64,000 bases of DNA from Candidatus Shapirobacteria bacterium (GTDB taxonomy: Bacteria > Patescibacteriota > Microgenomatia > UBA12405): assembly GCA_030698565.1 (NCBI GenBank), contig JAUYJS010000008.1, positions 161,275 to 225,274 on the forward strand, in the 5' to 3' direction. A model generated the notes under the pieces. That model had not been told where the DNA came from. It did no database searches and saw only the letters and a list, made by a program, of their open reading frames with translations. Shown here one piece after another: positions 1 to 64,000 of the stretch. How positions within the stretch are numbered: the stretch's first letter is position 1; every line of letters begins with the position of its first letter. The translations under genes were made by a program, and so were the position numbers.

Positions 1-149
1 AGAATCATTTTTTAACTACGGAGACGTTCTTATCCAAACTGCCTCCGAAATAAATGAAATTGTATTTGAAAGAGTCAGCAATCCCGATCGTATAATAAAA
101 GTTTTAGAGGAATTGAGACATAATAATAAAGAAACATCAGGATAAAATT

Positions 150-368
150 ATGACACCAGATTTAAACAACCCCATTTTTTTTGCTCTAATCCAAAAATTA
201 TTTTTAATTTTTCTTTCTGTGTTCTATTTTATTTTCGCCATCATCATCACTAAACAGATAAGCATATTATCCAAAAGTATCAAAGATAAATTTAATTCAA
301 TTCTAATAACTGTTTCTTACGTTCATTTATTTTTCTCATTTCTTTTGATTGTTTTGGCCTTCCTGTAG
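150..368 (+). CDS. small hydrophobic hypothetical protein (72 aa)
   Basis: ORF encoding two predicted TM segments; no recognisable motif; could be spurious in an AT-rich leader region. Confidence 0.25.
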   Translation: MTPDLNNPIFFALIQKLFLIFLSVFYFIFAIIITKQISILSKSIKDKFNSILITVSYVHLFFSFLLIVLAFL

Positions 369-384
369 TATCATCAATTAATAA

Positions 385-2199
385 ATGCACTTTATTTGTC
401 GGTCTTTTATTGGTAGTCATTCGTCTACTAGCTGGTCTCAGTATTGGGAGAACGAGCCAGATGATTTTGACTTGGCGTCTCAAAAAGGACATCTTTTTGG
501 TTTAATCAATCTTGATGAAACTACTACCCTTGGTCGGGATATAATTTTTGAGCTAAATCAAAACTATTATTCTTCCGATACCTCGTTGGACGTGATTTCT
601 AGTTTAAAAAATACCCTTAACTCAATTTTAGAAAATCCACTTTTTACCAATTCCGGTTTAACAATTTTAGTCGCCATAGTTCTAAAAAATAGACTTTATT
701 TAGCTATCTTAGGAAATGGTCGGGTTATCTTAAGCCGTCAAAATAAAATTGCTTCCATTTTAGTTGGGCACGATAATGAAATTACAACAATTTCTGGCCC
801 AGTATTTTCACAAGACAAAATACTGCTTACCACCGATCTATTTTTTAGATCTATCGGTTGGAACCGAATTAAATATTTTCTTTCAGAAAACAAAATTCAA
901 ACTATAGAAGAAAATTTTTTATCGGCCTTATATTCTCTAAACAATCAAGAGAACCAATCTGCTGCCTTAATTCAAACCCAGGAAGAGGAGAACTTGCCAC
1001 CAACTCTTGAAACAGATCGGGAACCCGATTCGATTGAGACCAAAGCAACCACTTTTCCTAAAAAAAATATTTTAAAAAAATTTTTCAGTAAACCAGTTTT
1101 CGTTTCTTATCACGATAGTTATCAAGTAAACAAAAGAAAAAAAATAAACTTGGCCATGGCAATTACTTTACTTTTAGGGTTAGGACTTATTTCTTACGTA
1201 GGTTATCGAAAAAATAAAGCATCACGCATCGAAACCCAATACCAGCAGTTTAAAACCGAATTAGATCAGAAAATAAACAATACTCTAACCCTAAAAAATC
1301 TAAATATAAATTCAGCTCTGGAATCAGCCAAAGAACTTCAAACTATTTATCAGCAAATGTCAATTTTAAATATTCATTCTTCGGAATTAGCTGATTATCA
1401 GAAAAATATCAATATTTTATTAACTCAAACCGGCTCCGACAACACATTTGCCCCGGATTTTTTCTACGACACATCTTTGATAGTAAACAATCCCCAATTT
1501 AACCACATACTTCTTAATAACAATAAATTATATCTTCTAGATTCCAATACTGGTCGGATTGATTTAGTGGATACTGACAGTAAAAGTATTAAAAATTTAC
1601 TTATTAATAATCAACTCAAAGGGTTAAAAAATATTATTGAAAATAGTGGCAGTTTTTATGTTTATAACTCTGATAGTTTAAGTTTAATTACTAAAACAGG
1701 GCTAGATTCTAAGATAAAATTTACTTCTCCAATTATTCCAACCAGTGTCCAGTCATGGAACGGTGCCTTTTATGTTCTTGATCCTAGCAATTCCACTATT
1801 TGGAAATACGCCCCGAACTCATCAGGTTTCGGTGCTGCCACTAAATGGCTAAAAGAGGGAGAAAAAACTTCAGCCGACGCCACTTCACTGGCCATTAATG
1901 GCAAGGTTTGGACTCTTTCGACTTCAGGTCAAATTACGCCTTATTCTTTAGGAAGCAAAAGTGAATTTAAATTAAATCAAAAATTAGAAATTAATAATGC
2001 CGACAATCTAGCTACCACCACTACTGGTGAAAATTTAGTTTTTGTTGGCGATGATAACGTCGTTTATATAATTAATAAAGATGGAAATATTATCTCCAAA
2101 TATAACTTGGGTTCTCTTAAAGCTCTCGATCTAACCTTAAATAAAAACACAGTCTTTGTTTTATGTAGCGACCAAAAAATTTATAAAATAAATTTGTAA
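385..2199 (+). CDS. hypothetical membrane protein; N-terminal region resembles a degenerate PP2C-like fold (…LAILGNGRVILSRQ…LVGHDN), central TM, C-terminal beta-propeller-like repeats
   Basis: Long ORF, hydrophobic segment INLAMAITLLLGLGLISYVGY; repeated YV/..KDGNI.. beta-strand-rich C-terminus; PP2C resemblance is weak. Confidence 0.45.
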   Translation: MHFICRSFIGSHSSTSWSQYWENEPDDFDLASQKGHLFGLINLDETTTLGRDIIFELNQNYYSSDTSLDVISSLKNTLNSILENPLFTNSGLTILVAIVLKNRLYLAILGNGRVILSRQNKIASILVGHDNEITTISGPVFSQDKILLTTDLFFRSIGWNRIKYFLSENKIQTIEENFLSALYSLNNQENQSAALIQTQEEENLPPTLETDREPDSIETKATTFPKKNILKKFFSKPVFVSYHDSYQVNKRKKINLAMAITLLLGLGLISYVGYRKNKASRIETQYQQFKTELDQKINNTLTLKNLNINSALESAKELQTIYQQMSILNIHSSELADYQKNINILLTQTGSDNTFAPDFFYDTSLIVNNPQFNHILLNNNKLYLLDSNTGRIDLVDTDSKSIKNLLINNQLKGLKNIIENSGSFYVYNSDSLSLITKTGLDSKIKFTSPIIPTSVQSWNGAFYVLDPSNSTIWKYAPNSSGFGAATKWLKEGEKTSADATSLAINGKVWTLSTSGQITPYSLGSKSEFKLNQKLEINNADNLATTTTGENLVFVGDDNVVYIINKDGNIISKYNLGSLKALDLTLNKNTVFVLCSDQKIYKINL

Positions 2200-2211
2200 T
2201 TTAGGTTATAA

Positions 2212-2634
2212 TTGACCGTCATGAAGCATTTTAATAAAGACTCTCGAGATTACCAGTTTGTTGAAAAATTTGAAGCCGGCCTCATCCTAACCGGATCGGA
2301 CGCCAAATCTTTGCGTACCCAAGAATCCCAATTTTCTAATTCTAAAGTAGAAATTGTAAATGGTCAGCCAGTATTAATGAACCTAAAAATTCCAGTCTAT
2401 AAATATTCCCAAAGCCAAGAAATTGATACAACCCATGACCGTAAACTCTTACTGTCCGAAAAAGAAATAGCCAGAATTATCTCCTATCGTCATCAAAAAT
2501 ATATGATTATTCCAATTTCGATTTTTCTTAAAGGCAAATGGTTCAAGGTTGAAATCGGCATCGGTCGAAAAATTAGAAAATACGAAAAAAGACAAAAGAT
2601 TAAAGATCGAGATTTAAAAAGAAATTTAAATTAA
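2212..2634 (+). CDS. smpB: SsrA-binding protein SmpB
   Basis: 140 aa; motifs E.GLILTGSDAKSLR, DRKLLLSEKEI and a basic C-terminal tail typical of SmpB. Confidence 0.85.
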   Translation: MTVMKHFNKDSRDYQFVEKFEAGLILTGSDAKSLRTQESQFSNSKVEIVNGQPVLMNLKIPVYKYSQSQEIDTTHDRKLLLSEKEIARIISYRHQKYMIIPISIFLKGKWFKVEIGIGRKIRKYEKRQKIKDRDLKRNLN

Positions 2635-2694
2635 TTTTTTTTAAAGAGGCTAATTTATTTTTGAATTGTCAAAAATGGTAAAATAAATTACAGT

Positions 2695-3540
2695 ATGACA
2701 GATAATTTATATTTTCTATTTTTAGATGAAATCTATACGCCAAATTTAAATGAATTTAGAAATATCATTAAAGATGAGATATTTAATAAAATTAAACATT
2801 GGCATTTTGGTATTGCAGGCACAATATTTCCCGCATCGGGAGTTTATGATATCTATGATAAATCACGAAAAATAAAAAATAAATATTATTCAAAACAAAG
2901 TAATTTAATATTTCATTATGTTGATACTTTGAATAAAAAGGATGCTTTTTCTGATTTAGCAAAAGATCCAGAAAAATACTGTAAATATACTTTGAGTTTA
3001 AATAGTTTAGTCGAAAATTCTGATTTTAAATATATTTCTAGTTTTGTTGATAAACACGAACTAATAAAAAAATATGGAGTTTTTGATACAAACAAAAAAC
3101 TGGTAAAAATCCAAAAAATTGGTTCAAATTTATTTCCTAAAAGTCCGTTTTTAAATTATAATTTATATTTATTGTGTCTTAAAAACATCGTGGTTGAGTT
3201 TTATAATTTTATTTCCAGTCGAAATATATCAGCCAGGGGAATTATTGTAGCTGAAGCCCGAGGAGAAAGAGAAGATTCTGAATTAAGACAAGCATTTCAA
3301 AAAATGTATTATTATGGAGTTTCCTCTATTCAACCCACTCAACTTAGACGAGTAATTTTGGATTTATTTATCGTTCCTAAAACACAGAATTATGTTGGCA
3401 CTCAAATAACTGATATGTTAATTTATCCAACTTACGATACTTTTGTCCCAAATCATAATTCAAGAAAAGACCATTTTATTACATTTAATTCTAATCTAAA
3501 GAGAAAATTTTTAAACAGTGGAGTCAAGATTACCCCATAA
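2695..3540 (+). CDS. hypothetical protein
   Basis: 281-aa ORF; N-terminal LFLDEIY faintly DUF3800-like; no firm assignment. Confidence 0.45.
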   Translation: MTDNLYFLFLDEIYTPNLNEFRNIIKDEIFNKIKHWHFGIAGTIFPASGVYDIYDKSRKIKNKYYSKQSNLIFHYVDTLNKKDAFSDLAKDPEKYCKYTLSLNSLVENSDFKYISSFVDKHELIKKYGVFDTNKKLVKIQKIGSNLFPKSPFLNYNLYLLCLKNIVVEFYNFISSRNISARGIIVAEARGEREDSELRQAFQKMYYYGVSSIQPTQLRRVILDLFIVPKTQNYVGTQITDMLIYPTYDTFVPNHNSRKDHFITFNSNLKRKFLNSGVKITP

Positions 3541-3550
3541 AAACAAAACA

Positions 3551-3573
3551 AGGCCTTACGGCCTTTTTTTGCG
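3551..3573 (+). terminator. rho-independent terminator (AAGGCCTTACGGCCTTTTTTTG)
   Basis: GC stem AGGCC/GGCCT with 4-nt loop followed by a T7 run immediately after the stop of the 2695..3540 ORF. Confidence 0.55.
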
Positions 3574-3880
3574 AACAGAATAACTCTATTCCCAATTTTT
3601 ATTGTACTATAAAAAACCAAACAAGCAATGACGATTATTCTATCACCTGGAAAATTTCATTCTTTCTGACAAAACTTCTCAATAAATCCTGAAAGGGAAT
3701 GGGATTTAGTTGAGATATATTTTTAGTTATTGCATCTAATTTAATTTTTTCCTGATTGTCTCTTAAATCAAAACTAAACCAAGCATTTTTGGCAAAAAGT
3801 TTTTTGGGTGGGTACATAAAATCATTTGGATTCCAGTCCAAACCAAAAAAAATGAGGATTTATCCTCCGTAGCTTTAGCG

Positions 3881-4314
3881 TAGGAGGAGATGCCAAGTAG
3901 TGAACCTGGGTCCGAAAGTGGACATTAAAAAACATCTACAAGCTTAATTTACTTTATCCTACGCTTTCAACAACTAAAGTAAACGAAAAGTGTTGAAATG
4001 TCGATTAGTGAGGGCATTACCCCTCTCTTAATTCTTCAAGAAATCGAGATCTTAAAGTCAGCATTCTGGTTTAATTTACACTTCTTAATTCCCTCCAGAA
4101 TAGAGGACTAAAAAATGGCTTTCTTATGCTAAAGCTTGGAAGCTAGTAGCGTAAGCAGGAGCAGCGATTTTACCAATATAATTGGAGAAATCAGTTGCTA
4201 AAGCACTAAGTTTTTCCTTAGCATGTTTGTTTTCAACCCTGTTTAACGACTCAATGGATCAAAGTCGGCTTGCAGTTTTTTAAAGTACTCACTCCGTCAA
4301 TGCAATACATCTCC
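3881..4314 (-). ncRNA. ssrA: tmRNA (ssrA) candidate
   Basis: Minus strand: 5' GGAGAUG-UAUUGCAU-UGACGGAG (compare E. coli GGGGCUG..UUCGACGGG); 3' end ACUUUCGGAC-CCAGG-UUCACUA-CUUGG-CAUCUCC (compare AUUUCGGAC-GCGGG-UUCAACU-CCCGC-CAGCUCC); perfect 7-bp acceptor pairing between the two ends; internal tag ORF ...GCU GCU CCU GCU UAC GCU ACU AGC UUC CAA GCU UUA GCA UAA (AAPAYATSFQALA*), compare E. coli ...UAC GCU UUA GCA GCU UAA; smpB lies 1.3 kb away. Confidence 0.6.
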
Positions 4315-4422
4315 GAAATAATCTTCGTATTATACCATACAAATACTTATATTTTTTTTTTTAATTAAAGCAATTTTCATTATCATATTTCAACTCATTA
4401 AAAATAGTTATAAATTTAACCA

Positions 4423-5073
4423 ATGTCCTTAATTTTAGATTTAATTTTTCCCAAAAAATGTTATGGTTGCCACCAAGAAGGTCAATATTTTTGTTCAAAT
4501 TGTCTTGATAAATTAAATAATATTCCTATTAAGCCACTTGTCGGCAGTAAACTGGAGAGTTGTTTGAGTCTTTTTAAATATAAATCAATTATCAAGTCAG
4601 CTCTGTTAGATTTAAAATACGGCTTTGTCTCCGATCTTGCCGATGAATTAGCCAATATTTGTGTTAACCGTATTAAAAAGGATTATCCTAGTTTACTAAA
4701 ATATTGGTTGGACAATAATTTCATTCTTATTCCTATTCCACTTCATCAGCACCGATATAATTGGCGAGGCTTTAATCAAGCCCAAATCTTAGGTGAAAAT
4801 ATTGCCGCAAAACTAGGCTTAAAATATTCAGATCAATTTTTTTATCGAACCTTAAATACATCAGCTCAGGCAAAATTAAAAGATAAAACCAATCGATTAT
4901 CCAATGTGGCCAATGCTTTTGTTTTAAATCCAGATAATATAGAAAATTTACCTAAAAATATTATTCTTTTTGATGATGTTACCACCACTCAAGCAACTTT
5001 AAATTCAGCCGTTACCGCGTTTAATTCCTCGCATGAAAACCACCATTATTGGGGTCTGACTGTGGCTGGCTAA
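4423..5073 (+). CDS. comFC: ComF family protein (phosphoribosyltransferase-like competence protein)
   Basis: N-terminal CxxC...CxxC zinc finger (CYGCHQEGQYFCSNC); C-terminal PRTase motif IILFDDVTTTQATL. Confidence 0.7.
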   Translation: MSLILDLIFPKKCYGCHQEGQYFCSNCLDKLNNIPIKPLVGSKLESCLSLFKYKSIIKSALLDLKYGFVSDLADELANICVNRIKKDYPSLLKYWLDNNFILIPIPLHQHRYNWRGFNQAQILGENIAAKLGLKYSDQFFYRTLNTSAQAKLKDKTNRLSNVANAFVLNPDNIENLPKNIILFDDVTTTQATLNSAVTAFNSSHENHHYWGLTVAG

Positions 5074-5734
5074 GATCGCTAATAAGTCTTTCTTTTTTAA
5101 TTTCTTCAGCAGTTTTTAATAGTTCCGGCTCATTTTTAAAGATATCAGTATCTTCTCCAATTTGAACACCTTCAATCGGAGTCAATGAACTTAGGTAAAA
5201 ATTTTCTACAAATAAGCCATGATTTGACAATGAATCTCTTAGTTCCTGTTTAATTTCATCCTCAATTAAACTCCTGTCTGTCGATAGAGCTTTTACTAAG
5301 GTGTGACAAGTTAATACCTTTCTAATTCGGCTTCGAGTTACCGGTCTAACAACTTTTGATACAAAATTTTCTCCAATATTTTGCCATATTTCCGGTAGTC
5401 TTTCTGTATCAAGTTTAATTAAAGCTGTGGCTTCGACTGTAACAAATTTATTGTCAGCCGTAACCGCATTAATAATTTCATCACTCATCGCTTCTTTGTT
5501 ATCTTTAAGGACGACATCCTTAGCAATAGTATATTCAATTAACTGAGCATTAAACAGTTTTACACGATGAATAATCGGAATCTTAAAATGCATTCCTGGG
5601 TACCACACATTTTTCAAAACTCCCTGAAACACACTATAGATACAGCCAACATGACCCGGAGGCACAGTGACGATAAAACCGCCAACAATTTCGTCAACTA
5701 AAAGCGATACTAATAAATTATCTATTGATGCCAT
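5021..5734 (-). CDS. SPFH/band-7 (prohibitin/HflC-like) domain protein
   Basis: 237 aa, N-terminal hydrophobic segment followed by a typical SPFH-like core; family-level call only. Confidence 0.55.
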   Translation of the reverse strand: MASIDNLLVSLLVDEIVGGFIVTVPPGHVGCIYSVFQGVLKNVWYPGMHFKIPIIHRVKLFNAQLIEYTIAKDVVLKDNKEAMSDEIINAVTADNKFVTVEATALIKLDTERLPEIWQNIGENFVSKVVRPVTRSRIRKVLTCHTLVKALSTDRSLIEDEIKQELRDSLSNHGLFVENFYLSSLTPIEGVQIGEDTDIFKNEPELLKTAEEIKKERLISDLSQPQSDPNNGGFHARN

Positions 5735-5752
5735 ATTTTGATGAATTATACA

Positions 5753-6400
5753 CTAAAAAGCAGCCGATAATTCTAATAATTCTTTTTCCGGATCAGCCGC
5801 TGTAACAATAGCTGAAGAAACCAAAACTCCCTTTGCTCCCAAACTCAAGGCAATCTCCACATCCTTTGTTGACTTGACTCCGGCTCCCACTAACACAGGA
5901 ATATTTGGATAAAATCTGACAAATTTTTCAATCGATTTTACTTCGTCAGTCGAAACCGATTTATCTTTACTACCAATTAAATAACTAGGTTCATAAGCAA
6001 TGATATCCGCCTTTATGTTTTTAGCCCAACTTTCTGCTTGTCCAGTAGTTTGCAAACAAACAACTGACCTGAAATCTTTTGGCCACTTTTTCAAAATACT
6101 TTTTATTGTTCCTGGTTTTAATTTATGTTCGGAATGATTAATGATTGCACCCATTGCTCCAGCCATTTGGGCGGCAATAGGGGAGATATAACCAGATTTG
6201 GCTCCTTCTTCGTACAGGTCTACACTTTCAACTAACACTTCCATATCTAGTTCATGTTTAATCCGATAAACATCCAGAGCTGAAACCGCCGGTATGATTT
6301 TTATATTCCTTTTTTGAGCTACAGATTGGCAAATTTTGGCTAATTCAAGTGCACCATCCCCAAATGTTTCTCTGTAAATTTTAAAATTAACGATGATCAT
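5753..6400 (-). CDS. tpiA: triosephosphate isomerase, short archaeal-type
   Basis: 215 aa; motifs NFKIY...G, INHSEHK, AYEPSYLIGS, VLVGAGV typical of ~220-aa archaeal-type TIM. Confidence 0.7.
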   Translation of the reverse strand: MIIVNFKIYRETFGDGALELAKICQSVAQKRNIKIIPAVSALDVYRIKHELDMEVLVESVDLYEEGAKSGYISPIAAQMAGAMGAIINHSEHKLKPGTIKSILKKWPKDFRSVVCLQTTGQAESWAKNIKADIIAYEPSYLIGSKDKSVSTDEVKSIEKFVRFYPNIPVLVGAGVKSTKDVEIALSLGAKGVLVSSAIVTAADPEKELLELSAAF

Positions 6401-7902
6401 TGTATTTGGTATTTTTGAATCATTTGATTTAGGCCATTTCTCAATGGGACCATAATATCGGCTGCACTATTATTATCTAAAGCTATGCTATTTATAGCAT
6501 CACCAAAATATTTTTCCATATCTTTGTTTAAACCATCACCAAACGTGCGAGAGGATAAGTAACCACCTGAAGCATTATTGGCTGCCGCTACAAACGGCTG
6601 TACCATCGAATTATCGGCAATTTTATCGGCCATGCTTTTTCGGGGATAAATTTCTCCAAAATCTCTTGTTTGAGAAGCCGCTTGATACATCTTTTCCAAC
6701 GTATCCTGTGAAGCCATGAATTCCAAGAATTTCCACGCCTCTTTTTGTTTTGTGCTTTTGGAATTTACACCCTCAACCCAATAACTTGCCCAATGAATGT
6801 TTGTTAATTTGCCAGAAGCGCTGTTTTTATCCATGTTAGCATTGTCCAAAACTGGCAGCTGAGGTACCATAGCAATACCAAAATTTAGATTTTTATTAAT
6901 ATCCTTAATATTAAAAACTCGCCATGATGGGGCAAAATAAAAAGCCAATTTGCCATTCGCAAACAACTGAGTTGATGATGGCAAGCTTTCGTCCCACACA
7001 TGGTCTTTGGTTCTAAATAAAGTATAAAATGTCAGTACATCCTGAAGTTTCTTGTTATTAGCATCATCATTTATTAGTGGATTGACTCCGTTTTGTTTCA
7101 TCATTAGCCCGATAATATCATTCCAATGGTCAACATTATTTATCAACCCCATGGCTACTCCAGCCACTTTTATATTGCCATTATCATCTTTAACAGTTAA
7201 TTTATTAGCTGCTGTTTCCAAATCCCACCAGTTTTTTGGCAATTCTACTTGAGCTGCATTAATTAAATCCTTATTGTAATACATCGCTAGTCCGTCATAC
7301 ATCAAAGGGATAGCCATATAAGAACCCTTTTCTACCAAATCCTCTTTGTATGTATCAAAAAAATCCGTATCGAGCTGAATATTTTTTACCGTTGTCGCTG
7401 GCACAGGGGCTAAGTAATCTCTAAAGCTCGGAATCCAACTTTGGTGAATTCGATAAATGTCAGGCACTTCTTCGCCAGCCACTCCGCTTTTAGCCAATCT
7501 ACCTTGTAATCGAGAACCATAATCATTTTTCTGGTTCATTTTATAATTAATCTTTATTCCTGGATTTTTACTCTCAAAATCGGCAATTATTCCTTCTAAA
7601 ATATTTGAATCTTCCCATAGCCCCCAATAGTTAACTACTACCGGTTCTTTCTTCAACCCATCTTTGATTTTAGGAATTACAATTCCAATCAATACACCGA
7701 GTAGTATCAAGGCGATTAGACCAATCCCACCAAACTTAATCAATTTAGGATCAAATTTTGGTTTTGGCGTTATTGGCTCAGGTGTAGCTGGGTTCGAAAC
7801 CGCGGGAATTGGCGGCAAGGAATTGGCCATCTCTTTTTCCGGATTAAGAGGTATATTTATTCTCCGAGGTGGTAATGGTGATTTAATATCGTCGATGCTC
7901 AC
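6397..7902 (-). CDS. ABC transporter extracellular solute-binding protein (family 1, sugar-type) with N-terminal proline-rich segment and TM anchor
   Basis: 501 aa; TM anchor GGIGLIALILLGVLIGIV; SBP_bac_1-like length and W/Y-rich composition. Confidence 0.55.
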   Translation of the reverse strand: MSIDDIKSPLPPRRINIPLNPEKEMANSLPPIPAVSNPATPEPITPKPKFDPKLIKFGGIGLIALILLGVLIGIVIPKIKDGLKKEPVVVNYWGLWEDSNILEGIIADFESKNPGIKINYKMNQKNDYGSRLQGRLAKSGVAGEEVPDIYRIHQSWIPSFRDYLAPVPATTVKNIQLDTDFFDTYKEDLVEKGSYMAIPLMYDGLAMYYNKDLINAAQVELPKNWWDLETAANKLTVKDDNGNIKVAGVAMGLINNVDHWNDIIGLMMKQNGVNPLINDDANNKKLQDVLTFYTLFRTKDHVWDESLPSSTQLFANGKLAFYFAPSWRVFNIKDINKNLNFGIAMVPQLPVLDNANMDKNSASGKLTNIHWASYWVEGVNSKSTKQKEAWKFLEFMASQDTLEKMYQAASQTRDFGEIYPRKSMADKIADNSMVQPFVAAANNASGGYLSSRTFGDGLNKDMEKYFGDAINSIALDNNSAADIMVPLRNGLNQMIQKYQIQ

Positions 7903-7967
7903 TCTTATATAATATCTTAAAACGCCTGCTTCTGGCCAGATCTTATTTATTTTGCTAAACTTCCGCC

Positions 7968-8726
7968 ATGTCTGCTTTGATTTTACCCTTGCTTGCCGCT
8001 TTGCTTGTCAGTTTAATTTCTCTTATCGGAATTTTTTTCGTTTTTTTTAAACTGTCATCAATAAAAAAAATTACTATGATATTGGTTAGTTTTGCTATTG
8101 GTGGTCTTTTGGGGGATGCATTTATTCATCTATTACCAGAATCCTTTGAAAAAATAAGTTCAAAAACAGCCGTCTCAATCTTTTCCATAGCTGGAATTCT
8201 TTTGTTTTTTACCTTAGAAAGAATCCTCCGTTGGCGCCATTGTCATGAAATCGATTGTCAAGAGCCAAAGGATGAAGATCACCATGTCGTCACTTTAAGC
8301 CTAGTTGGTGATACCGTCCACAATATGATCGATGGTATGGTAATTGCTGCCAGTTTTTTTGTCAGCCAGCCTGTTGGCATTGCTACTACCTTAGCCGTTA
8401 TTTTGCACGAAATTCCACAAGAATTAGGTCATTTTGGTATTTTAATTCACCATGGCTTATCAGTTAGAAAAGCTATATTTTATAATCTATTTTCTGCCCT
8501 TGCTAGTGTAATTGGAGTATTATTGACCTATTTTCTGGGTAATTATATTGGTCATGTTTCAATTTACCTTCTTCCTATTACCGCCGGCGGCTTTATCTAT
8601 TTGGCATCTTCGGATTTAATTCCCGAACTTCATCGTCATAACCCAAAAACCACCGAATCTATTTTCCAATTATTTTGTATTATTTTAGGTGTTAGTCTCA
8701 TGTCGTTGCTTACATTAATAGAATAA
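7968..8726 (+). CDS. zupT: ZIP family metal (zinc) transporter
   Basis: 252 aa polytopic; signature HEIPQELGHFGILIHHG (ZIP HExPxExGDF motif). Confidence 0.75.
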   Translation: MSALILPLLAALLVSLISLIGIFFVFFKLSSIKKITMILVSFAIGGLLGDAFIHLLPESFEKISSKTAVSIFSIAGILLFFTLERILRWRHCHEIDCQEPKDEDHHVVTLSLVGDTVHNMIDGMVIAASFFVSQPVGIATTLAVILHEIPQELGHFGILIHHGLSVRKAIFYNLFSALASVIGVLLTYFLGNYIGHVSIYLLPITAGGFIYLASSDLIPELHRHNPKTTESIFQLFCIILGVSLMSLLTLIE

Positions 8727-8763
8727 GTTTGATTGACGAGGCACGCATAAGTTATAATTTTTC

Positions 8764-9180
8764 ATGAAAATAAATGTTTTTACTGATGGTGGAGCTAGAG
8801 GTAATCCGGGCACAGCTGGATTTGGAGTAGTTATTTATGGCGAAAACAAAAAAATTATTTTTCAACAAGCCAAACATATTGGAATCAAAACTAACAATGA
8901 AGCCGAGTATTTAGCCTTATTATCAGCCTTAGAATGGATAAAAGATAATAAAAACAATTTTAATATCAGCCAAATTGATTTTCATTCCGATTCTCAACTA
9001 ATGGTTCGCCAAGTTCAAGGAGTTTATAAAGTAAAAGCCGGCAATCTTCTACCGCTTTTTAATCAAGCCAAACATTTATTGCCTTTAATTAATCTACCAT
9101 GTCAATTTATTGATATTAAAAGGGAATATAATAAATTAGCCGATAGTTTAGCCAATCAAGCCATGGATCAAAAACTATGA
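8764..9180 (+). CDS. rnhA: ribonuclease HI
   Basis: 138 aa; TDGGARGNPG...NNEAEYLALLSALE and HSDSQLMV motifs of RNase H. Confidence 0.8.
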   Translation: MKINVFTDGGARGNPGTAGFGVVIYGENKKIIFQQAKHIGIKTNNEAEYLALLSALEWIKDNKNNFNISQIDFHSDSQLMVRQVQGVYKVKAGNLLPLFNQAKHLLPLINLPCQFIDIKREYNKLADSLANQAMDQKL

Positions 9181-10895
9181 GTTTAAAAAAAATATCAATT
9201 TATTTTTTAGCCTTAATTATTATTGTTGTTCCGTTCGTTTTATTATTCTCTCCAATAATTTTTAATTATAATAAAACTGCCAAAAATACCCATGTTATAG
9301 GAAAAGATTACTCATCACTCAGCCGTGAGGATATATATCAAAAAGTCAATTCCGATTTTGTCTTACCCCAAACCCTCACTCTCAAAACTCCCCAAAAAGA
9401 TTATAATTTTAATTTAGCCACAGTTTCAGCTCAAATCGATAGCCAAAAGCTAGCCAGTACGATTTTATATCGTCGGTTAAATCAGGGTATTTGGGCTTAC
9501 ATTAAATATTTCTTTTCCAATAAAAATTTTCCCTTAGAGATTTCTTATAATGCCGAAGCGTTTGACAAATATCTGGCTGACCTATCTTCCCAAATAAATC
9601 ACCCTTTTATTCCCAGTGAATTTCAGCTAAAAGAATCAACTTTAAATTATATTCCTGGACAATTAGGCCTAGAAATGTCTAGTGATGAATTAAAACAAAG
9701 AATTATAAACAGTTTATCTACCGGAGATTTTTCTTCCCCTATTGTTATACCTCATAAAAGTTCTGGTTATTTACCTACTGATAGTGAAATTTCTCAGACC
9801 AAATCAAGAGCCGAAAAACTAATTGGCAAGAATTTAGTATTAACAACTGAAAATACCAGTATTCCTATTGATAATAAAACTCTTATTTCTTGGTTGGATT
9901 TTCGAGACGATTATAACCAAAACGATCTAGAGGAGTTTAGTAAAAGCACTTCTGCCAGTTTAAAACGCGATCCGGTTAATGCAGTTTTTAAATTTGAAAA
10001 TGATAAAGTATTAGAGTTTAGACCTGCCGCAAATGGTATTGTTCCCCAAGAAAAAGAATTATCTGATTTAATTAAAACCTCAATTGATAAACTAATTTCT
10101 TCAGAAGAAAAGCAACTAACAGCCGTTGTTCCGGTTAAAACGGTTGAACCGGATGTCAGAACTCAAGACGCAAACAACTTAGGAATTAAAGATTTGTTAG
10201 GTAAGGGAGTATCAACTTTTAATCATTCCACTGCTATTCGTAATTTTAATGTAGAAAAAGGTGCTTCCATTGTAAACCGAATTTTAATAGCCCCTGGTGA
10301 AACCTTTTCTTTTATTAAGTCGCTCGGTGAGGTTAGTTTGGATAATGGTTATAAAAAGGCTTATATCATTCGTCAAGGAAAAACAGAATTGGATGTTGGT
10401 GGCGGAATTTGTCAGGTGTCAACCACTCTTTTTAGAGCCATGCTCAACTCCGGTTTAGATATTACCGACAGAAAAGCCCATGCTTATCGCGTCAGTTATT
10501 ATGAGGAAGACATGCTCCCGGGTTACGATGCTACCGTTTTTATTCCTAATCCTGATCTAAAATTTGTTAACGACACTGGTCATTATGTTTTAATTCAAAG
10601 CAATTACGAGGATCAGAATAAAAAATTAACTTATGAAATTTATGGTACTTCTGATGGGCGCAAAGTCGATATTTCTAATTATCGCCAATGGGATGCTCAG
10701 CCCGCCCCTCCCGATAAATACATCGATGACCCGACTCTACCACCCGGAAAAGTTGTTCAAGACGAGCATCGCGTTCCCGGCCTAAAAACCGCCTTCGATT
10801 GGAAAGTCATTTCTTTCGATGGCAAAATTTTGCATCAAAAAACTTTTCAATCCGTCTATGTTCCCTGGGCTGCAGTTTACCGGAGAGGAATCTAA
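9177..10895 (+). CDS. VanW family protein with N-terminal TM anchor
   Basis: 572 aa; VanW signature GGGICQVSTTLFRA and the VanW domain in the C-terminal half. Confidence 0.7.
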   Translation: MSLKKISIYFLALIIIVVPFVLLFSPIIFNYNKTAKNTHVIGKDYSSLSREDIYQKVNSDFVLPQTLTLKTPQKDYNFNLATVSAQIDSQKLASTILYRRLNQGIWAYIKYFFSNKNFPLEISYNAEAFDKYLADLSSQINHPFIPSEFQLKESTLNYIPGQLGLEMSSDELKQRIINSLSTGDFSSPIVIPHKSSGYLPTDSEISQTKSRAEKLIGKNLVLTTENTSIPIDNKTLISWLDFRDDYNQNDLEEFSKSTSASLKRDPVNAVFKFENDKVLEFRPAANGIVPQEKELSDLIKTSIDKLISSEEKQLTAVVPVKTVEPDVRTQDANNLGIKDLLGKGVSTFNHSTAIRNFNVEKGASIVNRILIAPGETFSFIKSLGEVSLDNGYKKAYIIRQGKTELDVGGGICQVSTTLFRAMLNSGLDITDRKAHAYRVSYYEEDMLPGYDATVFIPNPDLKFVNDTGHYVLIQSNYEDQNKKLTYEIYGTSDGRKVDISNYRQWDAQPAPPDKYIDDPTLPPGKVVQDEHRVPGLKTAFDWKVISFDGKILHQKTFQSVYVPWAAVYRRGI

Positions 10896-10972
10896 ATATT
10901 GTCTGTCATTGCGATCCCGCAACAGCGGGAGAAGCAATCTCATTTGATTTAACCGCTTTAATCCATTTTCTC

Positions 10973-11000
10973 GTAGAGACGCGCTGCAGCGCGTCTCTAC
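10973..11000. terminator. 28-bp perfect GC-rich palindrome GTAGAGACGCGCTGCAGCGCGTCTCTAC between convergent genes (candidate bidirectional terminator / repeat family copy 1)
   Basis: Perfect inverted repeat in an AT-rich intergenic gap between the VanW (+) and tsaD (-) stops; identical copy at 19344..19371. Confidence 0.55.
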
Positions 11001-11073
11001 AACCTGTTGTAATTTTTAATATAATCACACTCATACAATACGCCCCTACACAGACAAAAATATGTAAACAAAT

Positions 11074-12213
11074 TTATATTTCCGCTCTAGGCATTCTATC
11101 TAAATTCTCAATATCTTCCACAAACTCCAGTCTCAACGCTTTGTAGTATCCAACCACACCAATCATCGCCGCATTATCAGTATTCAATTCTTTTTTAAAC
11201 GGCATATAAATTGGTAAACTAAAATCTTTGGCCAATTTTCTTAACTTCTTTCTCAAATCTTTATTTGCCAAAACTCCGCCACTAGCTAATAGAGTTTTTG
11301 GTTTGAATTCTTTTATTGCCAATTTATATTTAATTAAAAGCGAGTCAAACACCGCTTCTTGAAAACTTGCCGCTAAATCAGCCAAATTAGCACTTATCTT
11401 TTCTTTTGGCCAATCTTTTATTTGGTAATAAAACGATGTTTTTAATCCAGAAAAAGAGTAATCAAAAGTCTTTTGTGTCGATAAAGGGCGGGGGAGTTTC
11501 ATCCAATCAATATCACCTTTAAGAGCCAATCTTTCAATTATTGGTCCACCCGGGTATCCTAATCCTAGCATTTTAGATGCTTTGTCCAAAGCTTCACCCG
11601 CCGCGTCGTCCAATGTCTCCCCGATCACAGTATATTTAGGGTTAAAGTCTCCCTTGTCAAACCCACGGTCCTCTTTAGAGGAGGGAGATTTAGAGGGATT
11701 TTTCATTAAAATTAATTTTGTATGTCCACCCGATACTGTTAAAACTAAAGCTGGAAACTCTATTTTTCTGTCTGGTTTATTTTGACTATTTTTAGCAAAA
11801 TTAGACAAAATATGTCCCTCAACGTGATTGACCGCAACTATTTTTTTATTATATTTTTGAGCCAATTCTTTGGCTCGATTGACACCAACACCTAAGGCAA
11901 TTGCCAATCCCGGTCCGATTGTCACCGCAATCACATCAATTTCTTTCATTCCATTTTCAATTATCATGGTTAATTTCTCCCTTTTATCAAAGGGAGATGT
12001 CCGAAGGACAGAGGGATTTGCCCTTTTCAAGGCTGTTGCAATCACCGCATCAATTCTTTCAGCGTGAGCCCTTTTAGCAATATCAGGAACAACCCCGCCC
12101 CATTTAGCATGTAAGTCTGTTTGAGAGGAAATTACATTTGAAAGAATCTTGTCATTTTCCAATACCGCCGCACAAGTATCATCACAACTAGTATCTATTG
12201 CCAATATTTTCAT
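11074..12213 (-). CDS. tsaD: tRNA N6-adenosine threonylcarbamoyltransferase TsaD (Kae1/Gcp family), carrying two in-frame palindromic element insertions
   Basis: MKILAIDTSCDDTCAAVLE start, metal-binding AVNHVEGHIL; 379 aa is about 40 aa longer than typical because of insertions at 11646..11702 and 11987..12036. Confidence 0.8.
   Translation of the reverse strand: MKILAIDTSCDDTCAAVLENDKILSNVISSQTDLHAKWGGVVPDIAKRAHAERIDAVIATALKRANPSVLRTSPFDKREKLTMIIENGMKEIDVIAVTIGPGLAIALGVGVNRAKELAQKYNKKIVAVNHVEGHILSNFAKNSQNKPDRKIEFPALVLTVSGGHTKLILMKNPSKSPSSKEDRGFDKGDFNPKYTVIGETLDDAAGEALDKASKMLGLGYPGGPIIERLALKGDIDWMKLPRPLSTQKTFDYSFSGLKTSFYYQIKDWPKEKISANLADLAASFQEAVFDSLLIKYKLAIKEFKPKTLLASGGVLANKDLRKKLRKLAKDFSLPIYMPFKKELNTDNAAMIGVVGYYKALRLEFVEDIENLDRMPRAEI
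11646..11702. repeat. short palindromic element, copy 1 (variant), in-frame in tsaD
   Basis: GTCTCCCTTGTCAAACCCACGGTCCTCTTTAGAGGAGGGAGATTTAGAGGGATTT; encodes KNPSKSPSSKEDRGFDKGDF in TsaD. Confidence 0.5.
11987..12036. repeat. short palindromic element, copy 2, in-frame in tsaD
   Basis: TCTCCCTTTTATCAAAGGGAGA-TGTCCGAAGGACA-GAGGGATTT; encodes ...RTSPFDKREK in TsaD; partial tandem CCCTTTTCAAGG follows. Confidence 0.6.
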
Positions 12214-12233
12214 CGTTAAGTTTTATTTAAATA

Positions 12234-12791
12234 ATGTATTATAAATTTATGGATAGTAATTCTTTTTTATCTAAGCAAAATAAGATATTTTTAACTTCAG
12301 CAATAATTCTTGCAATTTTATCACTAATTGGTGGTGTTTGGCTTTTCCGTTCACTACAACAACCTCAAGTTTCAACTGCTGTTATTGAAGAACAACCAAT
12401 AATCACATCTATACCGACTCCAACTCCAACTCCAACATCTCTAATTGATTTCAATAGCATTGATGATAATTTCTCCGTTTCTTATAGCCCTGTCCGGAAA
12501 CTTTATCAAGATACTGAATCATCGGGTAATCGTTATACTTTTTACCTTTCTTCGGGTAACTTTGCTATCCATGCTGGCACGGACTGGTCCTGGTCATATC
12601 CCAATCGCACTTATACCACTGATTTTTTAATTAATAATCAGCCAACTTTCCGTTACGACATAAATACTCAAACCATTGTTGATGTTCAGTATAACGGCAA
12701 AAATTATACTATCCAATGTGTCCACAACGGCTCATCCGCTCTCAAATCCGAATGTGAACAATTCCTCAAGAGCTTTAAATTTCGTATTTAA
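12234..12791 (+). CDS. hypothetical secreted/membrane-anchored protein with (PT)n linker
   Basis: 185 aa; N-terminal TM; PTPTPTPTS linker. Confidence 0.4.
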   Translation: MYYKFMDSNSFLSKQNKIFLTSAIILAILSLIGGVWLFRSLQQPQVSTAVIEEQPIITSIPTPTPTPTSLIDFNSIDDNFSVSYSPVRKLYQDTESSGNRYTFYLSSGNFAIHAGTDWSWSYPNRTYTTDFLINNQPTFRYDINTQTIVDVQYNGKNYTIQCVHNGSSALKSECEQFLKSFKFRI

Positions 12792-13911
12792 TCTCTCTGG
12801 TATTCTCGTCAATATATGCAAAATTAATCGGAAAGTAATGACTAATATTTTTCAGTTTTTTTAAATTTTCCTCGCCCATATTTTCCGACCACTCAACACA
12901 AGCAACGGTATTTGGTTCAAATAAATTTAAAAAATCAATTTCCTCAAATTCAAATGCATCCTTAATCCGGTAAAGATCAAAATGCAGAAATTTTTCTAGC
13001 CAGTTTCCCCCTTTCGTCAAAGGGGGATTAAGGGGGATTTCATATTCATTATAAATCACAAAAGTAGGGGAAGTAATTTTATCTTTAATTCCCAATATTT
13101 TACCGACTTGTCGGCTAAATACCGTTTTACCGCATCCCAAATCTCCGCTCAATCCAAAAATAATTGGCTTTTGTAGAGACGCATTGTATGCGTCTCTTAT
13201 ATTGTCATCCTGAACTTGTTTCAGGATCCTTTTCACCAAAAACTCTGCAACCTTTTCCGTTTCTTTTTCTGATTTGGAAATTAAAGTTTTAGCATTTCCG
13301 GAAATCAAATCACCTCGTCTCAAAATTTTTAATTCAGATTCTGTCGTATCAATAACCGTCGAAGGTAAATTATGAGGCAACTTTCCGGCATCGACCACCA
13401 AATCAATTATATTTTTTTTATATTCCGACAATGAATTTAAAAGACTTTGAATTGAGTAATTAGGGCTATTACCAGATATGTTTGCCGAGGTAGCCGTAAT
13501 CGGTTTTTTTAAAATTTTTATCAATTCATTTATATATTTATTATCAGGAATTCTCACTCCCAAAGTCCTATTTTCCGCCTCAATTCCCGACACTACTTTA
13601 TGTTTGCCTTTGCTCACAATAGTAAAAGGTCCGGGGAGTAAACTTTTATAAATTTCTTTAGCTTCGTCACTTAGTTCCACAAAATCAGTTGCCATTTTTT
13701 GATCCAAAACCGCAATCGAAATTGCTTTTCCTGTCGGTCGATTCTTAAACTCCAACAGCTTTTTAACTGCCGCCTCATTCATAGGATCAACAGCAGCAAT
13801 ATATACCGTATCCGATGGAAAAATTACTAATCCACCATTTTCGATAACCTTAGCTGTTTCCTTGATTATTTTCTCAAAACCAGAACCTAGTTTTATCCTC
13901 AATATTTTCAT
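12775..13911 (-). CDS. fusion protein: N-terminal Sua5/YrdC (TsaC, threonylcarbamoyl-AMP synthase) and C-terminal TsaE (YjeE P-loop) with palindromic insertions in linker and TsaE domain
   Basis: N-terminal VIFPSDTVYIAAVDP...KAISIAVLD (YrdC/Sua5); C-terminal GDLGCGKTVFSRQVGK...SPTFVIYNEYE (TsaE Walker A); the linker NIRDAYNASLQ is encoded by a palindrome-family copy. Confidence 0.7.
   Translation of the reverse strand: MKILRIKLGSGFEKIIKETAKVIENGGLVIFPSDTVYIAAVDPMNEAAVKKLLEFKNRPTGKAISIAVLDQKMATDFVELSDEAKEIYKSLLPGPFTIVSKGKHKVVSGIEAENRTLGVRIPDNKYINELIKILKKPITATSANISGNSPNYSIQSLLNSLSEYKKNIIDLVVDAGKLPHNLPSTVIDTTESELKILRRGDLISGNAKTLISKSEKETEKVAEFLVKRILKQVQDDNIRDAYNASLQKPIIFGLSGDLGCGKTVFSRQVGKILGIKDKITSPTFVIYNEYEIPLNPPLTKGGNWLEKFLHFDLYRIKDAFEFEEIDFLNLFEPNTVACVEWSENMGEENLKKLKNISHYFPINFAYIDENTREIKYEI
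13006..13041. repeat. short palindromic element, copy 3, in-frame in tsaC-tsaE fusion
   Basis: TCCCCCTTTCGTCAAAGGGGGATTAAGGGGGATTTC; encodes EIPLNPPLTKGGN. Confidence 0.55.
13175..13199. repeat. variant copy of the GTAGAGACGC...GCGTCTC palindrome inside the TsaC-TsaE interdomain linker
   Basis: GTAGAGACGCATTGTATGCGTCTCT keeps the GAGACGC/GCGTCTC stem; translated in-frame as IRDAYNAS. Confidence 0.5.
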
Positions 13912-13920
13912 TATTATTAT

Positions 13921-13965
13921 TATTATTTATCTCCCTTTTTCAAAGGGAGAAGCGGCGTTAGCCGA
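13921..13965. repeat. short palindromic element, copy 4, forms C-terminal tail and stop of the HD-domain gene
   Basis: TCTCCCTTTTTCAAAGGGAGA-AGCGGCGTTAGCCGAGAGGGATTTTT; reverse strand encodes ...SLSANAASPFEKGR*; near-identical to copy 5 in valS. Confidence 0.65.
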
Positions 13966-14595
13966 GAGGGATTTTTTTAACCACTCATTAATTTCTTCAT
14001 GCCAAATTTTATATTTGATTTTTAATTCCGTCACATCAGGCACTCCAAATTTTTTCTTAAATCTTTCAAGTATGATTCCATAACTACTATTTATATTATT
14101 TAACTCGTTTTTTGTTTCTTCAAAACTATTAAATCCCGGATGGCCTTTGGAATGAAAATTATCAACATAAGCAATTATTTCTTCCTCTAAACTAATCGGA
14201 ATATAATCATGTTTTTCTAATGGCAAATTCTCCTTTTCTATTTGCTCCTTATCTATACCCACCCCTGTATGACTTATGGCAAATCTTGCCACCTTTTCAG
14301 CGAATCCAAATTTTTTTAAAAAATCATAACCTAATTGTCCGTGAGTAATATATTTTACTTTTAATTTATAACTCTCATCAAAACATTTATAGTAACCCAA
14401 ATCATGAACCAAAGCTCCTAAACTTAACAATTCTTTATCTATTTTTATTTCGTATTTCTTTTCCAAATCAGTAGCGATATTCAAAGCAATTTCCTCCACA
14501 ATCAAACTATGGTTCCAACAAATTTCTAAAATTTTTTCTTTATATTTTCCGCTAGCTAAATTTTTGTGAAGTTGATATATTTTTTCTCTTTTCAT
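13927..14595 (-). CDS. HD-domain phosphohydrolase
   Basis: 222 aa; HD motif LGALVHDLGY; C-terminal 14 aa derive from palindromic element copy 4. Confidence 0.6.
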   Translation of the reverse strand: MKREKIYQLHKNLASGKYKEKILEICWNHSLIVEEIALNIATDLEKKYEIKIDKELLSLGALVHDLGYYKCFDESYKLKVKYITHGQLGYDFLKKFGFAEKVARFAISHTGVGIDKEQIEKENLPLEKHDYIPISLEEEIIAYVDNFHSKGHPGFNSFEETKNELNNINSSYGIILERFKKKFGVPDVTELKIKYKIWHEEINEWLKKSLSANAASPFEKGR

Positions 14596-14654
14596 AAAAA
14601 GAATTATAACTTATAGTCGAAATTTTAGCTTTATTTTCATGCTAAAATAATCGC

Positions 14655-17012
14655 ATGGATAAAGCGTATACCCCAAAAGACGAGGAGAAAATTTACAAGT
14701 CATGGGTAGATGCGGGTATATTCACTCCCAAAGTCCCCAAAGATCCGATTAAAGCTAGGGCAAAAAAAGAACCATTTACTATTATTTTGCCACCACCGAA
14801 TGCCAACAATCCGCTTCACGCCGGCCATGCTCTTTTCATCGTTGAAGATATTATGGTGCGATTTCATCGCATGCTTGGCGACCCCACTCTTTGGTTGCCA
14901 GGCACTGATCATGCCGGTATTGAAACCCAATTTGTTTTTGAAAAACAATTGCAAAAAGAAGGCAAGTCACGTTTTGATTTTGACCGCGACACATTATTTA
15001 AAATGATTTTTGATTACGTAACCAAGAATCGCGATGTTGCTAAAAATCAAATGAAACGATTAGGCTTTTCACTTGATTGGACTCGGGAAAAATTTACTTT
15101 GGACGAAGATCACATTAAACGTATTTACGCTGTTTTTCGGCGAATGGTTGACGAAGATTTGGTTTATCGTGATGAAAAAATCGTTAATTACTGTACTTTT
15201 TGTGGTACTGCCTTTTCCAATTTGGAAGTTATCCACAAAACCGTCGATTCTCATCTTTGGTATTTGAAATATCCAGTAGTAGGCGAAAAAGACAGATTTG
15301 TAACAGTAGCGACTACCCGACCGGAAACCATGCTTGGTGATACAGCCGTGGCTGTTAATCCTAAAGATCCAAAGTATCAGGATTTAAAAAATAAAAAATT
15401 ATTATTACCTTTGGCCGACCGGGAAATTCCTATTATTTTTGATGATTCAATTGATATGGAATTTGGCACAGGTGCTGTCAAAGTTACCCCGTCCCATTCA
15501 GCCGAAGACTACGATTTGGCCAAAAAGCATGATTTGCCTTTTATACGCATTTTTGATTACAACGGAAAGTCAAACGAACAAGTTCCTCAAAAATATCAAA
15601 ATTTGTATCCAAACCAAGTTCGACAATCGGTTGTGGATGACATGCAATCAATAGAATTGTTGGAAAAAACAGAAGATTATTCTCATGAAGTTGGCCATTG
15701 TTATCGCTGTGGGCGTCCAATTGAACCAATGACCGCACCTCAGTGGTTTGTCAAAATTAAACCTCTGTCTGACGAGGCTTCTAAAGCCGTCCAAAAAGAT
15801 GAAATTGTTTTTGTCCCAAAAAGATTCAAAAAAAGTTTTCTGACTTGGATGAAAGACATCAAAGATTGGCCTATTTCTAGACAGATAGTTTGGGGTCACC
15901 GAATTCCAGTCTGGTATGATTTAGCCCAAAATCTTCAAGCAAAAATTACTTTTATAAACAAAAAAGGCGAAGTAATTACTAACATCTGGTCTAAGTTGTC
16001 GTCAAATATTGAGACTGGTTTTTATTCATTTGAAGAAATTAAACAAGGTTTGCAGGTTTTATTGGTGCCAATCAATAAAAATGACCAAGGCGAAGTTGCC
16101 GGTGTTTATTATTCTGAAACCGAAGCGAATCAACATGGAAAATATATTCTCCAGGAAACCGATACTTTTGACACCTGGTTTTCTTCTGGCCAATGGCCTT
16201 ATTCAACTTTGGGTTGGGAACCGGATAGCAATCATTCCCCGGATTTTCTTTATTTTTACCCCACATCAGTTTTAGACACCATGTGGGATATCCTCTTCTT
16301 TTGGGTAGCCCGTATGGTTATTTTTGGTCTGTATGTAACCAAAGAAGTTCCATTTAAAGTTGCCCACATGCATTCGCGGGTAACAGACTCCAAGGGTCAA
16401 AAAATGAGTAAATCCAAAGGCAATGTCATTGATCCAGTAACAATTGTCGATCAACATGGTGCCGATGCTCTTCGCATGGCTTTAGTTTTTGGTATTGCCC
16501 CGGGTTCTGATGTAGCCATTTCCGATGACAAAATCCGAGCTCAAAGAAATTTTGTCAACAAAATTTGGAATGCCTCCCGTTTTATCGACATGCTCATCGA
16601 CCGCCTAAAAGAAAAAAATCCAGCTATTGATATTAGTCTCCCCTTTATCAAGGGGAGAGACGGCGAAGCCGAGAGGGGTTTAGTCGATCAAGAAATTCTC
16701 ACCCAACTCAACAAAATCATTCAATCAACTACCAAAAACATAAATAAATACCATTTTGGCCAGGCTTCTGAAGATCTTTATCATTTCTTTTGGAATCAAT
16801 TTTGCGACATTTATATTGAAAAAGCCAAGGACAGAGGGGAAGATGTTGTTCCAGTATTACTAACAGTTTTATTAAACAGCCTAAAATTATTACATCCATT
16901 TATGCCTTTTGTTACCGAAAATATCTTTCAATATTTCAAACAGAAATATCCAAATTTTTCTTCCGAAGAATTTTTAGCTATTTCTTCCTGGCCAAAGCCT
17001 TATGAAGTTTAA
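14655..17012 (+). CDS. valS: valyl-tRNA synthetase (compact, no C-terminal coiled coil), with in-frame palindromic insertion
   Basis: PPPNANNPLHAGHA (HIGH region), LWLPGTDHAGIETQ (ValRS-specific), KMSKSKGNVIDP; strong collinearity with E. coli ValRS N-terminus. Confidence 0.85.
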   Translation: MDKAYTPKDEEKIYKSWVDAGIFTPKVPKDPIKARAKKEPFTIILPPPNANNPLHAGHALFIVEDIMVRFHRMLGDPTLWLPGTDHAGIETQFVFEKQLQKEGKSRFDFDRDTLFKMIFDYVTKNRDVAKNQMKRLGFSLDWTREKFTLDEDHIKRIYAVFRRMVDEDLVYRDEKIVNYCTFCGTAFSNLEVIHKTVDSHLWYLKYPVVGEKDRFVTVATTRPETMLGDTAVAVNPKDPKYQDLKNKKLLLPLADREIPIIFDDSIDMEFGTGAVKVTPSHSAEDYDLAKKHDLPFIRIFDYNGKSNEQVPQKYQNLYPNQVRQSVVDDMQSIELLEKTEDYSHEVGHCYRCGRPIEPMTAPQWFVKIKPLSDEASKAVQKDEIVFVPKRFKKSFLTWMKDIKDWPISRQIVWGHRIPVWYDLAQNLQAKITFINKKGEVITNIWSKLSSNIETGFYSFEEIKQGLQVLLVPINKNDQGEVAGVYYSETEANQHGKYILQETDTFDTWFSSGQWPYSTLGWEPDSNHSPDFLYFYPTSVLDTMWDILFFWVARMVIFGLYVTKEVPFKVAHMHSRVTDSKGQKMSKSKGNVIDPVTIVDQHGADALRMALVFGIAPGSDVAISDDKIRAQRNFVNKIWNASRFIDMLIDRLKEKNPAIDISLPFIKGRDGEAERGLVDQEILTQLNKIIQSTTKNINKYHFGQASEDLYHFFWNQFCDIYIEKAKDRGEDVVPVLLTVLLNSLKLLHPFMPFVTENIFQYFKQKYPNFSSEEFLAISSWPKPYEV
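16638..16682. repeat. short palindromic element, copy 5, in-frame in valS
   Basis: TCTCCCCTTTATCAAGGGGAGA-GACGGCGAAGCCGAGAGGGGTTT; encodes SLPFIKGRDGEAERGL within the ValRS anticodon-binding region. Confidence 0.65.
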
Positions 17013-17493
17013 AATACTAAAAACAACTGTTTTGTTATTTTTAGTATTACTTTTAACTGTTAATATCTATTTTTCTATATTCAAACACGATCCAATTTTA
17101 GAAGCCAAAAAGATGATGATTTCTTTATCGGCTGGCGACAGGTATTCTGGTCGGCTTAAACTTTGGTATTTATTGGCCAACAAAGGTGATTGGGGTAACG
17201 CAGCCAAGTTAGAATCAAATCTAGATTCGGTTGATATTGCAAATTACAAATCACTCTACCAGCCGGAAGAATTAAAAAAGAGAATGGATACATTAATTCA
17301 AAAACCTAATAAATCAGTTGAAGATTGGATGGAATTGGCAAAGCTTCAATTAAAATTTAATCAAACAGAGGCTGCAGACCTTTCAATCTCTCAAGCCCAC
17401 AAACTCGATCCAATCAGGGAAGATATTGAAAAACTTTATTTATCTTCTTTTTCAGCTGCTTCTTTTGCGGCTAGTTCTTCTTCGGTTTTTTGA
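17002..17493 (+). CDS. hypothetical membrane-anchored protein
   Basis: 163 aa; N-terminal TM VLLFLVLLLTVNIYF; no recognised domain. Confidence 0.4.
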   Translation: MKFKILKTTVLLFLVLLLTVNIYFSIFKHDPILEAKKMMISLSAGDRYSGRLKLWYLLANKGDWGNAAKLESNLDSVDIANYKSLYQPEELKKRMDTLIQKPNKSVEDWMELAKLQLKFNQTEAADLSISQAHKLDPIREDIEKLYLSSFSAASFAASSSSVF

Positions 17494-18107
17494 GCTGTTG
17501 CTGGAACTTCACCAGGAGTCACTTCTTCCGCAACTATAGGTTCTTCTTCAACTCTAGGTTCTTCAACTTTAATGATTACCTGAGTTGCATCATTTAAAAT
17601 TTCTACTTTAGTTCGGTCAACATCAAGATCAGCAACTGTTATTTGAGATTCCAAATTTTCCAATTTAGAAATATCAACAATAATACTTTCTGGTAAATCA
17701 GTTGGCAAAGCTTCAACTTCAACTTCATTAGCAGCTTCAACCAAAACATTTCCTTCTTTAACAGCAAATGATTCACCAATAAATTCGATCGGGATCATCG
17801 CAGTAATCTTTTCTTTTAAGTTAACCTTAAAACAATCAACGTGCAAAAGATTCCCATAAATAGCATGGAATTGTGGATTTCTAAATAAAATAGGAATTTT
17901 TTTATCATCGAGCATCAATTCAATCAAACCAGATTCTCCTACCTCATCGAAAACTGATTCTAATTCTTTGGCTGTAAATTGGACAGAAAGAGGACTAAAA
18001 TCTCGGCCGTAAACTGTGGCTGGTAAAAATCCCTCTCTTCTTAATTTTTTAACTTTTCGGCCTAAAACTGTTCTAATGGTTCCATTTAATTGAAGTTTGT
18101 CTTTCAT
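17436..18107 (-). CDS. rplY: 50S ribosomal protein L25 / general stress protein Ctc, with acidic C-terminal extension
   Basis: N-terminal LNGTIRTVLGRKVKKLRREGFLPATVYG; two-domain L25/Ctc architecture. Confidence 0.75.
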   Translation of the reverse strand: MKDKLQLNGTIRTVLGRKVKKLRREGFLPATVYGRDFSPLSVQFTAKELESVFDEVGESGLIELMLDDKKIPILFRNPQFHAIYGNLLHVDCFKVNLKEKITAMIPIEFIGESFAVKEGNVLVEAANEVEVEALPTDLPESIIVDISKLENLESQITVADLDVDRTKVEILNDATQVIIKVEEPRVEEEPIVAEEVTPGEVPATAQKTEEELAAKEAAEKEDK

Positions 18108-18254
18108 TTTTTTTGGTTTTGCCTAATGCCCCTTCTCCTACAAATTCTGCTTTGCAGGATACCTGACTTCGGCTCAAATAAACTAAGGGGTATTATAACA
18201 TAACGGAAGAAGCAATCTAGCAATTTTATTGTTACAATTTATTAAATATTATAT

Positions 18255-18300
18255 TCCCCCTTTTCAAGGGGGAAATCCCGATTCATCGGGAAAGGGGTTT
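18255..18300. repeat. short palindromic element, copy 6, in trpS 5' leader
   Basis: TCCCCCTTTTCAAGGGGGA-AATCCCGATTCATCGGGAA-AGGGGTTT immediately upstream of the trpS ATG (18307); the ORF track reads through it only for lack of a stop. Confidence 0.6.
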
Positions 18301-18306
18301 AAAATT

Positions 18307-19320
18307 ATGAATCAAAAAAATATATCAAAACCTAGAATTTTAACCGGTGATCGTCCTACCGGTCCTTTACATGTCGGCCATTATATAGGTACTCTGGCCA
18401 ACAGGGTCAAACTTCAAGACGAATACGATTGTTTTATTATTATGGCTGATCTCCATACTCTAACAACCAATCCTAGTAAGGAAAAAACCATTGGTATCAA
18501 CGATCGTGTCAGGGGTTTAGTCTTAGACTACTTATCCGTCGGTCTTGATCCGGAAAAATGCACTTTTTATCAACAAAGTCGGGTTCCGGAAGTGGCCTAT
18601 TTATCCTTAATATTTTCAATGCTCGTTACTGTTCCTCGTGCCCAAAGAATTCCCACTCTCAAAGACGTCTTGCGCGATTTAAAAATTGAAAAGCCATCCC
18701 TGGGTCTGTTGACCTATCCAGTTTTACAAGCCGCCGATATTCTAATGGTTAAAGCCAATTTAGTACCAGTCGGTAAAGATCAAGAAAGTCATGTGGAAAT
18801 AACCCGGGAAATTGCTACAGATTTCAATCGAATGTATGGGGAAATTTTTCCAGTCCCCAAAGCCTTAATTGGTGATAACGGTACTCTCATAGGTACCGAT
18901 GGTCAAGCCAAGATGAGCAAATCTATTGGAAATTGTATTTATTTAAGCGACTCCGAAGATGTGGTCAATCAAAAAGTCAAAACTATGTATACCGACCCCA
19001 CCCGTATCCGACCAACCGACCCGGGTCATGTCGAAGGTAATCCAGTTTTTATTTATCATGACGCCTTCAATGATAACAAAGAAGAAGTTGCCGATTTAAA
19101 GGCAAGATATATAAATGGACAAGTAGGGGATGTGGAAGTAAAAACTAAATTAGCCCTAGCCATGAATCGTTTTCTGGCACCAATTAGAGACCGCCGCGCC
19201 AAATATGAGGGCAAAACCGATCTCATTAATCAAATCATCGACGATGGTTCCCAAAAAACCCGTCTCGAAGCCCAAAAAACATTAAGTGAAGTCTTGTCAG
19301 CAATGGGATTACAGAAATAA
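18307..19320 (+). CDS. trpS: tryptophanyl-tRNA synthetase
   Basis: ILTGDRPTGPLHVGHYIGTL (HIGH region), KMSKS; start placed at internal ATG 18307 (MNQKNISKPRILTG) rather than ORF-track 18229. Confidence 0.85.
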   Translation: MNQKNISKPRILTGDRPTGPLHVGHYIGTLANRVKLQDEYDCFIIMADLHTLTTNPSKEKTIGINDRVRGLVLDYLSVGLDPEKCTFYQQSRVPEVAYLSLIFSMLVTVPRAQRIPTLKDVLRDLKIEKPSLGLLTYPVLQAADILMVKANLVPVGKDQESHVEITREIATDFNRMYGEIFPVPKALIGDNGTLIGTDGQAKMSKSIGNCIYLSDSEDVVNQKVKTMYTDPTRIRPTDPGHVEGNPVFIYHDAFNDNKEEVADLKARYINGQVGDVEVKTKLALAMNRFLAPIRDRRAKYEGKTDLINQIIDDGSQKTRLEAQKTLSEVLSAMGLQK

Positions 19321-19343
19321 AGGGATAATAAACATTCGTTTTT

Positions 19344-19371
19344 GTAGAGACGCGCTGCAGCGCGTCTCTAC
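19344..19371. terminator. second copy of 28-bp palindrome GTAGAGACGCGCTGCAGCGCGTCTCTAC (candidate trpS terminator)
   Basis: Identical to 10973..11000, with shared flanks TGTAGAG...CTACAAC; 24 bp downstream of the trpS stop. Confidence 0.55.
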
Positions 19372-19456
19372 AACTTAAATATTTATACAACAAATCAAAT
19401 TTTCTTTTTTTTGTCCATGGGTTAGAATGAATTAATAAATTATAATTTTTATATAT

Positions 19457-20491
19457 ATGTCTGAATCACAAAACGGTCCTGGCTTATCAATGAAAGATAG
19501 ACTTTTTAGTAAAATTAAAGAAATTTTTCCACATAGAAATAATGAGACACAAAAACCATCAGTAACAGCCTTAACTATTTCTTCAGCAGAAGCGGAAGAG
19601 TCAGTAGAATATGATTTACCTTATGCTTATATTCCCAGCGGAGATCCTGAAAAACCTTTATATGAAAGAACTACTGAGCCTTCTGAAGAAGAATTAAAAA
19701 GGTTTTTCACACCTGAAATGATTTCTAGATTAGTTAAATGTCCCCAAATTAAAGTTGACGAAACAGATGACTGGGGTATGTTTGGTTATGAACCGGGTTA
19801 TTTTTTCGTATGTGAAAGTAGATACAAAGGAGCTAAACGTTTCAACGATAAAGACCTTTTAATAGGTAGATCTTTGAGAAGTGCAACTACTTCTACTGGA
19901 TACAGTATTACTGAAATTCAACACGCAGACTCTTTTCCGAGAGATAAATTTGATAAACAAACGATAACTGCATCTAAAACTCCTAGAACATTCGCTTTTT
20001 TAAGAAAGTTATTAGACAATGTCAACCCTAATGATATAACAACTTATCTTATTGAAGATTTATATAATACTCTTGACAATTTAAAAAAAATAAAAGATAT
20101 GCCAAGTGTTTGGGAAGAAGAATTAAACAAATTGTCAAGTCTTACTAAATATCCGAACGAATCGGATAATACCGGTCTTAATAAGGACATGGCTACATTA
20201 AGAGAGCGCATAAAAGAAGATAAAAAAGAAATTCCAAATGAGACTTTAAAACGTCTACAAATAACAAATGCAATCAGAGAAAGAGAGGTAGTTGATCCCG
20301 CAAAATTAGCTTTTTTTAAATCATTTAAAGAAGAACAATCTCAAGTTCAACAAGCTATTGAACAAGCAAAACAAGCTGGAAATGACGAGCTTGCAACTAG
20401 TATTTTAGACGCTTTTGAAAAAGGACGTTCATTTTTGGAAGGCAAAGTTTATTTACCAAAATCATCTTCGGATCAAAAATTACTCACCTAA
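19457..20491 (+). CDS. hypothetical acidic protein
   Basis: 344-aa ORF, no recognisable domain; E/K/D-rich C-terminus. Confidence 0.45.
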   Translation: MSESQNGPGLSMKDRLFSKIKEIFPHRNNETQKPSVTALTISSAEAEESVEYDLPYAYIPSGDPEKPLYERTTEPSEEELKRFFTPEMISRLVKCPQIKVDETDDWGMFGYEPGYFFVCESRYKGAKRFNDKDLLIGRSLRSATTSTGYSITEIQHADSFPRDKFDKQTITASKTPRTFAFLRKLLDNVNPNDITTYLIEDLYNTLDNLKKIKDMPSVWEEELNKLSSLTKYPNESDNTGLNKDMATLRERIKEDKKEIPNETLKRLQITNAIREREVVDPAKLAFFKSFKEEQSQVQQAIEQAKQAGNDELATSILDAFEKGRSFLEGKVYLPKSSSDQKLLT

Positions 20492-20549
20492 AATTACTTC
20501 TCATTTTTATCGCTTTTTAGAATATACACAAATCCACAACTCATCGTTG

Positions 20550-20623
20550 TGGGTATGCATGGATTCGGACCATGGACCCCCGACTTATAAGATCGGTGCT
20601 CTAACCAACTGAGCTACATACCC
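20550..20623 (-). tRNA. tRNA-Ile (anticodon UAU, decodes AUA)
   Basis: Minus strand GGGTATG-TA-GCTC-AGTTGGTTA-GAGC-A-CCGAT-CTTATAA-GTCGG-GGGTC-CATGG-TCCGAAT-CCATG-CATACCC-A; 7-bp acceptor, U33, anticodon TAT, A37; no encoded CCA. Confidence 0.6.
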
Positions 20624-20627
20624 TTTG

Positions 20628-20701
20628 TAGCAGAGGCGGGGATCGAACCCGCTACCTTAGCGTTATGAATGCTACGCTCTAACCAATTGAGCTACCCTGC
20701 C
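20628..20701 (-). tRNA. tRNA-Met (anticodon CAU), elongator-type
   Basis: Minus strand GGCAGGG-TA-GCTC-AATTGGTTA-GAGC-G-TAGCA-TTCATAA-CGCTA-AGGTA-GCGGG-TTCGATC-CCCGC-CTCTGCT-A; anticodon CAT; lacks the 3 G-C pairs of an initiator; 4 nt from tRNA-Ile. Confidence 0.55.
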
Positions 20702-20775
20702 GCTTACCTGTGAATTATATCAGCCATACTGCCTAAATTCTATTTTTTCAATCTGATGCTAAAATTACATTATTT

Positions 20776-20934
20776 ATGGATAAGGGATTAAAAACAGGAC
20801 AATTAATTATCATTACGGGTCCTAGCGGTGTTGGTAAAGATTCCATTGCCCAGGATTTAAAGGGAAGAAAAATCTTATCTTTGGCTCATCGACCCAGTTC
20901 GGACCACCGATTTCCATTTCAAAAATGTGATTAA
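20776..20934 (+). pseudogene. truncated P-loop nucleotide kinase fragment (52 codons)
   Basis: MDKGLKTGQLIIITGPSGVGKDSIAQDL... then premature stop; resembles N-terminus of guanylate/nucleoside-monophosphate kinases; no full-length kinase ORF follows. Confidence 0.35.
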
Positions 20935-21001
20935 AAATGAGGGCTCAATCAGTCTTGTTGTTGAACAAATTAGTCAAATCCTTATTTCCTCGATAAAATA
21001 A

Positions 21002-21030
21002 AAAAGCCCACAAATTAATGTGGACCTTCT
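21002..21030 (-). terminator. rho-independent terminator downstream of tRNA(CAU)
   Basis: Minus strand CCACATTAATTTGTGG hairpin followed by GCTTTTTTATTTT. Confidence 0.45.
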
Positions 21031-21038
21031 TATTTGTT

Positions 21039-21108
21039 GCGGGGCCAGGAGTTGAACCTGGCCTGTGAGATTATGAGCCTCACGTGCAGCCGTACACTAC
21101 CCCGCATG
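21039..21108 (-). tRNA. tRNA with anticodon CAU (Met, fMet or lysidine-Ile2; not resolved)
   Basis: Minus strand TGCGGGG-TA-GTGT-ACGGCT-GCAC-G-TGAGG-CTCATAA-TCTCA-CAGG-CCAGG-TTCAACT-CCTGG-CCCCGCA-A; perfect 7-bp acceptor with U1-A72; short D-loop. Confidence 0.5.
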
Positions 21109-21139
21109 TATTGAGCTTTGGAATTTTAGCACACCTTAT

Positions 21140-21514
21140 TTATCTAGTAAACAAACTAATCCATTGTCTCAATGGTGAATCCGGATTTCCACTATCAGCC
21201 TGATCCCATAAGTTATAATTTTGTTCATCAGAAACTATTAGCCAATTATCATTTTTATCTCCCAAACCAAATTTATCTCGGACTTGTTGGTCAATAAAAG
21301 CACTACTGGTAGCGTATTCAACCTGTTGTTTTAATTTTCTATTTTCTACTTCCAAATAAGTTAGTTTATTCTTCATTTCCAGATTTTTAGCCTTAGCCAT
21401 GGTCAAAATACTCATTTGTTTGACTATATTAATTACGATCAAAACCAGGAATATAATTCCAACTAAATTCTTTCCCATTTGTACCCTGTCCTTGTTTATG
21501 TTACTATAAGTCAT
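21140..21514 (-). CDS. septum formation initiator family protein (FtsB/DivIC-like)
   Basis: 124 aa; N-terminal TM then coiled coil (LEMKNKLTYLEVENRKLKQQVE), then conserved DKFGLG..DN.L motif. Confidence 0.6.
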   Translation of the reverse strand: MTYSNINKDRVQMGKNLVGIIFLVLIVINIVKQMSILTMAKAKNLEMKNKLTYLEVENRKLKQQVEYATSSAFIDQQVRDKFGLGDKNDNWLIVSDEQNYNLWDQADSGNPDSPLRQWISLFTR

Positions 21515-21539
21515 ATTTTAGAATTTATTTCATTATTTT

Positions 21540-22409
21540 ATGAGTGAACTTTCACTTGAAAATGCTTTAAATTTGTTCGTGGGCGCGCTTTCCAAAAAAG
21601 GAAAGTCTACAAATACTATTGTAGCTTACAAAGGCGACATCAACCAATTAGTTGCTTTTTTAAAAAACAAACTTAATATTGTTACTATTGATGCTATTGA
21701 ATCTAAAGATATTGATGCTTTTAAAACCGATTTAATGGACAATAATTATACTTCTAAGTCTGTCTCCCGAAAACTAAATTCCTTTAAAAATTTTTTTTCA
21801 TTTTTAAAAAATGAAGGCGTTATCACCAAAGATCCCTCTTCTGAGATTCAGCATCCAAAATACGAAAACGATTTGCCCAAGATCTTAAAACCAATTGAAT
21901 ATCGTTCTTTGCGCGATGCCTGTCGCAATGACCTTCGAGCCACAGCCATTGTTGAATTAATGCTTCAAGCCGGTCTAAGAATCAAGGAAATTGAAAACTT
22001 AAAGATGGAAAATGTCAAAGATAACGAAATTTATATCGAAAGCTACGAAAGCCACCCAGCCAGAACTGTACCTCTAAATAATTCTGCCAAAAATGCTTTA
22101 AAAAGATATTTAGATGAAAGCCGATACGAAACTAAATCTAAAAGTGTTTTTATTACCAAAACCGGTCGACATTTATTGGCTAGAAATATTAGAAGCCTTT
22201 TAAATCGCTATTTTGATAAAGCCGATATTAAGGATGTTAAAGTCAATGACTTAAGAAATACCTTCATCGTCTATCAACTCAAATCTGGGGTACCTATTGA
22301 TATCGTCTCTCAAGTCGTTGGTCACAAAAGAATTTCTACTACTGAAAAATATCTAGAACTAATCGATAGTCGGGAAGAAAGTAAAGGCATCAAACTCAAA
22401 GAACTTTAA
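21540..22409 (+). CDS. tyrosine site-specific recombinase, XerC/XerD-like
   Basis: 289 aa; N-terminal SAM-like domain; catalytic R (AGLRIKEI), H-x-x-R (GHKRIST) and Y (TEKYL). Confidence 0.7.
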   Translation: MSELSLENALNLFVGALSKKGKSTNTIVAYKGDINQLVAFLKNKLNIVTIDAIESKDIDAFKTDLMDNNYTSKSVSRKLNSFKNFFSFLKNEGVITKDPSSEIQHPKYENDLPKILKPIEYRSLRDACRNDLRATAIVELMLQAGLRIKEIENLKMENVKDNEIYIESYESHPARTVPLNNSAKNALKRYLDESRYETKSKSVFITKTGRHLLARNIRSLLNRYFDKADIKDVKVNDLRNTFIVYQLKSGVPIDIVSQVVGHKRISTTEKYLELIDSREESKGIKLKEL

Positions 22410-24743
22410 TTAAAATCTGGCTCTCTTGGCAATTTCCGCTTCGATAATCGCTCGTGGTTTACCGTATTTTAGTGAAGATAACCTTTTAATCATTTCTGCC
22501 ATTTTTGGATTTCCTGGTTTTTTCTTTTCAACTGCTGCCACTCTCAATGAGAAAGGCGGCTTAGGATCTCCGTCGACCATAGTTTTCATATAAATTTCTC
22601 CAGTACCTAAGTTTAGAAGATCATGCTCATTAAATGTCGGCTGGAATTGTTTGGTCAAAAAGCCAGCATCAGAAATACCCAATCTAAAGCTAGAAATTGT
22701 ACCCACATTTCCAAAGACAGCATTTTTCACCTCATCGTCCATTTGGGATATGAACTGATTAGCTACGATTAAATTCAAATGATATTTTCTGGCTTCAGAT
22801 AAAATAACCGCAAAATCTTGAGTGGCGAAATTTTGGAACTCGTCTACGTACAAATAAAAATCTCGTCTTTTTTCTTCCGGCATGTCCTGTCGACTCATTG
22901 CCGCAATTAAAATTTTTGGAATTAGAACCAAACCCAAAAAAGCCGAATTTTCTTCTCCGATCGTACCTTTAGCCAAATTAATTATCAAAATTTTACCCTC
23001 ATCCATGGCTTGACGGAAATTAAAAGAAGATTGGGATTGGCCGATGATATTTCTCATCATTGTATTGGTAATAAACCGGCCGAATTTAGACACAATGTAA
23101 TCCAAAACTTCTGACTTGTGAAAATCCGAGGTTTGGGCAATTTGATCAGTCCAATACCTTTTTACCATCGGATCAGTTAATTTAGGTAATAAAGCTTGAA
23201 CATATGATGGATCAGTCAAGCAACGTACAATTTCAATAAAAGTCGCGCCGGGCTCCATCATTACCGTCAACATAATATTTCTTATCGCGTGTTCAAATCT
23301 AGGACCGACGATACCGGTTTTATACGGATCGTATAACTTATACATTAAATTAATAATGGAAGACGTCACAAAATCTTTTTGATCTTCTCGTTCACACTCC
23401 ATCACATTAAAACCCATGGGCCGGTCAGTCACCGAGGGATCAAAGTAAATTACATCATCAACTCTCTCTGGTGGAATTCTTTCCAAAATACTTTCATAAG
23501 TATCATGAGGATCAATAAAACAAACACCTCGTCCAGCCTTGATATCTTGCAAAGCCATATCGGCCAAAAGCCAGGATTTACCCACACCAGTTTGTCCCAC
23601 AATATAAAAATGCCTTTGTCGATCTACAGGCTGCATACAAAACTTTTTTGTCACACCACGGTATAAATTGTCCCCAATATAAATTCCTTCTTGAGGTGAA
23701 TCGATCGGGGCTGGAGCTTTTTTGGATTTTAGCCAATGAATATTGGGAGTTTCAATTGATTTATTAGGAAAATGAAAAATAGAAGCAATTTCATCAGCCG
23801 ATAAAATAGTCCGATTTTTAAACCAAAGCATTACTGGATATTTATAGATAAAATCTTCCATAAACATTGTTTTAAATCTAATTTTTCGTCCGCTTAATTT
23901 ATTCCACGGTGACTCAAATTGGGAAAAACAAGCCTTTATATTGGAAATATTCATTTTAGCAATCTCTGCAGTGGGGGCGACAGCGACTATTCTAATAGCA
24001 GTTTCAAAACCAGCCTTGCTGCATTTACTTTCAATAGCTTCTAATTGCCGGCCATCAACTTTATACGAAGCCTTTTCCGGATTTGATTCAGACTTTTTTG
24101 TTGAACTAATAAATCCTTTACCTTGTTTACTCCACTTACTGTCTATTGGAGAGATACATACCTGAATAGCCAAAGTTTCATCGTCATTTAACTTAGATAA
24201 AGTCGAAGTAATTGAAGCCAAAGGATCTGTTGAAATTTCTTTATACGATTTAAGCGGAAGATAAGGTGTCTTTTTAAGACCGAGCCAGGCATATTCTACT
24301 TTACCTTTTTCGGTATAAATATTTGGGTCATTGACTGCCTTAACATCAGCTCCAGCATATACGCTATAAATCTGTTTTTCCATAAAATCTTGATATTTAA
24401 GGGGCACTGACACATAAAATTTTATGTCATCGTGTGTCCCTATAATCTCCATAGAGATATTTGGCTGAGTCACTAAACTTTGTAACCACTTGAAGTCAGT
24501 GCTTTTGTAAAGGCTGGAAAGGGAACTAATAATTTGTTCCATGGCATCAATTTTTACTTCATTATCATTAGGTATACTTACCAAAAGTGTCACCAAATCT
24601 AACGATCTTTTTTCCCTGTCTTTCCATCTGTACCATAAAATAAGACCGTATCCTAAAACACCCAAAAGAGCCAAGACCAATATGACTGTCACAGCCATAT
24701 AAACAACATTTAATAATTGTTGCAATAAATAATCTATATTCAT
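22410..24743 (-). CDS. membrane-anchored P-loop NTPase of the conjugation/T4SS type (VirD4/TraG coupling-protein-like or VirB4-like)
   Basis: 777 aa; N-terminal TM; Walker A HFYIVGQTGVGKSWL; Walker B LYVDEFQNFA; family-level only. Confidence 0.5.
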   Translation of the reverse strand: MNIDYLLQQLLNVVYMAVTVILVLALLGVLGYGLILWYRWKDREKRSLDLVTLLVSIPNDNEVKIDAMEQIISSLSSLYKSTDFKWLQSLVTQPNISMEIIGTHDDIKFYVSVPLKYQDFMEKQIYSVYAGADVKAVNDPNIYTEKGKVEYAWLGLKKTPYLPLKSYKEISTDPLASITSTLSKLNDDETLAIQVCISPIDSKWSKQGKGFISSTKKSESNPEKASYKVDGRQLEAIESKCSKAGFETAIRIVAVAPTAEIAKMNISNIKACFSQFESPWNKLSGRKIRFKTMFMEDFIYKYPVMLWFKNRTILSADEIASIFHFPNKSIETPNIHWLKSKKAPAPIDSPQEGIYIGDNLYRGVTKKFCMQPVDRQRHFYIVGQTGVGKSWLLADMALQDIKAGRGVCFIDPHDTYESILERIPPERVDDVIYFDPSVTDRPMGFNVMECEREDQKDFVTSSIINLMYKLYDPYKTGIVGPRFEHAIRNIMLTVMMEPGATFIEIVRCLTDPSYVQALLPKLTDPMVKRYWTDQIAQTSDFHKSEVLDYIVSKFGRFITNTMMRNIIGQSQSSFNFRQAMDEGKILIINLAKGTIGEENSAFLGLVLIPKILIAAMSRQDMPEEKRRDFYLYVDEFQNFATQDFAVILSEARKYHLNLIVANQFISQMDDEVKNAVFGNVGTISSFRLGISDAGFLTKQFQPTFNEHDLLNLGTGEIYMKTMVDGDPKPPFSLRVAAVEKKKPGNPKMAEMIKRLSSLKYGKPRAIIEAEIAKRARF

Positions 24744-25087
24744 TCTTCTTTAAATTTAATCTTTCCTTTTTTTATTTTAATCAATCTAAAAATATATTCT
24801 GATAGCCATTTACCAGCTTCACCCACCGTCTTTTTAAAACCATCAGCAAATGTTTTTCTGGTAATTGGCAATACTATCTGTGGATCAGATGGTGCCGATG
24901 GCGACATCAAAGGTTGCCCACTGCTATCGTCCAATATAGTTGTCGTTTGAGTTTGGGTTTTTTCTACCCTCACCATCCATTTTTCAACACCTGCCGGTAA
25001 ATCTACTTCAGGTTTAGATCTAATTATATCAATTTCAGGAAGTTTAGTTTCATTTTCTGGTCGGGGAATTAATTTTTCTTCGTTCAT
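24740..25087 (-). CDS. hypothetical protein, translationally coupled upstream of the T4SS-like ATPase
   Basis: 115 aa; stop overlaps start of 22410..24743 (ATGA-type overlap). Confidence 0.4.
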   Translation of the reverse strand: MNEEKLIPRPENETKLPEIDIIRSKPEVDLPAGVEKWMVRVEKTQTQTTTILDDSSGQPLMSPSAPSDPQIVLPITRKTFADGFKKTVGEAGKWLSEYIFRLIKIKKGKIKFKEE

Positions 25088-25154
25088 TTTTAATATGAGT
25101 ATATTCTAATTTGACGCAATCAACCAGTAGCCTGTAGGGTATAATCAAGAAACT

Positions 25155-26279
25155 GTGGAACAATATTCTGATTTGAAACTATCACATGTCGGACTGATCG
25201 ACAATCACCGCCGCTCCATTCCTTGGGCCACCTTATTTTTAAGTTTAATCTTAATTGCTGTCACCGTTTGGTTTATTCGTGGCGGTACTTACAAATTTTA
25301 CACAAGTCTTTTCTTTGGTCTATATTTTTTAACCCACCAAACCTGGGTATCAATAATATTAGTTGGGGTGGTTCAGAGCTTCATCTTTTTACCATTAAGA
25401 ATAATTAGTAGTCGCCACCACTCAGATCTCAAAGATTTTGAGTCAGAATTGGCTAAAACGAAAAATGATAATCAGTATATTTTATTTCGCAAAAATGTCA
25501 CCGAAGGCAGTTTGCCAGTAATTTTCTATAGTCTTAATTTTGTTCTCTTAACCATTGCTTTTGTATCGGTTGGTCGTGTATTTTTGCTTGATTTTTATAA
25601 CGAGAAAGTATCACCCGACTATCTTTATTCTTTTATTCCATATCCAGAATATCCATTAAATGGCACCGTTTTTAATTTTCCATTTTTCAAAATCACTCAA
25701 ACAATTTCCTTAAATTGGTCAACAATTTTTTATTTTTGGTTAATAGTTTTTGCTTGTTATATTTCACTTAAGCTGGTTTGGGTATTTCTAAAATTCTTTT
25801 TAACTAAAAATAAAAAAATACTGCAAATCAGAATAAAGTACAATCGCACTTTAATCTTTATTGGCAGTTTTATTGGTACACTCTTTTTATTCTCCATTAT
25901 TTTCTTACGCCACATACCTACGGGTTTTCAATCTATATGGTTATCGGCTGATCTGGCTAAACAAAACACTGTTTTCAACATTATTACAGCTTTTGGTATG
26001 TTTTTTGCTGCCACCCACGCAGGTTACATTCATCAACGCGATGCCGCCATTGAAGCCAAAAAGAACAATATTCCAGATGAAATTATTGCCATAGTTTTTA
26101 AAAAACATATGTACATCACTCTAAGAAACGGTATTTTATTGGCTGGGCTAGCCCTCTGGGTGACTCGACTAATGCCTTCATCTCACGATCTATCTGTTCT
26201 AACTTTCATTGTCTTGTATCTTATTTCCCCTATTACTTTCGATTTACTAATTCCCAAAAAACCACATGGAAAAGTCTGA
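25155..26279 (+). CDS. polytopic membrane protein (weak YidC/Oxa1-like resemblance)
   Basis: 374 aa, at least 6 TM; segment WVSIILVGVVQSFIFLPLRI...GSLPVIFYSLNFVLL loosely resembles the YidC core; low confidence. Confidence 0.4.
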   Translation: MEQYSDLKLSHVGLIDNHRRSIPWATLFLSLILIAVTVWFIRGGTYKFYTSLFFGLYFLTHQTWVSIILVGVVQSFIFLPLRIISSRHHSDLKDFESELAKTKNDNQYILFRKNVTEGSLPVIFYSLNFVLLTIAFVSVGRVFLLDFYNEKVSPDYLYSFIPYPEYPLNGTVFNFPFFKITQTISLNWSTIFYFWLIVFACYISLKLVWVFLKFFLTKNKKILQIRIKYNRTLIFIGSFIGTLFLFSIIFLRHIPTGFQSIWLSADLAKQNTVFNIITAFGMFFAATHAGYIHQRDAAIEAKKNNIPDEIIAIVFKKHMYITLRNGILLAGLALWVTRLMPSSHDLSVLTFIVLYLISPITFDLLIPKKPHGKV

Positions 26280-27336
26280 TTTTCTTTCAGTCTTGTCTTC
26301 TTATCGAAATTTACTGTGGCCGGTTATAGAAATTTATCTTAAAAAGACTTCTCATTTTACTGGCGCCGGGAAAATAGATCAAAAATATCAACCATTAATT
26401 GATTTTCACAGTCAAATGGTGTCTGATTATCCCCAAAGAAAAGGCAAATATCTTCGACCATCGCTTTTAATGTTAACGGCCCAGGCAATGGGCGTATCTT
26501 TAGAAAAAACTCTTCACACTGCTGCTGCTATGCAGTTATCCGAAGATTGGATATTAAACCACGACGACATTGAAGACAGTTCTCTTCAAAGAAGAGGCCG
26601 TCCCACATTACACCGAATATATGGACTTGAGTTAGCTATCAATGCCGGGGATGCTCTTCATGCTCTGACTTGGCACGTTTTAAACGATAATATTTTGACT
26701 TTAGGACCTTCGCAAACCGAAAAAATTAATGACGAATTTTTTTCTATTATAAATAGAACTATTTTAGGTCAGACAATTGAAATCAAGTGGACCAAGGAAA
26801 ATAAAAACGACTTAACCGAAGACGATATTTATTTAATTTTAGAAAGTAAAACTGGTTACTACACTATCTCTGGACCGATGCGGCTAGGTGCTATTTTGGC
26901 CAAAGCCACACCTGATCAATTGGAATCTATTTATCGTTTTGGACTTTATTTAGGCCGTTCATTTCAAATTATTGATGATCTTTTAGATTTAACTTCAGAT
27001 TTTTCCGGTCAAAAAAAGCAAAAAGGCAATGATGTTTATGAGGGCAAAAAAACTCTTATAATTATCCATCTTTTACATCATATTGATAGTAAAAATAAAG
27101 AAGAGCTGCTACGTATTTTATCCCTGTCTCGTTCTCAAAAAAAAGCCTCAGACATAAAATGGGTTATCCAAAAAATGGCTGAATTTGGTAGTTTGGATTA
27201 TGCCAAAACCAAAGCTCAAGAGTTTGCCAAAAAAGCTTCGCAAATTTTTGATACCGAACTTTTATTTTTAAGCACAGAGCCTTATCGTTCTCAATTACGA
27301 TCCGCTATAGAATTTATAATTAACCGCCAGCACTAA
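26266..27336 (+). CDS. polyprenyl (isoprenyl) diphosphate synthase
   Basis: First Asp-rich motif ILNHDDIEDSSLQRRG, second FQIIDDLLDLT. Confidence 0.8.
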   Translation: MEKSDFLSVLSSYRNLLWPVIEIYLKKTSHFTGAGKIDQKYQPLIDFHSQMVSDYPQRKGKYLRPSLLMLTAQAMGVSLEKTLHTAAAMQLSEDWILNHDDIEDSSLQRRGRPTLHRIYGLELAINAGDALHALTWHVLNDNILTLGPSQTEKINDEFFSIINRTILGQTIEIKWTKENKNDLTEDDIYLILESKTGYYTISGPMRLGAILAKATPDQLESIYRFGLYLGRSFQIIDDLLDLTSDFSGQKKQKGNDVYEGKKTLIIIHLLHHIDSKNKEELLRILSLSRSQKKASDIKWVIQKMAEFGSLDYAKTKAQEFAKKASQIFDTELLFLSTEPYRSQLRSAIEFIINRQH

Positions 27337-27339
27337 TTA

Positions 27340-28425
27340 ATGGTCATTAAATTTATTAAAGCTGTATTTTTGCAATTTTCCGGTATTGTTGGCGCGGGAA
27401 TTTTTGTTCTGCCTTATCTCTTTTATCATTCTGATTTTAAGCTTTCCTTACTTTCATTATTGGTTTTAATGATCATAATTTCCTTTTTAAATCTTTTTTA
27501 TATCGACATAATCTGTCGCACCCCAGGCGATCATCAACTTTCCGGTTATGCCAAAATCTATTTAGGTTCTTTCTTTCAAAAAATTACTTTTTTAAATTTA
27601 TTCTTACTTGGTTTCGGGGCTCTTTTTGCTTATATTCATTTGGGTGCCACCTTTTTGTCTTTATTGTTCCCCGGTCTTAGCTTGGCTTTTGCTTTAATTT
27701 TCTATATTGCCCTTTTATTATTGTTTCATTTAGGTAACCTAAGAATTGCCAAAAACTTTTCTCAAATTATTCCCTTAATCGGTATAGTTTTAGTTACTTA
27801 TCTTTTTCTAACTGCACTCAAATTACCCGTAACCAAATTAGGAATTTCCAAATTTAACTTCACACTTATCGGTACACTTATTTTTGCTCTGTCTGGTTTT
27901 ACTGTTATTCCCGAAGTTGAAGAGACTCTGCGCGGTTTACCTAGAAAAAAAATGATTTTGAAAATCGCCTCGCTTTTGGGTCTGTTTTTAGCCTCTTTGG
28001 TTTATATAATTTTTATATATGCGGTCATAAAATTAAGTGGCAGTCGCGTGTCTTCCGATTCCTTAACTGGCCTTATTTCAACTTCACCGCTTTCCGCCAA
28101 AATTTTGTCAGTTTTTGGTTTAATTATTACCCTCAAAGCTGGTCTTAATTTTCTTTTAATTTTTAAAGAAAGTTTTTATCGCGATTTTAAATTATCCTCA
28201 AAACTTTCATTTGCCTTATCATCTTTGGTTTTACTTTTACCACTGATTTTTTTCAACCTTCCCGTCGTTCAAGTTTTATCGTTAGTTGGATCAACTACTG
28301 TTTTTATAGTTGCCGTCATCATCTGTCTTATTCGCTATCAGTTTAATTTAAATATATATCAAAAAATAATCGCTTTTAGCCTTCCTCTTGTATTCTTAGC
28401 CAGTCTTTTACTATCCTTGGCCTAA
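27340..28425 (+). CDS. polytopic membrane transporter (amino-acid permease/APC-like)
   Basis: 361 aa, about 10 TM; N-terminal FSGIVGAGIFVLPYLF resembles amino-acid transporter signature. Confidence 0.45.
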   Translation: MVIKFIKAVFLQFSGIVGAGIFVLPYLFYHSDFKLSLLSLLVLMIIISFLNLFYIDIICRTPGDHQLSGYAKIYLGSFFQKITFLNLFLLGFGALFAYIHLGATFLSLLFPGLSLAFALIFYIALLLLFHLGNLRIAKNFSQIIPLIGIVLVTYLFLTALKLPVTKLGISKFNFTLIGTLIFALSGFTVIPEVEETLRGLPRKKMILKIASLLGLFLASLVYIIFIYAVIKLSGSRVSSDSLTGLISTSPLSAKILSVFGLIITLKAGLNFLLIFKESFYRDFKLSSKLSFALSSLVLLLPLIFFNLPVVQVLSLVGSTTVFIVAVIICLIRYQFNLNIYQKIIAFSLPLVFLASLLLSLA

Positions 28426-28458
28426 AAAAACTTACCACCTAAATGTTAAAATTGGGCT

Positions 28459-30255
28459 GTGGACAACCAGGTCGAAGAAATCAAGCAAAAACTGGACATA
28501 GTTACGGTAATATCAAAATATTTACCTCTTAATAAGCGCGGTCGACATCACCTAGCTTGTTGCCCATTTCATCAGGAAAAAACACCATCATTTACAGTTT
28601 CTACCGAACTTCAAATTTTTAAATGTTTCGGTTGCGACAAAGCCGGTGATATTTTTAATTTTGTTCAGGAGTATGAAAGAGTTGATTTTCGTGAAGCTTT
28701 ACAGATTTTAGCCAAGCAGGCTGGTGTAACTTTAGTTCAAAATACTCACCTAAGTCAGGAAGAAGCCCAGCATAAAACTTTAATTAGTATCAATTCCCAA
28801 TTAGCCGAATTTTATAATTACGTTTTATTAAACCATCCTCTGGGCAAAATTGCCCTTGATTATGTTCTAAACCGGGGGATAAAACCGGAAATTATCAAAA
28901 AATTTAAAATCGGGTTTGCTCCTACCAACTCGCAGCTACAAGTTAATTTTCTTTTAAAAAAGAAATATAATTTGCCAGATTTAATTGCCACTGGTACTTT
29001 TGGCCAAAGTCATTATGGCGGCAACCAGCTTTACGATCGTTTTCAGGGTCGTTTAGTTTTTCCTTTAACTGATTATCGGGATCGAATCTTGGGCTTTGCC
29101 GGTCGGGTATTGCCCGGCAGCGCCGGTTCCAATTCTGCCAAATATATTAATTCACCAGAAACTGCCATTTATCACAAAAGTCAGATGCTTTTTGGCCTAA
29201 ACTTAGCCAAAGAAGCTATTCGTAAAAGCAACTCTGTGATAGTCGTAGAAGGGGAATTTGACATGATTTCGCCTTATCAAATCGGAGTAGAAAATATTGT
29301 GGCCCTAAAAGGTACGGCATTTACCCAAGATCAACTGCAATTGCTTCATCGTTATACTGACACTATAATTTTGGGTCTTGATTCTGATTTCGCCGGCAAC
29401 AATGCCGCCAGAAAAAGCATAGAAATGGCTGATTCTTTGGATTTCGACATTCAAGTTCTAATATTAGGTGAAAAATACAAAGATCCCGATGAAGCCGTCA
29501 AAGCTGATCCAGAATTTTTTAAAGCTCAATTACAAAAAACTATTCCCGTCTGGGATTTTATTATTCAAACAGCAGTTAAAAATTTCGATATCAATACCGT
29601 CAAAGGCAAAAAGCAGGCCCTAGAGATGGTTTTGCCATTTTTAGTTAAAATCAAAAATACGGTTATTAAAACAGATTATTTTCGTAAACTGGCGTTTGAA
29701 ATTAGTTCCGATGAAATGTCTGTGGCTCAGGAAGCCGCTAGATTGGGTAGCCCTTCGTATTCGGCCGCTCATGTCAAAATTCAGCCTCAAGTCGATGAAG
29801 TTATTAATCTCGTCAAAAACCCTAAATTAGAGGAAGCCCTTATAAATTTGATTCTTGGTGCCAGAAAGCCACTTCTTTTAGCCAAAAAAATGGAGCATAT
29901 AATCAACGGCTTTGCCACAACCAAGCTTCAACCTATAATTTCTCTCTTAATCACATCAACCGATTTTGAACCTTTAACTTTTCAAGAACAACTACCGGCC
30001 GAGATCCGTCACTACTTTCAAACTCTATTTTTAAATGCAACTTCAGAACCCATGGATCCCCATAGAAGAATGCTAGAGGTCAAAAAGATAGGAATTCAAA
30101 TTGAAACGATTAACCTCAAAGAAAGGCTAAATTTATTAAGTCAACAGATAGCTTTGATGGAAAAAAACGAACAAAACGAGGAATTAAACAAGGTAGAATT
30201 GGAGTATAATCAGATTTTATTGAAACTATCCCAAATTCAAAGCAAAAAAAGCTAG
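28459..30255 (+). CDS. dnaG: DNA primase DnaG (GTG start)
   Basis: Zinc-binding CPFHQEKTPSFTVS...CFGC; Toprim VVEGEFDM and DSDFAG. Confidence 0.85.
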   Translation: MDNQVEEIKQKLDIVTVISKYLPLNKRGRHHLACCPFHQEKTPSFTVSTELQIFKCFGCDKAGDIFNFVQEYERVDFREALQILAKQAGVTLVQNTHLSQEEAQHKTLISINSQLAEFYNYVLLNHPLGKIALDYVLNRGIKPEIIKKFKIGFAPTNSQLQVNFLLKKKYNLPDLIATGTFGQSHYGGNQLYDRFQGRLVFPLTDYRDRILGFAGRVLPGSAGSNSAKYINSPETAIYHKSQMLFGLNLAKEAIRKSNSVIVVEGEFDMISPYQIGVENIVALKGTAFTQDQLQLLHRYTDTIILGLDSDFAGNNAARKSIEMADSLDFDIQVLILGEKYKDPDEAVKADPEFFKAQLQKTIPVWDFIIQTAVKNFDINTVKGKKQALEMVLPFLVKIKNTVIKTDYFRKLAFEISSDEMSVAQEAARLGSPSYSAAHVKIQPQVDEVINLVKNPKLEEALINLILGARKPLLLAKKMEHIINGFATTKLQPIISLLITSTDFEPLTFQEQLPAEIRHYFQTLFLNATSEPMDPHRRMLEVKKIGIQIETINLKERLNLLSQQIALMEKNEQNEELNKVELEYNQILLKLSQIQSKKS

Positions 30256-30288
30256 ATTTATTGTGATTTTTCGTATACAATATACTCC

Positions 30289-31374
30289 ATGGTTGTCACT
30301 CTAGACTTTTCAAAGATTAAAAAAACATTAGTAGCTCAGGCTAAAAAGCTTCACTATCTCACAAATGAAGAAATTATAGGCCAAGTTCCAGAGCCAGAAA
30401 AATACATTCCTCAGCTCGATGATCTCTTCGATTACCTGTTTGAACAAGGGATTGATGTTTTCGACAAGGTAGAATCCAAAGAAATTATAGAAATAGAAAA
30501 GGAAAAATTAAGCTCTTCCGATTTTCTAAATCTTTTAACTCAAAAAGCCAATGTTGATTCGGTTAGGATGTATCTAAAAGAAATCGGTAAAATCGACCTT
30601 TTGAATTTTGACGAAGAAGTTAGATTAGCCAAAGCTATTGAAAAAGGTTCTGCAGATGCTCGGGAAAAATTAATTAATGCCAATTTAAGATTAGTTGTTT
30701 CTATCGCCAAAAAATATATCGGTCGCGGTTTAACTTTCCTCGATTTGGTTCAGGAAGGTAACCAGGGTTTAATGCGGGCAGTCGAAAAATTTGACTGGAA
30801 GCGCGGCTTTAAATTTTCTACCTATGCCACTTGGTGGATTCGCCAAGCTATTACCCGTGCCATTGCCGATCAGGCCAAGACTATTCGTATCCCCGTCCAT
30901 ATGGTCGAAACTATCAACAAAGTTTACAAGGCCACTCGGGCTCTCACTCAGCGCTTAGGCCACGAACCAGAAATCGAGCAAATTGCCGAAGAAGTCGGCA
31001 TCACTGTTGAAAAAGTCGAAGAAATTTATAGAATTTCCCAGGATACTACCTCGCTTTCTACTCCAGTAGGCGACGATGAGGATTCATTTTTGGGAGATTT
31101 TATTGAAGACACTACTCAGCCATCTCCCTATGAAGAAACTTCCAAAGAATTACTTCGTGAATCTATTGAAGAAGTTTTGGGTTCTTTAGACGAAAGGGAA
31201 ATGAAAGTTTTAAGTCTTCGTTTTGGTCTGATGGGTGAGACTCCAAAAACTCTAGAAGAAGTCGGCAAAATTTTCAACGTCACTCGCGAGCGTATTCGCC
31301 AAATCGAAGCCAAGGCTTTGCGAAAACTCCGCCATCCTAGTCGTAGAAAAAAACTCCAAGATTATTTGGAATAA
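30289..31374 (+). CDS. rpoD: RNA polymerase sigma-70 factor (primary sigma)
   Basis: Region 2 [37 protein letters not shown]...[13 protein letters not shown]; region 4 [27 protein letters not shown]. Confidence 0.85.
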
Positions 31375-31466
31375 AATAACTTTTCTGGAATCGGCCGAAA
31401 TACAAGACAGTATTAATATTACACAATATATTTTAATATTTGGTATTTTTGTGTACAATTCTAAAT

Positions 31467-34400
31467 ATGAATTGTATATATGACACGTTTACAAATCTCT
31501 ATTCATTATCAAAAACACTTAAATTTGAACTTATACCAGAACCAGCTACTCTTAAAATACTTAAAGAAAAACAAATAATTCAAAAAGATTTTGAGCTTAA
31601 TGAAAATTATCAAAAAGTAAAGCCAATTTTTAATCAGATTCATTCAGAATTTATAGAAGAAAGTTTAGGTTCAGCCGTTAACAGCCAAATTAATTGGAAT
31701 GAATATTTTGAGATTTATAAAATAGGAAAAAATGAAAAAGATAAAGCTAAATTAGATAGTCTTAGAAAAGAGAAAACATTAATTGAAAAAAAACTTCGAA
31801 GTGAAATAACTAAATTGTTTAATGTTACCTCCGAAAAATGGAAATCAAATCCCGAATATGTAGACGATAGAGGAAAATGCTTATTTAAAAAAAATGGGCC
31901 TGAAATTCTGGCAGAAAAAGGAATTTTAAAACTTTTATATATCAAATATCAAAACAAATCAGGATTGGAATTATTAAAAAGTTTTGATTCATTTTTTACA
32001 TATTTTTCTGGATTTAATCAAAATCGAGAAAACTATTATTCCAGTGATGAAAAATCAACAGCTATTAGTTATCGTATTGTTCATGAAAATTTACCTAAGT
32101 TTTGTGAAAATTTATTAGATTATCAAAATAAAATTAATCAAAACATTACTATTGATAATCTAGATATCTTCGATATTAATTATTTTAATGAATGTCTGTC
32201 CCAGAAAGGAATAAATAAATATAACCAAGCAATCGGCGGATTTCGAGATGAATCAGATATAGCTAGCTTTAAAGTCCAAGGTATTAATGAAAAAATAAAC
32301 TTATATTTTCAAAAAACAAAGCAAAAACTTCCCAAGCTCAAATTTTTATATAAACAAATTGGTGTAATCCAAGAAAAGAAAGAGTTGTTTTTTTTAATTG
32401 ACGGTCACGACCATACTTTAAAAAACACACTAGAATTGTGTTTAAAAGAAAGTACTCTATATAACCAAAGAATAAATGATCTCGTTTGTTCAATTTTGAG
32501 GGCCGAAAACTTAGATCAAATATACCTTTCTAAAGCTGCATTAAACACTATTCAAAGAAAGTACTTCAATAATTGGCAGGTTGTCGAGGATGAATTTATA
32601 AATCAAAAATTATTTACCAAAAAGAAAAATAAAGAGGAAATCAGACTAACTATTCCAGAATTTATATCAATCGATAAATTCAAATTTGTATTTAATAATT
32701 TATCTGAAATAGACGCAAAAGATATTTTCAAAGAAAAATATCAAAACTTATTCATATTAAAAAACAAGTTTGATATTTTTGTAAAAATTATCGAACAAGA
32801 ATTCTCTTGGAATTATTTAGAATTTAATCAATCATTAGAAAATAAAAAATTATTTAGTGATAGCGAATGGAACAGGGTTACTTGGGTATTAGCTAAAACT
32901 AATCTTGAAAAAATTATCAACAATTTAAGTGAAAAACCAGATACTGAACAAAAAAATATTATTAAAACATTTTTAGATTCTTCATTAGTATTGTTACAGA
33001 TGCTTAAGTACTTTAAGATTAAAGAATCAGGGGTAGGTATCGTAAATTGGGATGGTGATTTTTATAATGAGTTAGACAATATCACACAAAGTTATCCACT
33101 GTTTAAGTGGTATGATGCAGTTCGCAATTATTTAACAAGAAAACCGTTTTCTGAAGATAAAATAAAAGTTAATTTTGAAAAAGGCAATTTACTTGGTGGT
33201 TGGCCAGATAGTCCAGAAGGTAATACTCAATATGGAGGTTTCATTTTTAGAAAAAATAACAACTATTTCTTAGGCATATCGCAAGACGCGAGACTATTTG
33301 ATCTAACAAAAAATCCAAATTCTCACAATAATGATGGCTCGTTTGAAAAAATGGATTTAAAACAATTAGACGGAAAAACGATATATGGATCAATTTATGG
33401 TGGTAAATACCAAACAAAATATGCCAAAGATAAGGATAATATTTCAAACTATGAATTGATAAAAAGAGTTAAAGATATTCTAAAAGAAAAAAGCACGTAT
33501 TTTCCACAATTAAATCAAATTATTGATGGTGATTTTGACGACCCAAAAAAACTTGCTACAGAAATTTCTTCAAAAACTTTATATTCAATAGACTTTTTTA
33601 AAGTTAGTGAAAATTATATTAACGAAGTTACTAGTCGAACCAACAAACCTCTTTATTTATTTAAAATATCCAATAAGTATCTTAAAAATTCAAACCAAAA
33701 TAATAAAAATAACTTACACACTAAGTTTTTTTTAAAACTTTTTGAAAAACAAAACAACGAATCTCTATTTAAGCTGTGTGGTGGGGGAGAAATATTCTTT
33801 AGAAAAGCATCTGTTGATCAAAAAATAGATGAATCTAGAAAAACATCGATTAAAATAGTCAAAAACAAAAGATATACAGAAGATAAGTATTTTTTTCATG
33901 TACCAATTGCGCTAAATGCAACTAAGCCGGGTTATTATAAAGATTTTAATAAAAGAATTAATGAAGATTTGATAGGCAATAAAAATAATGTTCATATTAT
34001 CGGTATTGATCGAGGAGAAAAGCATTTAGCTTACTATTCAGTCATCAACCAAAAAGGAGAAATTGTTGAACAAGGTTCGTTAAATAAAGATTTATTAGGT
34101 AAAGATTACGGTGAAAAACTTGAATTTATTGCAAAAGAAAGAGAAAAAGCCAGAGAAAATTGGGATCAAATTAATAAAATAAAAGATTTGAAAGATGGTT
34201 ATATCTCACAAGTTACAAAGAGAATCTCTGACCTGGTAATAAAACATAATGGTATTGTAGTTTTTGAAGATCTAAACTCAGGATTTAAAAGAGGTCGTCA
34301 AAAAATAGAAAAATCAGTTTATCAAAAACTAGAACTTGCTCTAATTAAAAAACTTAATTATTTAGTTGATAAAAATAAGCACGACGGAGAAACATTATCA

Positions 34401-35180
34401 GTCACCAACGCTTTACAGCTTACACCCCCAACTGATAATTTTGGAGAAATAAAAGGGAAACAATGGGGAATCATTTTTTATACAACAGCAGCCTATACAT
34501 CAGTTACTGACCCTATTACTGGTTTTAGAAAAAATATATATCTTAAAAAATCAGCAAAGAATATCATGCGAGAAAATATTTTAAAGTTAGACAATATAAT
34601 TTTTGATCAAAATAATTTATGTTTCCGTTTTGATTATTCATTAAATAAGTTTCAAAAAGATACTAGTAATAAAAAATGGAGTTGCTATACCCATGTTGAT
34701 CGAATATGTAATGAATACGATAAAAAAATAAATAAATGGGTCCCAACCTCAATTTGCCTCACAGAAAAATTAAACGATCTTTTTAAATCAGAGAATATAG
34801 ATATTAATAAAAATATTATTGAACAAATAAAAAACAAAGAAAATCTAAACAATAAATTTTATGAAGACTTAACTTTCTACATTAATTTACTATTTCAACT
34901 TAGAAATTCCAATTCTTCAAAAGAGATTGATTTTATTTACTCTCCAATAGAACCCTTTTTTGACAGCAGAAAATATCAACAAGAAGGTCAAAATCTTGAT
35001 TTTACAGAGAAAGCCAAATTACCTGTTCATGGGGACTCAAACGGTGCTTACAATATTGCTCGCAAGGGCTTAATAATGTTTAAAAGAATTAAACTAACTC
35101 CAGATAAGCCTGATCTTTTTATTGGAAATGAATATTGGGATTGTGTAGCGCAGAATTGGGAGGAATTTATAAGATCATAA
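31467..35180 (+). CDS. cas12a: Cas12a (Cpf1), type V-A CRISPR effector (1237 aa from ATG 31467)
   Basis: N-terminal FTNLYSLSKTLKFELIP; RuvC-I IIGIDRGEKHLAY; RuvC-II IVVFEDLNSGFKRGR; RuvC-III HGDSNGAYNIARKG; matching Cas12a repeats downstream. Confidence 0.9.
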   Translation: MNCIYDTFTNLYSLSKTLKFELIPEPATLKILKEKQIIQKDFELNENYQKVKPIFNQIHSEFIEESLGSAVNSQINWNEYFEIYKIGKNEKDKAKLDSLRKEKTLIEKKLRSEITKLFNVTSEKWKSNPEYVDDRGKCLFKKNGPEILAEKGILKLLYIKYQNKSGLELLKSFDSFFTYFSGFNQNRENYYSSDEKSTAISYRIVHENLPKFCENLLDYQNKINQNITIDNLDIFDINYFNECLSQKGINKYNQAIGGFRDESDIASFKVQGINEKINLYFQKTKQKLPKLKFLYKQIGVIQEKKELFFLIDGHDHTLKNTLELCLKESTLYNQRINDLVCSILRAENLDQIYLSKAALNTIQRKYFNNWQVVEDEFINQKLFTKKKNKEEIRLTIPEFISIDKFKFVFNNLSEIDAKDIFKEKYQNLFILKNKFDIFVKIIEQEFSWNYLEFNQSLENKKLFSDSEWNRVTWVLAKTNLEKIINNLSEKPDTEQKNIIKTFLDSSLVLLQMLKYFKIKESGVGIVNWDGDFYNELDNITQSYPLFKWYDAVRNYLTRKPFSEDKIKVNFEKGNLLGGWPDSPEGNTQYGGFIFRKNNNYFLGISQDARLFDLTKNPNSHNNDGSFEKMDLKQLDGKTIYGSIYGGKYQTKYAKDKDNISNYELIKRVKDILKEKSTYFPQLNQIIDGDFDDPKKLATEISSKTLYSIDFFKVSENYINEVTSRTNKPLYLFKISNKYLKNSNQNNKNNLHTKFFLKLFEKQNNESLFKLCGGGEIFFRKASVDQKIDESRKTSIKIVKNKRYTEDKYFFHVPIALNATKPGYYKDFNKRINEDLIGNKNNVHIIGIDRGEKHLAYYSVINQKGEIVEQGSLNKDLLGKDYGEKLEFIAKEREKARENWDQINKIKDLKDGYISQVTKRISDLVIKHNGIVVFEDLNSGFKRGRQKIEKSVYQKLELALIKKLNYLVDKNKHDGETLSVTNALQLTPPTDNFGEIKGKQWGIIFYTTAAYTSVTDPITGFRKNIYLKKSAKNIMRENILKLDNIIFDQNNLCFRFDYSLNKFQKDTSNKKWSCYTHVDRICNEYDKKINKWVPTSICLTEKLNDLFKSENIDINKNIIEQIKNKENLNNKFYEDLTFYINLLFQLRNSNSSKEIDFIYSPIEPFFDSRKYQQEGQNLDFTEKAKLPVHGDSNGAYNIARKGLIMFKRIKLTPDKPDLFIGNEYWDCVAQNWEEFIRS

Positions 35181-35734
35181 TGGATGGATTAATTCAAATT
35201 TCTAAAATAAATGATTTTTTATTTTGTCCTATGTCGTTATACAACCATAGTATTTATGAGAGCTTTGATCAAAAAATGTTTCATAGTAAATACCAAACCA
35301 TTGGCAAAATCAAACACGAAAGCATTGATAATGGCAAATACTCTTCGTTAAAAAGATTTTTGCAAGGGAATACTGTCTATTCACAAAAGTACAATATTAT
35401 CGGAAAAATAGATATTTATGATACTAAAACAAAATCACTTATTGAAAGAAAATTTAAAATTAACCATATATATAAAGGATATGTCTATCAGCTAATTGCT
35501 CAATATTTTTGTCTGGTTGAAAAAAACATATCTGTCGAGCACTTATTCTTACACTCACTTAAAGACAATAAAAGATATGAGGTGAATCTTCCTGACCAAA
35601 TAGTTGAAGCTGATTTTAGTTTATTTTTAAGAAAGATTAGAAATTTCAATCCAAATCAAATAACTTTCGTTGCTGAGAAGAAAAAATGTTTACAATGTAT
35701 TTATTCAACTTTGTGTAATTACAATCCATGCTAA
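35180..35734 (+). CDS. cas4: Cas4 (RecB-like nuclease with 4-Cys Fe-S cluster)
   Basis: ATG overlaps cas12a TAA (TAATG); N-terminal Cys (FLFCPM) plus C-terminal CLQCIYSTLC; IDIYD...LIERKFK nuclease motifs. Confidence 0.8.
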   Translation: MDGLIQISKINDFLFCPMSLYNHSIYESFDQKMFHSKYQTIGKIKHESIDNGKYSSLKRFLQGNTVYSQKYNIIGKIDIYDTKTKSLIERKFKINHIYKGYVYQLIAQYFCLVEKNISVEHLFLHSLKDNKRYEVNLPDQIVEADFSLFLRKIRNFNPNQITFVAEKKKCLQCIYSTLCNYNPC

Positions 35735-36687
35735 CTTTCCCAGATTTTTCACAAAAGAGAATAGTTATTGTTGGTAATAATGGCAATGTCACCAGCAATC
35801 TAAAATTCTATAATAGCAATATCCGATTATATTACGGGGAAAAATTTATTGATCAAGTTTCCTGTTACTCAGTTATATGTTTATTTATTGTCGGAGACAC
35901 CACCTTAACCACAAAATTAATTAAAAAAGCTAAAGAGTATGGAATTTCAATTTTTTTACTTAGCAATAATTTAAAAAACTATGCAGAAATATTTTCCAGT
36001 GCCGAGGGAAATTATAAACTGAGACAGAAACAATACCAGACATCTGAGCAAAGTGAGTTGGTGCTATCAAGACTTATTGTAAAAAACAAAATTAAAAACC
36101 AACTCCTCCTCTTGCAGGAAAAAAATATCAATGAATTTAATAAAAAATTTAATTCTATTCTTGAAAATATAGACAGTGTAGATGACAGACAACTACTACT
36201 TGGAATAGAAGGAAATACTTCAAGTCTTTATTTTGGCGCAATTTATAAAGACCATGATTGGCATAGGCGAGCACCACAAGCAAAAGAAGATCCGTTAAAC
36301 CTATTGCTTGATGTTGGTTATACTCTTATTTTTAACTATATTGACTCAGTACTTCATCTTTTTGGTTTTGATACCTACAAAGGTTTTTATCATAAACTAT
36401 TTTTTGAACGCAGATCACTAAGCTGCGACATGATGGAACCTCTTAGACCAATAATTGATCGGCAAATATTAAAGATGTTTAACTTAAAACAAATTAATGA
36501 AAAAGATTTTTATTTGAAGGATTGCTCATATTCATTTAAAGATTTTGAATCAGCCAATAAATATTCTAATCATATCTTAGAAGCAGTCTTAAAACAAAAG
36601 GAACCAATCTATGATTTCGTTTACTCATTTTATCGCCATATTCAGGAACCAGAAAAACATAATTTTATTGAATTTAGCCCGCTATGA
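35728..36687 (+). CDS. cas1: Cas1 integrase
   Basis: 319 aa, position and size; overlaps cas4 stop and cas2 start. Confidence 0.8.
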   Translation: MLTFPDFSQKRIVIVGNNGNVTSNLKFYNSNIRLYYGEKFIDQVSCYSVICLFIVGDTTLTTKLIKKAKEYGISIFLLSNNLKNYAEIFSSAEGNYKLRQKQYQTSEQSELVLSRLIVKNKIKNQLLLLQEKNINEFNKKFNSILENIDSVDDRQLLLGIEGNTSSLYFGAIYKDHDWHRRAPQAKEDPLNLLLDVGYTLIFNYIDSVLHLFGFDTYKGFYHKLFFERRSLSCDMMEPLRPIIDRQILKMFNLKQINEKDFYLKDCSYSFKDFESANKYSNHILEAVLKQKEPIYDFVYSFYRHIQEPEKHNFIEFSPL

Positions 36688-36965
36688 TAATCGTTGCATA
36701 TGATTTTGTATCAAACAAAAAACGTGCTAAGTTTTCTAAGTTTTTAAAGCAATACGGTGAAAAAATTCAATATTCAGTTTACAAAATAAAAAATAGTGAT
36801 CGTGTTTTAAACAATATAATTAGCGAAATTGAACATAAATATGAAAGAACCTTTGACAATACTGATAGTATCTTCCTATTTCGGGTCTGCCAACGATGCC
36901 AGAAATCATTGAAACTTTATGGCAACGCAAAACATCATCGAGAAAATGTGGTAAACTTGGGTTAG
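36684..36965 (+). CDS. cas2: Cas2
   Basis: 93 aa; MIIVAYDFVSNKKRAKFSKFLKQYGEKIQYSVY typical Cas2 N-terminus. Confidence 0.8.
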   Translation: MIIVAYDFVSNKKRAKFSKFLKQYGEKIQYSVYKIKNSDRVLNNIISEIEHKYERTFDNTDSIFLFRVCQRCQKSLKLYGNAKHHRENVVNLG

Positions 36966-37159
36966 AACTTTAAAAATACGACAAAATAGAAGTTATTGTG
37001 CGTAATTAAAACCTAAGTCTTTATTTTTCTTTAAAAATAGAGCAAATTATAAAATTAGACCATATATAAGGGTAATTTTATATCTATCATTATATGGATA
37101 AAGTCCTAAAAATAAAATTTTTAGTTGCATCTTTTTCCCATAAGATAGGTAAACCAGCT

Positions 37160-37570
37160 CCTAATTACGAATATTAAATTTCTACTTTTGTAGATATTTA
37201 AGCCATCTTCTATAACCTTTTCCTAATTACGAATATTAAATTTCTACTTTTGTAGATGGTAACTCTAGTGCTTATAGTGTTGTAGCCTAATTACGAATAT
37301 TAAATTTCTACTTTTGTAGATATTGTGTAACCAGTCAAATAAGACTTTCCTAATTACGAATATTAAATTTCTACTTTTGTAGATTCTAGGTGTTTAGTGG
37401 TTTGGGTTGCCTAATTACGAATATTAAATTTCTACTTTTGTAGATTACTCGTGGTGCATACCCTGAATTAGACCTAATTACGAATATTAAATTTCTACTT
37501 TTGTAGATACTAATGTAATAAAAAGTATTACCATCCTAATTACGAATATTAAATTTCTACTTTTGTAGAT
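37160..37570 (+). CRISPR. CRISPR array, 7 repeats of 36 bp (CCTAATTACGAATATTAAATTTCTACTTTTGTAGAT), 6 spacers of 25-28 bp
   Basis: Repeats at 37160, 37222, 37286, 37349, 37410, 37473, 37535, all identical; 3' end AATTTCTACTTTTGTAGAT is the canonical Cas12a crRNA handle; AT-rich leader 36966..37159. Confidence 0.95.
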
Positions 37571-37596
37571 TAATATTCATTTTTTTCTATTTAATA

Positions 37597-37716
37597 GAAG
37601 AAGTCGGCAAAATTTTCAATGTTACTCGCGAGCGTATTCGTCAAATCGAAGCCAAAGCTTTAAGAAAATTAAGACATCCCTCGAGAAGAAAAAAACTCCA
37701 AGATTATTTGGAATAA
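37597..37716 (+). pseudogene. relic duplicate of the last 39 codons plus stop of rpoD (direct repeat of 31255..31374)
   Basis: 120 bp with about 12 substitutions versus 31255..31374, all synonymous; in-frame translation [39 protein letters not shown] is identical to the RpoD C-terminus. Confidence 0.85.
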
Positions 37717-37896
37717 ATACTTCAGCCTTAATAATTTCAATGCTATAATCAAGCTTATCAATCCATCCTTTAATAGAGCCTGGTTTAACTCGCACATTTA
37801 AATATATTTTTCTTTTAGATTAATATTCCCAACGTAATTTCGACTTTGTCGAAAAACGTTGTTGGAACGTTAATTTTTCGAAGAAAAATTTTACGT

Positions 37897-38018
37897 TCCC
37901 CTGTAGCCTTTATCATTCCGTAGCCTTGGCGAAGGATGATCAATGGTAGAGGAAAATATTCCCCTGTAGCTCAATGGTAGACCTGCCTGCCGGCAGGCAG
38001 GGCGCCCGCCTGTTAAGC
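37897..38018 (+). repeat. two tandem partial copies of the tRNA-Asn 5' portion, each with an internal insertion
   Basis: Copy i 37897..37950 = TCCCCTGTAGC + 32-bp insert + TCAATGGTAGA; copy ii 37960..38018 = tRNA nt 1-22 + 20-bp perfect palindrome CCTGCCTGCCGGCAGGCAGG + tRNA nt 23-39. Confidence 0.7.
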
Positions 38019-38024
38019 TTATTC

Positions 38025-38309
38025 ATGTACTTTGTTTACATCTTGAAAAGTTTAAAAACAGACGAGCTCTATAAAGGTATTACCAATGACTTACAAAGAA
38101 GGATTATTGAGCATAATTCAAATAAGAATATCGGCTCCCGTGGTAAAGGGCCATGGCGATTAGTATATTTTGAAGAACACTCAAATCGAATTGAAGCCAG
38201 AAAACGAGAAAAATATTTTAAGTCCGGTTCTGGCCGGGAATTTTTAAAAATCATACTAAACACAATCCCCTGTAGCTCAATGGTAGAGCGCCCGCCTGTT
38301 AAGCGGTAG
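38025..38309 (+). CDS. small GIY-YIG nuclease-domain protein (about 95 aa from ATG 38025)
   Basis: MYFVYILKSLKTDELYKGITNDLQRRIIEHN...GPWRLVYFEEHSNRIEARKREKYFKSGSGREFL = GIY-YIG/URI domain (Y-V-Y, R, E, N); stop lies 44 nt inside the tRNA-Asn gene. Confidence 0.65.
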   Translation: MYFVYILKSLKTDELYKGITNDLQRRIIEHNSNKNIGSRGKGPWRLVYFEEHSNRIEARKREKYFKSGSGREFLKIILNTIPCSSMVERPPVKR

Positions 38310-38337
38310 GTTCGAGGTCCGAATCCTCGCGGGGGAG
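38266..38337 (+). tRNA. tRNA-Asn (anticodon GUU)
   Basis: TCCCCTG-TA-GCTC-AATGGTA-GAGC-G-CCCGC-CTGTTAA-GCGGT-AGGT-TCGAGG-TCCGAAT-CCTCG-CGGGGGA-G; U33, GTT, A37; starts UCC... like E. coli tRNA-Asn. Confidence 0.75.
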
Positions 38338-39900
38338 CAAAGCGGAACACTCAGGTTCCGAAGAAGCATAATACTTGGAAACTTTCGTTAAATCATACTG
38401 TTCGAAAATTTCTTTATCGTTATTCATCAATTTTTCTATATTCGAACTATTTGTTCGTTTAGCTAGTGCTAAAAGAGATTTAAATCCCGGTGTTAATGTG
38501 TAGAATACCTTGTCAATATCAAGTTCAATAGTGTCGAATACTTTTTTCATCAATTGTCTTTTCTCATTCGGTTCGACTTTTAAAAACGACGCCTTACCGT
38601 TCTGAGAAATCTCGTAAATTCTTACTCCCAGATCAGTAGTTTTTTGTATCGCCTCTGTTTGTTTGACAATATGTTTATCCAGCTCCGTTAAGTCACCGGA
38701 GAACTTTTTAGCAAGAATGTTGTATTGATCTTCCGAAATCTTACCATCCAACTTATCAATATATGCTTCACTTAATCTATTAGTGTAAATTTTTCTCGAT
38801 TTTTCTAATTCCTTTACCGAATCAAGATACAAGTCGGATTCGCTATTGTTCGTTTCTTTTAATGCCTTTTTCAGCCACTCTCTAACTTTTAGGCTGTCAA
38901 TTTTAAACTCATCGAGTACATTTCCAATACATTCTTCCACAACAATTTCCTTTGACCATTTTCGCTTAGGGCAATTTCGGTAATGATTACAATGGCCGTA
39001 CATTATTCCCTTGGCCTGTTCCCAGGTAATTGTTCCGTGACATTCATGACACTTAAAAACGCCTTTAAATTTGTAGTCATGTTTGCTGTATTTTGGGGTA
39101 TTCTTTGAACTAAGTATCCTTTGAACTTTATCAAACAGTTCTCGATCAATGATGGGTTCTTGTTTACCTTTGTGAATTTCACCTTTCCACATAAAGTCGC
39201 CTATATAAAACGGATCTCTCAGCAGCCGATGCATCCGACTCTTATGGACCAGCTTACCACTATCACTTTTCATACCTAATGTGTGCATTTCTTTGGATAA
39301 TTTAAGTATGGAATAAGTGCCGGTCCCATACAACTCAAACATCTTTTGGAGAATTGACGCAACTTCCGGATTAACCACATGAATTTTATGACCTTGTTCG
39401 CCTATTGTTTTATAACCATAAGGTGGTTTGGTAGGCAACCACCCTTCGCTTATCTTTTCCTTCTGACCTTTCTTTACCTCTTCACTTAGATTATCTAAAT
39501 AATACTGAGCCACTGATACTTTGATATTCCAAATAAACTTCTCGTTAGATTTAGAATTTTTATGTAGAATCACATTCTCTTTCACAAAATGAACCTGTTT
39601 TTCTTCATCATCTTCAATCCATTGGTTGATAATAACAGCGTCCCTAATGTTTCTTGTAAGCCGGTCGGTTTTTTCTACAACTAAGTTCTTTATTTTTTTT
39701 GATCTCAAATAATCCAACATTTCTTCAAAGAGCTTTCTTTGTTTGCTTCCGCCTGCTGACTCAGAAAGCGAAAACACCCTATCTATTTGAAGTCCTTTTG
39801 ACTGACAATACTCCGTTAATAATTTTTCCTGGGAGGGGAGAGAATAGCCTGTTTCTTCTTGCTCCTTAGAACTGACCCTACAAAGTAATACTGTTTTCAT
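38299..39900 (-). CDS. large serine recombinase (phage/ICE-type serine integrase)
   Basis: N-terminal resolvase catalytic domain MKTVLLCRVSSKEQ (Ser nucleophile), recombinase domain, Cys-rich zinc ribbon CHECHGT...CNHYRNC, coiled-coil C-terminus; 3' end overlaps tRNA-Asn 3' end. Confidence 0.85.
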   Translation of the reverse strand: MKTVLLCRVSSKEQEETGYSLPSQEKLLTEYCQSKGLQIDRVFSLSESAGGSKQRKLFEEMLDYLRSKKIKNLVVEKTDRLTRNIRDAVIINQWIEDDEEKQVHFVKENVILHKNSKSNEKFIWNIKVSVAQYYLDNLSEEVKKGQKEKISEGWLPTKPPYGYKTIGEQGHKIHVVNPEVASILQKMFELYGTGTYSILKLSKEMHTLGMKSDSGKLVHKSRMHRLLRDPFYIGDFMWKGEIHKGKQEPIIDRELFDKVQRILSSKNTPKYSKHDYKFKGVFKCHECHGTITWEQAKGIMYGHCNHYRNCPKRKWSKEIVVEECIGNVLDEFKIDSLKVREWLKKALKETNNSESDLYLDSVKELEKSRKIYTNRLSEAYIDKLDGKISEDQYNILAKKFSGDLTELDKHIVKQTEAIQKTTDLGVRIYEISQNGKASFLKVEPNEKRQLMKKVFDTIELDIDKVFYTLTPGFKSLLALAKRTNSSNIEKLMNNDKEIFEQYDLTKVSKYYASSEPECSALLPREDSDLEPTA

Positions 39901-40015
39901 AATTATCTTAATTATTAAATATAGTAACTGTATATATTCACCTTAAAAGAAATCCTAAAGTAACTATATATAGTAACTATAGTTATTCTTATAAAATAAT
40001 ATCTTATAATGTATG

Positions 40016-40366
40016 TCAATCAGGGATGTTAATTTCATCAGGGTTAATATCCATCGAAGATTCAGAATTTTCGGCTAAATTCTTTTCTCGGCAATACATA
40101 TCATATATTTTTTGATAGATCTCTTGGTACAACCTCATATTATTGATGAAAACAATCTGATTCCATTTTTCACCTGATTTGTAGCTTGGAGGTTGGATCC
40201 AAATATGATCATGGAAAGCAAGATTTTCATAATTAGTTTTGCTAACCCTCCACCCCTTTTCTTCCCACTGATCAAATAGCACTAGAGTTACTTGGGCCAA
40301 AGTAGAGCTTGAATTTAGTAACTTTATTTTTACCTGAACATCATCAGGGTCAATCTTCATAGACAT
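40016..40366 (-). CDS. hypothetical protein (integrative-element cargo)
   Basis: 116-aa ORF, no motif. Confidence 0.35.
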   Translation of the reverse strand: MSMKIDPDDVQVKIKLLNSSSTLAQVTLVLFDQWEEKGWRVSKTNYENLAFHDHIWIQPPSYKSGEKWNQIVFINNMRLYQEIYQKIYDMYCREKNLAENSESSMDINPDEINIPD

Positions 40367-40545
40367 ATGTTTTTATTAAATTGTTAATTTTGTAGGTTCG
40401 ATTGTTGGTAAAATAATTCAAATTTCACCTTTTGGACCAAGGTCTGAACTTGTAAAGACCACAGTCTTTTATTCCGCAATCGGTTTTCTTCATCCCACCC
40501 ATACAGTCAAAACATTTAGTCTTTATGGCCGCTTCGATTTCACGG

Positions 40546-40976
40546 CTATGCTTTATTATTTGGTGCTTTTTGAGCGAGTTTAGTTTCATATTCATTTTTC
40601 TGAACTAATAAAAGTTGAAAATACTCAACGAGAAAATTTGCCAGCTTACTTAAAGTTTCAAAATCCAGATTAAGGTTTTTCTCTTCTTTCAGGATTTCTC
40701 CAAGCTCAATGATTAACTCCCGGCTAAGTGTTTTCATTGTTGTGAGTAAATCCTGGTCTTAATAACTTTGAGTTGGTTAAAAAATTGTTGAGGTTCCACC
40801 TTTAGCTCACTGTTCCAATACATTCCAATAAGGTTTTCTAACTCTTGGGTTTTCTTGAAAACAAAAAATATCTTTCGGTTATCAACTGTTTCAAGCGATT
40901 CAATCGGGTAATACAGAGACAAAGCAGTCACCAATGCCAAGTCGGAAGTTTTGTAGTAATCTTCATTTAAATTCAT
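40546..40976 (-). CDS. two small overlapping hypothetical ORFs (63 and 80 aa)
   Basis: ORFs 40546..40737 and 40734..40976 with ATGA-type overlap, suggesting a coupled pair (TA-like organisation possible); no motif. Confidence 0.3.
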
Positions 40977-41034
40977 GACCTCAGAATACCGAAGTCAAAA
41001 TTTAAAATTATGACAACTATTTGATTTATTATTG

Positions 41035-41793
41035 TTATCTCGACTTTTTCAAACGACTTTTGTACTTTCTTATTCTGTTTACTGCTTTTCTATCATCTTC
41101 CTCAGTATCTGTTTTTGAAATCTCTGCCCTAACCACCCAGTCAATGTCGTGAAGTTTATAGCTAGAATTATCTGTTACATCTTCTTCAAACTTACTCTCT
41201 TTTTCATTTAGGTAATTTATATACTCATACAATCTTTTTCCCGTCGTAGGAGTAATGTTTTTGCTCTTATAGATCCTTAGCTCTTTTTGAAGCTCCTTAA
41301 TCGAGGCCCATGCCTCCTTAATATCACTTAGCTTCGTTGACGAATTTATCTCTAAGGAAACAGTTTCGTTATTTTTCTTTTCGAATGATAGGTTATAAAT
41401 CGGAGGCATAAAGAACCCAGTTATTACCAAAGTTGCTAATGGAGGAAACCAATCGTTAGTTAAGTTGTGAGTTTCTCTAAATTCTTCAACCTTTTTTAAA
41501 AACGCCATTCTTTTTTCACTATTCACAAAACCGACCACTCTTAGCATTTCTGACTGACTATCGTTCCAGAATTCCAGCATTTCCTTCCAGTCGCTCTCCT
41601 TGCTTTTTGTTCTAAAAAATCTTTTCCAAGTAATATAATTACCTCTATCTAAATTATTTAAACCAAGTAATCCTCTCGTCCCATTGATAAATTTCCAGAA
41701 ATCATCTTCCAATAATGTAAATAGTCTGTTGAATTCCAAGTCATTTTTAACAATAGTTTTCAATTTACCATCCATTTTCATATTTCTCGACAT
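41035..41793 (-). CDS. hypothetical protein, basic C-terminal tail
   Basis: 252 aa; no recognised domain. Confidence 0.4.
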   Translation of the reverse strand: MSRNMKMDGKLKTIVKNDLEFNRLFTLLEDDFWKFINGTRGLLGLNNLDRGNYITWKRFFRTKSKESDWKEMLEFWNDSQSEMLRVVGFVNSEKRMAFLKKVEEFRETHNLTNDWFPPLATLVITGFFMPPIYNLSFEKKNNETVSLEINSSTKLSDIKEAWASIKELQKELRIYKSKNITPTTGKRLYEYINYLNEKESKFEEDVTDNSSYKLHDIDWVVRAEISKTDTEEDDRKAVNRIRKYKSRLKKSR

Positions 41794-41924
41794 ACAACAT
41801 GTATTTTATTCCGTATTACCGAAAAATACTAAACATTGATTAAATTTGTGGTAACATAAGTTGTCCTCACAATCTGTTGCCTAAACCTTGCAAAAGGCAT
41901 GGCATAAATCCGAGTTAAGGGACG

Positions 41925-42025
41925 GAAGCTCTCCGTCTAGCTTTCCTTAACTCGGTCATATGTCGAAAGATGTATGGGTTTGATCCGCAAGGGTCCTACC
42001 GGCTAGCGGGGAGCTTTTATTTTTT
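41925..42025 (+). ncRNA. candidate small structured RNA with intrinsic terminator
   Basis: 11-bp stem CCGAGTTAAGG/CCTTAACTCGG enclosing inner hairpin GACGGAAGCTCTCCGTC, then CCGGCTAGCGGGGAGC hairpin + TTTTATTTTTT. Confidence 0.3.
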
Positions 42026-42043
42026 CCCGTTAAGGATAAAAAT

Positions 42044-42244
42044 ATGAAAATTAAGATCGTAACGGGAATAGTATTTGTTTTTGTTATATCCTTTCTTTTT
42101 TACTGGTACGAATACAGGCCCACTCAAATAAGGTCCAAATGTGAAACAGATATGGAATTGACAGTGAAAGGAACCGGAAAAACAATAGAACAAGCTGATT
42201 TCTCTTATAAAATGTGTTTAAGATCTAGTGGTTTGGAAAATTAA
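42044..42244 (+). CDS. small membrane protein (66 aa)
   Basis: Single TM IVTGIVFVFVISFLFYWY. Confidence 0.3.
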   Translation: MKIKIVTGIVFVFVISFLFYWYEYRPTQIRSKCETDMELTVKGTGKTIEQADFSYKMCLRSSGLEN

Positions 42245-42421
42245 ATTATGAAACCACAACCATTTGATCCCAACGAGTTTCCAACATTAGTAAAATATGA
42301 CAGCCAGAAAATCGAAGACGCAATCCAGAAACTGATGAAAGATCGCTCTATGACCAGACAGCAAGCAATGGTGAATCTAGAACAAGATTTAAGTGAGTTA
42401 GAATAATAAAAGATAATTAAA

Positions 42422-43000
42422 ATGAAAATAAAAAAAGATAAAATTGACTCAACGGAATTATGTAGACTTGCTTTGAAACTTTATGAAGAAAACACGGATG
42501 AATCAAAAAAGGAGTTGTTAAAAAAGAATCTTCAATATGCCTATGAAGCTATTCCTAAAGCTCGTAGGAGATATGTACTGGGAGATATGGACATTCACGA
42601 CTCTCCGATTCGAGACATTCTCTATGGTGAACACAACATGGTCAGTTGGGATTATCGGAGATATGTAGCCGATAATGGTGAGCTGTATCTACCTCACTTT
42701 AATGAATCTCATCAAAAAATAGAATATGTCCGAAAATCAGGTTACATAAACAATTCCAATCCTCCGGAAGACATTGCCATGTTTGCCGAAACTGTTGATC
42801 TAGTAAGAAGATCAGGTGTTGTCAGTTTTCCTAAAATAATGAGGCATTTTCTAGTTGGGTATGCCAAAGCTAGACGCTTAATAGATGAGTTAGGAAAAGC
42901 AGCAGTAATAAGTACGGTTACAAATGATACTGAACCAGGAAAGGTGTTGATCGAACATGGAAACAACATGAGTGCTTGGGATTTTCCGAAAACCAAATAA
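42422..43000 (+). CDS. FtsK-gamma-like winged-helix DNA-binding domain protein
   Basis: C-terminal VDLVRRSGVVSFPKIMRHFLVGYAKARRLIDELGKAAVIS matches FtsK gamma (...SASLLQRRLRIGYNRAARLIEQME...). Confidence 0.55.
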   Translation: MKIKKDKIDSTELCRLALKLYEENTDESKKELLKKNLQYAYEAIPKARRRYVLGDMDIHDSPIRDILYGEHNMVSWDYRRYVADNGELYLPHFNESHQKIEYVRKSGYINNSNPPEDIAMFAETVDLVRRSGVVSFPKIMRHFLVGYAKARRLIDELGKAAVISTVTNDTEPGKVLIEHGNNMSAWDFPKTK

Positions 43001-43019
43001 ATTGATACCCAGAATCGAC

Positions 43020-43410
43020 CAAAATCGACCATTTTCTCCCTCTAGCAACCCACCAAAACCAGCCATTTTCGGCCATTTTAGCTATGGATATTTACTAAAA
43101 ATTCATTATAAATCACCATATTTCACCACATTTAGCTATATAAAACCCACCAAAAACCACCATTTTCTACCATTTTTAGCTTTAAATGATTAGCGAGAAA
43201 CCATTAAAAACCACTATATTTCACCACTTTTCCCTATAAAAATCGACCATTTTCGACTATTTTTTAAGCTAGAAAGTCTTGTTTTGTCGTGATATTACCT
43301 ATCAAAACCCATGATTTTCCATGTTTTTTAGCTTCAAATCATATATAAAAAACCTAATTTTTATATCAAAAATCGGTGTTTTTCGGTAATTTTCCTATCT
43401 TATCTGCCAT
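43020..43410. repeat. iteron-like array: about 8 degenerate direct repeats (about 45-60 bp period) built from paired half-sites NNCCATTTTC ... CCATTTTTAGCT
   Basis: e.g. CGACCATTTTCTCCC, AGCCATTTTCGGCCATTTTAGCT, CACCATTTTCTACCATTTTTAGCT, CGACCATTTTCGACTATTTTTTAAGCT, CCCATGATTTTCCATGTTTTTTAGCT in a non-coding 450-bp stretch. Confidence 0.6.
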
Positions 43411-43607
43411 TCAACTAGGCGAAAAAACCTAGAATTTCCTAGATTTTTATAGTCTTTTATAGGTTTTTCAATAAAAATGTCGAAGAACTTGATAATTTAT
43501 TAGCTTAAATAGTAATGGAAAGTAATGGATTACGACTACCTGTATTTAATGCGAAAAGTATGTCTGTAGTGAGCTACAATATATAAGATTAAATCACCAG
43601 AAAACTT

Positions 43608-45326
43608 ATGGTAAATATAAATGAATATGCAAACTTTATTTGGTCGGTAGCTGATACTTTAAGAGGCGATTACAAACAAGCTGACTACGGAAAAGTGATT
43701 TTACCTTTGACTGTTATCAGGAGACTAGATAGTGTTCTTTCAGATACCAAGGAAAATGTATTAAAAAGCTATGAATCCCAAAAAATAACCAATCTTCAAG
43801 AAGCTGATTTAGTACTCAATAAAATTGCCGGATACAAATTCCATAACCATAGTAAATTTGATTTTAGTAAATTGATTTCGGACCCGGATAATATCGTTTC
43901 AAATTTGAGAAATTACATTAACGGATTTTCCGAAAATGCCAGAGATATTTTAGAAAACTTTGAATTCGACAAAGAGATTCATAAACTGGATAAAGCCAAT
44001 CTCCTTTATCAAGTTGTAAAACAATTTCAGGAAATTAACTTACATCCCAGCAAAATAAATAATCATGAAATGGGTTATTTGTTTGAAGAACTGATCAGAA
44101 AGTTTGCTGAAGCATCAAATGAAACCGCCGGAGAACATTTCACACCCAGAGAAGTTATCAAGTTGATGGTCAACATCCTTTTTATTTCTGATAGTAATAT
44201 CCTTCGTGGTGACGGAATTATTAAAACCCTTTATGATCCTGCCTGTGGAACTGGTGGCATGATGTCGGTTGCTGAAGAGTATTTAAAAGAACTCAATCCA
44301 GACGCTAGACTTGAACTATTTGGACAAGAACTTAACCCAGAGTCTTATGCTGTTTGTAAGTCCGACATGTTGATAAAAGTTCAAGACCCGGACCACGTAA
44401 AATTGGGTGATACTTTGAGGAATGATCAGTTAAGGACCGAAAAATTTGATTACATGCTTTCAAATCCTCCGTTCGGAGTTAATTGGAAAAAGGCGGAGAA
44501 AGAAGTTAAGCAAGAATACGAGGATCTAGGATTTGGAGGAAGGTTTGGGGCTGGTCTTCCTAGTATCAGCGATGGATCAATGCTTTTTCTTCAACACATG
44601 GTTTCAAAAATGAAACCCACCAATGGAGGTTCCCGACTAGCGATTGTATTTAATGGCTCTCCACTATTCTCTGGTAGTGCTGGTAGTGGTCCCAGCGAGA
44701 TTAGAAGATGGATTATTGAAAACGATATGCTCGAAGCAATAATCGCTCTTCCGGACCAACTTTTTTATAACACCGGTATTTCTACATACATATGGGTTGT
44801 AACGAACAGAAAATCCATCGAAAGAAAAGGAAAGGTCCAGCTTATAAATGCTGTCTCATCCTATAAGGTGATGAGAAAGAAACTAGGCGATAAAAGAAAT
44901 GAAATAGGAACCGAGGATATTGATAAAATTGTCAGCTTATATGGGGAATTTAGTGATTCAAAATTCTCAAAGATATTTGATAATTCTGATTTTGGATATT
45001 CCCAATTAACAGTCGAAAGACCACTCAAAGACGAAAAAGGAAACATTATTAAAGACACAAAAGGCAAACCAAAAGCCGATCCTAAATTAAGGGACTCCGA
45101 AAATGTTCCATTAAAAGAAGATATTCAAGAATACTTCAAAAGAGAGGTGGTCCCATTTGTTCCAGATGCCTGGATAGATGAATCCAAAACTAAAGTTGGC
45201 TACGAAATCAATTTCACTAAGTACTTTTACGAGTATAAGCCACTTCGATCACTTGAAGAGATAACTAAAGACATTTTGGAATTAGAAAAAGAAAGTGATG
45301 GGTTATTGAAAGAAATTACTAAATAA
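43608..45326 (+). CDS. hsdM: type I restriction-modification system, methyltransferase subunit HsdM
   Basis: N-terminal HsdM_N; motif I DPACGTGGM; motif IV LSNPPFG. Confidence 0.9.
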   Translation: MVNINEYANFIWSVADTLRGDYKQADYGKVILPLTVIRRLDSVLSDTKENVLKSYESQKITNLQEADLVLNKIAGYKFHNHSKFDFSKLISDPDNIVSNLRNYINGFSENARDILENFEFDKEIHKLDKANLLYQVVKQFQEINLHPSKINNHEMGYLFEELIRKFAEASNETAGEHFTPREVIKLMVNILFISDSNILRGDGIIKTLYDPACGTGGMMSVAEEYLKELNPDARLELFGQELNPESYAVCKSDMLIKVQDPDHVKLGDTLRNDQLRTEKFDYMLSNPPFGVNWKKAEKEVKQEYEDLGFGGRFGAGLPSISDGSMLFLQHMVSKMKPTNGGSRLAIVFNGSPLFSGSAGSGPSEIRRWIIENDMLEAIIALPDQLFYNTGISTYIWVVTNRKSIERKGKVQLINAVSSYKVMRKKLGDKRNEIGTEDIDKIVSLYGEFSDSKFSKIFDNSDFGYSQLTVERPLKDEKGNIIKDTKGKPKADPKLRDSENVPLKEDIQEYFKREVVPFVPDAWIDESKTKVGYEINFTKYFYEYKPLRSLEEITKDILELEKESDGLLKEITK

Positions 45327-45329
45327 ATA

Positions 45330-46622
45330 ATGACTTATAAATCAGACACCTCGACTTGGAATACTAAAAAATTGAAGTATGTTACTTGTATCAATTCAGA
45401 GGTGCTAAGAGAAAATAAAGATAAAGAGCAAGAAATAAGTTATATAGACATCAGTTCGGTAAATTCAGACGGTAGAATTAAAAAAATCGAGAAAGTCAAA
45501 TTTGGAGTAGCACCTTCAAGGGCAAGAAGAATCGTTAAGAAAGGGGATGTGATTATATCAACCGTAAGAACTTATTTAAGAGCCATTGCTTCCATTAAAG
45601 AAAACATTGATGATTTAATTGTATCTACTGGTTTTGCTGTATTACGAGCCGGAAATGAAATATCACCAGATTTTCTGAAATACGCTATATTAAATCCAGA
45701 TTTTATCGACAAGATAATGGCTAACTCAAAAGGAGTAAGCTATCCTGCAATTAGTAGTTCTGACTTGGCAAACTTGGCAATTTCGTACCCGTACAAAAAG
45801 GAAACACAAGATTTAATAAGTAGATACTTAAATTATAAAACCTCTCTTATAGACTCCTTAGTTCAAAAAAATGAAAAACTAATTAAACTTTTGGAAGAGA
45901 AAAAAGCAGCAATTATTAGTCAGACCATAACAAAAGGGTTAAATACGGATGTCGAGATGAAAGACAGTGTAGTTGAATGGGTTGGAAAAATACCAAAAGT
46001 GTGGAAAGTGGAGCCAGTTTCTTTAAACTTCAAAGAGAATAAAATCAAGAATAGTAATCTCCAAGAGAAAAATTTACTCTCACTTAGTTACGGAAAAATT
46101 ATAAAGAAAAACATTCTTTCAAATTTCGGTTTATTACCAGAATCGTTCTCAAATTACCAAATAGTTGAAAAAGATTGCATTATATTAAGACTTACAGATC
46201 TTCAAAACGATAAAAGAAGTTTAAGAGTAGGCTACGTACCTGAAAGAGGAATAATTACATCCGCTTATATTGGTCTAACCCCAAAAAGCAATCTAAATTC
46301 CAAATATATTTATTACTTGCTTCACAGTTATGATTTAAAGAAAGTGTTTTATAACTTAGGTTCTGGTGTAAGACAAAGTTTAACTTACTTTGATTTTAAA
46401 AAGCTTCCATTGATTATCCCTACAAGTGAAGAGCAAGAAAAAATTGTGGAGCATGTTGAGGTAGGGATAAGAAAAATTAGTGATTCAATTAACTATATTG
46501 ATAAGCAAATAAAATTATTAGAAGAATATCGCAAAACACTTATCTCAAATGTGGTCACTGGAAAAACTGATGTTAGAGATGAAAAAATTCCAGAAAGTGG
46601 GATAAAATACAACTATGCCTAA
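45330..46622 (+). CDS. hsdS: type I R-M specificity subunit HsdS (two target-recognition domains)
   Basis: 430 aa, follows hsdM by 3 bp; two TRD-like halves separated by the conserved central coiled-coil. Confidence 0.8.
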   Translation: MTYKSDTSTWNTKKLKYVTCINSEVLRENKDKEQEISYIDISSVNSDGRIKKIEKVKFGVAPSRARRIVKKGDVIISTVRTYLRAIASIKENIDDLIVSTGFAVLRAGNEISPDFLKYAILNPDFIDKIMANSKGVSYPAISSSDLANLAISYPYKKETQDLISRYLNYKTSLIDSLVQKNEKLIKLLEEKKAAIISQTITKGLNTDVEMKDSVVEWVGKIPKVWKVEPVSLNFKENKIKNSNLQEKNLLSLSYGKIIKKNILSNFGLLPESFSNYQIVEKDCIILRLTDLQNDKRSLRVGYVPERGIITSAYIGLTPKSNLNSKYIYYLLHSYDLKKVFYNLGSGVRQSLTYFDFKKLPLIIPTSEEQEKIVEHVEVGIRKISDSINYIDKQIKLLEEYRKTLISNVVTGKTDVRDEKIPESGIKYNYA

Positions 46623-49600
46623 TATATTAAATGAAAATACTTTTGAAACTAACATTGTTGAGAAACTAGTTTCAAGTTGTGGTTATATTGAAGGCAATCC
46701 TGTCGATTTCATTCCTGATCTGGCAATCGATACCAATCAACTATTCTCTTTTTTACTCGACTCCCAATCGAACGAAATTGACCAGCTAATCAAGGTACAT
46801 GGGGAAGATGAGTATCAGGACCGACTGATCCAACGGTTAATTAAAGAGTTAGATTTGCGGGGGACTCTTGATTGTTTGCGAAACGGTATTACTGATTATG
46901 GTGTCCATCTTAATCTTGCTTATTTCAAACCGGAATCTAGCCTCAATCAGGAGACCAAAGAAAAATATGATCAAAACATTATCTCCGTTACTCGCCAGGT
47001 CCACTTTAGTGAAAAAGACCCTGATAAATCTGTCGACCTGGTATTGTTTATCAATGGTTTACCTGTCGCTACTGCTGAATTAAAAAACCCATTTACTGGA
47101 CAGAATGTAGAAAATGCTCAGAAACAATATATTTACACCAGAGATGTCCGAGAATCACTTTTTCAATTCAAAAAAAGAGCTCTAGTCCATTTTGCCGTTG
47201 ATCCTAATTTGGTCTATATGACTACTCAACTCAACGGTGAAAATACTAAGTTTTTGCCTTTTAATAAGGGTCTAAATAATGGAGCTGGTAATCCATCAGT
47301 CGAATCCGGTTACCAAACATCATATCTTTGGGAAGAGGTCTGGAGTAAGGATGGCTGGATGGATATTATTGCCAAATATATTCACCTAGAGAAAAAAGAA
47401 ATAAAAACCGAAGGAAAAATAATTACTAAAGAGAAAATAATCTTTCCTCGTTACCACCAGCTTGATGTAGTGAGAAAGTTGGTTAACGATACCAAAAGAA
47501 GTGGAACTGGAAAAAATTACTTAATTGAACATAGTGCCGGAAGTGGAAAGAGCAACTCGATTGCTTGGTTGGCTTATCGTCTTGCAAATTTACATAATGA
47601 TTTAGATCAACCTGTTTTCGATTCAGTTGTCGTAGTTACCGACAGGGTGGTCCTAGACAAACAACTTCAAGATACGATTTATCAGTTTGATCATAAGCAA
47701 GGTGTTGTTCAAAAGATCGACAAAGATTCTGCCCAATTAGCTGATGCATTGAAGAAAGGGATCAAAATCATCATCACTACTGTTCAAAAGTTCCCCTTTG
47801 TTTTGGATCAAATTGACGAGTTGGAAGCCAAAAAGTATGCTGTAATTGTAGACGAAGCCCACGGTTCACAAGGCGGAGAAACTAGTAAACAGATGAAAGA
47901 AGTTTTGACTTTTGGTCTACACGAATCAGAAGAGTCATCGAATTTAGAAGAACCTGAAACGGCCGAAGATGAAATTAGAAAATCAATGGCATCTAGAGGT
48001 AAACAGTCAAATCTTTGTTTTTATGGATTCACCGCTACTCCTAAAGCGAAAACTCTAGAAGTCTTTGGTGAAGTTGGCAAAGACGGCAAACCCAGACCAT
48101 TCCATCTCTATTCAATGAGACAAGCCATTGAGGAAGGTTTCATTCTTGATGTCTTAAAAAGCTACACTACCTACAAAACCTATTTTCGGTTGTCCAAAGA
48201 AATCGAAGAAGATCCGGAAATAAGTAAGGATAAGGCCAATAGAGCCATCGCCCGATTCCTCTCACTACATCCGCATAATTTATCTCAAAAGACTGAAGTA
48301 ATGGTTGAACACTTCCGAAGAGTCACTATGAAAAGAATTGGTGGTAAAGCTAAGGCTATGGTAGTAACTAGTTCACGGATGCATGCAGTTAGGTACTACC
48401 TCGAATTTAATAAGTACCTAAAAGAAAAAAACTACACTGACATTAGAACTCTCGTCGCTTTTTCCGGTACTGTTATCGACAAAGATTCTGGAGCTGAATA
48501 CAAAGAAGTAGAAATGAATGGTTTTAGAGAGAAAGAACTACCAGAAAAATTCAATGCCGACGAATACAAAATACTGTTAGTCGCCGATAAATATCAAACA
48601 GGTTTCGATCAACCCTTACTCCATACCATGTATGTTGATAAAAAATTGTCAGGTGTAGCTGCTGTCCAAACATTATCAAGATTAAATCGAGTTGCTCCCG
48701 GAAAAGAAGATACCTTTGTCTTGGATTTTGTGAACGACCAAGCAACAATTTACGAATCTTTTCAACCTTATTACGAGCTGACTTCTCTTGAAGAAACTGC
48801 TAACCCAAATCATCTTTATGATCTAAAACACCAGTTAGAAGAAACCGGAATTTTCTGGCAATCAGAGGTTGATAGTTTTTCAAAGGTATTCTTTAAGCCT
48901 AAACAAACCCGAGCTGATCAAGCTGAACTTTACAGACTAATTCAACCAGCTATAGAAAGATATATTGCACTTGATGAAACAAAAAAAGAGGAATTTAAAA
49001 AGATGTTGACTGCCTTTATTAGAACCTACGCTTTTCTTTCCCAGATCATGCCATTCACGGATACTCAACTGGAAAAACTTTATGTTTTTGCCCGATTATT
49101 GAGAAATGCTTTACCTAGAAAAAATAATAATAACTTGGAGTTAAATGATGAGATTGCTTTGCAGTATTACAAACTTCAAAAAATTTCAGAGGGATCAGTT
49201 GAGCTATCAAAAGAAGGGGAGGTAAATCTCCCTGGAATAATGGGTGACTCTGGCAATGCTTCCACTGGTGAGGATGAAAAATCCAAACTATCAGAAATAA
49301 TCAAAACATTAAATGACAGGTTCGGAACTGAATTTAGTGAAGCAGACAAACTTTTCTTTGACCAAATTGAAGAAGAGTTGATTGCAGATCAAAAACTCCA
49401 AAAACAAGCATTAAACAACGAGATCGGTAATTTCAAATATGGTTTTAATGAAGTCTTCGTCGATAAAATCATTGACCGGATGGAGCAGAATCAGGAAATC
49501 TTTAACAAGATTATGAATAATCCTGACTTTAAAGCAGTTGTTTCCGATTGGATGCTCAAAAAGGTCTACAAAAAACTTAGTCAAAAAGTATCTATAAAGT

Positions 49601-50070
49601 CTTTGATTAAAGAAGGAGAGGGGCAGAATCTTGAATTTAAATCTTCTCTTAGATGGGACGTTAAGCAAGGTAAAGAAAATAAAGATTTGGAAAAAGTGAT
49701 AATGAAAACTCTCGCCGGATTTATGAACTCCGAAGGTGGACAGCTAATTATTGGAGTAGAGGATAATGGTAATGTTCTGGGCTTGGAAAACGATTATCAA
49801 ACTCTTCAAAACGGAAATAGAGATAAGTTTGAAACCCACATGGTACAACTAATGAAAGCCTTAATGGGTATAGAGTTTGTTCAATATGTCAGGTTCCTGT
49901 TCGACAAAATTGAAGGAAAAGATGTTTGTCTAGTAACTGCTATCAAATCACCAAAACCTGTATATGTGAAGTATCAAGACAAAGAGGAGTTCTTTGCCCG
50001 GACTGGCAATTCCACTAGCCCATTTACTCTAAGTGAAGCACAGGAGTTTATTAAAACACATTGGAATTAA
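46615..50070 (+). CDS. hsdR: type I restriction enzyme HsdR fused to a C-terminal AlbA_2/Schlafen-like putative DNA-binding domain
   Basis: HsdR_N (VDLVLFINGLPVATAELK), DEAD-box helicase (GSGKSNS, VVDEAHGSQ); C-terminal about 150 aa GQNLEFKSSLRWD...LAGFMNSEGGQLIIGVEDNGNVLGLEN matches AlbA_2 (PF04326). Confidence 0.85.
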   Translation: MPNILNENTFETNIVEKLVSSCGYIEGNPVDFIPDLAIDTNQLFSFLLDSQSNEIDQLIKVHGEDEYQDRLIQRLIKELDLRGTLDCLRNGITDYGVHLNLAYFKPESSLNQETKEKYDQNIISVTRQVHFSEKDPDKSVDLVLFINGLPVATAELKNPFTGQNVENAQKQYIYTRDVRESLFQFKKRALVHFAVDPNLVYMTTQLNGENTKFLPFNKGLNNGAGNPSVESGYQTSYLWEEVWSKDGWMDIIAKYIHLEKKEIKTEGKIITKEKIIFPRYHQLDVVRKLVNDTKRSGTGKNYLIEHSAGSGKSNSIAWLAYRLANLHNDLDQPVFDSVVVVTDRVVLDKQLQDTIYQFDHKQGVVQKIDKDSAQLADALKKGIKIIITTVQKFPFVLDQIDELEAKKYAVIVDEAHGSQGGETSKQMKEVLTFGLHESEESSNLEEPETAEDEIRKSMASRGKQSNLCFYGFTATPKAKTLEVFGEVGKDGKPRPFHLYSMRQAIEEGFILDVLKSYTTYKTYFRLSKEIEEDPEISKDKANRAIARFLSLHPHNLSQKTEVMVEHFRRVTMKRIGGKAKAMVVTSSRMHAVRYYLEFNKYLKEKNYTDIRTLVAFSGTVIDKDSGAEYKEVEMNGFREKELPEKFNADEYKILLVADKYQTGFDQPLLHTMYVDKKLSGVAAVQTLSRLNRVAPGKEDTFVLDFVNDQATIYESFQPYYELTSLEETANPNHLYDLKHQLEETGIFWQSEVDSFSKVFFKPKQTRADQAELYRLIQPAIERYIALDETKKEEFKKMLTAFIRTYAFLSQIMPFTDTQLEKLYVFARLLRNALPRKNNNNLELNDEIALQYYKLQKISEGSVELSKEGEVNLPGIMGDSGNASTGEDEKSKLSEIIKTLNDRFGTEFSEADKLFFDQIEEELIADQKLQKQALNNEIGNFKYGFNEVFVDKIIDRMEQNQEIFNKIMNNPDFKAVVSDWMLKKVYKKLSQKVSIKSLIKEGEGQNLEFKSSLRWDVKQGKENKDLEKVIMKTLAGFMNSEGGQLIIGVEDNGNVLGLENDYQTLQNGNRDKFETHMVQLMKALMGIEFVQYVRFLFDKIEGKDVCLVTAIKSPKPVYVKYQDKEEFFARTGNSTSPFTLSEAQEFIKTHWN

Positions 50071-50772
50071 ATGGATAATGATAAAGCCCCAAAATCAGGT
50101 GTAGTATATATTCTCATCAATGATGCCATGCCTGGCTATATCAAAATCGGCATAACCCAAACCTCCGTTGAACAAAGAGTAAAAGAACTTTCACGGACAT
50201 CAGCGGTCCCCATTCCCTTTGAATGTTACTTTGCAGTTCGTGTGGCTGATGTCCGACGAGTCGAAGCTGCTATCCATAATGCTTTTGGAGATCACCGAAG
50301 AAATCCTAAAAGAGAATTTTTTCAGCTCGCACCAGAACGAGTTGTCCCTATTTTAAAATTATTAGCGATTGAAGAAGTACATATTTCAGTAGATGCTGGT
50401 GTCGAAAATAAAGCAGACGCCCAAGCCTTAGAGCTGGCCCATAAAAGGAGAGCAGCCTTTAATTTCGAAATGGCCCAAATTCCAATAGAGTCTGAACTGA
50501 AATTCATTCGTAATGAAGAAATAACTTGTTCAGTTGCACCTGATCAAAAACATGTGATATTTAATGGCGAAACGATGTCTGTTTCTTCTGCTGCCCAAAA
50601 AGCCTTAAATAGTAAATGGCAGGTTCAAGGTCCGGCTTACTGGACCTATGAAGGAGAAATTCTTGACGAAAGACGAATAAGAATAGAGGCTGGAATTCCC
50701 ACTGACAAAGAAATCGAAGAAGCGGGGGATTATTGGATGAATCTACAAGATGAAATTGCAAGGGGTAAATAA
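50071..50772 (+). CDS. T5orf172 (GIY-YIG-related) plus DUF4357-type protein
   Basis: GVVYILINDAMPGYIKIGIT...RVKELS...PFECYFAV = T5orf172/MUG113 domain; ATG directly abuts the hsdR stop; locally higher GC. Confidence 0.6.
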   Translation: MDNDKAPKSGVVYILINDAMPGYIKIGITQTSVEQRVKELSRTSAVPIPFECYFAVRVADVRRVEAAIHNAFGDHRRNPKREFFQLAPERVVPILKLLAIEEVHISVDAGVENKADAQALELAHKRRAAFNFEMAQIPIESELKFIRNEEITCSVAPDQKHVIFNGETMSVSSAAQKALNSKWQVQGPAYWTYEGEILDERRIRIEAGIPTDKEIEEAGDYWMNLQDEIARGK

Positions 50773-50854
50773 ATGGTGCAAGTGAAAGGGTGTGACTGTT
50801 GTGAAAACCGCGTATAATCTCGATAGATACTAAATCTAAATTATTAAAATTAAA

Positions 50855-52741
50855 ATGTATTTATCAAGGTTAAAGATAAAAGGTTTTAGAGGAATTGTTA
50901 GTTGTAGTTTTGACTTCAAGTCAGGAGTGAATGTCCTTATTGGAGAAAATGCTAGCAATAAATCAGCTGTAATTGACGCTTTGAGACTTTTGTATTGCTT
51001 AGGAGATCCACAGAGGGATATATGGGTGAAAGATGAAGATTTTAATGTAAATCTTGAAACAAACACAAAGGTGGAAAAAATATCAATAGAATACGAATTT
51101 TCTGATATGTCAGTAAAACAAAAAGGAGCTTTATATGAATATCTTATCTTGGGGAAAACCGAATCTGAGGATTTGTGTAAATTCACTTTGGAATATCAGC
51201 AAAGAAAAGACGGTAGCATCATTACTGAGTATTTTTCAGGTACAGATCCAGAGCAAAAACCAGGCGGTGATACGTTTTCTATATTTCAGCATTACTATCT
51301 AGACGCTCTCCGTGATAGCACTCACATGCTACTTAATAACAAAAAGAACATTTTAGGAAAACTTCTTTCTAGGACAATTTCCCGAAGTGGTTCGGAAAAT
51401 GAATTTCAAACAATAATTAACACTGCGAATAAAGGTCTCCTTGCACGTAATGAGATAAGTCAGACAAGACATAATATAAACGAAAATCTCCGAGGTATTT
51501 TCAAAAGAGTAGAGTCAAGTAATGTAGGGTTAAGAATAGATTCTTCCAGGATAGATTATATTATGAACACAATTAAGCCATATTTACCTCATAATCTAGC
51601 AATAGAAGACTCCCCTGGATTTCAAATTGGACAAAACAGTTTGGGATTTAATAACTTAATTTATTTTGCAGTTGTTTTAGGGGACATACGAGAGAGAAAA
51701 AAAATTGAAAAACTTTACCACTTTGCGTTACTAATTGAAGAACCAGAAGTACATTTACACCCACAACTACAATTAAACTTATATAGATTTTTAGAGGACA
51801 ATCTTAGCGGTAATACACAACTATTTTTAACGACACACTCACCAACGCTAACCTCGAAAGTACCATTATCGAGTCTAAATCTTATCGCTAAAAATTGTGT
51901 TTGGAATATGGAAAACTGTTTTTTGGACCGTAGTTCAGAAAATATAAAAAAGGACGGGACGAATCTCACTGATGCCAATTTTAAAACCGAAAAGAACAAA
52001 GTCGAAAGGTATATTGACGTTACTAGATCACAGATGTTTTTTTCAAAAGCAATAATTTTTGTGGAAGGTATTAGTGAAGAGATGTTGGTACATAAGTTAT
52101 GTAAAAAATTAGGCTTCGAACTTGAAGATTTTCAGATAGAACTGGTGAATGTAAATGGTGTATCATTTTATCCTTTCATTCATTTCTTCAATTCTTCTTC
52201 AGCTTCTAAAAGACTTCCCCAGCCAATTTTAATACTAACTGATGACGACCGCTATCCGAATTCCAAAAATAAAAAGTATTCATTTAACAAGCTGATTTCA
52301 AAAGAAGAGATTCTAGATAATCTGGTGAGTAAAATTGAGTCCGGAGCAGCAAGTAAAAGAATCTCAAACTTACATGATATTTCGAACGGTCAGCTTATCG
52401 ATATAAAAACTTCATATCAGACATTTGAATTAGATCTGGCTTATTCAAATGTATTTCCCAAGCAAGATATATTTTATAAAAATGCACTTATAAACTATCT
52501 AAAGGACTACCACAATAATAAATTTGAAAAAATAAAAAAATATGTAGATAAACTATTTACTGTGAAGACGATCTTGGATCAATCCGAGAGAAAAAAAATA
52601 GCTTTACTTCTCTGGAAGTGCATAAAAACAAAAGCGAACTTCGCTCAAGAGTTCTCAATCTATCTCGAAAATTCTACTTTGATGTTTGTTGTTCCAAGAT
52701 ATATAAGAAGGGGATTAAAAAGATTAGTAAACTCAATATGA
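50855..52741 (+). CDS. OLD-family ATP-dependent endonuclease (ABC-type ATPase plus Toprim), GajA-like
   Basis: N-terminal LSRLKIKGFRGI...NVLIGENASNKSAVIDAL (AAA_15/21 P-loop); C-terminal Toprim IIFVEGISEEMLV and LILTDDDRYP. Confidence 0.65.
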   Translation: MYLSRLKIKGFRGIVSCSFDFKSGVNVLIGENASNKSAVIDALRLLYCLGDPQRDIWVKDEDFNVNLETNTKVEKISIEYEFSDMSVKQKGALYEYLILGKTESEDLCKFTLEYQQRKDGSIITEYFSGTDPEQKPGGDTFSIFQHYYLDALRDSTHMLLNNKKNILGKLLSRTISRSGSENEFQTIINTANKGLLARNEISQTRHNINENLRGIFKRVESSNVGLRIDSSRIDYIMNTIKPYLPHNLAIEDSPGFQIGQNSLGFNNLIYFAVVLGDIRERKKIEKLYHFALLIEEPEVHLHPQLQLNLYRFLEDNLSGNTQLFLTTHSPTLTSKVPLSSLNLIAKNCVWNMENCFLDRSSENIKKDGTNLTDANFKTEKNKVERYIDVTRSQMFFSKAIIFVEGISEEMLVHKLCKKLGFELEDFQIELVNVNGVSFYPFIHFFNSSSASKRLPQPILILTDDDRYPNSKNKKYSFNKLISKEEILDNLVSKIESGAASKRISNLHDISNGQLIDIKTSYQTFELDLAYSNVFPKQDIFYKNALINYLKDYHNNKFEKIKKYVDKLFTVKTILDQSERKKIALLLWKCIKTKANFAQEFSIYLENSTLMFVVPRYIRRGLKRLVNSI

Positions 52742-54540
52742 GTTTTAATTTCGATCTTACCGAGGAGAGGAAGATTTTTTTAAGTAAGAGAGGAAAGGTA
52801 ATACTATCAGCTTGTCCCGGTAGTGGAAAGACCACGGTATTAGCATATAAAATGGTTAATTTAGTGAAAGAAGTTGAGAGTAAGCACAATAAACATGCGG
52901 GGGTATTATGTTTATCTTTTACTAATGTTGCAGCCCAAGAAATTCTAGAAAAATATCGCGTATTTAGTGGATTTAACCTAGGCCGACCATCCCAAGTAAT
53001 GACAATAGATAGTTTTGTAAACACTTATATTACACTTCCTTTTTACAGGTTGTTAGCCAATAAAGACATAAGACCCCAAATAGTTGAAGATCTGGAATTA
53101 GATTTAATACTCAAAAATTATGTAATGAGATTTTTAATCAATAGAAAACTAATATATTTTATCTATCCTCCAAGAAAATTTGAGTTTGATGTAAATGGAA
53201 ACTTTGTCTTACCATTTTTATCAAGCTTTACTTCTCCCCAAGATGTTGAGAACCTTGGTAAGTATGTGGCTAAATTAAAAGAAGTCCAACTAGACAAGGG
53301 AATATTTAAGAACAATGACTCAACATTCATAGCTTTAAAGATAATTGAGAAATTCCCAAGGATAAAAAACTATTTGACTACAAAGTTCCCGTATATTTTA
53401 ATAGATGAAGCTCAGGACACATCTGAGAATCAATATAAACTTATAGAATCGTTGACGGAAAGTAATCTCGAAGATCTTGAGTTGGTAGGCGATCATTATC
53501 AAGCTGTCTATGAATGGAGAGATGCAAATCCAACCAAGTTTTGTGAACTGAAAGTAGACAAAACCTGGCAATCTTGCGATTTTACTGATTGTAGAAGATC
53601 GAATCAATCGATAATTGATGTCTACAGTAAGCTAAGAAACTCGACAGAAAATAAGATATCTTCAACTTCTGCTGATATGGTACAGAATCCTGTTCAAATT
53701 GTTTTGTTCAATGAAGCTAACTTAGTTGATGCAGCTAAAAAATATGAAGAAATAGTCAGTTCCTACGAATCCAATATCATTTTATCCAGAGGTAATTCTT
53801 TGATTGAGAATTTAAAAGGAATATCAAGTGATAAGAAACTTCCTTGGAAATTAGATGTGCCGATAAAGCTAATTAACGCAAAAAAGTATTTAGATAGTGG
53901 AAACATAAAAAAGTCTGTTGATATTGTGAGATCATTTATACCACTGCTTCTCGATAATAATGCTCCTTTTTCCGAAAGAAAGATTACAGAAAGAGAATTA
54001 AAAAAAGATTGCGAATTTAATGCTTCATTGTTAACTTTAATCAAAAAAATACCCTCATTTGAGTTATCACTTAAAGAATGGACTAAACAAGGGGAAGATT
54101 TAATAAATGGACTTCTAAAACAATCACCTAACATCTCATTCGAGTTAAAAAAAGGGATTTGGATAAAAGAATATCCCAAAAAAATAGTCGAAATTTTCGA
54201 TATGCAAAACAATGTAATAAAAACAAATGTTTCTACTATACATGGTGTAAAAGGAAAGACATTTGATTCTGTTTTTATAATCTTAAATAGTTCAAGTTCT
54301 GGCCAGAGCATATCGATAAATGATTATGTCCAACCTACTAGCCTTCCAAATGAGAAACAAAGGCTACTGTATGTGGCGATGTCTCGACCAAAGCACTTGC
54401 TGGTAATAGGAATACCGTCTTCTACTTGTGATGTAAACAAAGCCAAACAACTTTTTGGCAACGAAGTCCAAATTCATCAAATTCCTGAATCAATTACAAT
54501 TTCATCTCCAGAGATTGCAATGTCTCAGACCAATACATGA
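52738..54540 (+). CDS. UvrD-like superfamily 1 helicase, GajB-like
   Basis: ATG overlaps gajA stop (ATGA); Walker A SACPGSGKTT; motif II ILIDEAQDTS; C-terminal VSTIHGVKGKTFD and LLYVAMSRPKHLL. Confidence 0.65.
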   Translation: MSFNFDLTEERKIFLSKRGKVILSACPGSGKTTVLAYKMVNLVKEVESKHNKHAGVLCLSFTNVAAQEILEKYRVFSGFNLGRPSQVMTIDSFVNTYITLPFYRLLANKDIRPQIVEDLELDLILKNYVMRFLINRKLIYFIYPPRKFEFDVNGNFVLPFLSSFTSPQDVENLGKYVAKLKEVQLDKGIFKNNDSTFIALKIIEKFPRIKNYLTTKFPYILIDEAQDTSENQYKLIESLTESNLEDLELVGDHYQAVYEWRDANPTKFCELKVDKTWQSCDFTDCRRSNQSIIDVYSKLRNSTENKISSTSADMVQNPVQIVLFNEANLVDAAKKYEEIVSSYESNIILSRGNSLIENLKGISSDKKLPWKLDVPIKLINAKKYLDSGNIKKSVDIVRSFIPLLLDNNAPFSERKITERELKKDCEFNASLLTLIKKIPSFELSLKEWTKQGEDLINGLLKQSPNISFELKKGIWIKEYPKKIVEIFDMQNNVIKTNVSTIHGVKGKTFDSVFIILNSSSSGQSISINDYVQPTSLPNEKQRLLYVAMSRPKHLLVIGIPSSTCDVNKAKQLFGNEVQIHQIPESITISSPEIAMSQTNT

Positions 54541-54649
54541 AATTCTTACCGTATTTTAGCTATCTAAAAGATTTCGATATTACTTGGTTTAATCCATATG
54601 GGGGTTGTTTTAGTTCTCATTTAATAGATAATATTGAGCAAGATTATTT

Positions 54650-55561
54650 ATGAAAATATCAGAAAAAGATATTAAATTGCTTTGGGGTAAGTCGGGTAAC
54701 CGATGTTCGATTTGTCATGTCGAACTATCTTCTGACAAAAAAACATCCACAAAAGACTATCCTCTCGGCGAACAAGCCCACATAGTTGCAGAAGAATCTA
54801 GTGGTCCAAGAGGCGAAAGCCAACTTACTTCGTTGGAAAGAAACTCGTATTCAAATCTGGTACTTTTATGTCCAACACACCACACAGCCATTGACAAAGA
54901 TACAGACTATTATTCGATAGAAAAACTCCAATTTATAAAAAGTAATAACGAACAGTGGGTTAGAGAAAAGTTATCAAGTATTATAGACCTTCACAATGAG
55001 GCAAAAGACATGGTTTATGCTGACTTGATAGATAAAATTGTAAAATTTATCGATCTTGAACACTGGGATAGCTGGTCAAGTCATCTGTTATCCTCTTTGC
55101 ATCGTATGGACCAAACTCTTAGAAACTCGCTTCTGGACTTGCAGGTTCAAGTATCGAAAACTTTATGGTCTGGAAAATATCCAGACCTTGAGAAAGCGAT
55201 GAAGCTTTTATCAAAATATTTTGGTGATGTTTTGGGGACTTATCTGGAAAACGCAGAATTAAATAGCGAAGGAGACTATAAGGGAGTGAAATTTTATAAG
55301 AATTACTATGGAAAGGCACAATCTGTTGTCAGTGAAAAAGTTGCTGAATACGACAAGTGGGAAGAAGATCTGTCAACCTCAATGCACGAGGCTACAAAAA
55401 GTTTAAATTTATTTGCAGATAAGGTCAGAGAGCACTTTAATCCATTTTTTTACGTCACTGACGGTAAATTTATGATAGTTGAAGGACCATATGAAGACTT
55501 AGAATTTAAATATTACACACCTGAATTTACAAATTTAGAGAAACAAACAAAAACATCTTAA
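54650..55561 (+). CDS. HNH endonuclease domain protein with about 200-aa uncharacterised C-terminal domain
   Basis: CSICHVEL...GEQAHIVAEE...NLVLLCPTHHTAID = HNH motif. Confidence 0.6.
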   Translation: MKISEKDIKLLWGKSGNRCSICHVELSSDKKTSTKDYPLGEQAHIVAEESSGPRGESQLTSLERNSYSNLVLLCPTHHTAIDKDTDYYSIEKLQFIKSNNEQWVREKLSSIIDLHNEAKDMVYADLIDKIVKFIDLEHWDSWSSHLLSSLHRMDQTLRNSLLDLQVQVSKTLWSGKYPDLEKAMKLLSKYFGDVLGTYLENAELNSEGDYKGVKFYKNYYGKAQSVVSEKVAEYDKWEEDLSTSMHEATKSLNLFADKVREHFNPFFYVTDGKFMIVEGPYEDLEFKYYTPEFTNLEKQTKTS

Positions 55562-55601
55562 TTATTTTTATCAAAATCAAAAATTATATATTTGTGAGTA
55601 A

Positions 55602-56270
55602 TTGCCACTAATGGAAAAAATAATAGAATGGATTCAGACAAATTACGGCTGGATTTTCAACATAATTATACAAAGCTTTATTGCCTATCATATTTATTTT
55701 TTGTCAAAAAAAATATCAACAGAAGCTAGGCTTGAACATAGGGAAAATATTAAAGAAATAGCAGAAACGATCCTGTCAGAAATTCATAAAAAGGGTTTAA
55801 CTTCAAAAGTTTACTTAGTTAACATTGTTAGATACTTTAAAGATTATCCCTCTAATAAAGAAAACATATTTACCGGGTATTCTCACATTAGGGCTGAGAT
55901 CAAATCCACTAGATATGATGGAATTGAATTCTTTGCTGAGTCACCAAAAGAGGTTTATAAAAAATCTAATGGGCAACTTTCTTTTACTGGGAAAAAAGAG
56001 AATAAATTATTTAATGTATACCCGGTAGGAATTGTTCCTTACGACTGGATAGAATACCTAGATTCAGAAGGTGACGAATATGGATATGTACCACTAATCT
56101 ATTGTTATTTTAAAGGAAGGGTCTACTGGAAGTTCTGGAAAAAACTCTTGTTTTTTGGCTACCCATACAAGAAAATAATTTACTACAAACTAAATGAGAT
56201 TTACAATGAAAGAAACGATCCTCGTGATATGAAATATTCTTATGTATATGACAAGATCTATAAAAAGTGA
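55602..56270 (+). CDS. hypothetical membrane-anchored protein
   Basis: 222 aa; N-terminal TM YGWIFNIIIQSFIAYHIYFL; Y/W-rich. Confidence 0.4.
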   Translation: MPLMEKIIEWIQTNYGWIFNIIIQSFIAYHIYFLSKKISTEARLEHRENIKEIAETILSEIHKKGLTSKVYLVNIVRYFKDYPSNKENIFTGYSHIRAEIKSTRYDGIEFFAESPKEVYKKSNGQLSFTGKKENKLFNVYPVGIVPYDWIEYLDSEGDEYGYVPLIYCYFKGRVYWKFWKKLLFFGYPYKKIIYYKLNEIYNERNDPRDMKYSYVYDKIYKK

Positions 56271-56335
56271 AACTTTATTGCTCTAAAAGTACATTGTATT
56301 CCTTATTGTTTCCATCTCGTGGAGCATTCTAAAAC

Positions 56336-56839
56336 CTACGGCATAAACATATACCCATATTCATCACTCGGTCCAAAGTAATGCGATTTGTTCAGTAAAG
56401 TATCCGCTAATTCTTGTGCTGTCATATTCTCCGAAATGCGATAACTCGCCACAATATCAATTGAGCCATTGGTCCCAACTGACAATGCTCCCGGATTTCC
56501 CTGGGTCGTATCCTTGGTGTGTTCTAAAGCATATTTAAAGGCTTTTTCACTTCTGATAAAACCGTAGTATTTCAGGTTGCTAATTACCGCTTCCAATGTC
56601 GAACCTTTACCGGGGCGAAAATCTACTGTTTGGCTTTGCTTTTGTCTTTCTAGATCACTTTGAGTAAATCTTAGTTTTTCGACAAAATAGTCTTCTACCT
56701 TTTTAGACGACTGCCAAGTTTTCCCCGGTGCTTTAAAATCTTCTTCCGAAATTTTATTTACTTTCTTCTGCCAGATTACATATCCTAAACCGACCACTAT
56801 TAAGGCAACAAAAATCGGTAACAATTTTTTCATTTTCAT
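56336..56839 (-). CDS. membrane-anchored protein with YceG/MltG-like N-terminal domain (partial-length)
   Basis: Signal/TM LLPIFVALIVVGLGYVIW; FRPGKGSTLEAVISNLKYYGFIRSEKAF resembles YceG (IPEGST...I...L...GVI); half the length of full MltG. Confidence 0.35.
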   Translation of the reverse strand: MKMKKLLPIFVALIVVGLGYVIWQKKVNKISEEDFKAPGKTWQSSKKVEDYFVEKLRFTQSDLERQKQSQTVDFRPGKGSTLEAVISNLKYYGFIRSEKAFKYALEHTKDTTQGNPGALSVGTNGSIDIVASYRISENMTAQELADTLLNKSHYFGPSDEYGYMFMP

Positions 56840-56956
56840 ATCTTATTCTACTTCATTAGTTTTTCACTATGGTATCCCATTCCGCATAGAAGGAACCTTA
56901 AATCGTGCAAGTTAGCCGGAAATAGTTCCATTTGGCGAGCATGTTATCCTTTTTTA

Positions 56957-57622
56957 ATGTCTCGAGTTTTTTTAATCATCTCTCTAATCATTAATGCCAT
57001 TTTAGGTTTTTTATTTCTTCGTCCCCGTCCAGTTATCCCAAATCTCTATCAAGTCGATCGCGTCATCGATGGCGACACTTTTATTGTCAAAGAAGGAGAC
57101 TTGTCTGCCGGCAGGCAGATTCGTCTTATGAGTGTCAACTCTCCCGAAGTCGGTCTTTGCGGCAGTGCAGAAGCCACAGCTAAATTAAAAGAATTAATTG
57201 ATGGTAAAAAAGTTCGATTAGTCGGTGATCTCAATGATCATTATGGTCGTCTCTTGGCTCTGGTTTATGTTGACGATCAATTAATTAACAAAGAAATAAT
57301 TCTTTCCGGCTGGGCCCGTTTCACTTCAACTGCATCTTCAGAATCCGAAAATTTAAAATCCGCTTTTCAAAAGATAAAAACCGAAAAATTGGGAGTTTTT
57401 AGTTCCAAGTGTTATCAAACCACCAACCCTCAAAATCCAAAATGTAACATCAAAGGAAATGTCAAAGAAGGTAAAAAAATTTATTTTTTCCCCGGTTGTG
57501 GCAATTACAGCAATGTCGCCCTCGAACTAGATCAAGGCGATCAATGGTTCTGTTCCGAATCCGCTGCCACCTCCGCCGGTTTTACCAAAAGCGCCAATTG
57601 TTATGCGAAAGTGTATTACTAA
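56957..57622 (+). CDS. thermonuclease (staphylococcal nuclease, SNase-like) with N-terminal anchor and Cys-rich C-terminal extension
   Basis: VIDGDTFIV...RLMSVNSPE...YGRLLALVYVDD...NKEIILSGWA = SNase core; contains the CTGCCGGCAGGCAG palindrome in-frame (DLSAGRQ). Confidence 0.7.
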   Translation: MSRVFLIISLIINAILGFLFLRPRPVIPNLYQVDRVIDGDTFIVKEGDLSAGRQIRLMSVNSPEVGLCGSAEATAKLKELIDGKKVRLVGDLNDHYGRLLALVYVDDQLINKEIILSGWARFTSTASSESENLKSAFQKIKTEKLGVFSSKCYQTTNPQNPKCNIKGNVKEGKKIYFFPGCGNYSNVALELDQGDQWFCSESAATSAGFTKSANCYAKVYY

Positions 57623-57733
57623 CCTATGAAAACATATGAAGCTAAAATATAGACAAATAGTTAAATAGTACGGACAACAAGGGAATAATAGCAAGTTATT
57701 GAAAATATTTAAAAAGGGTGTATAGTTCTTATT

Positions 57734-59395
57734 ATGAACGAAGAATTACTAACAATTAGCCAAGTAGCTTTGATGTTTAATATCCATCCAGACACCCTTA
57801 GAAATTGGGAAAAAGACAACAAACTTGTACCTTTACGAGTTGGGCCAAGACAAGATCGAAGATATCGAAAACAAGATATTCAAACCATACTTGATAAATT
57901 GGGAAACAAATTAACGCTTCCACAACTAGAACAATTTTTATGGAGAAGTGCAGATATTTTAAGAGACAAAATTGATAGTTCTGATTATAAAAAATATATT
58001 TTTGGTCTTCTTTTTTACAAACGGATTAGTGATGTTTGGGATGAGGAATACAAAAAGATATTTGATGAGTTTGGCGACAAATCTTTGGCTCTTGCTGATT
58101 ACAATCATCGATTCCAAGTACCAGCCGATTGTGGCTGGTCAGTTATTACCGAAACATCAGAAAATATTGGTCGCAAACTAAATGAGATTTTTGAAAAGAC
58201 AACTAATGTCAACAGTCCCAAACTAGACAAAATTTTTGATGATTTAGACTTTGCCAACAAAGATCGTTTCCCAAATGAAACAATTCAAAAATTAATTAAT
58301 CATTTTTCTCAATATAATTTTAATAGCAATTACATTAGTTCAGATTTACTCGGTGATGCTTACGAATATTTAATCAAGGAGTTTGCCGCTGACGCTGGTA
58401 AAAAAGGTGGCCAATTTTATTCACCTCGTGAAGTTGAAAGAATAATTATAGGAATTGTTAAACCTCATCAAAAAGATCATATATGCGATCCAACCGTAGG
58501 ATCAGGAGGATTTTTACTTGAAGCATACAATTACCTAAAAGATAAAGCCGGAGAACAAATCGCTCGCTCACTATATCTATATGGCCAAGAAATAAATATC
58601 AGTACCTTTGCCATTGCTCGGATAAATATGTTTTTGCACGGTCTTGATAGTGCTGACATTCGTCGAGGCGATACTCTTGCCAATCCACAGTTTTTAAACA
58701 ACATGGGAGGATTACAAACCTTCGACATTGTGGTGGCAAATCCACCCTACTCGATAAAAGATTGGGAATTTGAAACATTTAGGAATGATAAATACGGTCG
58801 AATTGATGATTATGAATTGCCACCACAAAAAAATGCCGACTTTGCATTTCTGCTTCATATTGTTAAAACACTAAATGCCAATGGTCGTGCTGGTGTGGTT
58901 CTGCCACACGGAGTTTTATTTCGTGGCGGTGCTGAGGGTAGAATTCGCGAACAATTGATAAAACATGGACTAGTTGAAGCTATTATTTCACTCCCTGCCA
59001 AATTATTTTATGGCACAGGTATTCCAGTTGCGATTTGGATATTAAATAAAAATAAGTCAGAAGAGAAAAAAGACAAAATATTAATTATCGATGCCTCAAA
59101 AGAATATTTAGAGGGTAAAAATCAAAACAGTATCCGAAAACAAGATATTGAAAAAGTCATTAATACTTTTGATCAATATCAAGATATCGAAAAATATGCC
59201 CGAGTTATCGATATAAAAGAAATAAAAGAAAACGATTTTAATCTAAATGTCACTCGTTACATCGACTCAAACGAAGAAAAAGAAGTTATTGATGTCAAGC
59301 AAGTGTGGAATGAATTGAAAATATTAGAAACAGAAAGGAAAGATATTGATAAAAAAGTTAATAGTTTTATAACGGAGTTAGGCTATGACAAATGA
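57734..59395 (+). CDS. hsdM: type I R-M methyltransferase HsdM with N-terminal MerR/excisionase-type HTH
   Basis: N-terminal LLTISQVALMFNIHPDTLRNWEKDNKLVP (HTH_17-like); motif I DPTVGSGGF; motif IV VVANPPYS. Confidence 0.85.
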   Translation: MNEELLTISQVALMFNIHPDTLRNWEKDNKLVPLRVGPRQDRRYRKQDIQTILDKLGNKLTLPQLEQFLWRSADILRDKIDSSDYKKYIFGLLFYKRISDVWDEEYKKIFDEFGDKSLALADYNHRFQVPADCGWSVITETSENIGRKLNEIFEKTTNVNSPKLDKIFDDLDFANKDRFPNETIQKLINHFSQYNFNSNYISSDLLGDAYEYLIKEFAADAGKKGGQFYSPREVERIIIGIVKPHQKDHICDPTVGSGGFLLEAYNYLKDKAGEQIARSLYLYGQEINISTFAIARINMFLHGLDSADIRRGDTLANPQFLNNMGGLQTFDIVVANPPYSIKDWEFETFRNDKYGRIDDYELPPQKNADFAFLLHIVKTLNANGRAGVVLPHGVLFRGGAEGRIREQLIKHGLVEAIISLPAKLFYGTGIPVAIWILNKNKSEEKKDKILIIDASKEYLEGKNQNSIRKQDIEKVINTFDQYQDIEKYARVIDIKEIKENDFNLNVTRYIDSNEEKEVIDVKQVWNELKILETERKDIDKKVNSFITELGYDK

Positions 59396-60209
59396 ACCAA
59401 TAACTATATTTGAAGAGTCAAAAAGAGTTAATCAGCATAATTCAGAATATTGGTCTGCTAGAGCACTGGGAAATATCCTTGGATATTCAGAATATAGACA
59501 CTTTTTACCTGTAATTGAAAAAGCAAAGGAATCTTGTATTAACTCAAAACAACCGGTGAATGAACATTTCGAGGAATACCTCGAGATGATCAAACTGGGT
59601 CATGGTGCCGAGAGACCTATAAGTGATATTAAATTGTCCAGATATGCTTGTTATTTAATAATGCAAAATGCTGATCCGTCAAAAGAAGTGGTTGCACTTG
59701 GACAGACATATTTTGCAATTCAGACTAGAAGACAGGAGATACGGGATCAAACGATTGAAGACAATAAAAGAATGTTCCTAAGAGAGGAAGTAACCGCTCA
59801 CAACAAACATTTAGCAGAAGCAGCGAGTATGGCAGGTGTCAGAAATTATGGCATTTTTACAAACTACGGATACATGGGTTTGTATGGGGGTAGGTCAATG
59901 GTAGAAATACATCAAAAAAAAGGATTAAAGAAAAGTCAAAAAATTTTAGACTTTATGGGAAGTGAAGAGTTGGCTGCAAATTTATTTAGAGCTACGCAGA
60001 CAGATGCAAAATTAAGACGAGATCAAGTAAAGAATGAAGCTGTGGCCAATCATACCCATCAAGAAGTCGGTCGAGAAGTTAGGGACACAATACGGAAGTT
60101 AGGTGGCACCATGCCCGAAAATCTCCCAACTCCCGATGCAATCACCCAAGCAAAAAAGAGAATTAAAAACATAGAAAAAGTAATGTTGAAAAACAATGTC
60201 TCAAAATAA
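59385..60209 (+). CDS. RhuM/DinD-family protein embedded in R-M operon
   Basis: 274 aa between hsdM and hsdS, the characteristic position and size of Virulence_RhuM/DinD proteins; N-terminal ...SARALGNILGYSEYRHF... Confidence 0.5.
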   Translation: MTNEPITIFEESKRVNQHNSEYWSARALGNILGYSEYRHFLPVIEKAKESCINSKQPVNEHFEEYLEMIKLGHGAERPISDIKLSRYACYLIMQNADPSKEVVALGQTYFAIQTRRQEIRDQTIEDNKRMFLREEVTAHNKHLAEAASMAGVRNYGIFTNYGYMGLYGGRSMVEIHQKKGLKKSQKILDFMGSEELAANLFRATQTDAKLRRDQVKNEAVANHTHQEVGREVRDTIRKLGGTMPENLPTPDAITQAKKRIKNIEKVMLKNNVSK

Positions 60210-61386
60210 TCAGAAAACATCAGTAAAATGGCCAATCAAAACAATGTCTGAAATTGTTGAATTTGCCTATGGTCAAAATCTTCCGAAAGAAAAACGCATC
60301 ACGGGTAATTGCGAAGTTTATGGTTCTAATGGGGTAGTTGGTTCACACAATCAATTTTTTGTTGAAGGTCCAGGAATTATTATTGGCAGAAAAGGGAGTA
60401 TTGGTAAGGTTATTTATACAGATAAAAATTTTTGGCCAATCGACACTACATACTATGTAAAACCGATTGATGAACTAGATTTAAAGTGGTTATATTATTG
60501 CCTCCAAATGTTAAAACTTGACAAGTTGAATTCTGCAACTGGTGTACCAGGTCTAAATAGAAATGATGTGTATTCGAAAAAAATATTGTTTCCTCCAATA
60601 AACACTCAACAAAAAATCGCCACAATTTTATCCACCATCGACGAGGCAATTCAAAAAACCGATCAAATAATCGAAAAAACAGAAAAATTAAAAAATGGGT
60701 TGATGAACGAAATGTTGACCAAAGGCATTGGTCATACAAAATTCAAAAAAACTAAATTGGGAGAAATTCCTGAGGAATGGAATGTAGTTCAACTATCTGA
60801 ATTAAGTTACATCACCAAACTTGCTGGTTACGAGTTTACTAAATATTTTAATAGTTACAAAGACCAAGGCGAGATGATAATAATTCGAGGTCTCAATTTG
60901 AAAAATAGAGAACTTGATTTGAGTAATATCAAGACAATTCCGAAATCGGTTGCTGATAATTTACAGAGGTCGAAACTAAGTTCCGGAGACTTAGTTTTCT
61001 CATACGTTGGAACGATTGGTCCAGTGGCGGTTATTACCGAAAACAACAAATATCACTTAGGGCCAAACGTCTGTAAAATTTCCCCAAATAAATACGTTAG
61101 TTCAAATTACCTTTATCAATATTTTTTAAGTGAGTTGATCAAAAAAGAAATTAATAAAAAAATTAGTGTTACGGCACAACCAAGTTTATCAATGGAAAAA
61201 ATAAGAGTCTTCGAAATAATTCTGCCATCAAATATGGACGAGCAAAATAAAATCTGCGAGATATTGATGAATTTTGATAAAAAAAATAGAAATTATGTCG
61301 CGACAAAAGAGAAATTGTTAGTCATTAAGAGTGGACTAATGAATGATATTTTTAGCCAAAAGGTGGAGGTAAATAATGCTACCTAA
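60196..61386 (+). CDS. hsdS: type I R-M specificity subunit HsdS
   Basis: 396 aa, two TRD halves with conserved central/terminal coiled-coil regions. Confidence 0.75.
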   Translation: MSQNNQKTSVKWPIKTMSEIVEFAYGQNLPKEKRITGNCEVYGSNGVVGSHNQFFVEGPGIIIGRKGSIGKVIYTDKNFWPIDTTYYVKPIDELDLKWLYYCLQMLKLDKLNSATGVPGLNRNDVYSKKILFPPINTQQKIATILSTIDEAIQKTDQIIEKTEKLKNGLMNEMLTKGIGHTKFKKTKLGEIPEEWNVVQLSELSYITKLAGYEFTKYFNSYKDQGEMIIIRGLNLKNRELDLSNIKTIPKSVADNLQRSKLSSGDLVFSYVGTIGPVAVITENNKYHLGPNVCKISPNKYVSSNYLYQYFLSELIKKEINKKISVTAQPSLSMEKIRVFEIILPSNMDEQNKICEILMNFDKKNRNYVATKEKLLVIKSGLMNDIFSQKVEVNNAT

Positions 61387-62431
61387 CGGCTGGACATTTC
61401 CCAAACCAAATCCTTCTGTGATATTACAGAACAGGGAGGCTGGAATGATTTATAGCTTTGATTTTGGAAGTGGAAAAGGAAAGTTTATTAGTACAGTGCT
61501 GGATGGTTCAGATCCATATGACATTTCTGTAAAAACCTCACCTAAAATTGAAATTAGGTTTACATATATTTTTGATAAAAAGGAAGTGGTTGGTATACAG
61601 TTTTCAAAAGCCGAAAAAGATGGTTCTCTTTCTGTGATACATTTATCCACTTTAGATTGGAATGGAATACTTAAAATTTTATATTTATTTTCTAATTTAG
61701 ACTTTTCATCACTTGCAAATAATAGTCTAATTATTGATGGTGGTTTAGTTCATGATCCAGTTGCGTTAAATAAATTTTTAATGACTGTAGCTACTGACCC
61801 AGTTGGTCAAGAAAAGATGAAAGAAGTTTTAAAAAATTTTGGAGCCATAAAAAATGGAGATATTAATGAAATTGTTGAAAGGAAAAATGCCATTGAACTA
61901 TTTGAAAAATTACTTAATAGTGCTGATGAGTTTCAAAAATATAAAACTACCAATGTTATTGGAAAGAACGAAGAGGTGTGGCAGAAGTTCTTTCAATCAA
62001 ATTCTTGGATATTAGGATCTGATTTTGTTGAAATATTAGACGAAAGGGTAATTGATGAAGAAAGTATCACTGATTTACCTGTTAAAGACTACGATGGTTT
62101 TGTAAATATTATAGAGTTAAAATTGCCTACTGAAGATTTTTGGACTCAAGAGATGATTCCTGTTTCAAATCTTACTAAGGCAATGGTGCAATGTATGCGC
62201 TATGTGACAGAGATGGAAAGAAGGATGAATGATTATAAAAAAATTGGCGAATTGGGTGCCAATATACTTAAGCCAAGAATTACTTTAATTTTTGGCAGAT
62301 CAAATGATTGGATGGATAAACACAGAGAACAATTAAAAATTCTAAACTCTAGTTTTCACAATATTTCTATTTTGACATATGACCATGTATTACAAAGAGC
62401 AAAAAAAATTACTGAACAAACAAAACATTAA
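61376..62431 (+). CDS. Shedu-like DUF4263 (PD-(D/E)xK nuclease) protein inserted between hsdS and hsdR
   Basis: EEVWQKFFQSNSWILGSDFVEIL (DUF4263 opening signature E..WQ.FF..N.WI.G) followed by DYDGFVNIIELKLP (D...E.K nuclease motif) and TYDHVLQRAKK ending. Confidence 0.45.
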   Translation: MLPNGWTFPKPNPSVILQNREAGMIYSFDFGSGKGKFISTVLDGSDPYDISVKTSPKIEIRFTYIFDKKEVVGIQFSKAEKDGSLSVIHLSTLDWNGILKILYLFSNLDFSSLANNSLIIDGGLVHDPVALNKFLMTVATDPVGQEKMKEVLKNFGAIKNGDINEIVERKNAIELFEKLLNSADEFQKYKTTNVIGKNEEVWQKFFQSNSWILGSDFVEILDERVIDEESITDLPVKDYDGFVNIIELKLPTEDFWTQEMIPVSNLTKAMVQCMRYVTEMERRMNDYKKIGELGANILKPRITLIFGRSNDWMDKHREQLKILNSSFHNISILTYDHVLQRAKKITEQTKH

Positions 62432-62453
62432 TTACATATAAATTATAAAAATT

Positions 62454-63329
62454 ATGCCAAATAAAAAATTTCTAGAGGAATATCCATTATACAGAAGGTT
62501 TGACTTCGAAATAGAAAAAATATGGTCGACTAACTACACCACTGGAGGTACTAGAATTTCACAATTACCTAAACCTGCCATAAACCTGGAATGTCCGATT
62601 TGTAAGTCGATACAAACTTTCAATATGGTTAATGAATATTTTGACGATAGCGACCTCAAAAAAAAGTACAATTCTCCGGCTTTTGTATCATTTCAGTTAA
62701 ATTATTTTTGTTCATGTTGTAAAGCTTTTCACTATGAATTCTTCGTTGATTTTGGTGTAACGAGGAAAATTGATAAAGACAAAAATGAAATTTGGACTAA
62801 TGGTTGGGTCAGAAAAATTGGTCAAAAACCAGAGTGGTCAATTGAAATTGATAGCCAAGTACAAAAATTTATAAACGAGGAAAACATTTTGCTTTTTAAA
62901 AAAGGATTAATTTGCGAATCACAGTCGTATGGAATTGGGGCATATTCGTATTATCGTAGAATTGTAGAGTCGATCATCGACGACCTACTAAAAGAAATTG
63001 AAGAACTAATTCCAGATGGAGATGAAAAAAAGGAATATTTGATTGCTTTTGAAAAAACTAAGAAAGAAATCATTGCTGCAAACAAAATTTCACTAGTAAA
63101 AGACCTAATTCCTAAAGTTTTGTTAATTGATGATGTCAATCCGTTAGCTGTTTTATATAGTGCAGTTAGTGATGGTTTACACAATAGGACAGACGAAGAG
63201 TGTTTAAATATAGCTGAAACAATTAGAGAGTGTTTATCGTTTTTAATTATACAAATCTACTCTAGTAAAAATAGTAAAAAACAATTTACAGATAGAATAA
63301 AAACATTATTAAAGAAGAAAACAAAATAA
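62454..63329 (+). CDS. hypothetical Zn-ribbon protein inserted between hsdS and hsdR
   Basis: 291 aa; CPICKS...CSCCKAFH four-Cys cluster near N-terminus; otherwise no recognised domain. Confidence 0.4.
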   Translation: MPNKKFLEEYPLYRRFDFEIEKIWSTNYTTGGTRISQLPKPAINLECPICKSIQTFNMVNEYFDDSDLKKKYNSPAFVSFQLNYFCSCCKAFHYEFFVDFGVTRKIDKDKNEIWTNGWVRKIGQKPEWSIEIDSQVQKFINEENILLFKKGLICESQSYGIGAYSYYRRIVESIIDDLLKEIEELIPDGDEKKEYLIAFEKTKKEIIAANKISLVKDLIPKVLLIDDVNPLAVLYSAVSDGLHNRTDEECLNIAETIRECLSFLIIQIYSSKNSKKQFTDRIKTLLKKKTK

Positions 63330-63331
63330 CT

Positions 63332-64000
63332 ATGAAATTTAATGAACAATATACAGTCGAGAATCATATAATCAAATATATTTCTCAAACCTTAGATTTT
63401 GATTATATAAAACCTGAGGAGTTTGCTAAGTTGCGAGAATTTGAAAATGAATATTTGGTAATTCCTGAATTGTTTGAAGCGATAAAACGAATCAACAATT
63501 TAAATGACGATGGTAAAGTCCAAAGTGTTATTCGCGAAATAAAAAAGATTGACACAAACGAAGAATTTTTAAATCTACTTCGCAATGGGGTTAATATAAA
63601 AGACCCAAAAACAGGTAAAAATAGAGATTATTTGGTCGTCGATTATGACAATATTGATAATAACCATTTTGTCGTCACCAACCAATTTTATTTTGAAGGG
63701 AATTTGGAAAATATTCGTCCTGATATCATGGTTTTTATAAATGGTATTCCTGTAGTTGATATAGAAGCCAAAAGCCCAACCGCCTCGGAAATTGTTGATT
63801 ATACAAAGGCTATCGGTCAGTTAAAAAGATACGAAAGAAATGCTATCAAATTATTTTGGCCTAATTGTTTTAATATCGCTACTGATGGATTAAAAACTGT
63901 TTACGGTGCCACTTATGCTCCAACTCAATATTTTTTGCAGTGGAAAGATGAATTCGAAAATAAAGACGATGAGGAGCTAGAGATCACCTTAAAAGCATTA
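63332..64000 (+). CDS. hsdR: type I restriction enzyme HsdR (5' partial, runs off window)
   Basis: ATG 63332; MKFNEQYTVENHIIKY...PDIMVFINGIPVVDIEAKSP = HsdR_N nuclease motif. Confidence 0.75.
   Translation, partial: MKFNEQYTVENHIIKYISQTLDFDYIKPEEFAKLREFENEYLVIPELFEAIKRINNLNDDGKVQSVIREIKKIDTNEEFLNLLRNGVNIKDPKTGKNRDYLVVDYDNIDNNHFVVTNQFYFEGNLENIRPDIMVFINGIPVVDIEAKSPTASEIVDYTKAIGQLKRYERNAIKLFWPNCFNIATDGLKTVYGATYAPTQYFLQWKDEFENKDDEELEITLKAL

Follow-up and report, generated by a model that had tools for sequence, protein, structure and literature searches.

The tRNA-Asn locus of the window, i.e., the whole 64-kb stretch of DNA that was analysed, contains a compact unit in which a partial copy of the tRNA, split by a perfect palindrome, is followed by a minimal GIY-YIG nuclease gene and then by the functional tRNA. 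With moderate confidence, we interpret this locus as a resident copy of a selfish, homing-type cassette that is widespread and occupies tRNA transcription units. The cassette is apparently undescribed, as our literature search found no published description of the module or its palindrome.

The tRNA-Asn locus

An intact tRNA-Asn(GUU) is located at positions 38266-38338 on the forward strand (ARAGORN; Rfam tRNA score 65.7 bits). Two partial copies of its 5' part, designated psi-1 and psi-2, lie upstream, and a GIY-YIG ORF is situated between psi-2 and the tRNA. All of these elements, together with the palindrome, had been listed in a preliminary description of the sequence and were found to be present. 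The native leader of the tRNA-Asn transcription unit (37735-37896, forward strand) contains gcTATAATc at about 37740-37748 and is homologous to leaders that directly precede the intact tRNA in the empty-site loci L091 and L088. A strong hairpin in this leader (37864-37899; -17.2 kcal/mol, z -5.8) touches psi-1. The latter (37897-37952, forward strand) is ORF-less and can be read directly in the sequence as tRNA nt 1-11 (37897-37907), a 32-nt insert (37908-37939) and nt 12-23 (37940-37951); comparison with L088 places it behind the native leader, in the original position of the tRNA. ORF-less partial tRNA copies resembling psi-1 were also observed in loci L090, L104 and L022.

In psi-2, the outer arm (37960-37981, forward strand) matches tRNA nt 1-22 at 22/22 positions, with a chance expectation of 0. 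It is followed by the perfect 20-bp palindrome CCTGCCTGCCGGCAGGCAGG, designated PAL (37982-38001), which separates tRNA nt 22 from nt 23 as a clean insertion, with neither target duplication nor deletion, and by an inner arm (38002-38018, forward strand) that matches nt 23-39 at 17/17 positions (repeat D18). Similarity to the tRNA stops after nt 39, and six nucleotides further on is the ATG of the nuclease gene (38025-38309, forward strand; Pfam PF01541, E 7.7e-16). This gene encodes 94 aa, not 95 as first reported, and its described run of 44 nt into the tRNA is correct. The read-through is peculiar to the window's genome: most relatives terminate the ORF as ...IPL* at the TAG of tRNA nt 8-10, and because a 1-nt frame difference misses this stop, the tail of the window's ORF is read from tRNA nt 1-44. 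The conserved core and the homologues are about 80 aa long, and the window's extra 14 residues come from the tRNA. The working tRNA downstream of the ORF is presumably co-transcribed with it. A group I intron with an endonuclease ORF was rejected, as was any other known RNA, since Rfam detected only an uninterrupted tRNA and no intron in 37000-39000 and the functional tRNA forms one contiguous stretch.

A large serine recombinase gene (38299-39900, reverse strand) abuts the tRNA, and on either side the locus is bordered by mobile or defence islands. These neighbors favor a reading in which the partial tRNA copies are attachment-site scars of integrase islands (that of the serine recombinase or the CRISPR island) and the GIY-YIG gene is incidental cargo. 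However, such an origin is highly improbable because relatives (L001, L002 and L103) carry the same psi-PAL-ORF-tRNA unit with neither a recombinase nor a CRISPR island; the length of the unit is also constant at 301-308 nt, and the same architecture is present at other tRNAs in other phyla. An integrase-mediated tRNA-targeting island was dismissed as well, as the repeats bound only about 305 bp with the nuclease gene and the serine recombinase lies outside them. In the synteny comparison for the limits of the recombinase island, no similarity between the window and L001 was found downstream of the tRNA. Elsewhere in the window, an oriC suggested next to dnaA at 43.0-43.35 kb was withdrawn because the adjoining genes are hsdM and hsdS.

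PAL occurs in the window as one copy and one relic. The search that located its 14-nt core, with up to 2 mismatches allowed, gave 7 matches in the window versus 0.02 expected. The relic lies in-frame in the thermonuclease gene (57100-57119, forward strand), where it encodes ..LSAGRQ.. and matches the whole PAL at 17/20 positions. The recurrence of the 14-nt core in this gene had been noted correctly but misplaced at 57108..57121; the core is at 57105-57118, within the 17/20 match. Compared with the closest orthologues, which do not have the insert, the net gain is +15 nt, and in the DNA alignment L158 and L160 match PAL at 19/20 and 18/20 positions, respectively, while L159 is insert-free. The earlier suggestion of a small mobile palindrome is supported by this decayed in-frame PAL, which is absent from the closest orthologues.

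A tRNA-linked module in several phyla

The survey loci were taken from the best 80 tblastn matches, a selection that favors intact genes, and among them 72 of 98 homologous ORFs directly abut a tRNA on the same strand (52 directly upstream and 20 directly downstream of the tRNA); several of the remaining 26 are at contig ends or beside tmRNA. The adjacent tRNAs represent at least 15 isotypes in several phyla, and multiple isotypes occur within single genomes (L022, L038 and L048). A partial duplicate of the adjacent tRNA, interrupted by a GC-rich hairpin, borders the ORF on its other side; in L002 and L103 these duplicates include lineage-specific tRNA variants. A minimal GIY-YIG element tied to a tRNA gene with part of the target duplicated, as proposed for the window, is therefore a family-wide module. 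In contrast, the anticodon-loop boundary is not a general point of invasion: the ORF-side end of the partial copy ranges from about nt 27 to nt 68, and a mirror form exists in which the intact tRNA is followed by the ORF and then by a 3' partial copy. Gene callers have extended some N-termini with, e.g., LPAGRQ and GSNP, which are translated palindrome and tRNA. Culturable Flavobacteriia carrying the system include Zunongwangia pacifica, Aequorivita capsosiphonis and Paucihalobacter ruber (all survey loci), and family members are also present in further isolates such as Cellulophaga algicola DSM 14237.

PAL is not a separate oddity but a conserved component of the module, and its type tracks the nuclease clade. 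Exact copies were found in Patescibacteria, Bacteroidota, Planctomycetes and Gammaproteobacteria, identical in sequence across these phyla, and at the same position as in the window in L001, L002 and L103. Within 513 kb of module loci there are 18 exact copies, 14 of which are located 36-61 nt before the ATG; the other four likewise have an intact tRNA gene next to them, and three of these four fall within a recognisable partial tRNA copy. More generally, GC-rich perfect hairpins are 41-fold enriched in psi-side windows (4.69/kb vs 0.115/kb), and in the modules they are found 15-25 nt before the ATG. Their sequence varies between clades while the perfect stem is kept, and the hairpin class follows the protein clade (PAL in 24/29 vs 0/10; Fisher p 4.7e-6, a statistic that ignores shared ancestry). 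The hairpin sits in a tRNA block that is conserved universally, namely the D-loop block GGTAGAGC in the window and the T-loop block GGTTC|GAATCC in other clades. PAL is not exclusive to the module because, among the 42 copies detected in 2.9 million viral contigs, 39 have no gene of this nuclease family or tRNA nearby, and because PAL also occurs inside a protein gene. Survey clusters 17, 18 and 20 are devoid of PAL-type and CCGCC/GCGCC-type GC-rich hairpins, and an adjacent tRNA is missing in most members; these clusters may be of the housekeeping kind.

The window protein is a GIY-YIG superfamily member (58.6 bits against a Pfam cut-off of 22.6, E 7.7e-16) and contains all of the residues that are invariant in 22 homologues (Y5, Y16, G18, R26, H30, N31 and E62). 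A profile of the family matched PDB sequences of the UPF0213 proteins BH0048 (1zg2, E 1.6e-13) and EF2693 (1ywl, 1.9e-10), followed by SLX1 (1.8e-5 to 1e-3) and I-TevI (0.05). After E62, no Asn is invariant among the homologues, and a conserved C-terminal Asn is likewise absent from the Slx1-type GIY-YIG lineage (PMC1564403). On these sequence features, the nuclease is a minimal stand-alone Slx1/UPF0213 (YhbQ-like) domain and not the classical I-TevI/Seg-type homing endonuclease first envisaged. It consists of a single ~80-aa domain, and no DNA-binding domain was found in the window protein, which sets it apart from modular enzymes of the Seg/Mob type. To our knowledge, every characterised GIY-YIG homing endonuclease has a DNA-binding module. 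How a catalytic domain alone would find tRNA genes is not explained by homing, and this counts against our preferred interpretation.

One reading that addresses this point is that psi and the palindrome serve as a built-in guide. In the form of a transcript or a DNA strand, the two arms of the partial tRNA would anneal to the complementary strand of the intact gene, with the hairpin extruded as a three-way junction that a minimal, structure-specific, Slx1-like nuclease would cut; the target would then be set by the carried tRNA fragment and not by protein-DNA recognition. PAL would be the handle of the nuclease, occasionally deposited elsewhere, such as in the thermonuclease gene and in viral contigs. 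We consider this proposal rather improbable, although several observations fit it. The nuclease lacks a DNA-binding domain and falls into the group of structure-specific SLX1 and UPF0213; tRNA-identical arms are present on both sides of the hairpin and bear lineage-specific tRNA variants; in 16 of the 17 PAL-type modules placed, the hairpin-proximal 10 nt of the outer arm are identical to the local tRNA; hairpin sequences differ by clade while the stem stays perfect; and the hairpin lies 15-25 nt before the ATG and would therefore be in the 5' part of the transcript. It would also explain how one small protein family serves so many isotypes. All of this is purely circumstantial evidence, however. 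Many inner arms are short or have decayed (84 mismatches in total vs 42 in outer arms; 3 of 17 positions are mismatched in L001), arm identity can also result from homing itself or from gene conversion, the exact conservation of PAL across phyla exceeds what a structural role needs, and PAL is also found away from any tRNA. The same mismatches were used to test for a donor or recipient origin of the arms; the asymmetry is present (sign test p 0.005), but it is treated only as consistent with such an origin because inner arms of <10 nt and errors in hairpin boundaries confound it.

Spread, age and a proposed homing cycle

The same tRNA-Asn anticodon arm is shared by 39 metagenome loci: 33 are empty, four contain the ORF (with the psi copy at -301 to -308) and two have ORF-less psi copies. 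Empty relatives sharing the upstream gene and leader were found for L001 (L120, L085 and L101), L099 (L112) and the window (L088), so that occupied and empty alleles coexist among close relatives, as in Seg/Mob-type systems. Tandem ORFs are 100% identical in L024 and L070, and the 3' end of the ORF is duplicated in L022, which points to recent duplication. Nearest protein relatives cross both phyla and isotypes, in line with transfer; for example, the protein of L025 (WWE3, Lys) shares 65% identity with that of L005 (Bacteroidota, Arg). Because of the empty sites, the many other copies beside tRNAs and the identical tandem copies, the locus is not a stable ancestral arrangement that lacks empty sites and further copies, the outcome that would have spoken against the preliminary description. 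Phage-borne spread was rejected on the basis of only 11 weak matches among 50,697 phage records, one of which was inspected and had no adjacent tRNA.

The copy in the window is old and is not a recent hop, because its nearest relatives (L001, L002 and L103) have inherited the same arrangement through saturation of synonymous sites. For these relatives pS is 0.72-0.80 and pN 0.12-0.19, while PAL remains identical at 20/20 positions; dN/dS between the window protein and that of L001 is about 0.05, and the nuclease is under purifying selection.

Long persistence under purifying selection in the window's clade also fits a domesticated function and in this respect weighs against a homing cassette. 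The nuclease would then be an accessory of tRNA genes with a cellular role at these highly transcribed loci, e.g., at R-loops or stalled forks; the psi-hairpin leader would merely regulate expression, RNase P processing would yield a non-stop mRNA because the stop codon lies within the tRNA, and frequent loss by way of the flanking repeats would account for the patchy distribution. Such a role appears unlikely, even though several observations are in line with it: gene order around the module is conserved among Shapirobacteria-like genomes (dnaG-rpoD...module), Flavobacteriaceae loci L005, L011, L013, L040 and L045 share the end of a YqeY-like gene upstream, and tRNA nt 8-10 supply the stop codon in 15 loci. 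In addition, prokaryotic Slx1-like proteins are viewed as vertically inherited repair factors (PMC1564403), and in T4, hairpins in the RNA ahead of endonuclease genes control translation (PMC2988022). On the other hand, the ORF is present in only 4/39 loci with the same tRNA-Asn arm, and identical tandems, ORF-less relics, many isotypes per genome and cross-phylum nearest neighbors are hallmarks of selfish spread. A housekeeping role also leaves the ever-present partial tRNA copy unexplained.

For the selfish cassette, we infer the following cycle from the arrangement of the locus. In the window, the psi copy retains the original site behind the native leader, with the working tRNA downstream of the ORF. 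The nuclease would break tRNA genes at or near the conserved D-loop or T-loop blocks, and an occupied allele would serve as the template for repair by homologous recombination. The 5' part that the recipient already has would pair with the outer arm of psi, synthesis would extend through PAL and the inner arm into the ORF and the beginning of the tRNA, and the new strand would re-anneal in the tRNA body. An empty tRNA gene would thereby become an occupied one, and the tRNA would not be lost. Cutting of the resident intact copy followed by the same repair would yield tandem units, such as psi-1 plus psi-2 in the window and ORF-ORF-tRNA elsewhere, and recombination between the repeats would produce empty sites again. 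The identical tandem units and the cross-phylum relatives lend indirect support to cleavage of empty alleles followed by one-way gene conversion. PAL would destroy the target block in psi and interrupt the direct repeat, and that it is conserved exactly suggests binding by the nuclease as well. Because the functional tRNA beside the ORF keeps the presumed target block, self-cutting would have to be tolerated or prevented. The occurrence of PAL inside a protein gene and, in viral contigs, mostly apart from the nuclease family is a further point against the cassette.

We know of no established function for the bacterial Slx1/UPF0213 (YhbQ-like) proteins, a very large family in which 26,778 clusters at 50% identity match the nuclease profile. 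If the homing cycle is correct, many of these proteins gain a concrete and testable role in selfish cassettes resident in tRNA genes. The tRNA genes of streamlined Patescibacteria and of Bacteroidota can hide partial copies and ORFs with in-tRNA stop codons, and both features mislead gene callers. Conservation of a 20-bp palindrome base for base across phyla needs explanation and may point to a novel principle by which minimal nucleases recognise or are guided to their targets; pairing by the carried tRNA fragment, if true, would constitute a protein-light, junction-directed homing system.

Comparison with known systems

Integrative elements at tRNA genes restore the tRNA from their own attachment site. 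The cassette resembles them in that part of the tRNA is duplicated by the insertion and a functional tRNA is retained, but its unit is about 305 bp, has no integrase, and duplicates either the 5' or the 3' part. Small mobile GC-rich palindromes are also known, including the Rickettsia palindromic elements, which insert in-frame inside protein genes, the GC clusters of yeast mitochondria and REP sequences. All are lineage-specific, and REP families have a high copy number per genome, lineage-specific sequence and an associated transposase. Like them, PAL is a discrete insertion in unrelated contexts, including an in-frame one in a protein gene; however, it is only 20 bp long, identical across phyla and low-copy in the window, and it is tied overwhelmingly to the tRNA modules of one nuclease family (18 copies in 513 kb of module loci vs 42 in 2.9 million viral contigs).

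An endonuclease ORF between a functional gene and its partial duplicate is also known from fungal mitochondria, where C-terminal duplications of cob and atp6 enclose endonuclease ORFs and the gene stays intact (PMC6279837). That system differs in its organellar protein-gene targets and in its LAGLIDADG or long GIY-YIG enzymes, and no conserved palindrome splits the duplicate. With Slx1/UPF0213 proteins (YhbQ, COG2827), the cassette nuclease shares the best structure matches (1zg2 and 1ywl, then SLX1), the stand-alone domain and the lack of an invariant Asn after the Glu. The Slx1 lineage was regarded as one of repair proteins passed on vertically, and the origin of selfish GIY-YIG enzymes was placed in a UvrC-like lineage (PMC1564403), whereas the cassette members are tRNA-linked and patchily distributed.

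The nearest known counterpart of the cassette is phage SegB. SegB belongs to the Seg group of T4 free-standing enzymes, exceeds 80 aa by far and has DNA-binding modules, whereas the cassette protein is a ~80-aa domain of the Slx1/UPF0213 type. The cassette is also chromosomal, occurs in bacteria of several phyla and is rare in cultured phages (the 11 weak matches). The descriptions of SegB in PMC2988022 and PMC13096335 include no palindrome-split partial tRNA copy. In T4/T6, this free-standing GIY-YIG homing endonuclease is encoded in a tRNA gene cluster and inherited preferentially (PMC2988022, PMC13096335). It drives recombination-dependent tandem amplification of tRNA and segB and its gene is overrepresented near tRNAs of many isotypes (PMC13096335, PMC2988022); similarly, the cassette places its nuclease gene beside tRNAs of many isotypes and forms tandem units. 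SegB cuts inside tRNA genes at RAWTSGAAC (PMC13096335), a motif that reads as the T-loop block on the other strand, and the hairpins of the cassette sit exactly in this T-loop block or in the D-loop block.

Anatomy and occupancy of the tRNA-Asn locus

An intact, uninterrupted tRNA-Asn(GUU) gene (38266-38338, + strand; ARAGORN, Rfam) lies downstream of two incomplete, same-strand duplicates of its own 5' region. The nearer one, psi-2 (37960-38018), consists of tRNA nt 1-22, the perfect palindrome CCTGCCTGCCGGCAGGCAGG (hereafter PAL; 37982-38001) and tRNA nt 23-39, with zero mismatches in either arm, and the farther one, psi-1 (37897-37952), consists of nt 1-11, a 32-nt insert and nt 12-23. A GIY-YIG ORF of 94 aa (38025-38309, + strand; Pfam E 7.7e-16) begins six nt after psi-2 and extends 44 nt inside the tRNA gene. 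The layout for which the preliminary description had named this locus an insertion hotspot was confirmed in the window sequence. Chance expectation in the window is 0 for the psi-2 22-mer and 0.02 for the 14-nt PAL core, so these repeats are not due to chance.

A hairpin at 37864-37899 (-17.2 kcal/mol, z -5.8) reaches into the first bases of psi-1, and a close look-alike stands before the intact tRNA in L088, a relative with an empty site (L-numbers denote loci fetched from other genomes, metagenomes and viral contigs). This hairpin possibly serves the tRNA unit as a leader or terminator element, and ATATTCCC, shortly before it, could be a still more ancient remnant of a tRNA start. The T-loop of the tRNA reads TCCGAAT (38313-38327; also in L001 and L086), with C replacing the near-universal U55, and the usual TTCGAAT occurs in other relatives, e.g., L085.

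Scanning metagenomes with a pattern across both junctions of intact tRNA-Asn yielded 39 loci, including 4 with the ORF (partial copy 301-308 nt upstream), 2 with ORF-less partial copies resembling psi-1, and 33 empty sites. Together with many other copies of the unit, these empty sites argue against a stable ancestral arrangement, the alternative that the preliminary description had set against its proposal of a mobile element. Empty and occupied loci sharing the upstream gene and leader could be compared directly (L120, L085 and L101 with L001; L112 with L099; L088 and L091 with the window). Psi-1 is thereby shown to hold the original tRNA position behind its native leader, with psi-2, the ORF and the working tRNA downstream of it.

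The order tRNA nt 1-22, PAL, nt 23 to about 39, ORF and intact tRNA-Asn was common to four loci: L001 (protein 82% identical to that of the window), L002 (70%), L103 and L003. Upstream dnaG-rpoD synteny is shared by the window, L001 and L003. Partial copies in L002 and L103 carry the lineage-specific variants of the local tRNA, and in L003 extra partial copies with other hairpins flank the ORF on both sides. Comparisons of the window, L001 and L002 ORFs gave pS of 0.72-0.80 (saturated), pN of 0.12-0.19 and, where computable, dN/dS of about 0.05; PAL is identical at 20/20 positions across the same divergence. Such purifying selection and long persistence in this clade would fit a nuclease domesticated for a function at tRNA loci, but patchiness, relics and tandem copies fit poorly, and we consider domestication rather unlikely.

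Both sides of the locus carry further islands. Upstream, a Cas12a CRISPR locus (Cas12a, 31440-35180; cas4, 35135-35734; cas1, 35728-36687; cas2, 36684-36965; array ending at 37571) lies entirely between two direct repeats of 123 bp (31253-31375 and 37595-37717; 87% identity) that correspond to the sigma-70 gene's 3' end; the second is an orphan fragment. Given that tRNA-Asn directly follows rpoD in L086, L093 and L119, this duplication implies that the CRISPR island brought a replacement gene end with it on entry, following the partial-target-duplication logic of the nuclease cassette. Downstream, a large serine recombinase gene (38299-39900, - strand) runs antisense into tRNA-Asn, so that its final 14 codons are the complement of the tRNA. 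Beyond it, as far as about 50070, come DUF5659 and FtsK-gamma-like genes, together with the hsdM (43608-45326) and hsdS (45330-46622) genes of a type I restriction-modification system. No synteny with L001 was found downstream of tRNA-Asn, and the region therefore appears to be a distinct island located at the 3' end of the tRNA. It is extremely improbable that the partial tRNA copies are integrase scars, since relatives have the unit without a recombinase. Upstream of hsdM, at 43000-43350 and near a change in GC skew, is a cluster of degenerate direct repeats that resemble AACCACCATTTTC and are spaced about 44-98 nt apart; a candidate oriC there was dropped because the adjoining genes are restriction-modification genes.

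Distribution of the module and its hairpins

The family profile matched 26,778 cluster representatives. In a scan of one genome per species, the best 80 loci (homologues 40-60% identical) came from Patescibacteria, Bacteroidota, Margulisiibacteriota, Ignavibacteria, Planctomycetes and Gammaproteobacteria, isolates among them. Pooling these with the other loci gave 98 ORFs: 52 stop within a few dozen nt of the point where a same-strand tRNA begins (type U), and 20 start just 3' of such a tRNA (type D); the remaining 26 include several at contig ends and one after tmRNA. At least 15 isotypes are represented. In type U, a GC-rich hairpin splits an incomplete 5' copy of the adjacent tRNA that fills the 60-120 nt preceding the ATG; in type D, an incomplete, hairpin-bearing 3' copy comes after the ORF, and behind it lies the same terminator as behind the intact tRNA. 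GC-rich hairpins were enriched 41-fold in partial-copy windows.

Homologues are typically about 80 aa long, and many finish in ...IPL*, whose codons CCC CTG TAG are tRNA nt 2-10; the stop codon is therefore supplied by the tRNA (nt 8-10 in 15 type-U loci). The 44-nt read-through in the window arises because a one-base difference in frame misses this TAG. In L119 (614-1345), the family member begins about 135 nt past the tmRNA gene (614-986), implying that this tRNA-like gene can also host the cassette. Duplication and transfer are indicated by tandem ORFs of identical sequence in L024 and L070, by the duplicated end of an ORF in L022, and by nearest relatives that cross phyla and tRNA isotypes. 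Among homologous proteins, P0241 and P0242 consist of the small nuclease repeated in tandem and fused. P0243 (655 aa), whose sequence resembles that of a type I restriction-modification specificity subunit, contains two inserted GIY-YIG domains, each followed by a ..RQAG.. peptide resembling translated PAL.

Exact PAL occurred 18 times in 513 kb of loci. Fourteen copies sit 36-61 nt before an ATG; the other four, three of which fall in recognisable incomplete tRNA copies, likewise adjoin intact tRNA genes. PAL is a clean 20-bp insertion between GGTA and GAGC or between GGTAGA and GC, and it accompanies tRNA genes for Arg, Lys, Leu, Asn and His in different phyla. In other clades, the hairpins take the form TCCGCC..GGCGGA or TGCGCC..GGCGCA, often exactly inside the T-loop block, between GGTTC and GAATCC. 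Hairpin class tracks protein clade (PAL in 24/29 versus 0/10, Fisher p 4.7e-6, a count that ignores shared ancestry). In addition, many family gene calls have N-terminal extensions that are translated PAL (LPAGRQ, PACRQA, CLPAGR) or translated tRNA.

A net insertion of five or six residues, ..L(S/P)AGRQ.., is present in the thermonuclease of the window and some orthologues, but not in the closest ones (84-87% identical). Its DNA matches PAL at 17/20 positions in the window (57100-57119), 19/20 in L158 and 18/20 in L160, and L159 has no insertion, which implies a decaying, in-frame PAL. The second copy of the 14-nt core noted in the preliminary description is present here, but at 57105-57118, three bases from the position given there.

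Viral contigs contained 42 exact PAL copies in 35 loci. One is a canonical module and two lie in the variable region of tRNA-Met (L124, about 8571-8660; L147, 2239-2330), where PAL may be tolerated as a long extra arm; the L147 gene is still called a tRNA by ARAGORN. Neither a tRNA nor a family member lies near the remaining copies, which are mostly on high-GC contigs, with several sharing a contig (six on one of 29.5 kb, represented by L143, L150 and L151; three on L129). Some are within longer palindromes and some between short direct repeats (tctcgtctctcgct on each side in L131). This pattern suggests that PAL can spread by itself in some high-GC genomes. PAL is strongly tied to the module, yet not confined to it.

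Proposed mechanism and relation to known GIY-YIG systems

Best matches of the family profile were the UPF0213 structures 1zg2 and 1ywl, followed by SLX1, with I-TevI only marginal. The protein is a bare catalytic domain with no invariant Asn after the catalytic Glu, and in both respects resembles the prokaryotic Slx1-like lineage described in a 2006 superfamily survey, which considered that lineage vertically inherited and assigned selfish enzymes to the other GIY-YIG lineage (PMC1564403).

By analogy with phage SegB, and judging from its anatomy, the cassette is most likely a homing-type element. The nuclease would break tRNA genes at a conserved block, and during repair from an occupied allele the hairpin, the inner arm, the ORF and the 5' part of the tRNA would be copied. 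Tandem units would arise when the resident copy is cut, and recombination between repeats would restore empty sites. Owing to the hairpin, the redundant copy would lack the target block and the direct repeat would be interrupted. This proposal accounts for hairpin positions, both orientations, constant unit length, relics, tandem arrays and the occupancy pattern; target finding without DNA-binding modules, sparing of the working tRNA and base-for-base conservation of PAL fall outside it. A model in which the partial copy and hairpin guide a structure-specific nuclease would make sense both of the many isotypes and of the absence of a DNA-binding domain; it draws on arm identity and hairpin architecture only, and appears distinctly unlikely.

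In the full-text literature searched, which takes in subscription papers only in part, neither PAL nor bacterial chromosomal arrangements of small GIY-YIG genes embedded with partial tRNA copies were found described; an earlier account of either may exist. The closest experimentally studied case to the homing-type cassette is phage SegB, a free-standing GIY-YIG gene of the T4/T6 tRNA cluster (PMC2988022). SegB cuts inside tRNA genes at the motif RAWTSGAAC, is enriched next to many tRNA isotypes, and amplifies tRNA and segB in tandem in a process that requires recombination proteins (PMC13096335). Read on the other strand, its motif is the T-loop block. The present finding is best placed with the known free-standing, tRNA-associated GIY-YIG homing elements, as a variant.

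Follow-up and report, generated by a model that had tools for sequence, protein, structure and literature searches.

Organization of the locus

Three modules lie on one strand of the Candidatus Shapirobacteria stretch, namely a Gabija pair, a gene for an HNH protein and a gene for a membrane-anchored protein (Table 1). The four ORFs concerned, all on the forward strand, were confirmed where an initial annotation had placed them, and homology searches returned many homologues for each, which is why they are considered genes and not chance ORFs. The gap between GajB and the HNH gene is filled by a further short ORF, missed in that annotation, and a sequence scan of the locus found no terminator-like site between the genes of the run.

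Table 1. Features of the locus, with positions counted from the first nucleotide of the window, i.e., the whole stretch of 64,000 nucleotides that was analysed.
Feature	Position	Strand	Basis
GajA, class 2 OLD-family ABC ATPase with Toprim nuclease, 628 aa	50855..52741	+	PADLOC, Pfam, motifs
GajB, UvrD/PcrA-like SF1 helicase, 600 aa	52738..54540	+	PADLOC, Pfam, motifs
Mini-ORF, putative, 38 codons, MKFLPYFSYLKDFDITWFNPYGGCFSSHLIDNIEQDYL	54537..54653	+	ATGA overlaps with GajB stop and HNH start
HNH nuclease domain, Cap5 type, residues 1-109 of the 303-aa protein	54650..54976	+	Pfam, PADLOC, Foldseek
C-terminal domain of the HNH protein, residues 112-303, mostly helical	54983..55561	+	AF2, profile search
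Membrane-anchored protein, 219 aa (222 aa from the alternative TTG start at 55602)	55611..56270	+	Homologues, AF2

The Gabija pair

GajA matched the PADLOC model PDLC00083 over residues 1-626 (E 4.7e-220; profile length 639 positions) and GajB matched PDLC00138 over 7-570 of its 581 positions (E 1.6e-100), while competing models for GajA were far weaker and covered the ATPase part only (AriA, E 2.8e-31; Old, E 2.2e-26). The Pfam matches (AAA_15, AAA_21 and OLD-like_TOPRIM in GajA; UvrD-helicase at the N-terminus and UvrD_C at the C-terminus of GajB) bear out the domains first proposed, an ABC ATPase with an OLD-like Toprim and a helicase with both UvrD domains. For the Toprim region, structures of class 2 OLD proteins were retrieved (6nk8, E 5e-11; 6njv, E 5e-10), class 2 OLD being defined as GajA (PMC10568477). 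The Toprim acidic residues, on which the initial annotation had made the assignment depend, are in place as E404 (FVEG) and D463xD465 (TDDD), as are the SF1 helicase motifs of GajB: I (CPGSGKT at 26), II (IDEAQD at 222), III (GDHYQAVY at 251), V (TIHGVKGKTF at 500) and VI (YVAMSRP at 545). Walker B (LLIEEPE at 292) and THSP (at 327) were also located in GajA, whereas its Walker A, GENASNKS at 30-37, departs from GxxxxGK[ST], a deviation found in all 120 closest homologues.

Judged by sequence, GajA and GajB are thus a complete, canonical Gabija pair, which agrees with the original call. They share with Gabija as known, e.g., from Bacillus cereus VD045, the architecture, the gene order, the start/stop overlap, the Toprim acidic residues, the SF1 motifs and full-length matches to the PADLOC GajA and GajB models; the host here is a Patescibacteria genome. 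B. cereus GajB was retrieved (structures 8jqb and 8j4t, E 4e-13), whereas the solved B. cereus GajA is too distant for phmmer at E<=1e-3. In B. cereus, the nuclease GajA and the helicase GajB assemble into a complex by which phage DNA is cleaved, the Toprim nuclease being restrained by nucleotide bound to the ATPase domain.

The larger size of the proteins had been taken as a sign of a divergent subtype, a suggestion that was not upheld, since the best GajA model itself has 639 positions and the best 120 of the 2,779 homologues found at E<=1e-30 measure 625-699 aa (median 640), which is the usual size in a large clade consisting mostly of Bacteroidota. The relatives nearest to this pair (54-56% identity) are GajA-GajB pairs as well, likewise overlapping, and located next to a serine recombinase.

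The HNH protein as a probable effector-sensor

The 303-aa protein (54650-55561) carries its nuclease at the N-terminus, where Pfam HNH_2, as first called, covers only residues 19-83. This domain alone matches the PADLOC models of SAVED-HNH/Cap5-type effectors (E 1e-27 to 1e-25), and the match to PDC-M68A (E 8e-31) is confined to it as well; its best PDB matches by Foldseek are Cap5 structures (8fmf, 9dih and 7rwk; E 1e-5, about 106 columns). The catalytic and zinc residues C19, C22, H44, N69, C74, H78 and D82 are invariant among 47 homologues. Both by sequence and by fold the domain is therefore of the same type as that of Cap5, the HNH-SAVED effector of CBASS, and the layout is also shared, with the HNH at the N-terminus and a regulatory domain at the C-terminus. 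In contrast with Cap5, the C-terminal domain here is not SAVED but mostly helical, no cyclase gene lies near the HNH gene in the window, and only one of 57 relatives adjoins a CBASS operon.

This C-terminal part had been described as having no recognisable fold, and it indeed has no match in Pfam or NCBIfam, nor in the PDB by fold or by profile; it is nevertheless a well-folded (AF2 pLDDT 92), conserved domain common to immune effectors. Its profile retrieves 787 representative protein clusters, and in 26 longer proteins it follows a TIR (12), SEFIR (4), PNP_UDP_1 (3) or SIR2 (2) domain, further partners being CHAT or caspase and alpha/beta hydrolase domains. The PADLOC models of bSEFIR (7 of the 26, best E 6.5e-76) and PDC-S66 (6 of the 26) match such proteins with an N-terminal SEFIR or TIR, so that the link to bSEFIR runs through the model and not through the own sequence of the tested Bacillus protein. 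bSEFIR has been validated as an anti-phage protein encoded by a single gene and depleting NAD+ (bioRxiv 10.1101/2022.05.11.491447, 10.1101/2024.02.11.579819). Both bSEFIR and PDC-S66 are single-protein defences with an N-terminal SEFIR/TIR NADase and an uncharacterised C-terminal region, and the HNH gene likewise stands alone without a conserved partner, the effector being an HNH DNase here and an NADase there.

Because the C-terminal domain is fused elsewhere to swapped effectors, some of which match the bSEFIR and PDC-S66 models, it is probably the sensor or regulatory module of single-protein defence genes. The 303-aa protein would then be a self-contained effector-sensor, in which a Cap5-type DNase is kept inactive until infection, the helical domain may detect an infection cue and the nuclease would be released, most likely by oligomerisation, as Cap5 is through its SAVED domain. 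In the sister proteins the same domain would drive TIR, SEFIR, SIR2, PNP, caspase or hydrolase effectors.

Linkage of the HNH gene to Gabija

The genomic setting of the HNH family was compared at 57 distinct full-length loci, from more than 10 phyla as judged from record titles. None of the neighbour families is seen at more than two of these loci, and neither GajA or GajB nor the membrane gene is present at any of them (0/57 in both cases). Viral or prophage contigs carry six of the copies, and four copies are disrupted by frameshifts.

In the present genome the HNH gene is nonetheless tied closely to Gabija by three successive ATGA overlaps, the first formed by the GajB ATG at 52738 and the GajA TGA, the second and third by the two ends of the mini-ORF. 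An independent assembly that contains the same sequence lists the mini-ORF among its genes, and the reading frame stays open in only 4.4% of spacer shuffles. By a rough estimate the triple chain would arise by chance with a probability of about 0.2% (0.044 for the open frame, the remaining factors being estimates). Together with the shared strand of all genes and the lack of terminator-like sites between them, this makes an extended operon, as envisaged in the initial annotation, physically plausible: the HNH protein, perhaps along with the mini-ORF and the membrane protein, would be an accessory effector in a four- or five-gene variant of Gabija. Such an arrangement is not conserved, however, in either Gabija or HNH relatives, given the absence of GajA and GajB from all 57 HNH-family loci, while behind GajB the two closest Gabija relatives encode other products, one of 157 aa and one with DUF8370, and none of the loci compared has a homologue of the mini-ORF. 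Another HNH-family locus also shows a four-base overlap, with different upstream genes, and the tight packing may be a mere habit of these compact genomes. We therefore regard an extended Gabija system as improbable. Rather, the HNH gene would have been inserted straight behind GajB in this genome; the two are probably expressed together by way of the ATGA chain, and the HNH gene would not depend on Gabija.

The membrane protein and its family

That the last ORF encodes a membrane-anchored protein was correctly recognised from the start, but its proposed length of 222 aa was not retained, as the ATG at 55611 agrees better than the TTG with the N-termini of 40 homologues. The NCBI product is shorter (189 aa) and lacks the conserved membrane helix. 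This single N-terminal hydrophobic helix (residues 13-31) has a Kyte-Doolittle score of 1.37 (family median 1.73), and since there is no K/R before it and five after it, the protein is predicted to be N-out, C-in, with its globular part in the cytoplasm. In the AF2 model (pLDDT 85), for which no PDB fold match was found, a long helix at the N-terminus is followed by an alpha/beta domain, and Pfam, NCBIfam, PADLOC and PHROG searches gave no match. The polar membrane helix (QxFIAYH) is conserved, as are many charged residues of the cytoplasmic part. Among the 119 homologues (39-73% identity), all of those with an organism name come from Patescibacteria, to which the family as found here is restricted.

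In this family, restriction-modification (RM) proteins account for 28 of 104 immediate neighbours; counted by distance, they make up 29% of the neighbours at +/-1 but only 2% at distances >=5. As a control, only 3-4 of 149 neighbours of the HNH family are methyltransferases. An RM gene of a type I, II, III or IIG operon stands at +/-1 in at least 19 of 60 non-redundant loci, and the gaps are short (median 4 bp upstream and 9 bp downstream), with arrangements (X being the membrane gene) such as HsdS-X-HsdR, Mod-X-Res, HTH-X-M.EcoRI-like, BsaWI-X and MmeI-X. This RM-linked family is the most novel lead of the locus.

The HNH and membrane genes had also been proposed to form a separate system of two genes, in which the former would sense or cut and the latter be its effector or partner. 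They share a strand, are 49 bp apart, and members of the membrane family usually lie directly 3' of nucleases or methyltransferases; yet the two families do not co-occur at any of the 57 loci of the one or the 83 (60 non-redundant) of the other. The HNH family is spread over many phyla whereas the named members of the membrane family are all from Patescibacteria, and upstream of the closest relatives of the membrane protein (70-73% identity) lies an HTH gene, a STAND-like gene or an RM pair of type II (MvaI/BcnI-type). A dedicated two-gene system is accordingly very improbable. A local functional link between the two genes is possible, because of the 49-bp gap and the habitual position of the relatives behind enzymes that cut or modify DNA.

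Relationship between the modules

With a probability of roughly 0.7, we read the locus as three independent defence-island modules in series and not as one system, the HNH gene being independent of Gabija; the HNH and membrane genes are accordingly two independent passengers behind a standard Gabija pair. The membrane protein would be membrane-anchored, its alpha/beta domain facing the cytoplasm, and a passenger travelling in close linkage behind defence enzymes, mostly inside RM operons, with accessory or back-up defence of the restriction-linked ORF type as its most likely role. Such ORFs inside RM operons include PrrC and RloC in type I operons. The family occupies the same slot, between specificity or modification and restriction genes, and is as tightly coupled; it differs in being membrane-anchored and is not known to be related to any described one in sequence or fold, and the copy in the window follows the HNH gene and is not within an RM operon.

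An alternative that we consider unlikely assigns the membrane protein a more general part, as a partner of DNA-targeting defence enzymes in Patescibacteria that here serves the HNH protein or the nearby type I system. Its task might be to tether restriction complexes to the membrane where DNA enters, or it could be a latent membrane-disrupting effector freed by failed restriction or by a build-up of methylated nucleotides. Its embedding in type I, II, III and IIG operons with gaps of 2-10 bp and the conservation of the polar helix and the charged cytoplasmic residues are consistent with such a partner. Precedents are PrrC inside its type I operon and type II Metis, whose membrane effector detects m6dAMP and requires the methylases of the host. 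MisC of type II Metis is, like the membrane protein, small and membrane-bound with a cytoplasmic portion, and each is linked, functionally or genomically, to N6-adenine methyltransferases, but this is a likeness that need not reflect homology; MisC has three membrane helices and the protein here one, and a MisB-like HAD-phosphatase is absent from the 25 commonest neighbour families. RM genes at +/-1 are missing from about two thirds of the loci, many of them on short contigs, and there is no fold match from which an activity could be deduced. Operon slots of the same kind in this genome carry unrelated passengers, e.g., DinD and a Shedu-type nuclease domain, a pattern that fits independent hitch-hiking.

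No co-occurrence of the HNH and membrane protein families

The initial annotation had raised the possibility that the HNH protein and the membrane protein encoded behind it constitute a two-gene system, an idea that comparison with other genomes did not support: the two families co-occur in none of the 57 distinct full-length HNH-family loci, in none of the 83 membrane-family loci and in none of three further loci belonging to the closest relatives. The two proteins are therefore treated separately below, beginning with the membrane protein, which is an uncharacterised Patescibacteria family embedded in restriction-modification (RM) operons and the best lead for follow-up.

A membrane-anchored family in restriction-modification operons

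The most likely start of the membrane protein is the ATG at 55611, giving 219 aa, since the N-termini of 40 homologues align at this position. In total 119 homologues were found (39–73% identity), every organism-named one belonging to Patescibacteria, and none was present in the viral contig collection. The protein has a single N-terminal hydrophobic helix with a conserved polar motif (QxFIAYH) and a predicted N-out, C-in topology, and in the AF2 model (pLDDT 85) a long stalk prolongs this helix and leads to an alpha/beta domain. The family has many invariant charged and aromatic residues, and searches by fold and by profile returned no PDB match. A PD-(D/E)xK nuclease motif (D78...E96-x-K98) was considered and rejected, as some homologues have G or N in place of E96.

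In part of its loci the family sits between or beside genes for RM subunits, on the same strand and with tight spacing. Among 60 non-redundant loci, the gene shares its strand with 41 of 50 upstream neighbours, at a median gap of 4 bp, and with 41 of 54 downstream neighbours, at a median gap of 9 bp. According to Pfam, RM proteins make up 28 of the 104 immediate neighbours (Methylase_S 7, N6_N4_Mtase 7, ResIII/HSDR_N 5, EcoRI_methylase 4, N6_Mtase 3 and RE_BsaWI 2), an RM gene is found at +/-1 in at least 19 of the 60 loci, and the RM share of neighbours, 29% at +/-1, is down to 2% at a distance of 5 or more. With X denoting the membrane-family gene, the operon orders include HsdM-HsdS-X-HsdR, Mod-X-Res, HTH-MTase-BsaWI-X, MmeI-X and typeIIG-X, as well as HTH-X-M.EcoRI-like followed by a 389-aa ORF; a small XRE-type HTH gene stands upstream in at least eight loci. 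The closest relatives of the membrane protein stand behind an MvaI/BcnI-type RM pair or a STAND-like protein. At one locus (L189, 5001–6417) the membrane-family gene precedes another ORF of equal length (217 aa), which may be a tandem paralogue; both lie behind a 1365-aa STAND-like protein.

The order HTH, membrane-protein gene, EcoRI-like adenine methyltransferase and an ORF of 368–406 aa recurs in Patescibacteria (L146, L149, L151, L153 and L128), and the last ORF (the 389-aa one being an example) was judged DUF262-like by its QPEYQRNYIY motif only. A related arrangement adjoins an HNH-family gene at another locus (L010, 8665–11127), where an HTH gene, an EcoRI-like methylase and a protein with GmrSD_N and HNH domains (Pfam) occur without a membrane gene. 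The possibility that the membrane protein supplies the restriction enzyme lacking from the HTH-X-M.EcoRI-like operons was considered and dropped, because members of the family (50–60% identity) also lie within type I, III and IIG systems that are complete.

The copy in the window differs from these restriction-linked genes in that it follows the HNH gene and is separated on its downstream side by 1.46 kb and two other genes from the nearest RM gene, HsdM at 57734. A known precedent for a small membrane effector that can depend on host adenine methylation is type II Metis, the effector of which has three membrane helices and an adjoining HAD-phosphatase gene (MisB). The membrane protein described here has, in contrast, one hydrophobic helix, and the 25 most frequent neighbour families include no HAD family, so that type II Metis can serve only as an analogy. 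A literature search for an RM-linked membrane protein of the Candidate Phyla Radiation found nothing relevant.

We consider it possible, with a probability of roughly one in four, that these proteins represent an undescribed, Patescibacteria-specific, membrane-anchored class functionally coupled to RM and other DNA-targeting defence enzymes. Such a protein might act as a latent pore or sensor and cause cell death when restriction is blocked or methylated nucleotides appear; alternatively, it might keep restriction complexes tethered where DNA enters these DNA-scavenging episymbionts. A conserved membrane-anchored protein whose fold has no match is set in restriction operons of types I, II, III and IIG in Patescibacteria and, if it modulates or backs up restriction, would add a new layer to RM biology in a major uncultured lineage.

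The HNH protein as a putative single-protein defence gene

The HNH protein is 100% identical to a hypothetical protein encoded on a 353.7-kb contig of a Candidatus Shapirobacteria (Patescibacteria/CPR) metagenome-assembled genome. A protein search returned about 60 full-length homologues of it (31–73% identity), and a scan with one genome per species gave 80 family loci, apparently from more than ten phyla. Conservation extends over the full length, with C19, C22, H44, N69, C74, H78 and D82 invariant in the HNH part (residues 1–109) and W237, N253, R260 and F267 in the C-terminal domain, hereafter the tail (residues 112–303). Four copies are split by frameshifts and six are located on viral or prophage contigs. 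The genes surrounding the family are mainly housekeeping genes with a few methyltransferases; no neighbour family occurs in more than two of the 57 distinct full-length loci, and GajA or GajB occurs in none of them.

The AF2 model of the protein has a pLDDT of 92. Its HNH domain matches the PADLOC SAVED-HNH and effector models (E 1e-27 to 1e-25) and, in Foldseek, the Cap5 structures 8fmf and 7rwk (E 1e-5 to 1e-4), with the HNH part alone aligning well. The nuclease domain is thus of the Cap5 type, but the protein lacks the C-terminal SAVED domain of Cap5. A SAVED identity of the tail was rejected, as nothing beyond the HNH domain matches SAVED in Pfam or PADLOC and the tail model consists mostly of helices with small hairpins; no PDB match to it was found by fold or by profile. 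The setting also differs from that of CBASS in that no CD-NTase is encoded by the genes flanking the HNH gene in the window, and one is present in only 1 of the 57 family loci (L011, 3430–7897). At that locus a relative with 73% identity stands behind a short CBASS-like operon encoding a membrane protein, a CD-NTase cyclase (PADLOC E 9e-46), an E2-like protein and a 259-aa protein with an R-x4-H motif; as the sole CBASS-adjacent case, this probably reflects an island neighbourhood and not a functional link.

Assignment to PDC-M68 was likewise rejected. PADLOC names with "M" denote multi-gene candidates, the HNH protein covers just positions 5–116 of the 253-position PDC-M68A profile, and the membrane protein downstream, the place where a second component was sought, has no PADLOC match at E<=0.01. 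No paper was found in a literature search under the names PDC-M68 and bSEFIR.

More can be learned from the tail, a profile of which retrieved 787 representative clusters. The best 150 of these comprise 76 proteins with HNH and tail, 42 that are tail-only or truncated and 32 with other N-termini. In 26 longer tail proteins the N-termini are TIR (12), SEFIR (4), PNP_UDP_1 (3), SIR2 (2), CHAT/caspase (3) and alpha/beta hydrolase, and the profile matches the TIR-, SEFIR-, SIR2- and PNP-fused proteins at E 1e-29 to 1e-60. At the level of protein matches, 7 of the 26 are recognised by the PADLOC bSEFIR model (best E 6.5e-76) and 6 by PDC-S66. The exchange of effectors on a constant tail is a usual sign of a sensor or regulatory module, and for this reason the HNH protein is read as a DNase-armed member of the group. 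The tail domain, common to the HNH protein and the proteins matching either model, apparently takes in the C-terminal part of the bSEFIR protein, which is uncharacterised. bSEFIR is a validated single-gene system in which the N-terminal SEFIR domain depletes NAD+ (bioRxiv 10.1101/2022.05.11.491447, 10.1101/2024.02.11.579819). The HNH gene resembles these systems further in having no conserved partner, and differs in carrying an HNH domain at the N-terminus instead of a SEFIR/TIR NADase.

Judged from its sequence, the HNH protein can therefore be read as a single-protein defence gene of a known kind, of which the HNH effector would be the new part. By analogy with Cap5, it would be activated by oligomerising on sensing. 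The tail itself is a widespread domain that swaps among at least six effector types and may offer a handle on how infection is sensed by single-protein systems, a group to which the HNH protein would add a DNase-armed variant.

An ordinary Gabija pair and its linkage to the HNH gene

The identification of the two upstream genes as Gabija was borne out. GajA matches the PADLOC GajA model PDLC00083 with E 4.7e-220 over positions 1–626 of 639 and contains the Pfam domains AAA_15, AAA_21 and OLD-like_TOPRIM; GajB, whose ATG at 52738 overlaps the TGA of GajA (ATGA), matches the GajB model PDLC00138 (E 1.6e-100) and the B. cereus GajB structures (E 4e-13), and helicase motifs I, II, III, V and VI of a UvrD/PcrA-like SF1 enzyme were found in it. 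Alignment of GajA to the VEG and DeD motifs of T. scotoductus OLD (6p74) places the Toprim glutamate at E404 (FVEG) and the DxD at D463/D465 (TDDD). Structures matched by the Toprim region include the Toprim domains 6nk8 and 6njv of class 2 OLD proteins, a class that has been equated with GajA (PMC10568477). B. cereus GajA was too distant to be retrieved by phmmer from the GajA query. PARIS (AriA) and a stand-alone Old were weighed as alternatives, since both models also match (E 2.8e-31 and 2.2e-26, respectively), but these matches, far below that to GajA, cover the ATPase part only, and a helicase partner exists.

There were 2,779 GajA homologues at E<=1e-30, the best 120 of which are mainly from Bacteroidota with one from Dojkabacteria. 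The Toprim acidic residues are kept in most of these 120. GajA has a Walker B motif (LLIEEPE) and an H-loop (THSP), and its Walker A sequence GENASNKS has Asn in place of the second Gly of GxxxxGK[ST]; because all 120 deviate at this position (N, C or another residue), this is a trait of the clade and not decay. The same proteins are 625–699 aa long (median 640), so the size that had been taken to suggest a divergent subtype is normal for the clade. The two closest relatives (54–56% identity) form overlapping GajA-GajB pairs adjoining a serine recombinase, and the genes following GajB in them are unrelated. The pair is accordingly predicted to be an ordinary Gabija system, which shows only that a Patescibacteria genome has a standard copy on what looks like an integrative island.

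Between GajB and the HNH gene lies a mini-ORF, the frame of which stays open in just 4.4% of shuffled spacers; with frame and the two flanking A's taken into account, the chance of the arrangement is estimated at about 0.2%. Its peptide has no homologue in any comparison locus, and a faint likeness to the N-terminus of a DUF8370 gene behind GajB in one of them (L180) was too weak for use. Scans for promoters and terminators gave background levels only and were uninformative. The chain of ATGA overlaps suggests that the Gabija and HNH genes are likely to be co-expressed locally, in a manner peculiar to this genome.

The surrounding defence region

The four ORFs are present as the initial annotation gave them and are part of a long defence region, the features of which are collected in the table.

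Features of the window, with the four genes studied
Feature	Position	Strand	Evidence or remark
tmRNA gene	3882–4314		RF00023, 71.5 bits
Cas12a, 1246 aa	31440–35180		PDB Cas12a/Cpf1 matches down to E 2.8e-152
Two ORFs after Cas12a	35135–35734 and 35728–36687
CRISPR array	37148–37571		7 repeats; repeats end AATTTCTACTTTTGTAGAT
Partial duplicate of 5' part of tRNA-Asn	37953–38018
tRNA-Asn	38266–38338
Large serine recombinase	38299–39900	-
LOOT RNA motif	41878–41986		Rfam RF03000, 67.9 bits; inside island
Two 90-nt direct repeats	43055–43242		70% identity, 98 nt apart; upstream of first HsdM
First type I RM	HsdM 43608, HsdS 45330, HsdR 46615–50070
T5orf172 / PADLOC PDC-S57 gene	in region 46615–50772		E 2.3e-69; begins on the base next to the HsdR stop
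GajA	50855–52741	+
GajB	52738–54540	+
Mini-ORF, 38 codons	54537–54653	+	fills whole GajB-HNH spacer, ATGA overlap at both ends
HNH protein, 303 aa	54650–55561	+
Membrane protein	55611–56270	+
167-aa gene			convergent; between membrane-protein and SNase genes
SNase, secreted-type, 221 aa	56957–57622		staphylococcal-nuclease and C-terminal 'sunset' domain (NCBIfam NF051437)
Second type I RM operon with passengers	57734–63329		also 10879–14566 of L187, an independent assembly of the same sequence

The Cas12a gene and the array belong to a type V-A CRISPR-Cas locus (31440–37571), in which GC falls to 25–28%. The duplicated tRNA-Asn and the serine recombinase (37953–39900) look like the border of an integrative island with defence genes; serine recombinases also adjoin the closest Gabija relatives. 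A 22-nt repeat with 91% identity (37979–38000 and 57097–57118) may be an attachment site or a product of chance.

The first HsdR (1151 aa) has a Schlafen/AlbA_2 domain at its C-terminus (residues 1002–1137). The SNase gene stands between the membrane-protein gene and the second type I system, the operon of which runs MerR-HsdM, DinD (NCBIfam E 1.2e-110), HsdS, a 351-aa protein with a Shedu SduA_C nuclease domain and a 291-aa protein (PHROG 25239). Its HsdR (969 aa) and a RhuM-family gene are located just past the end of the window.
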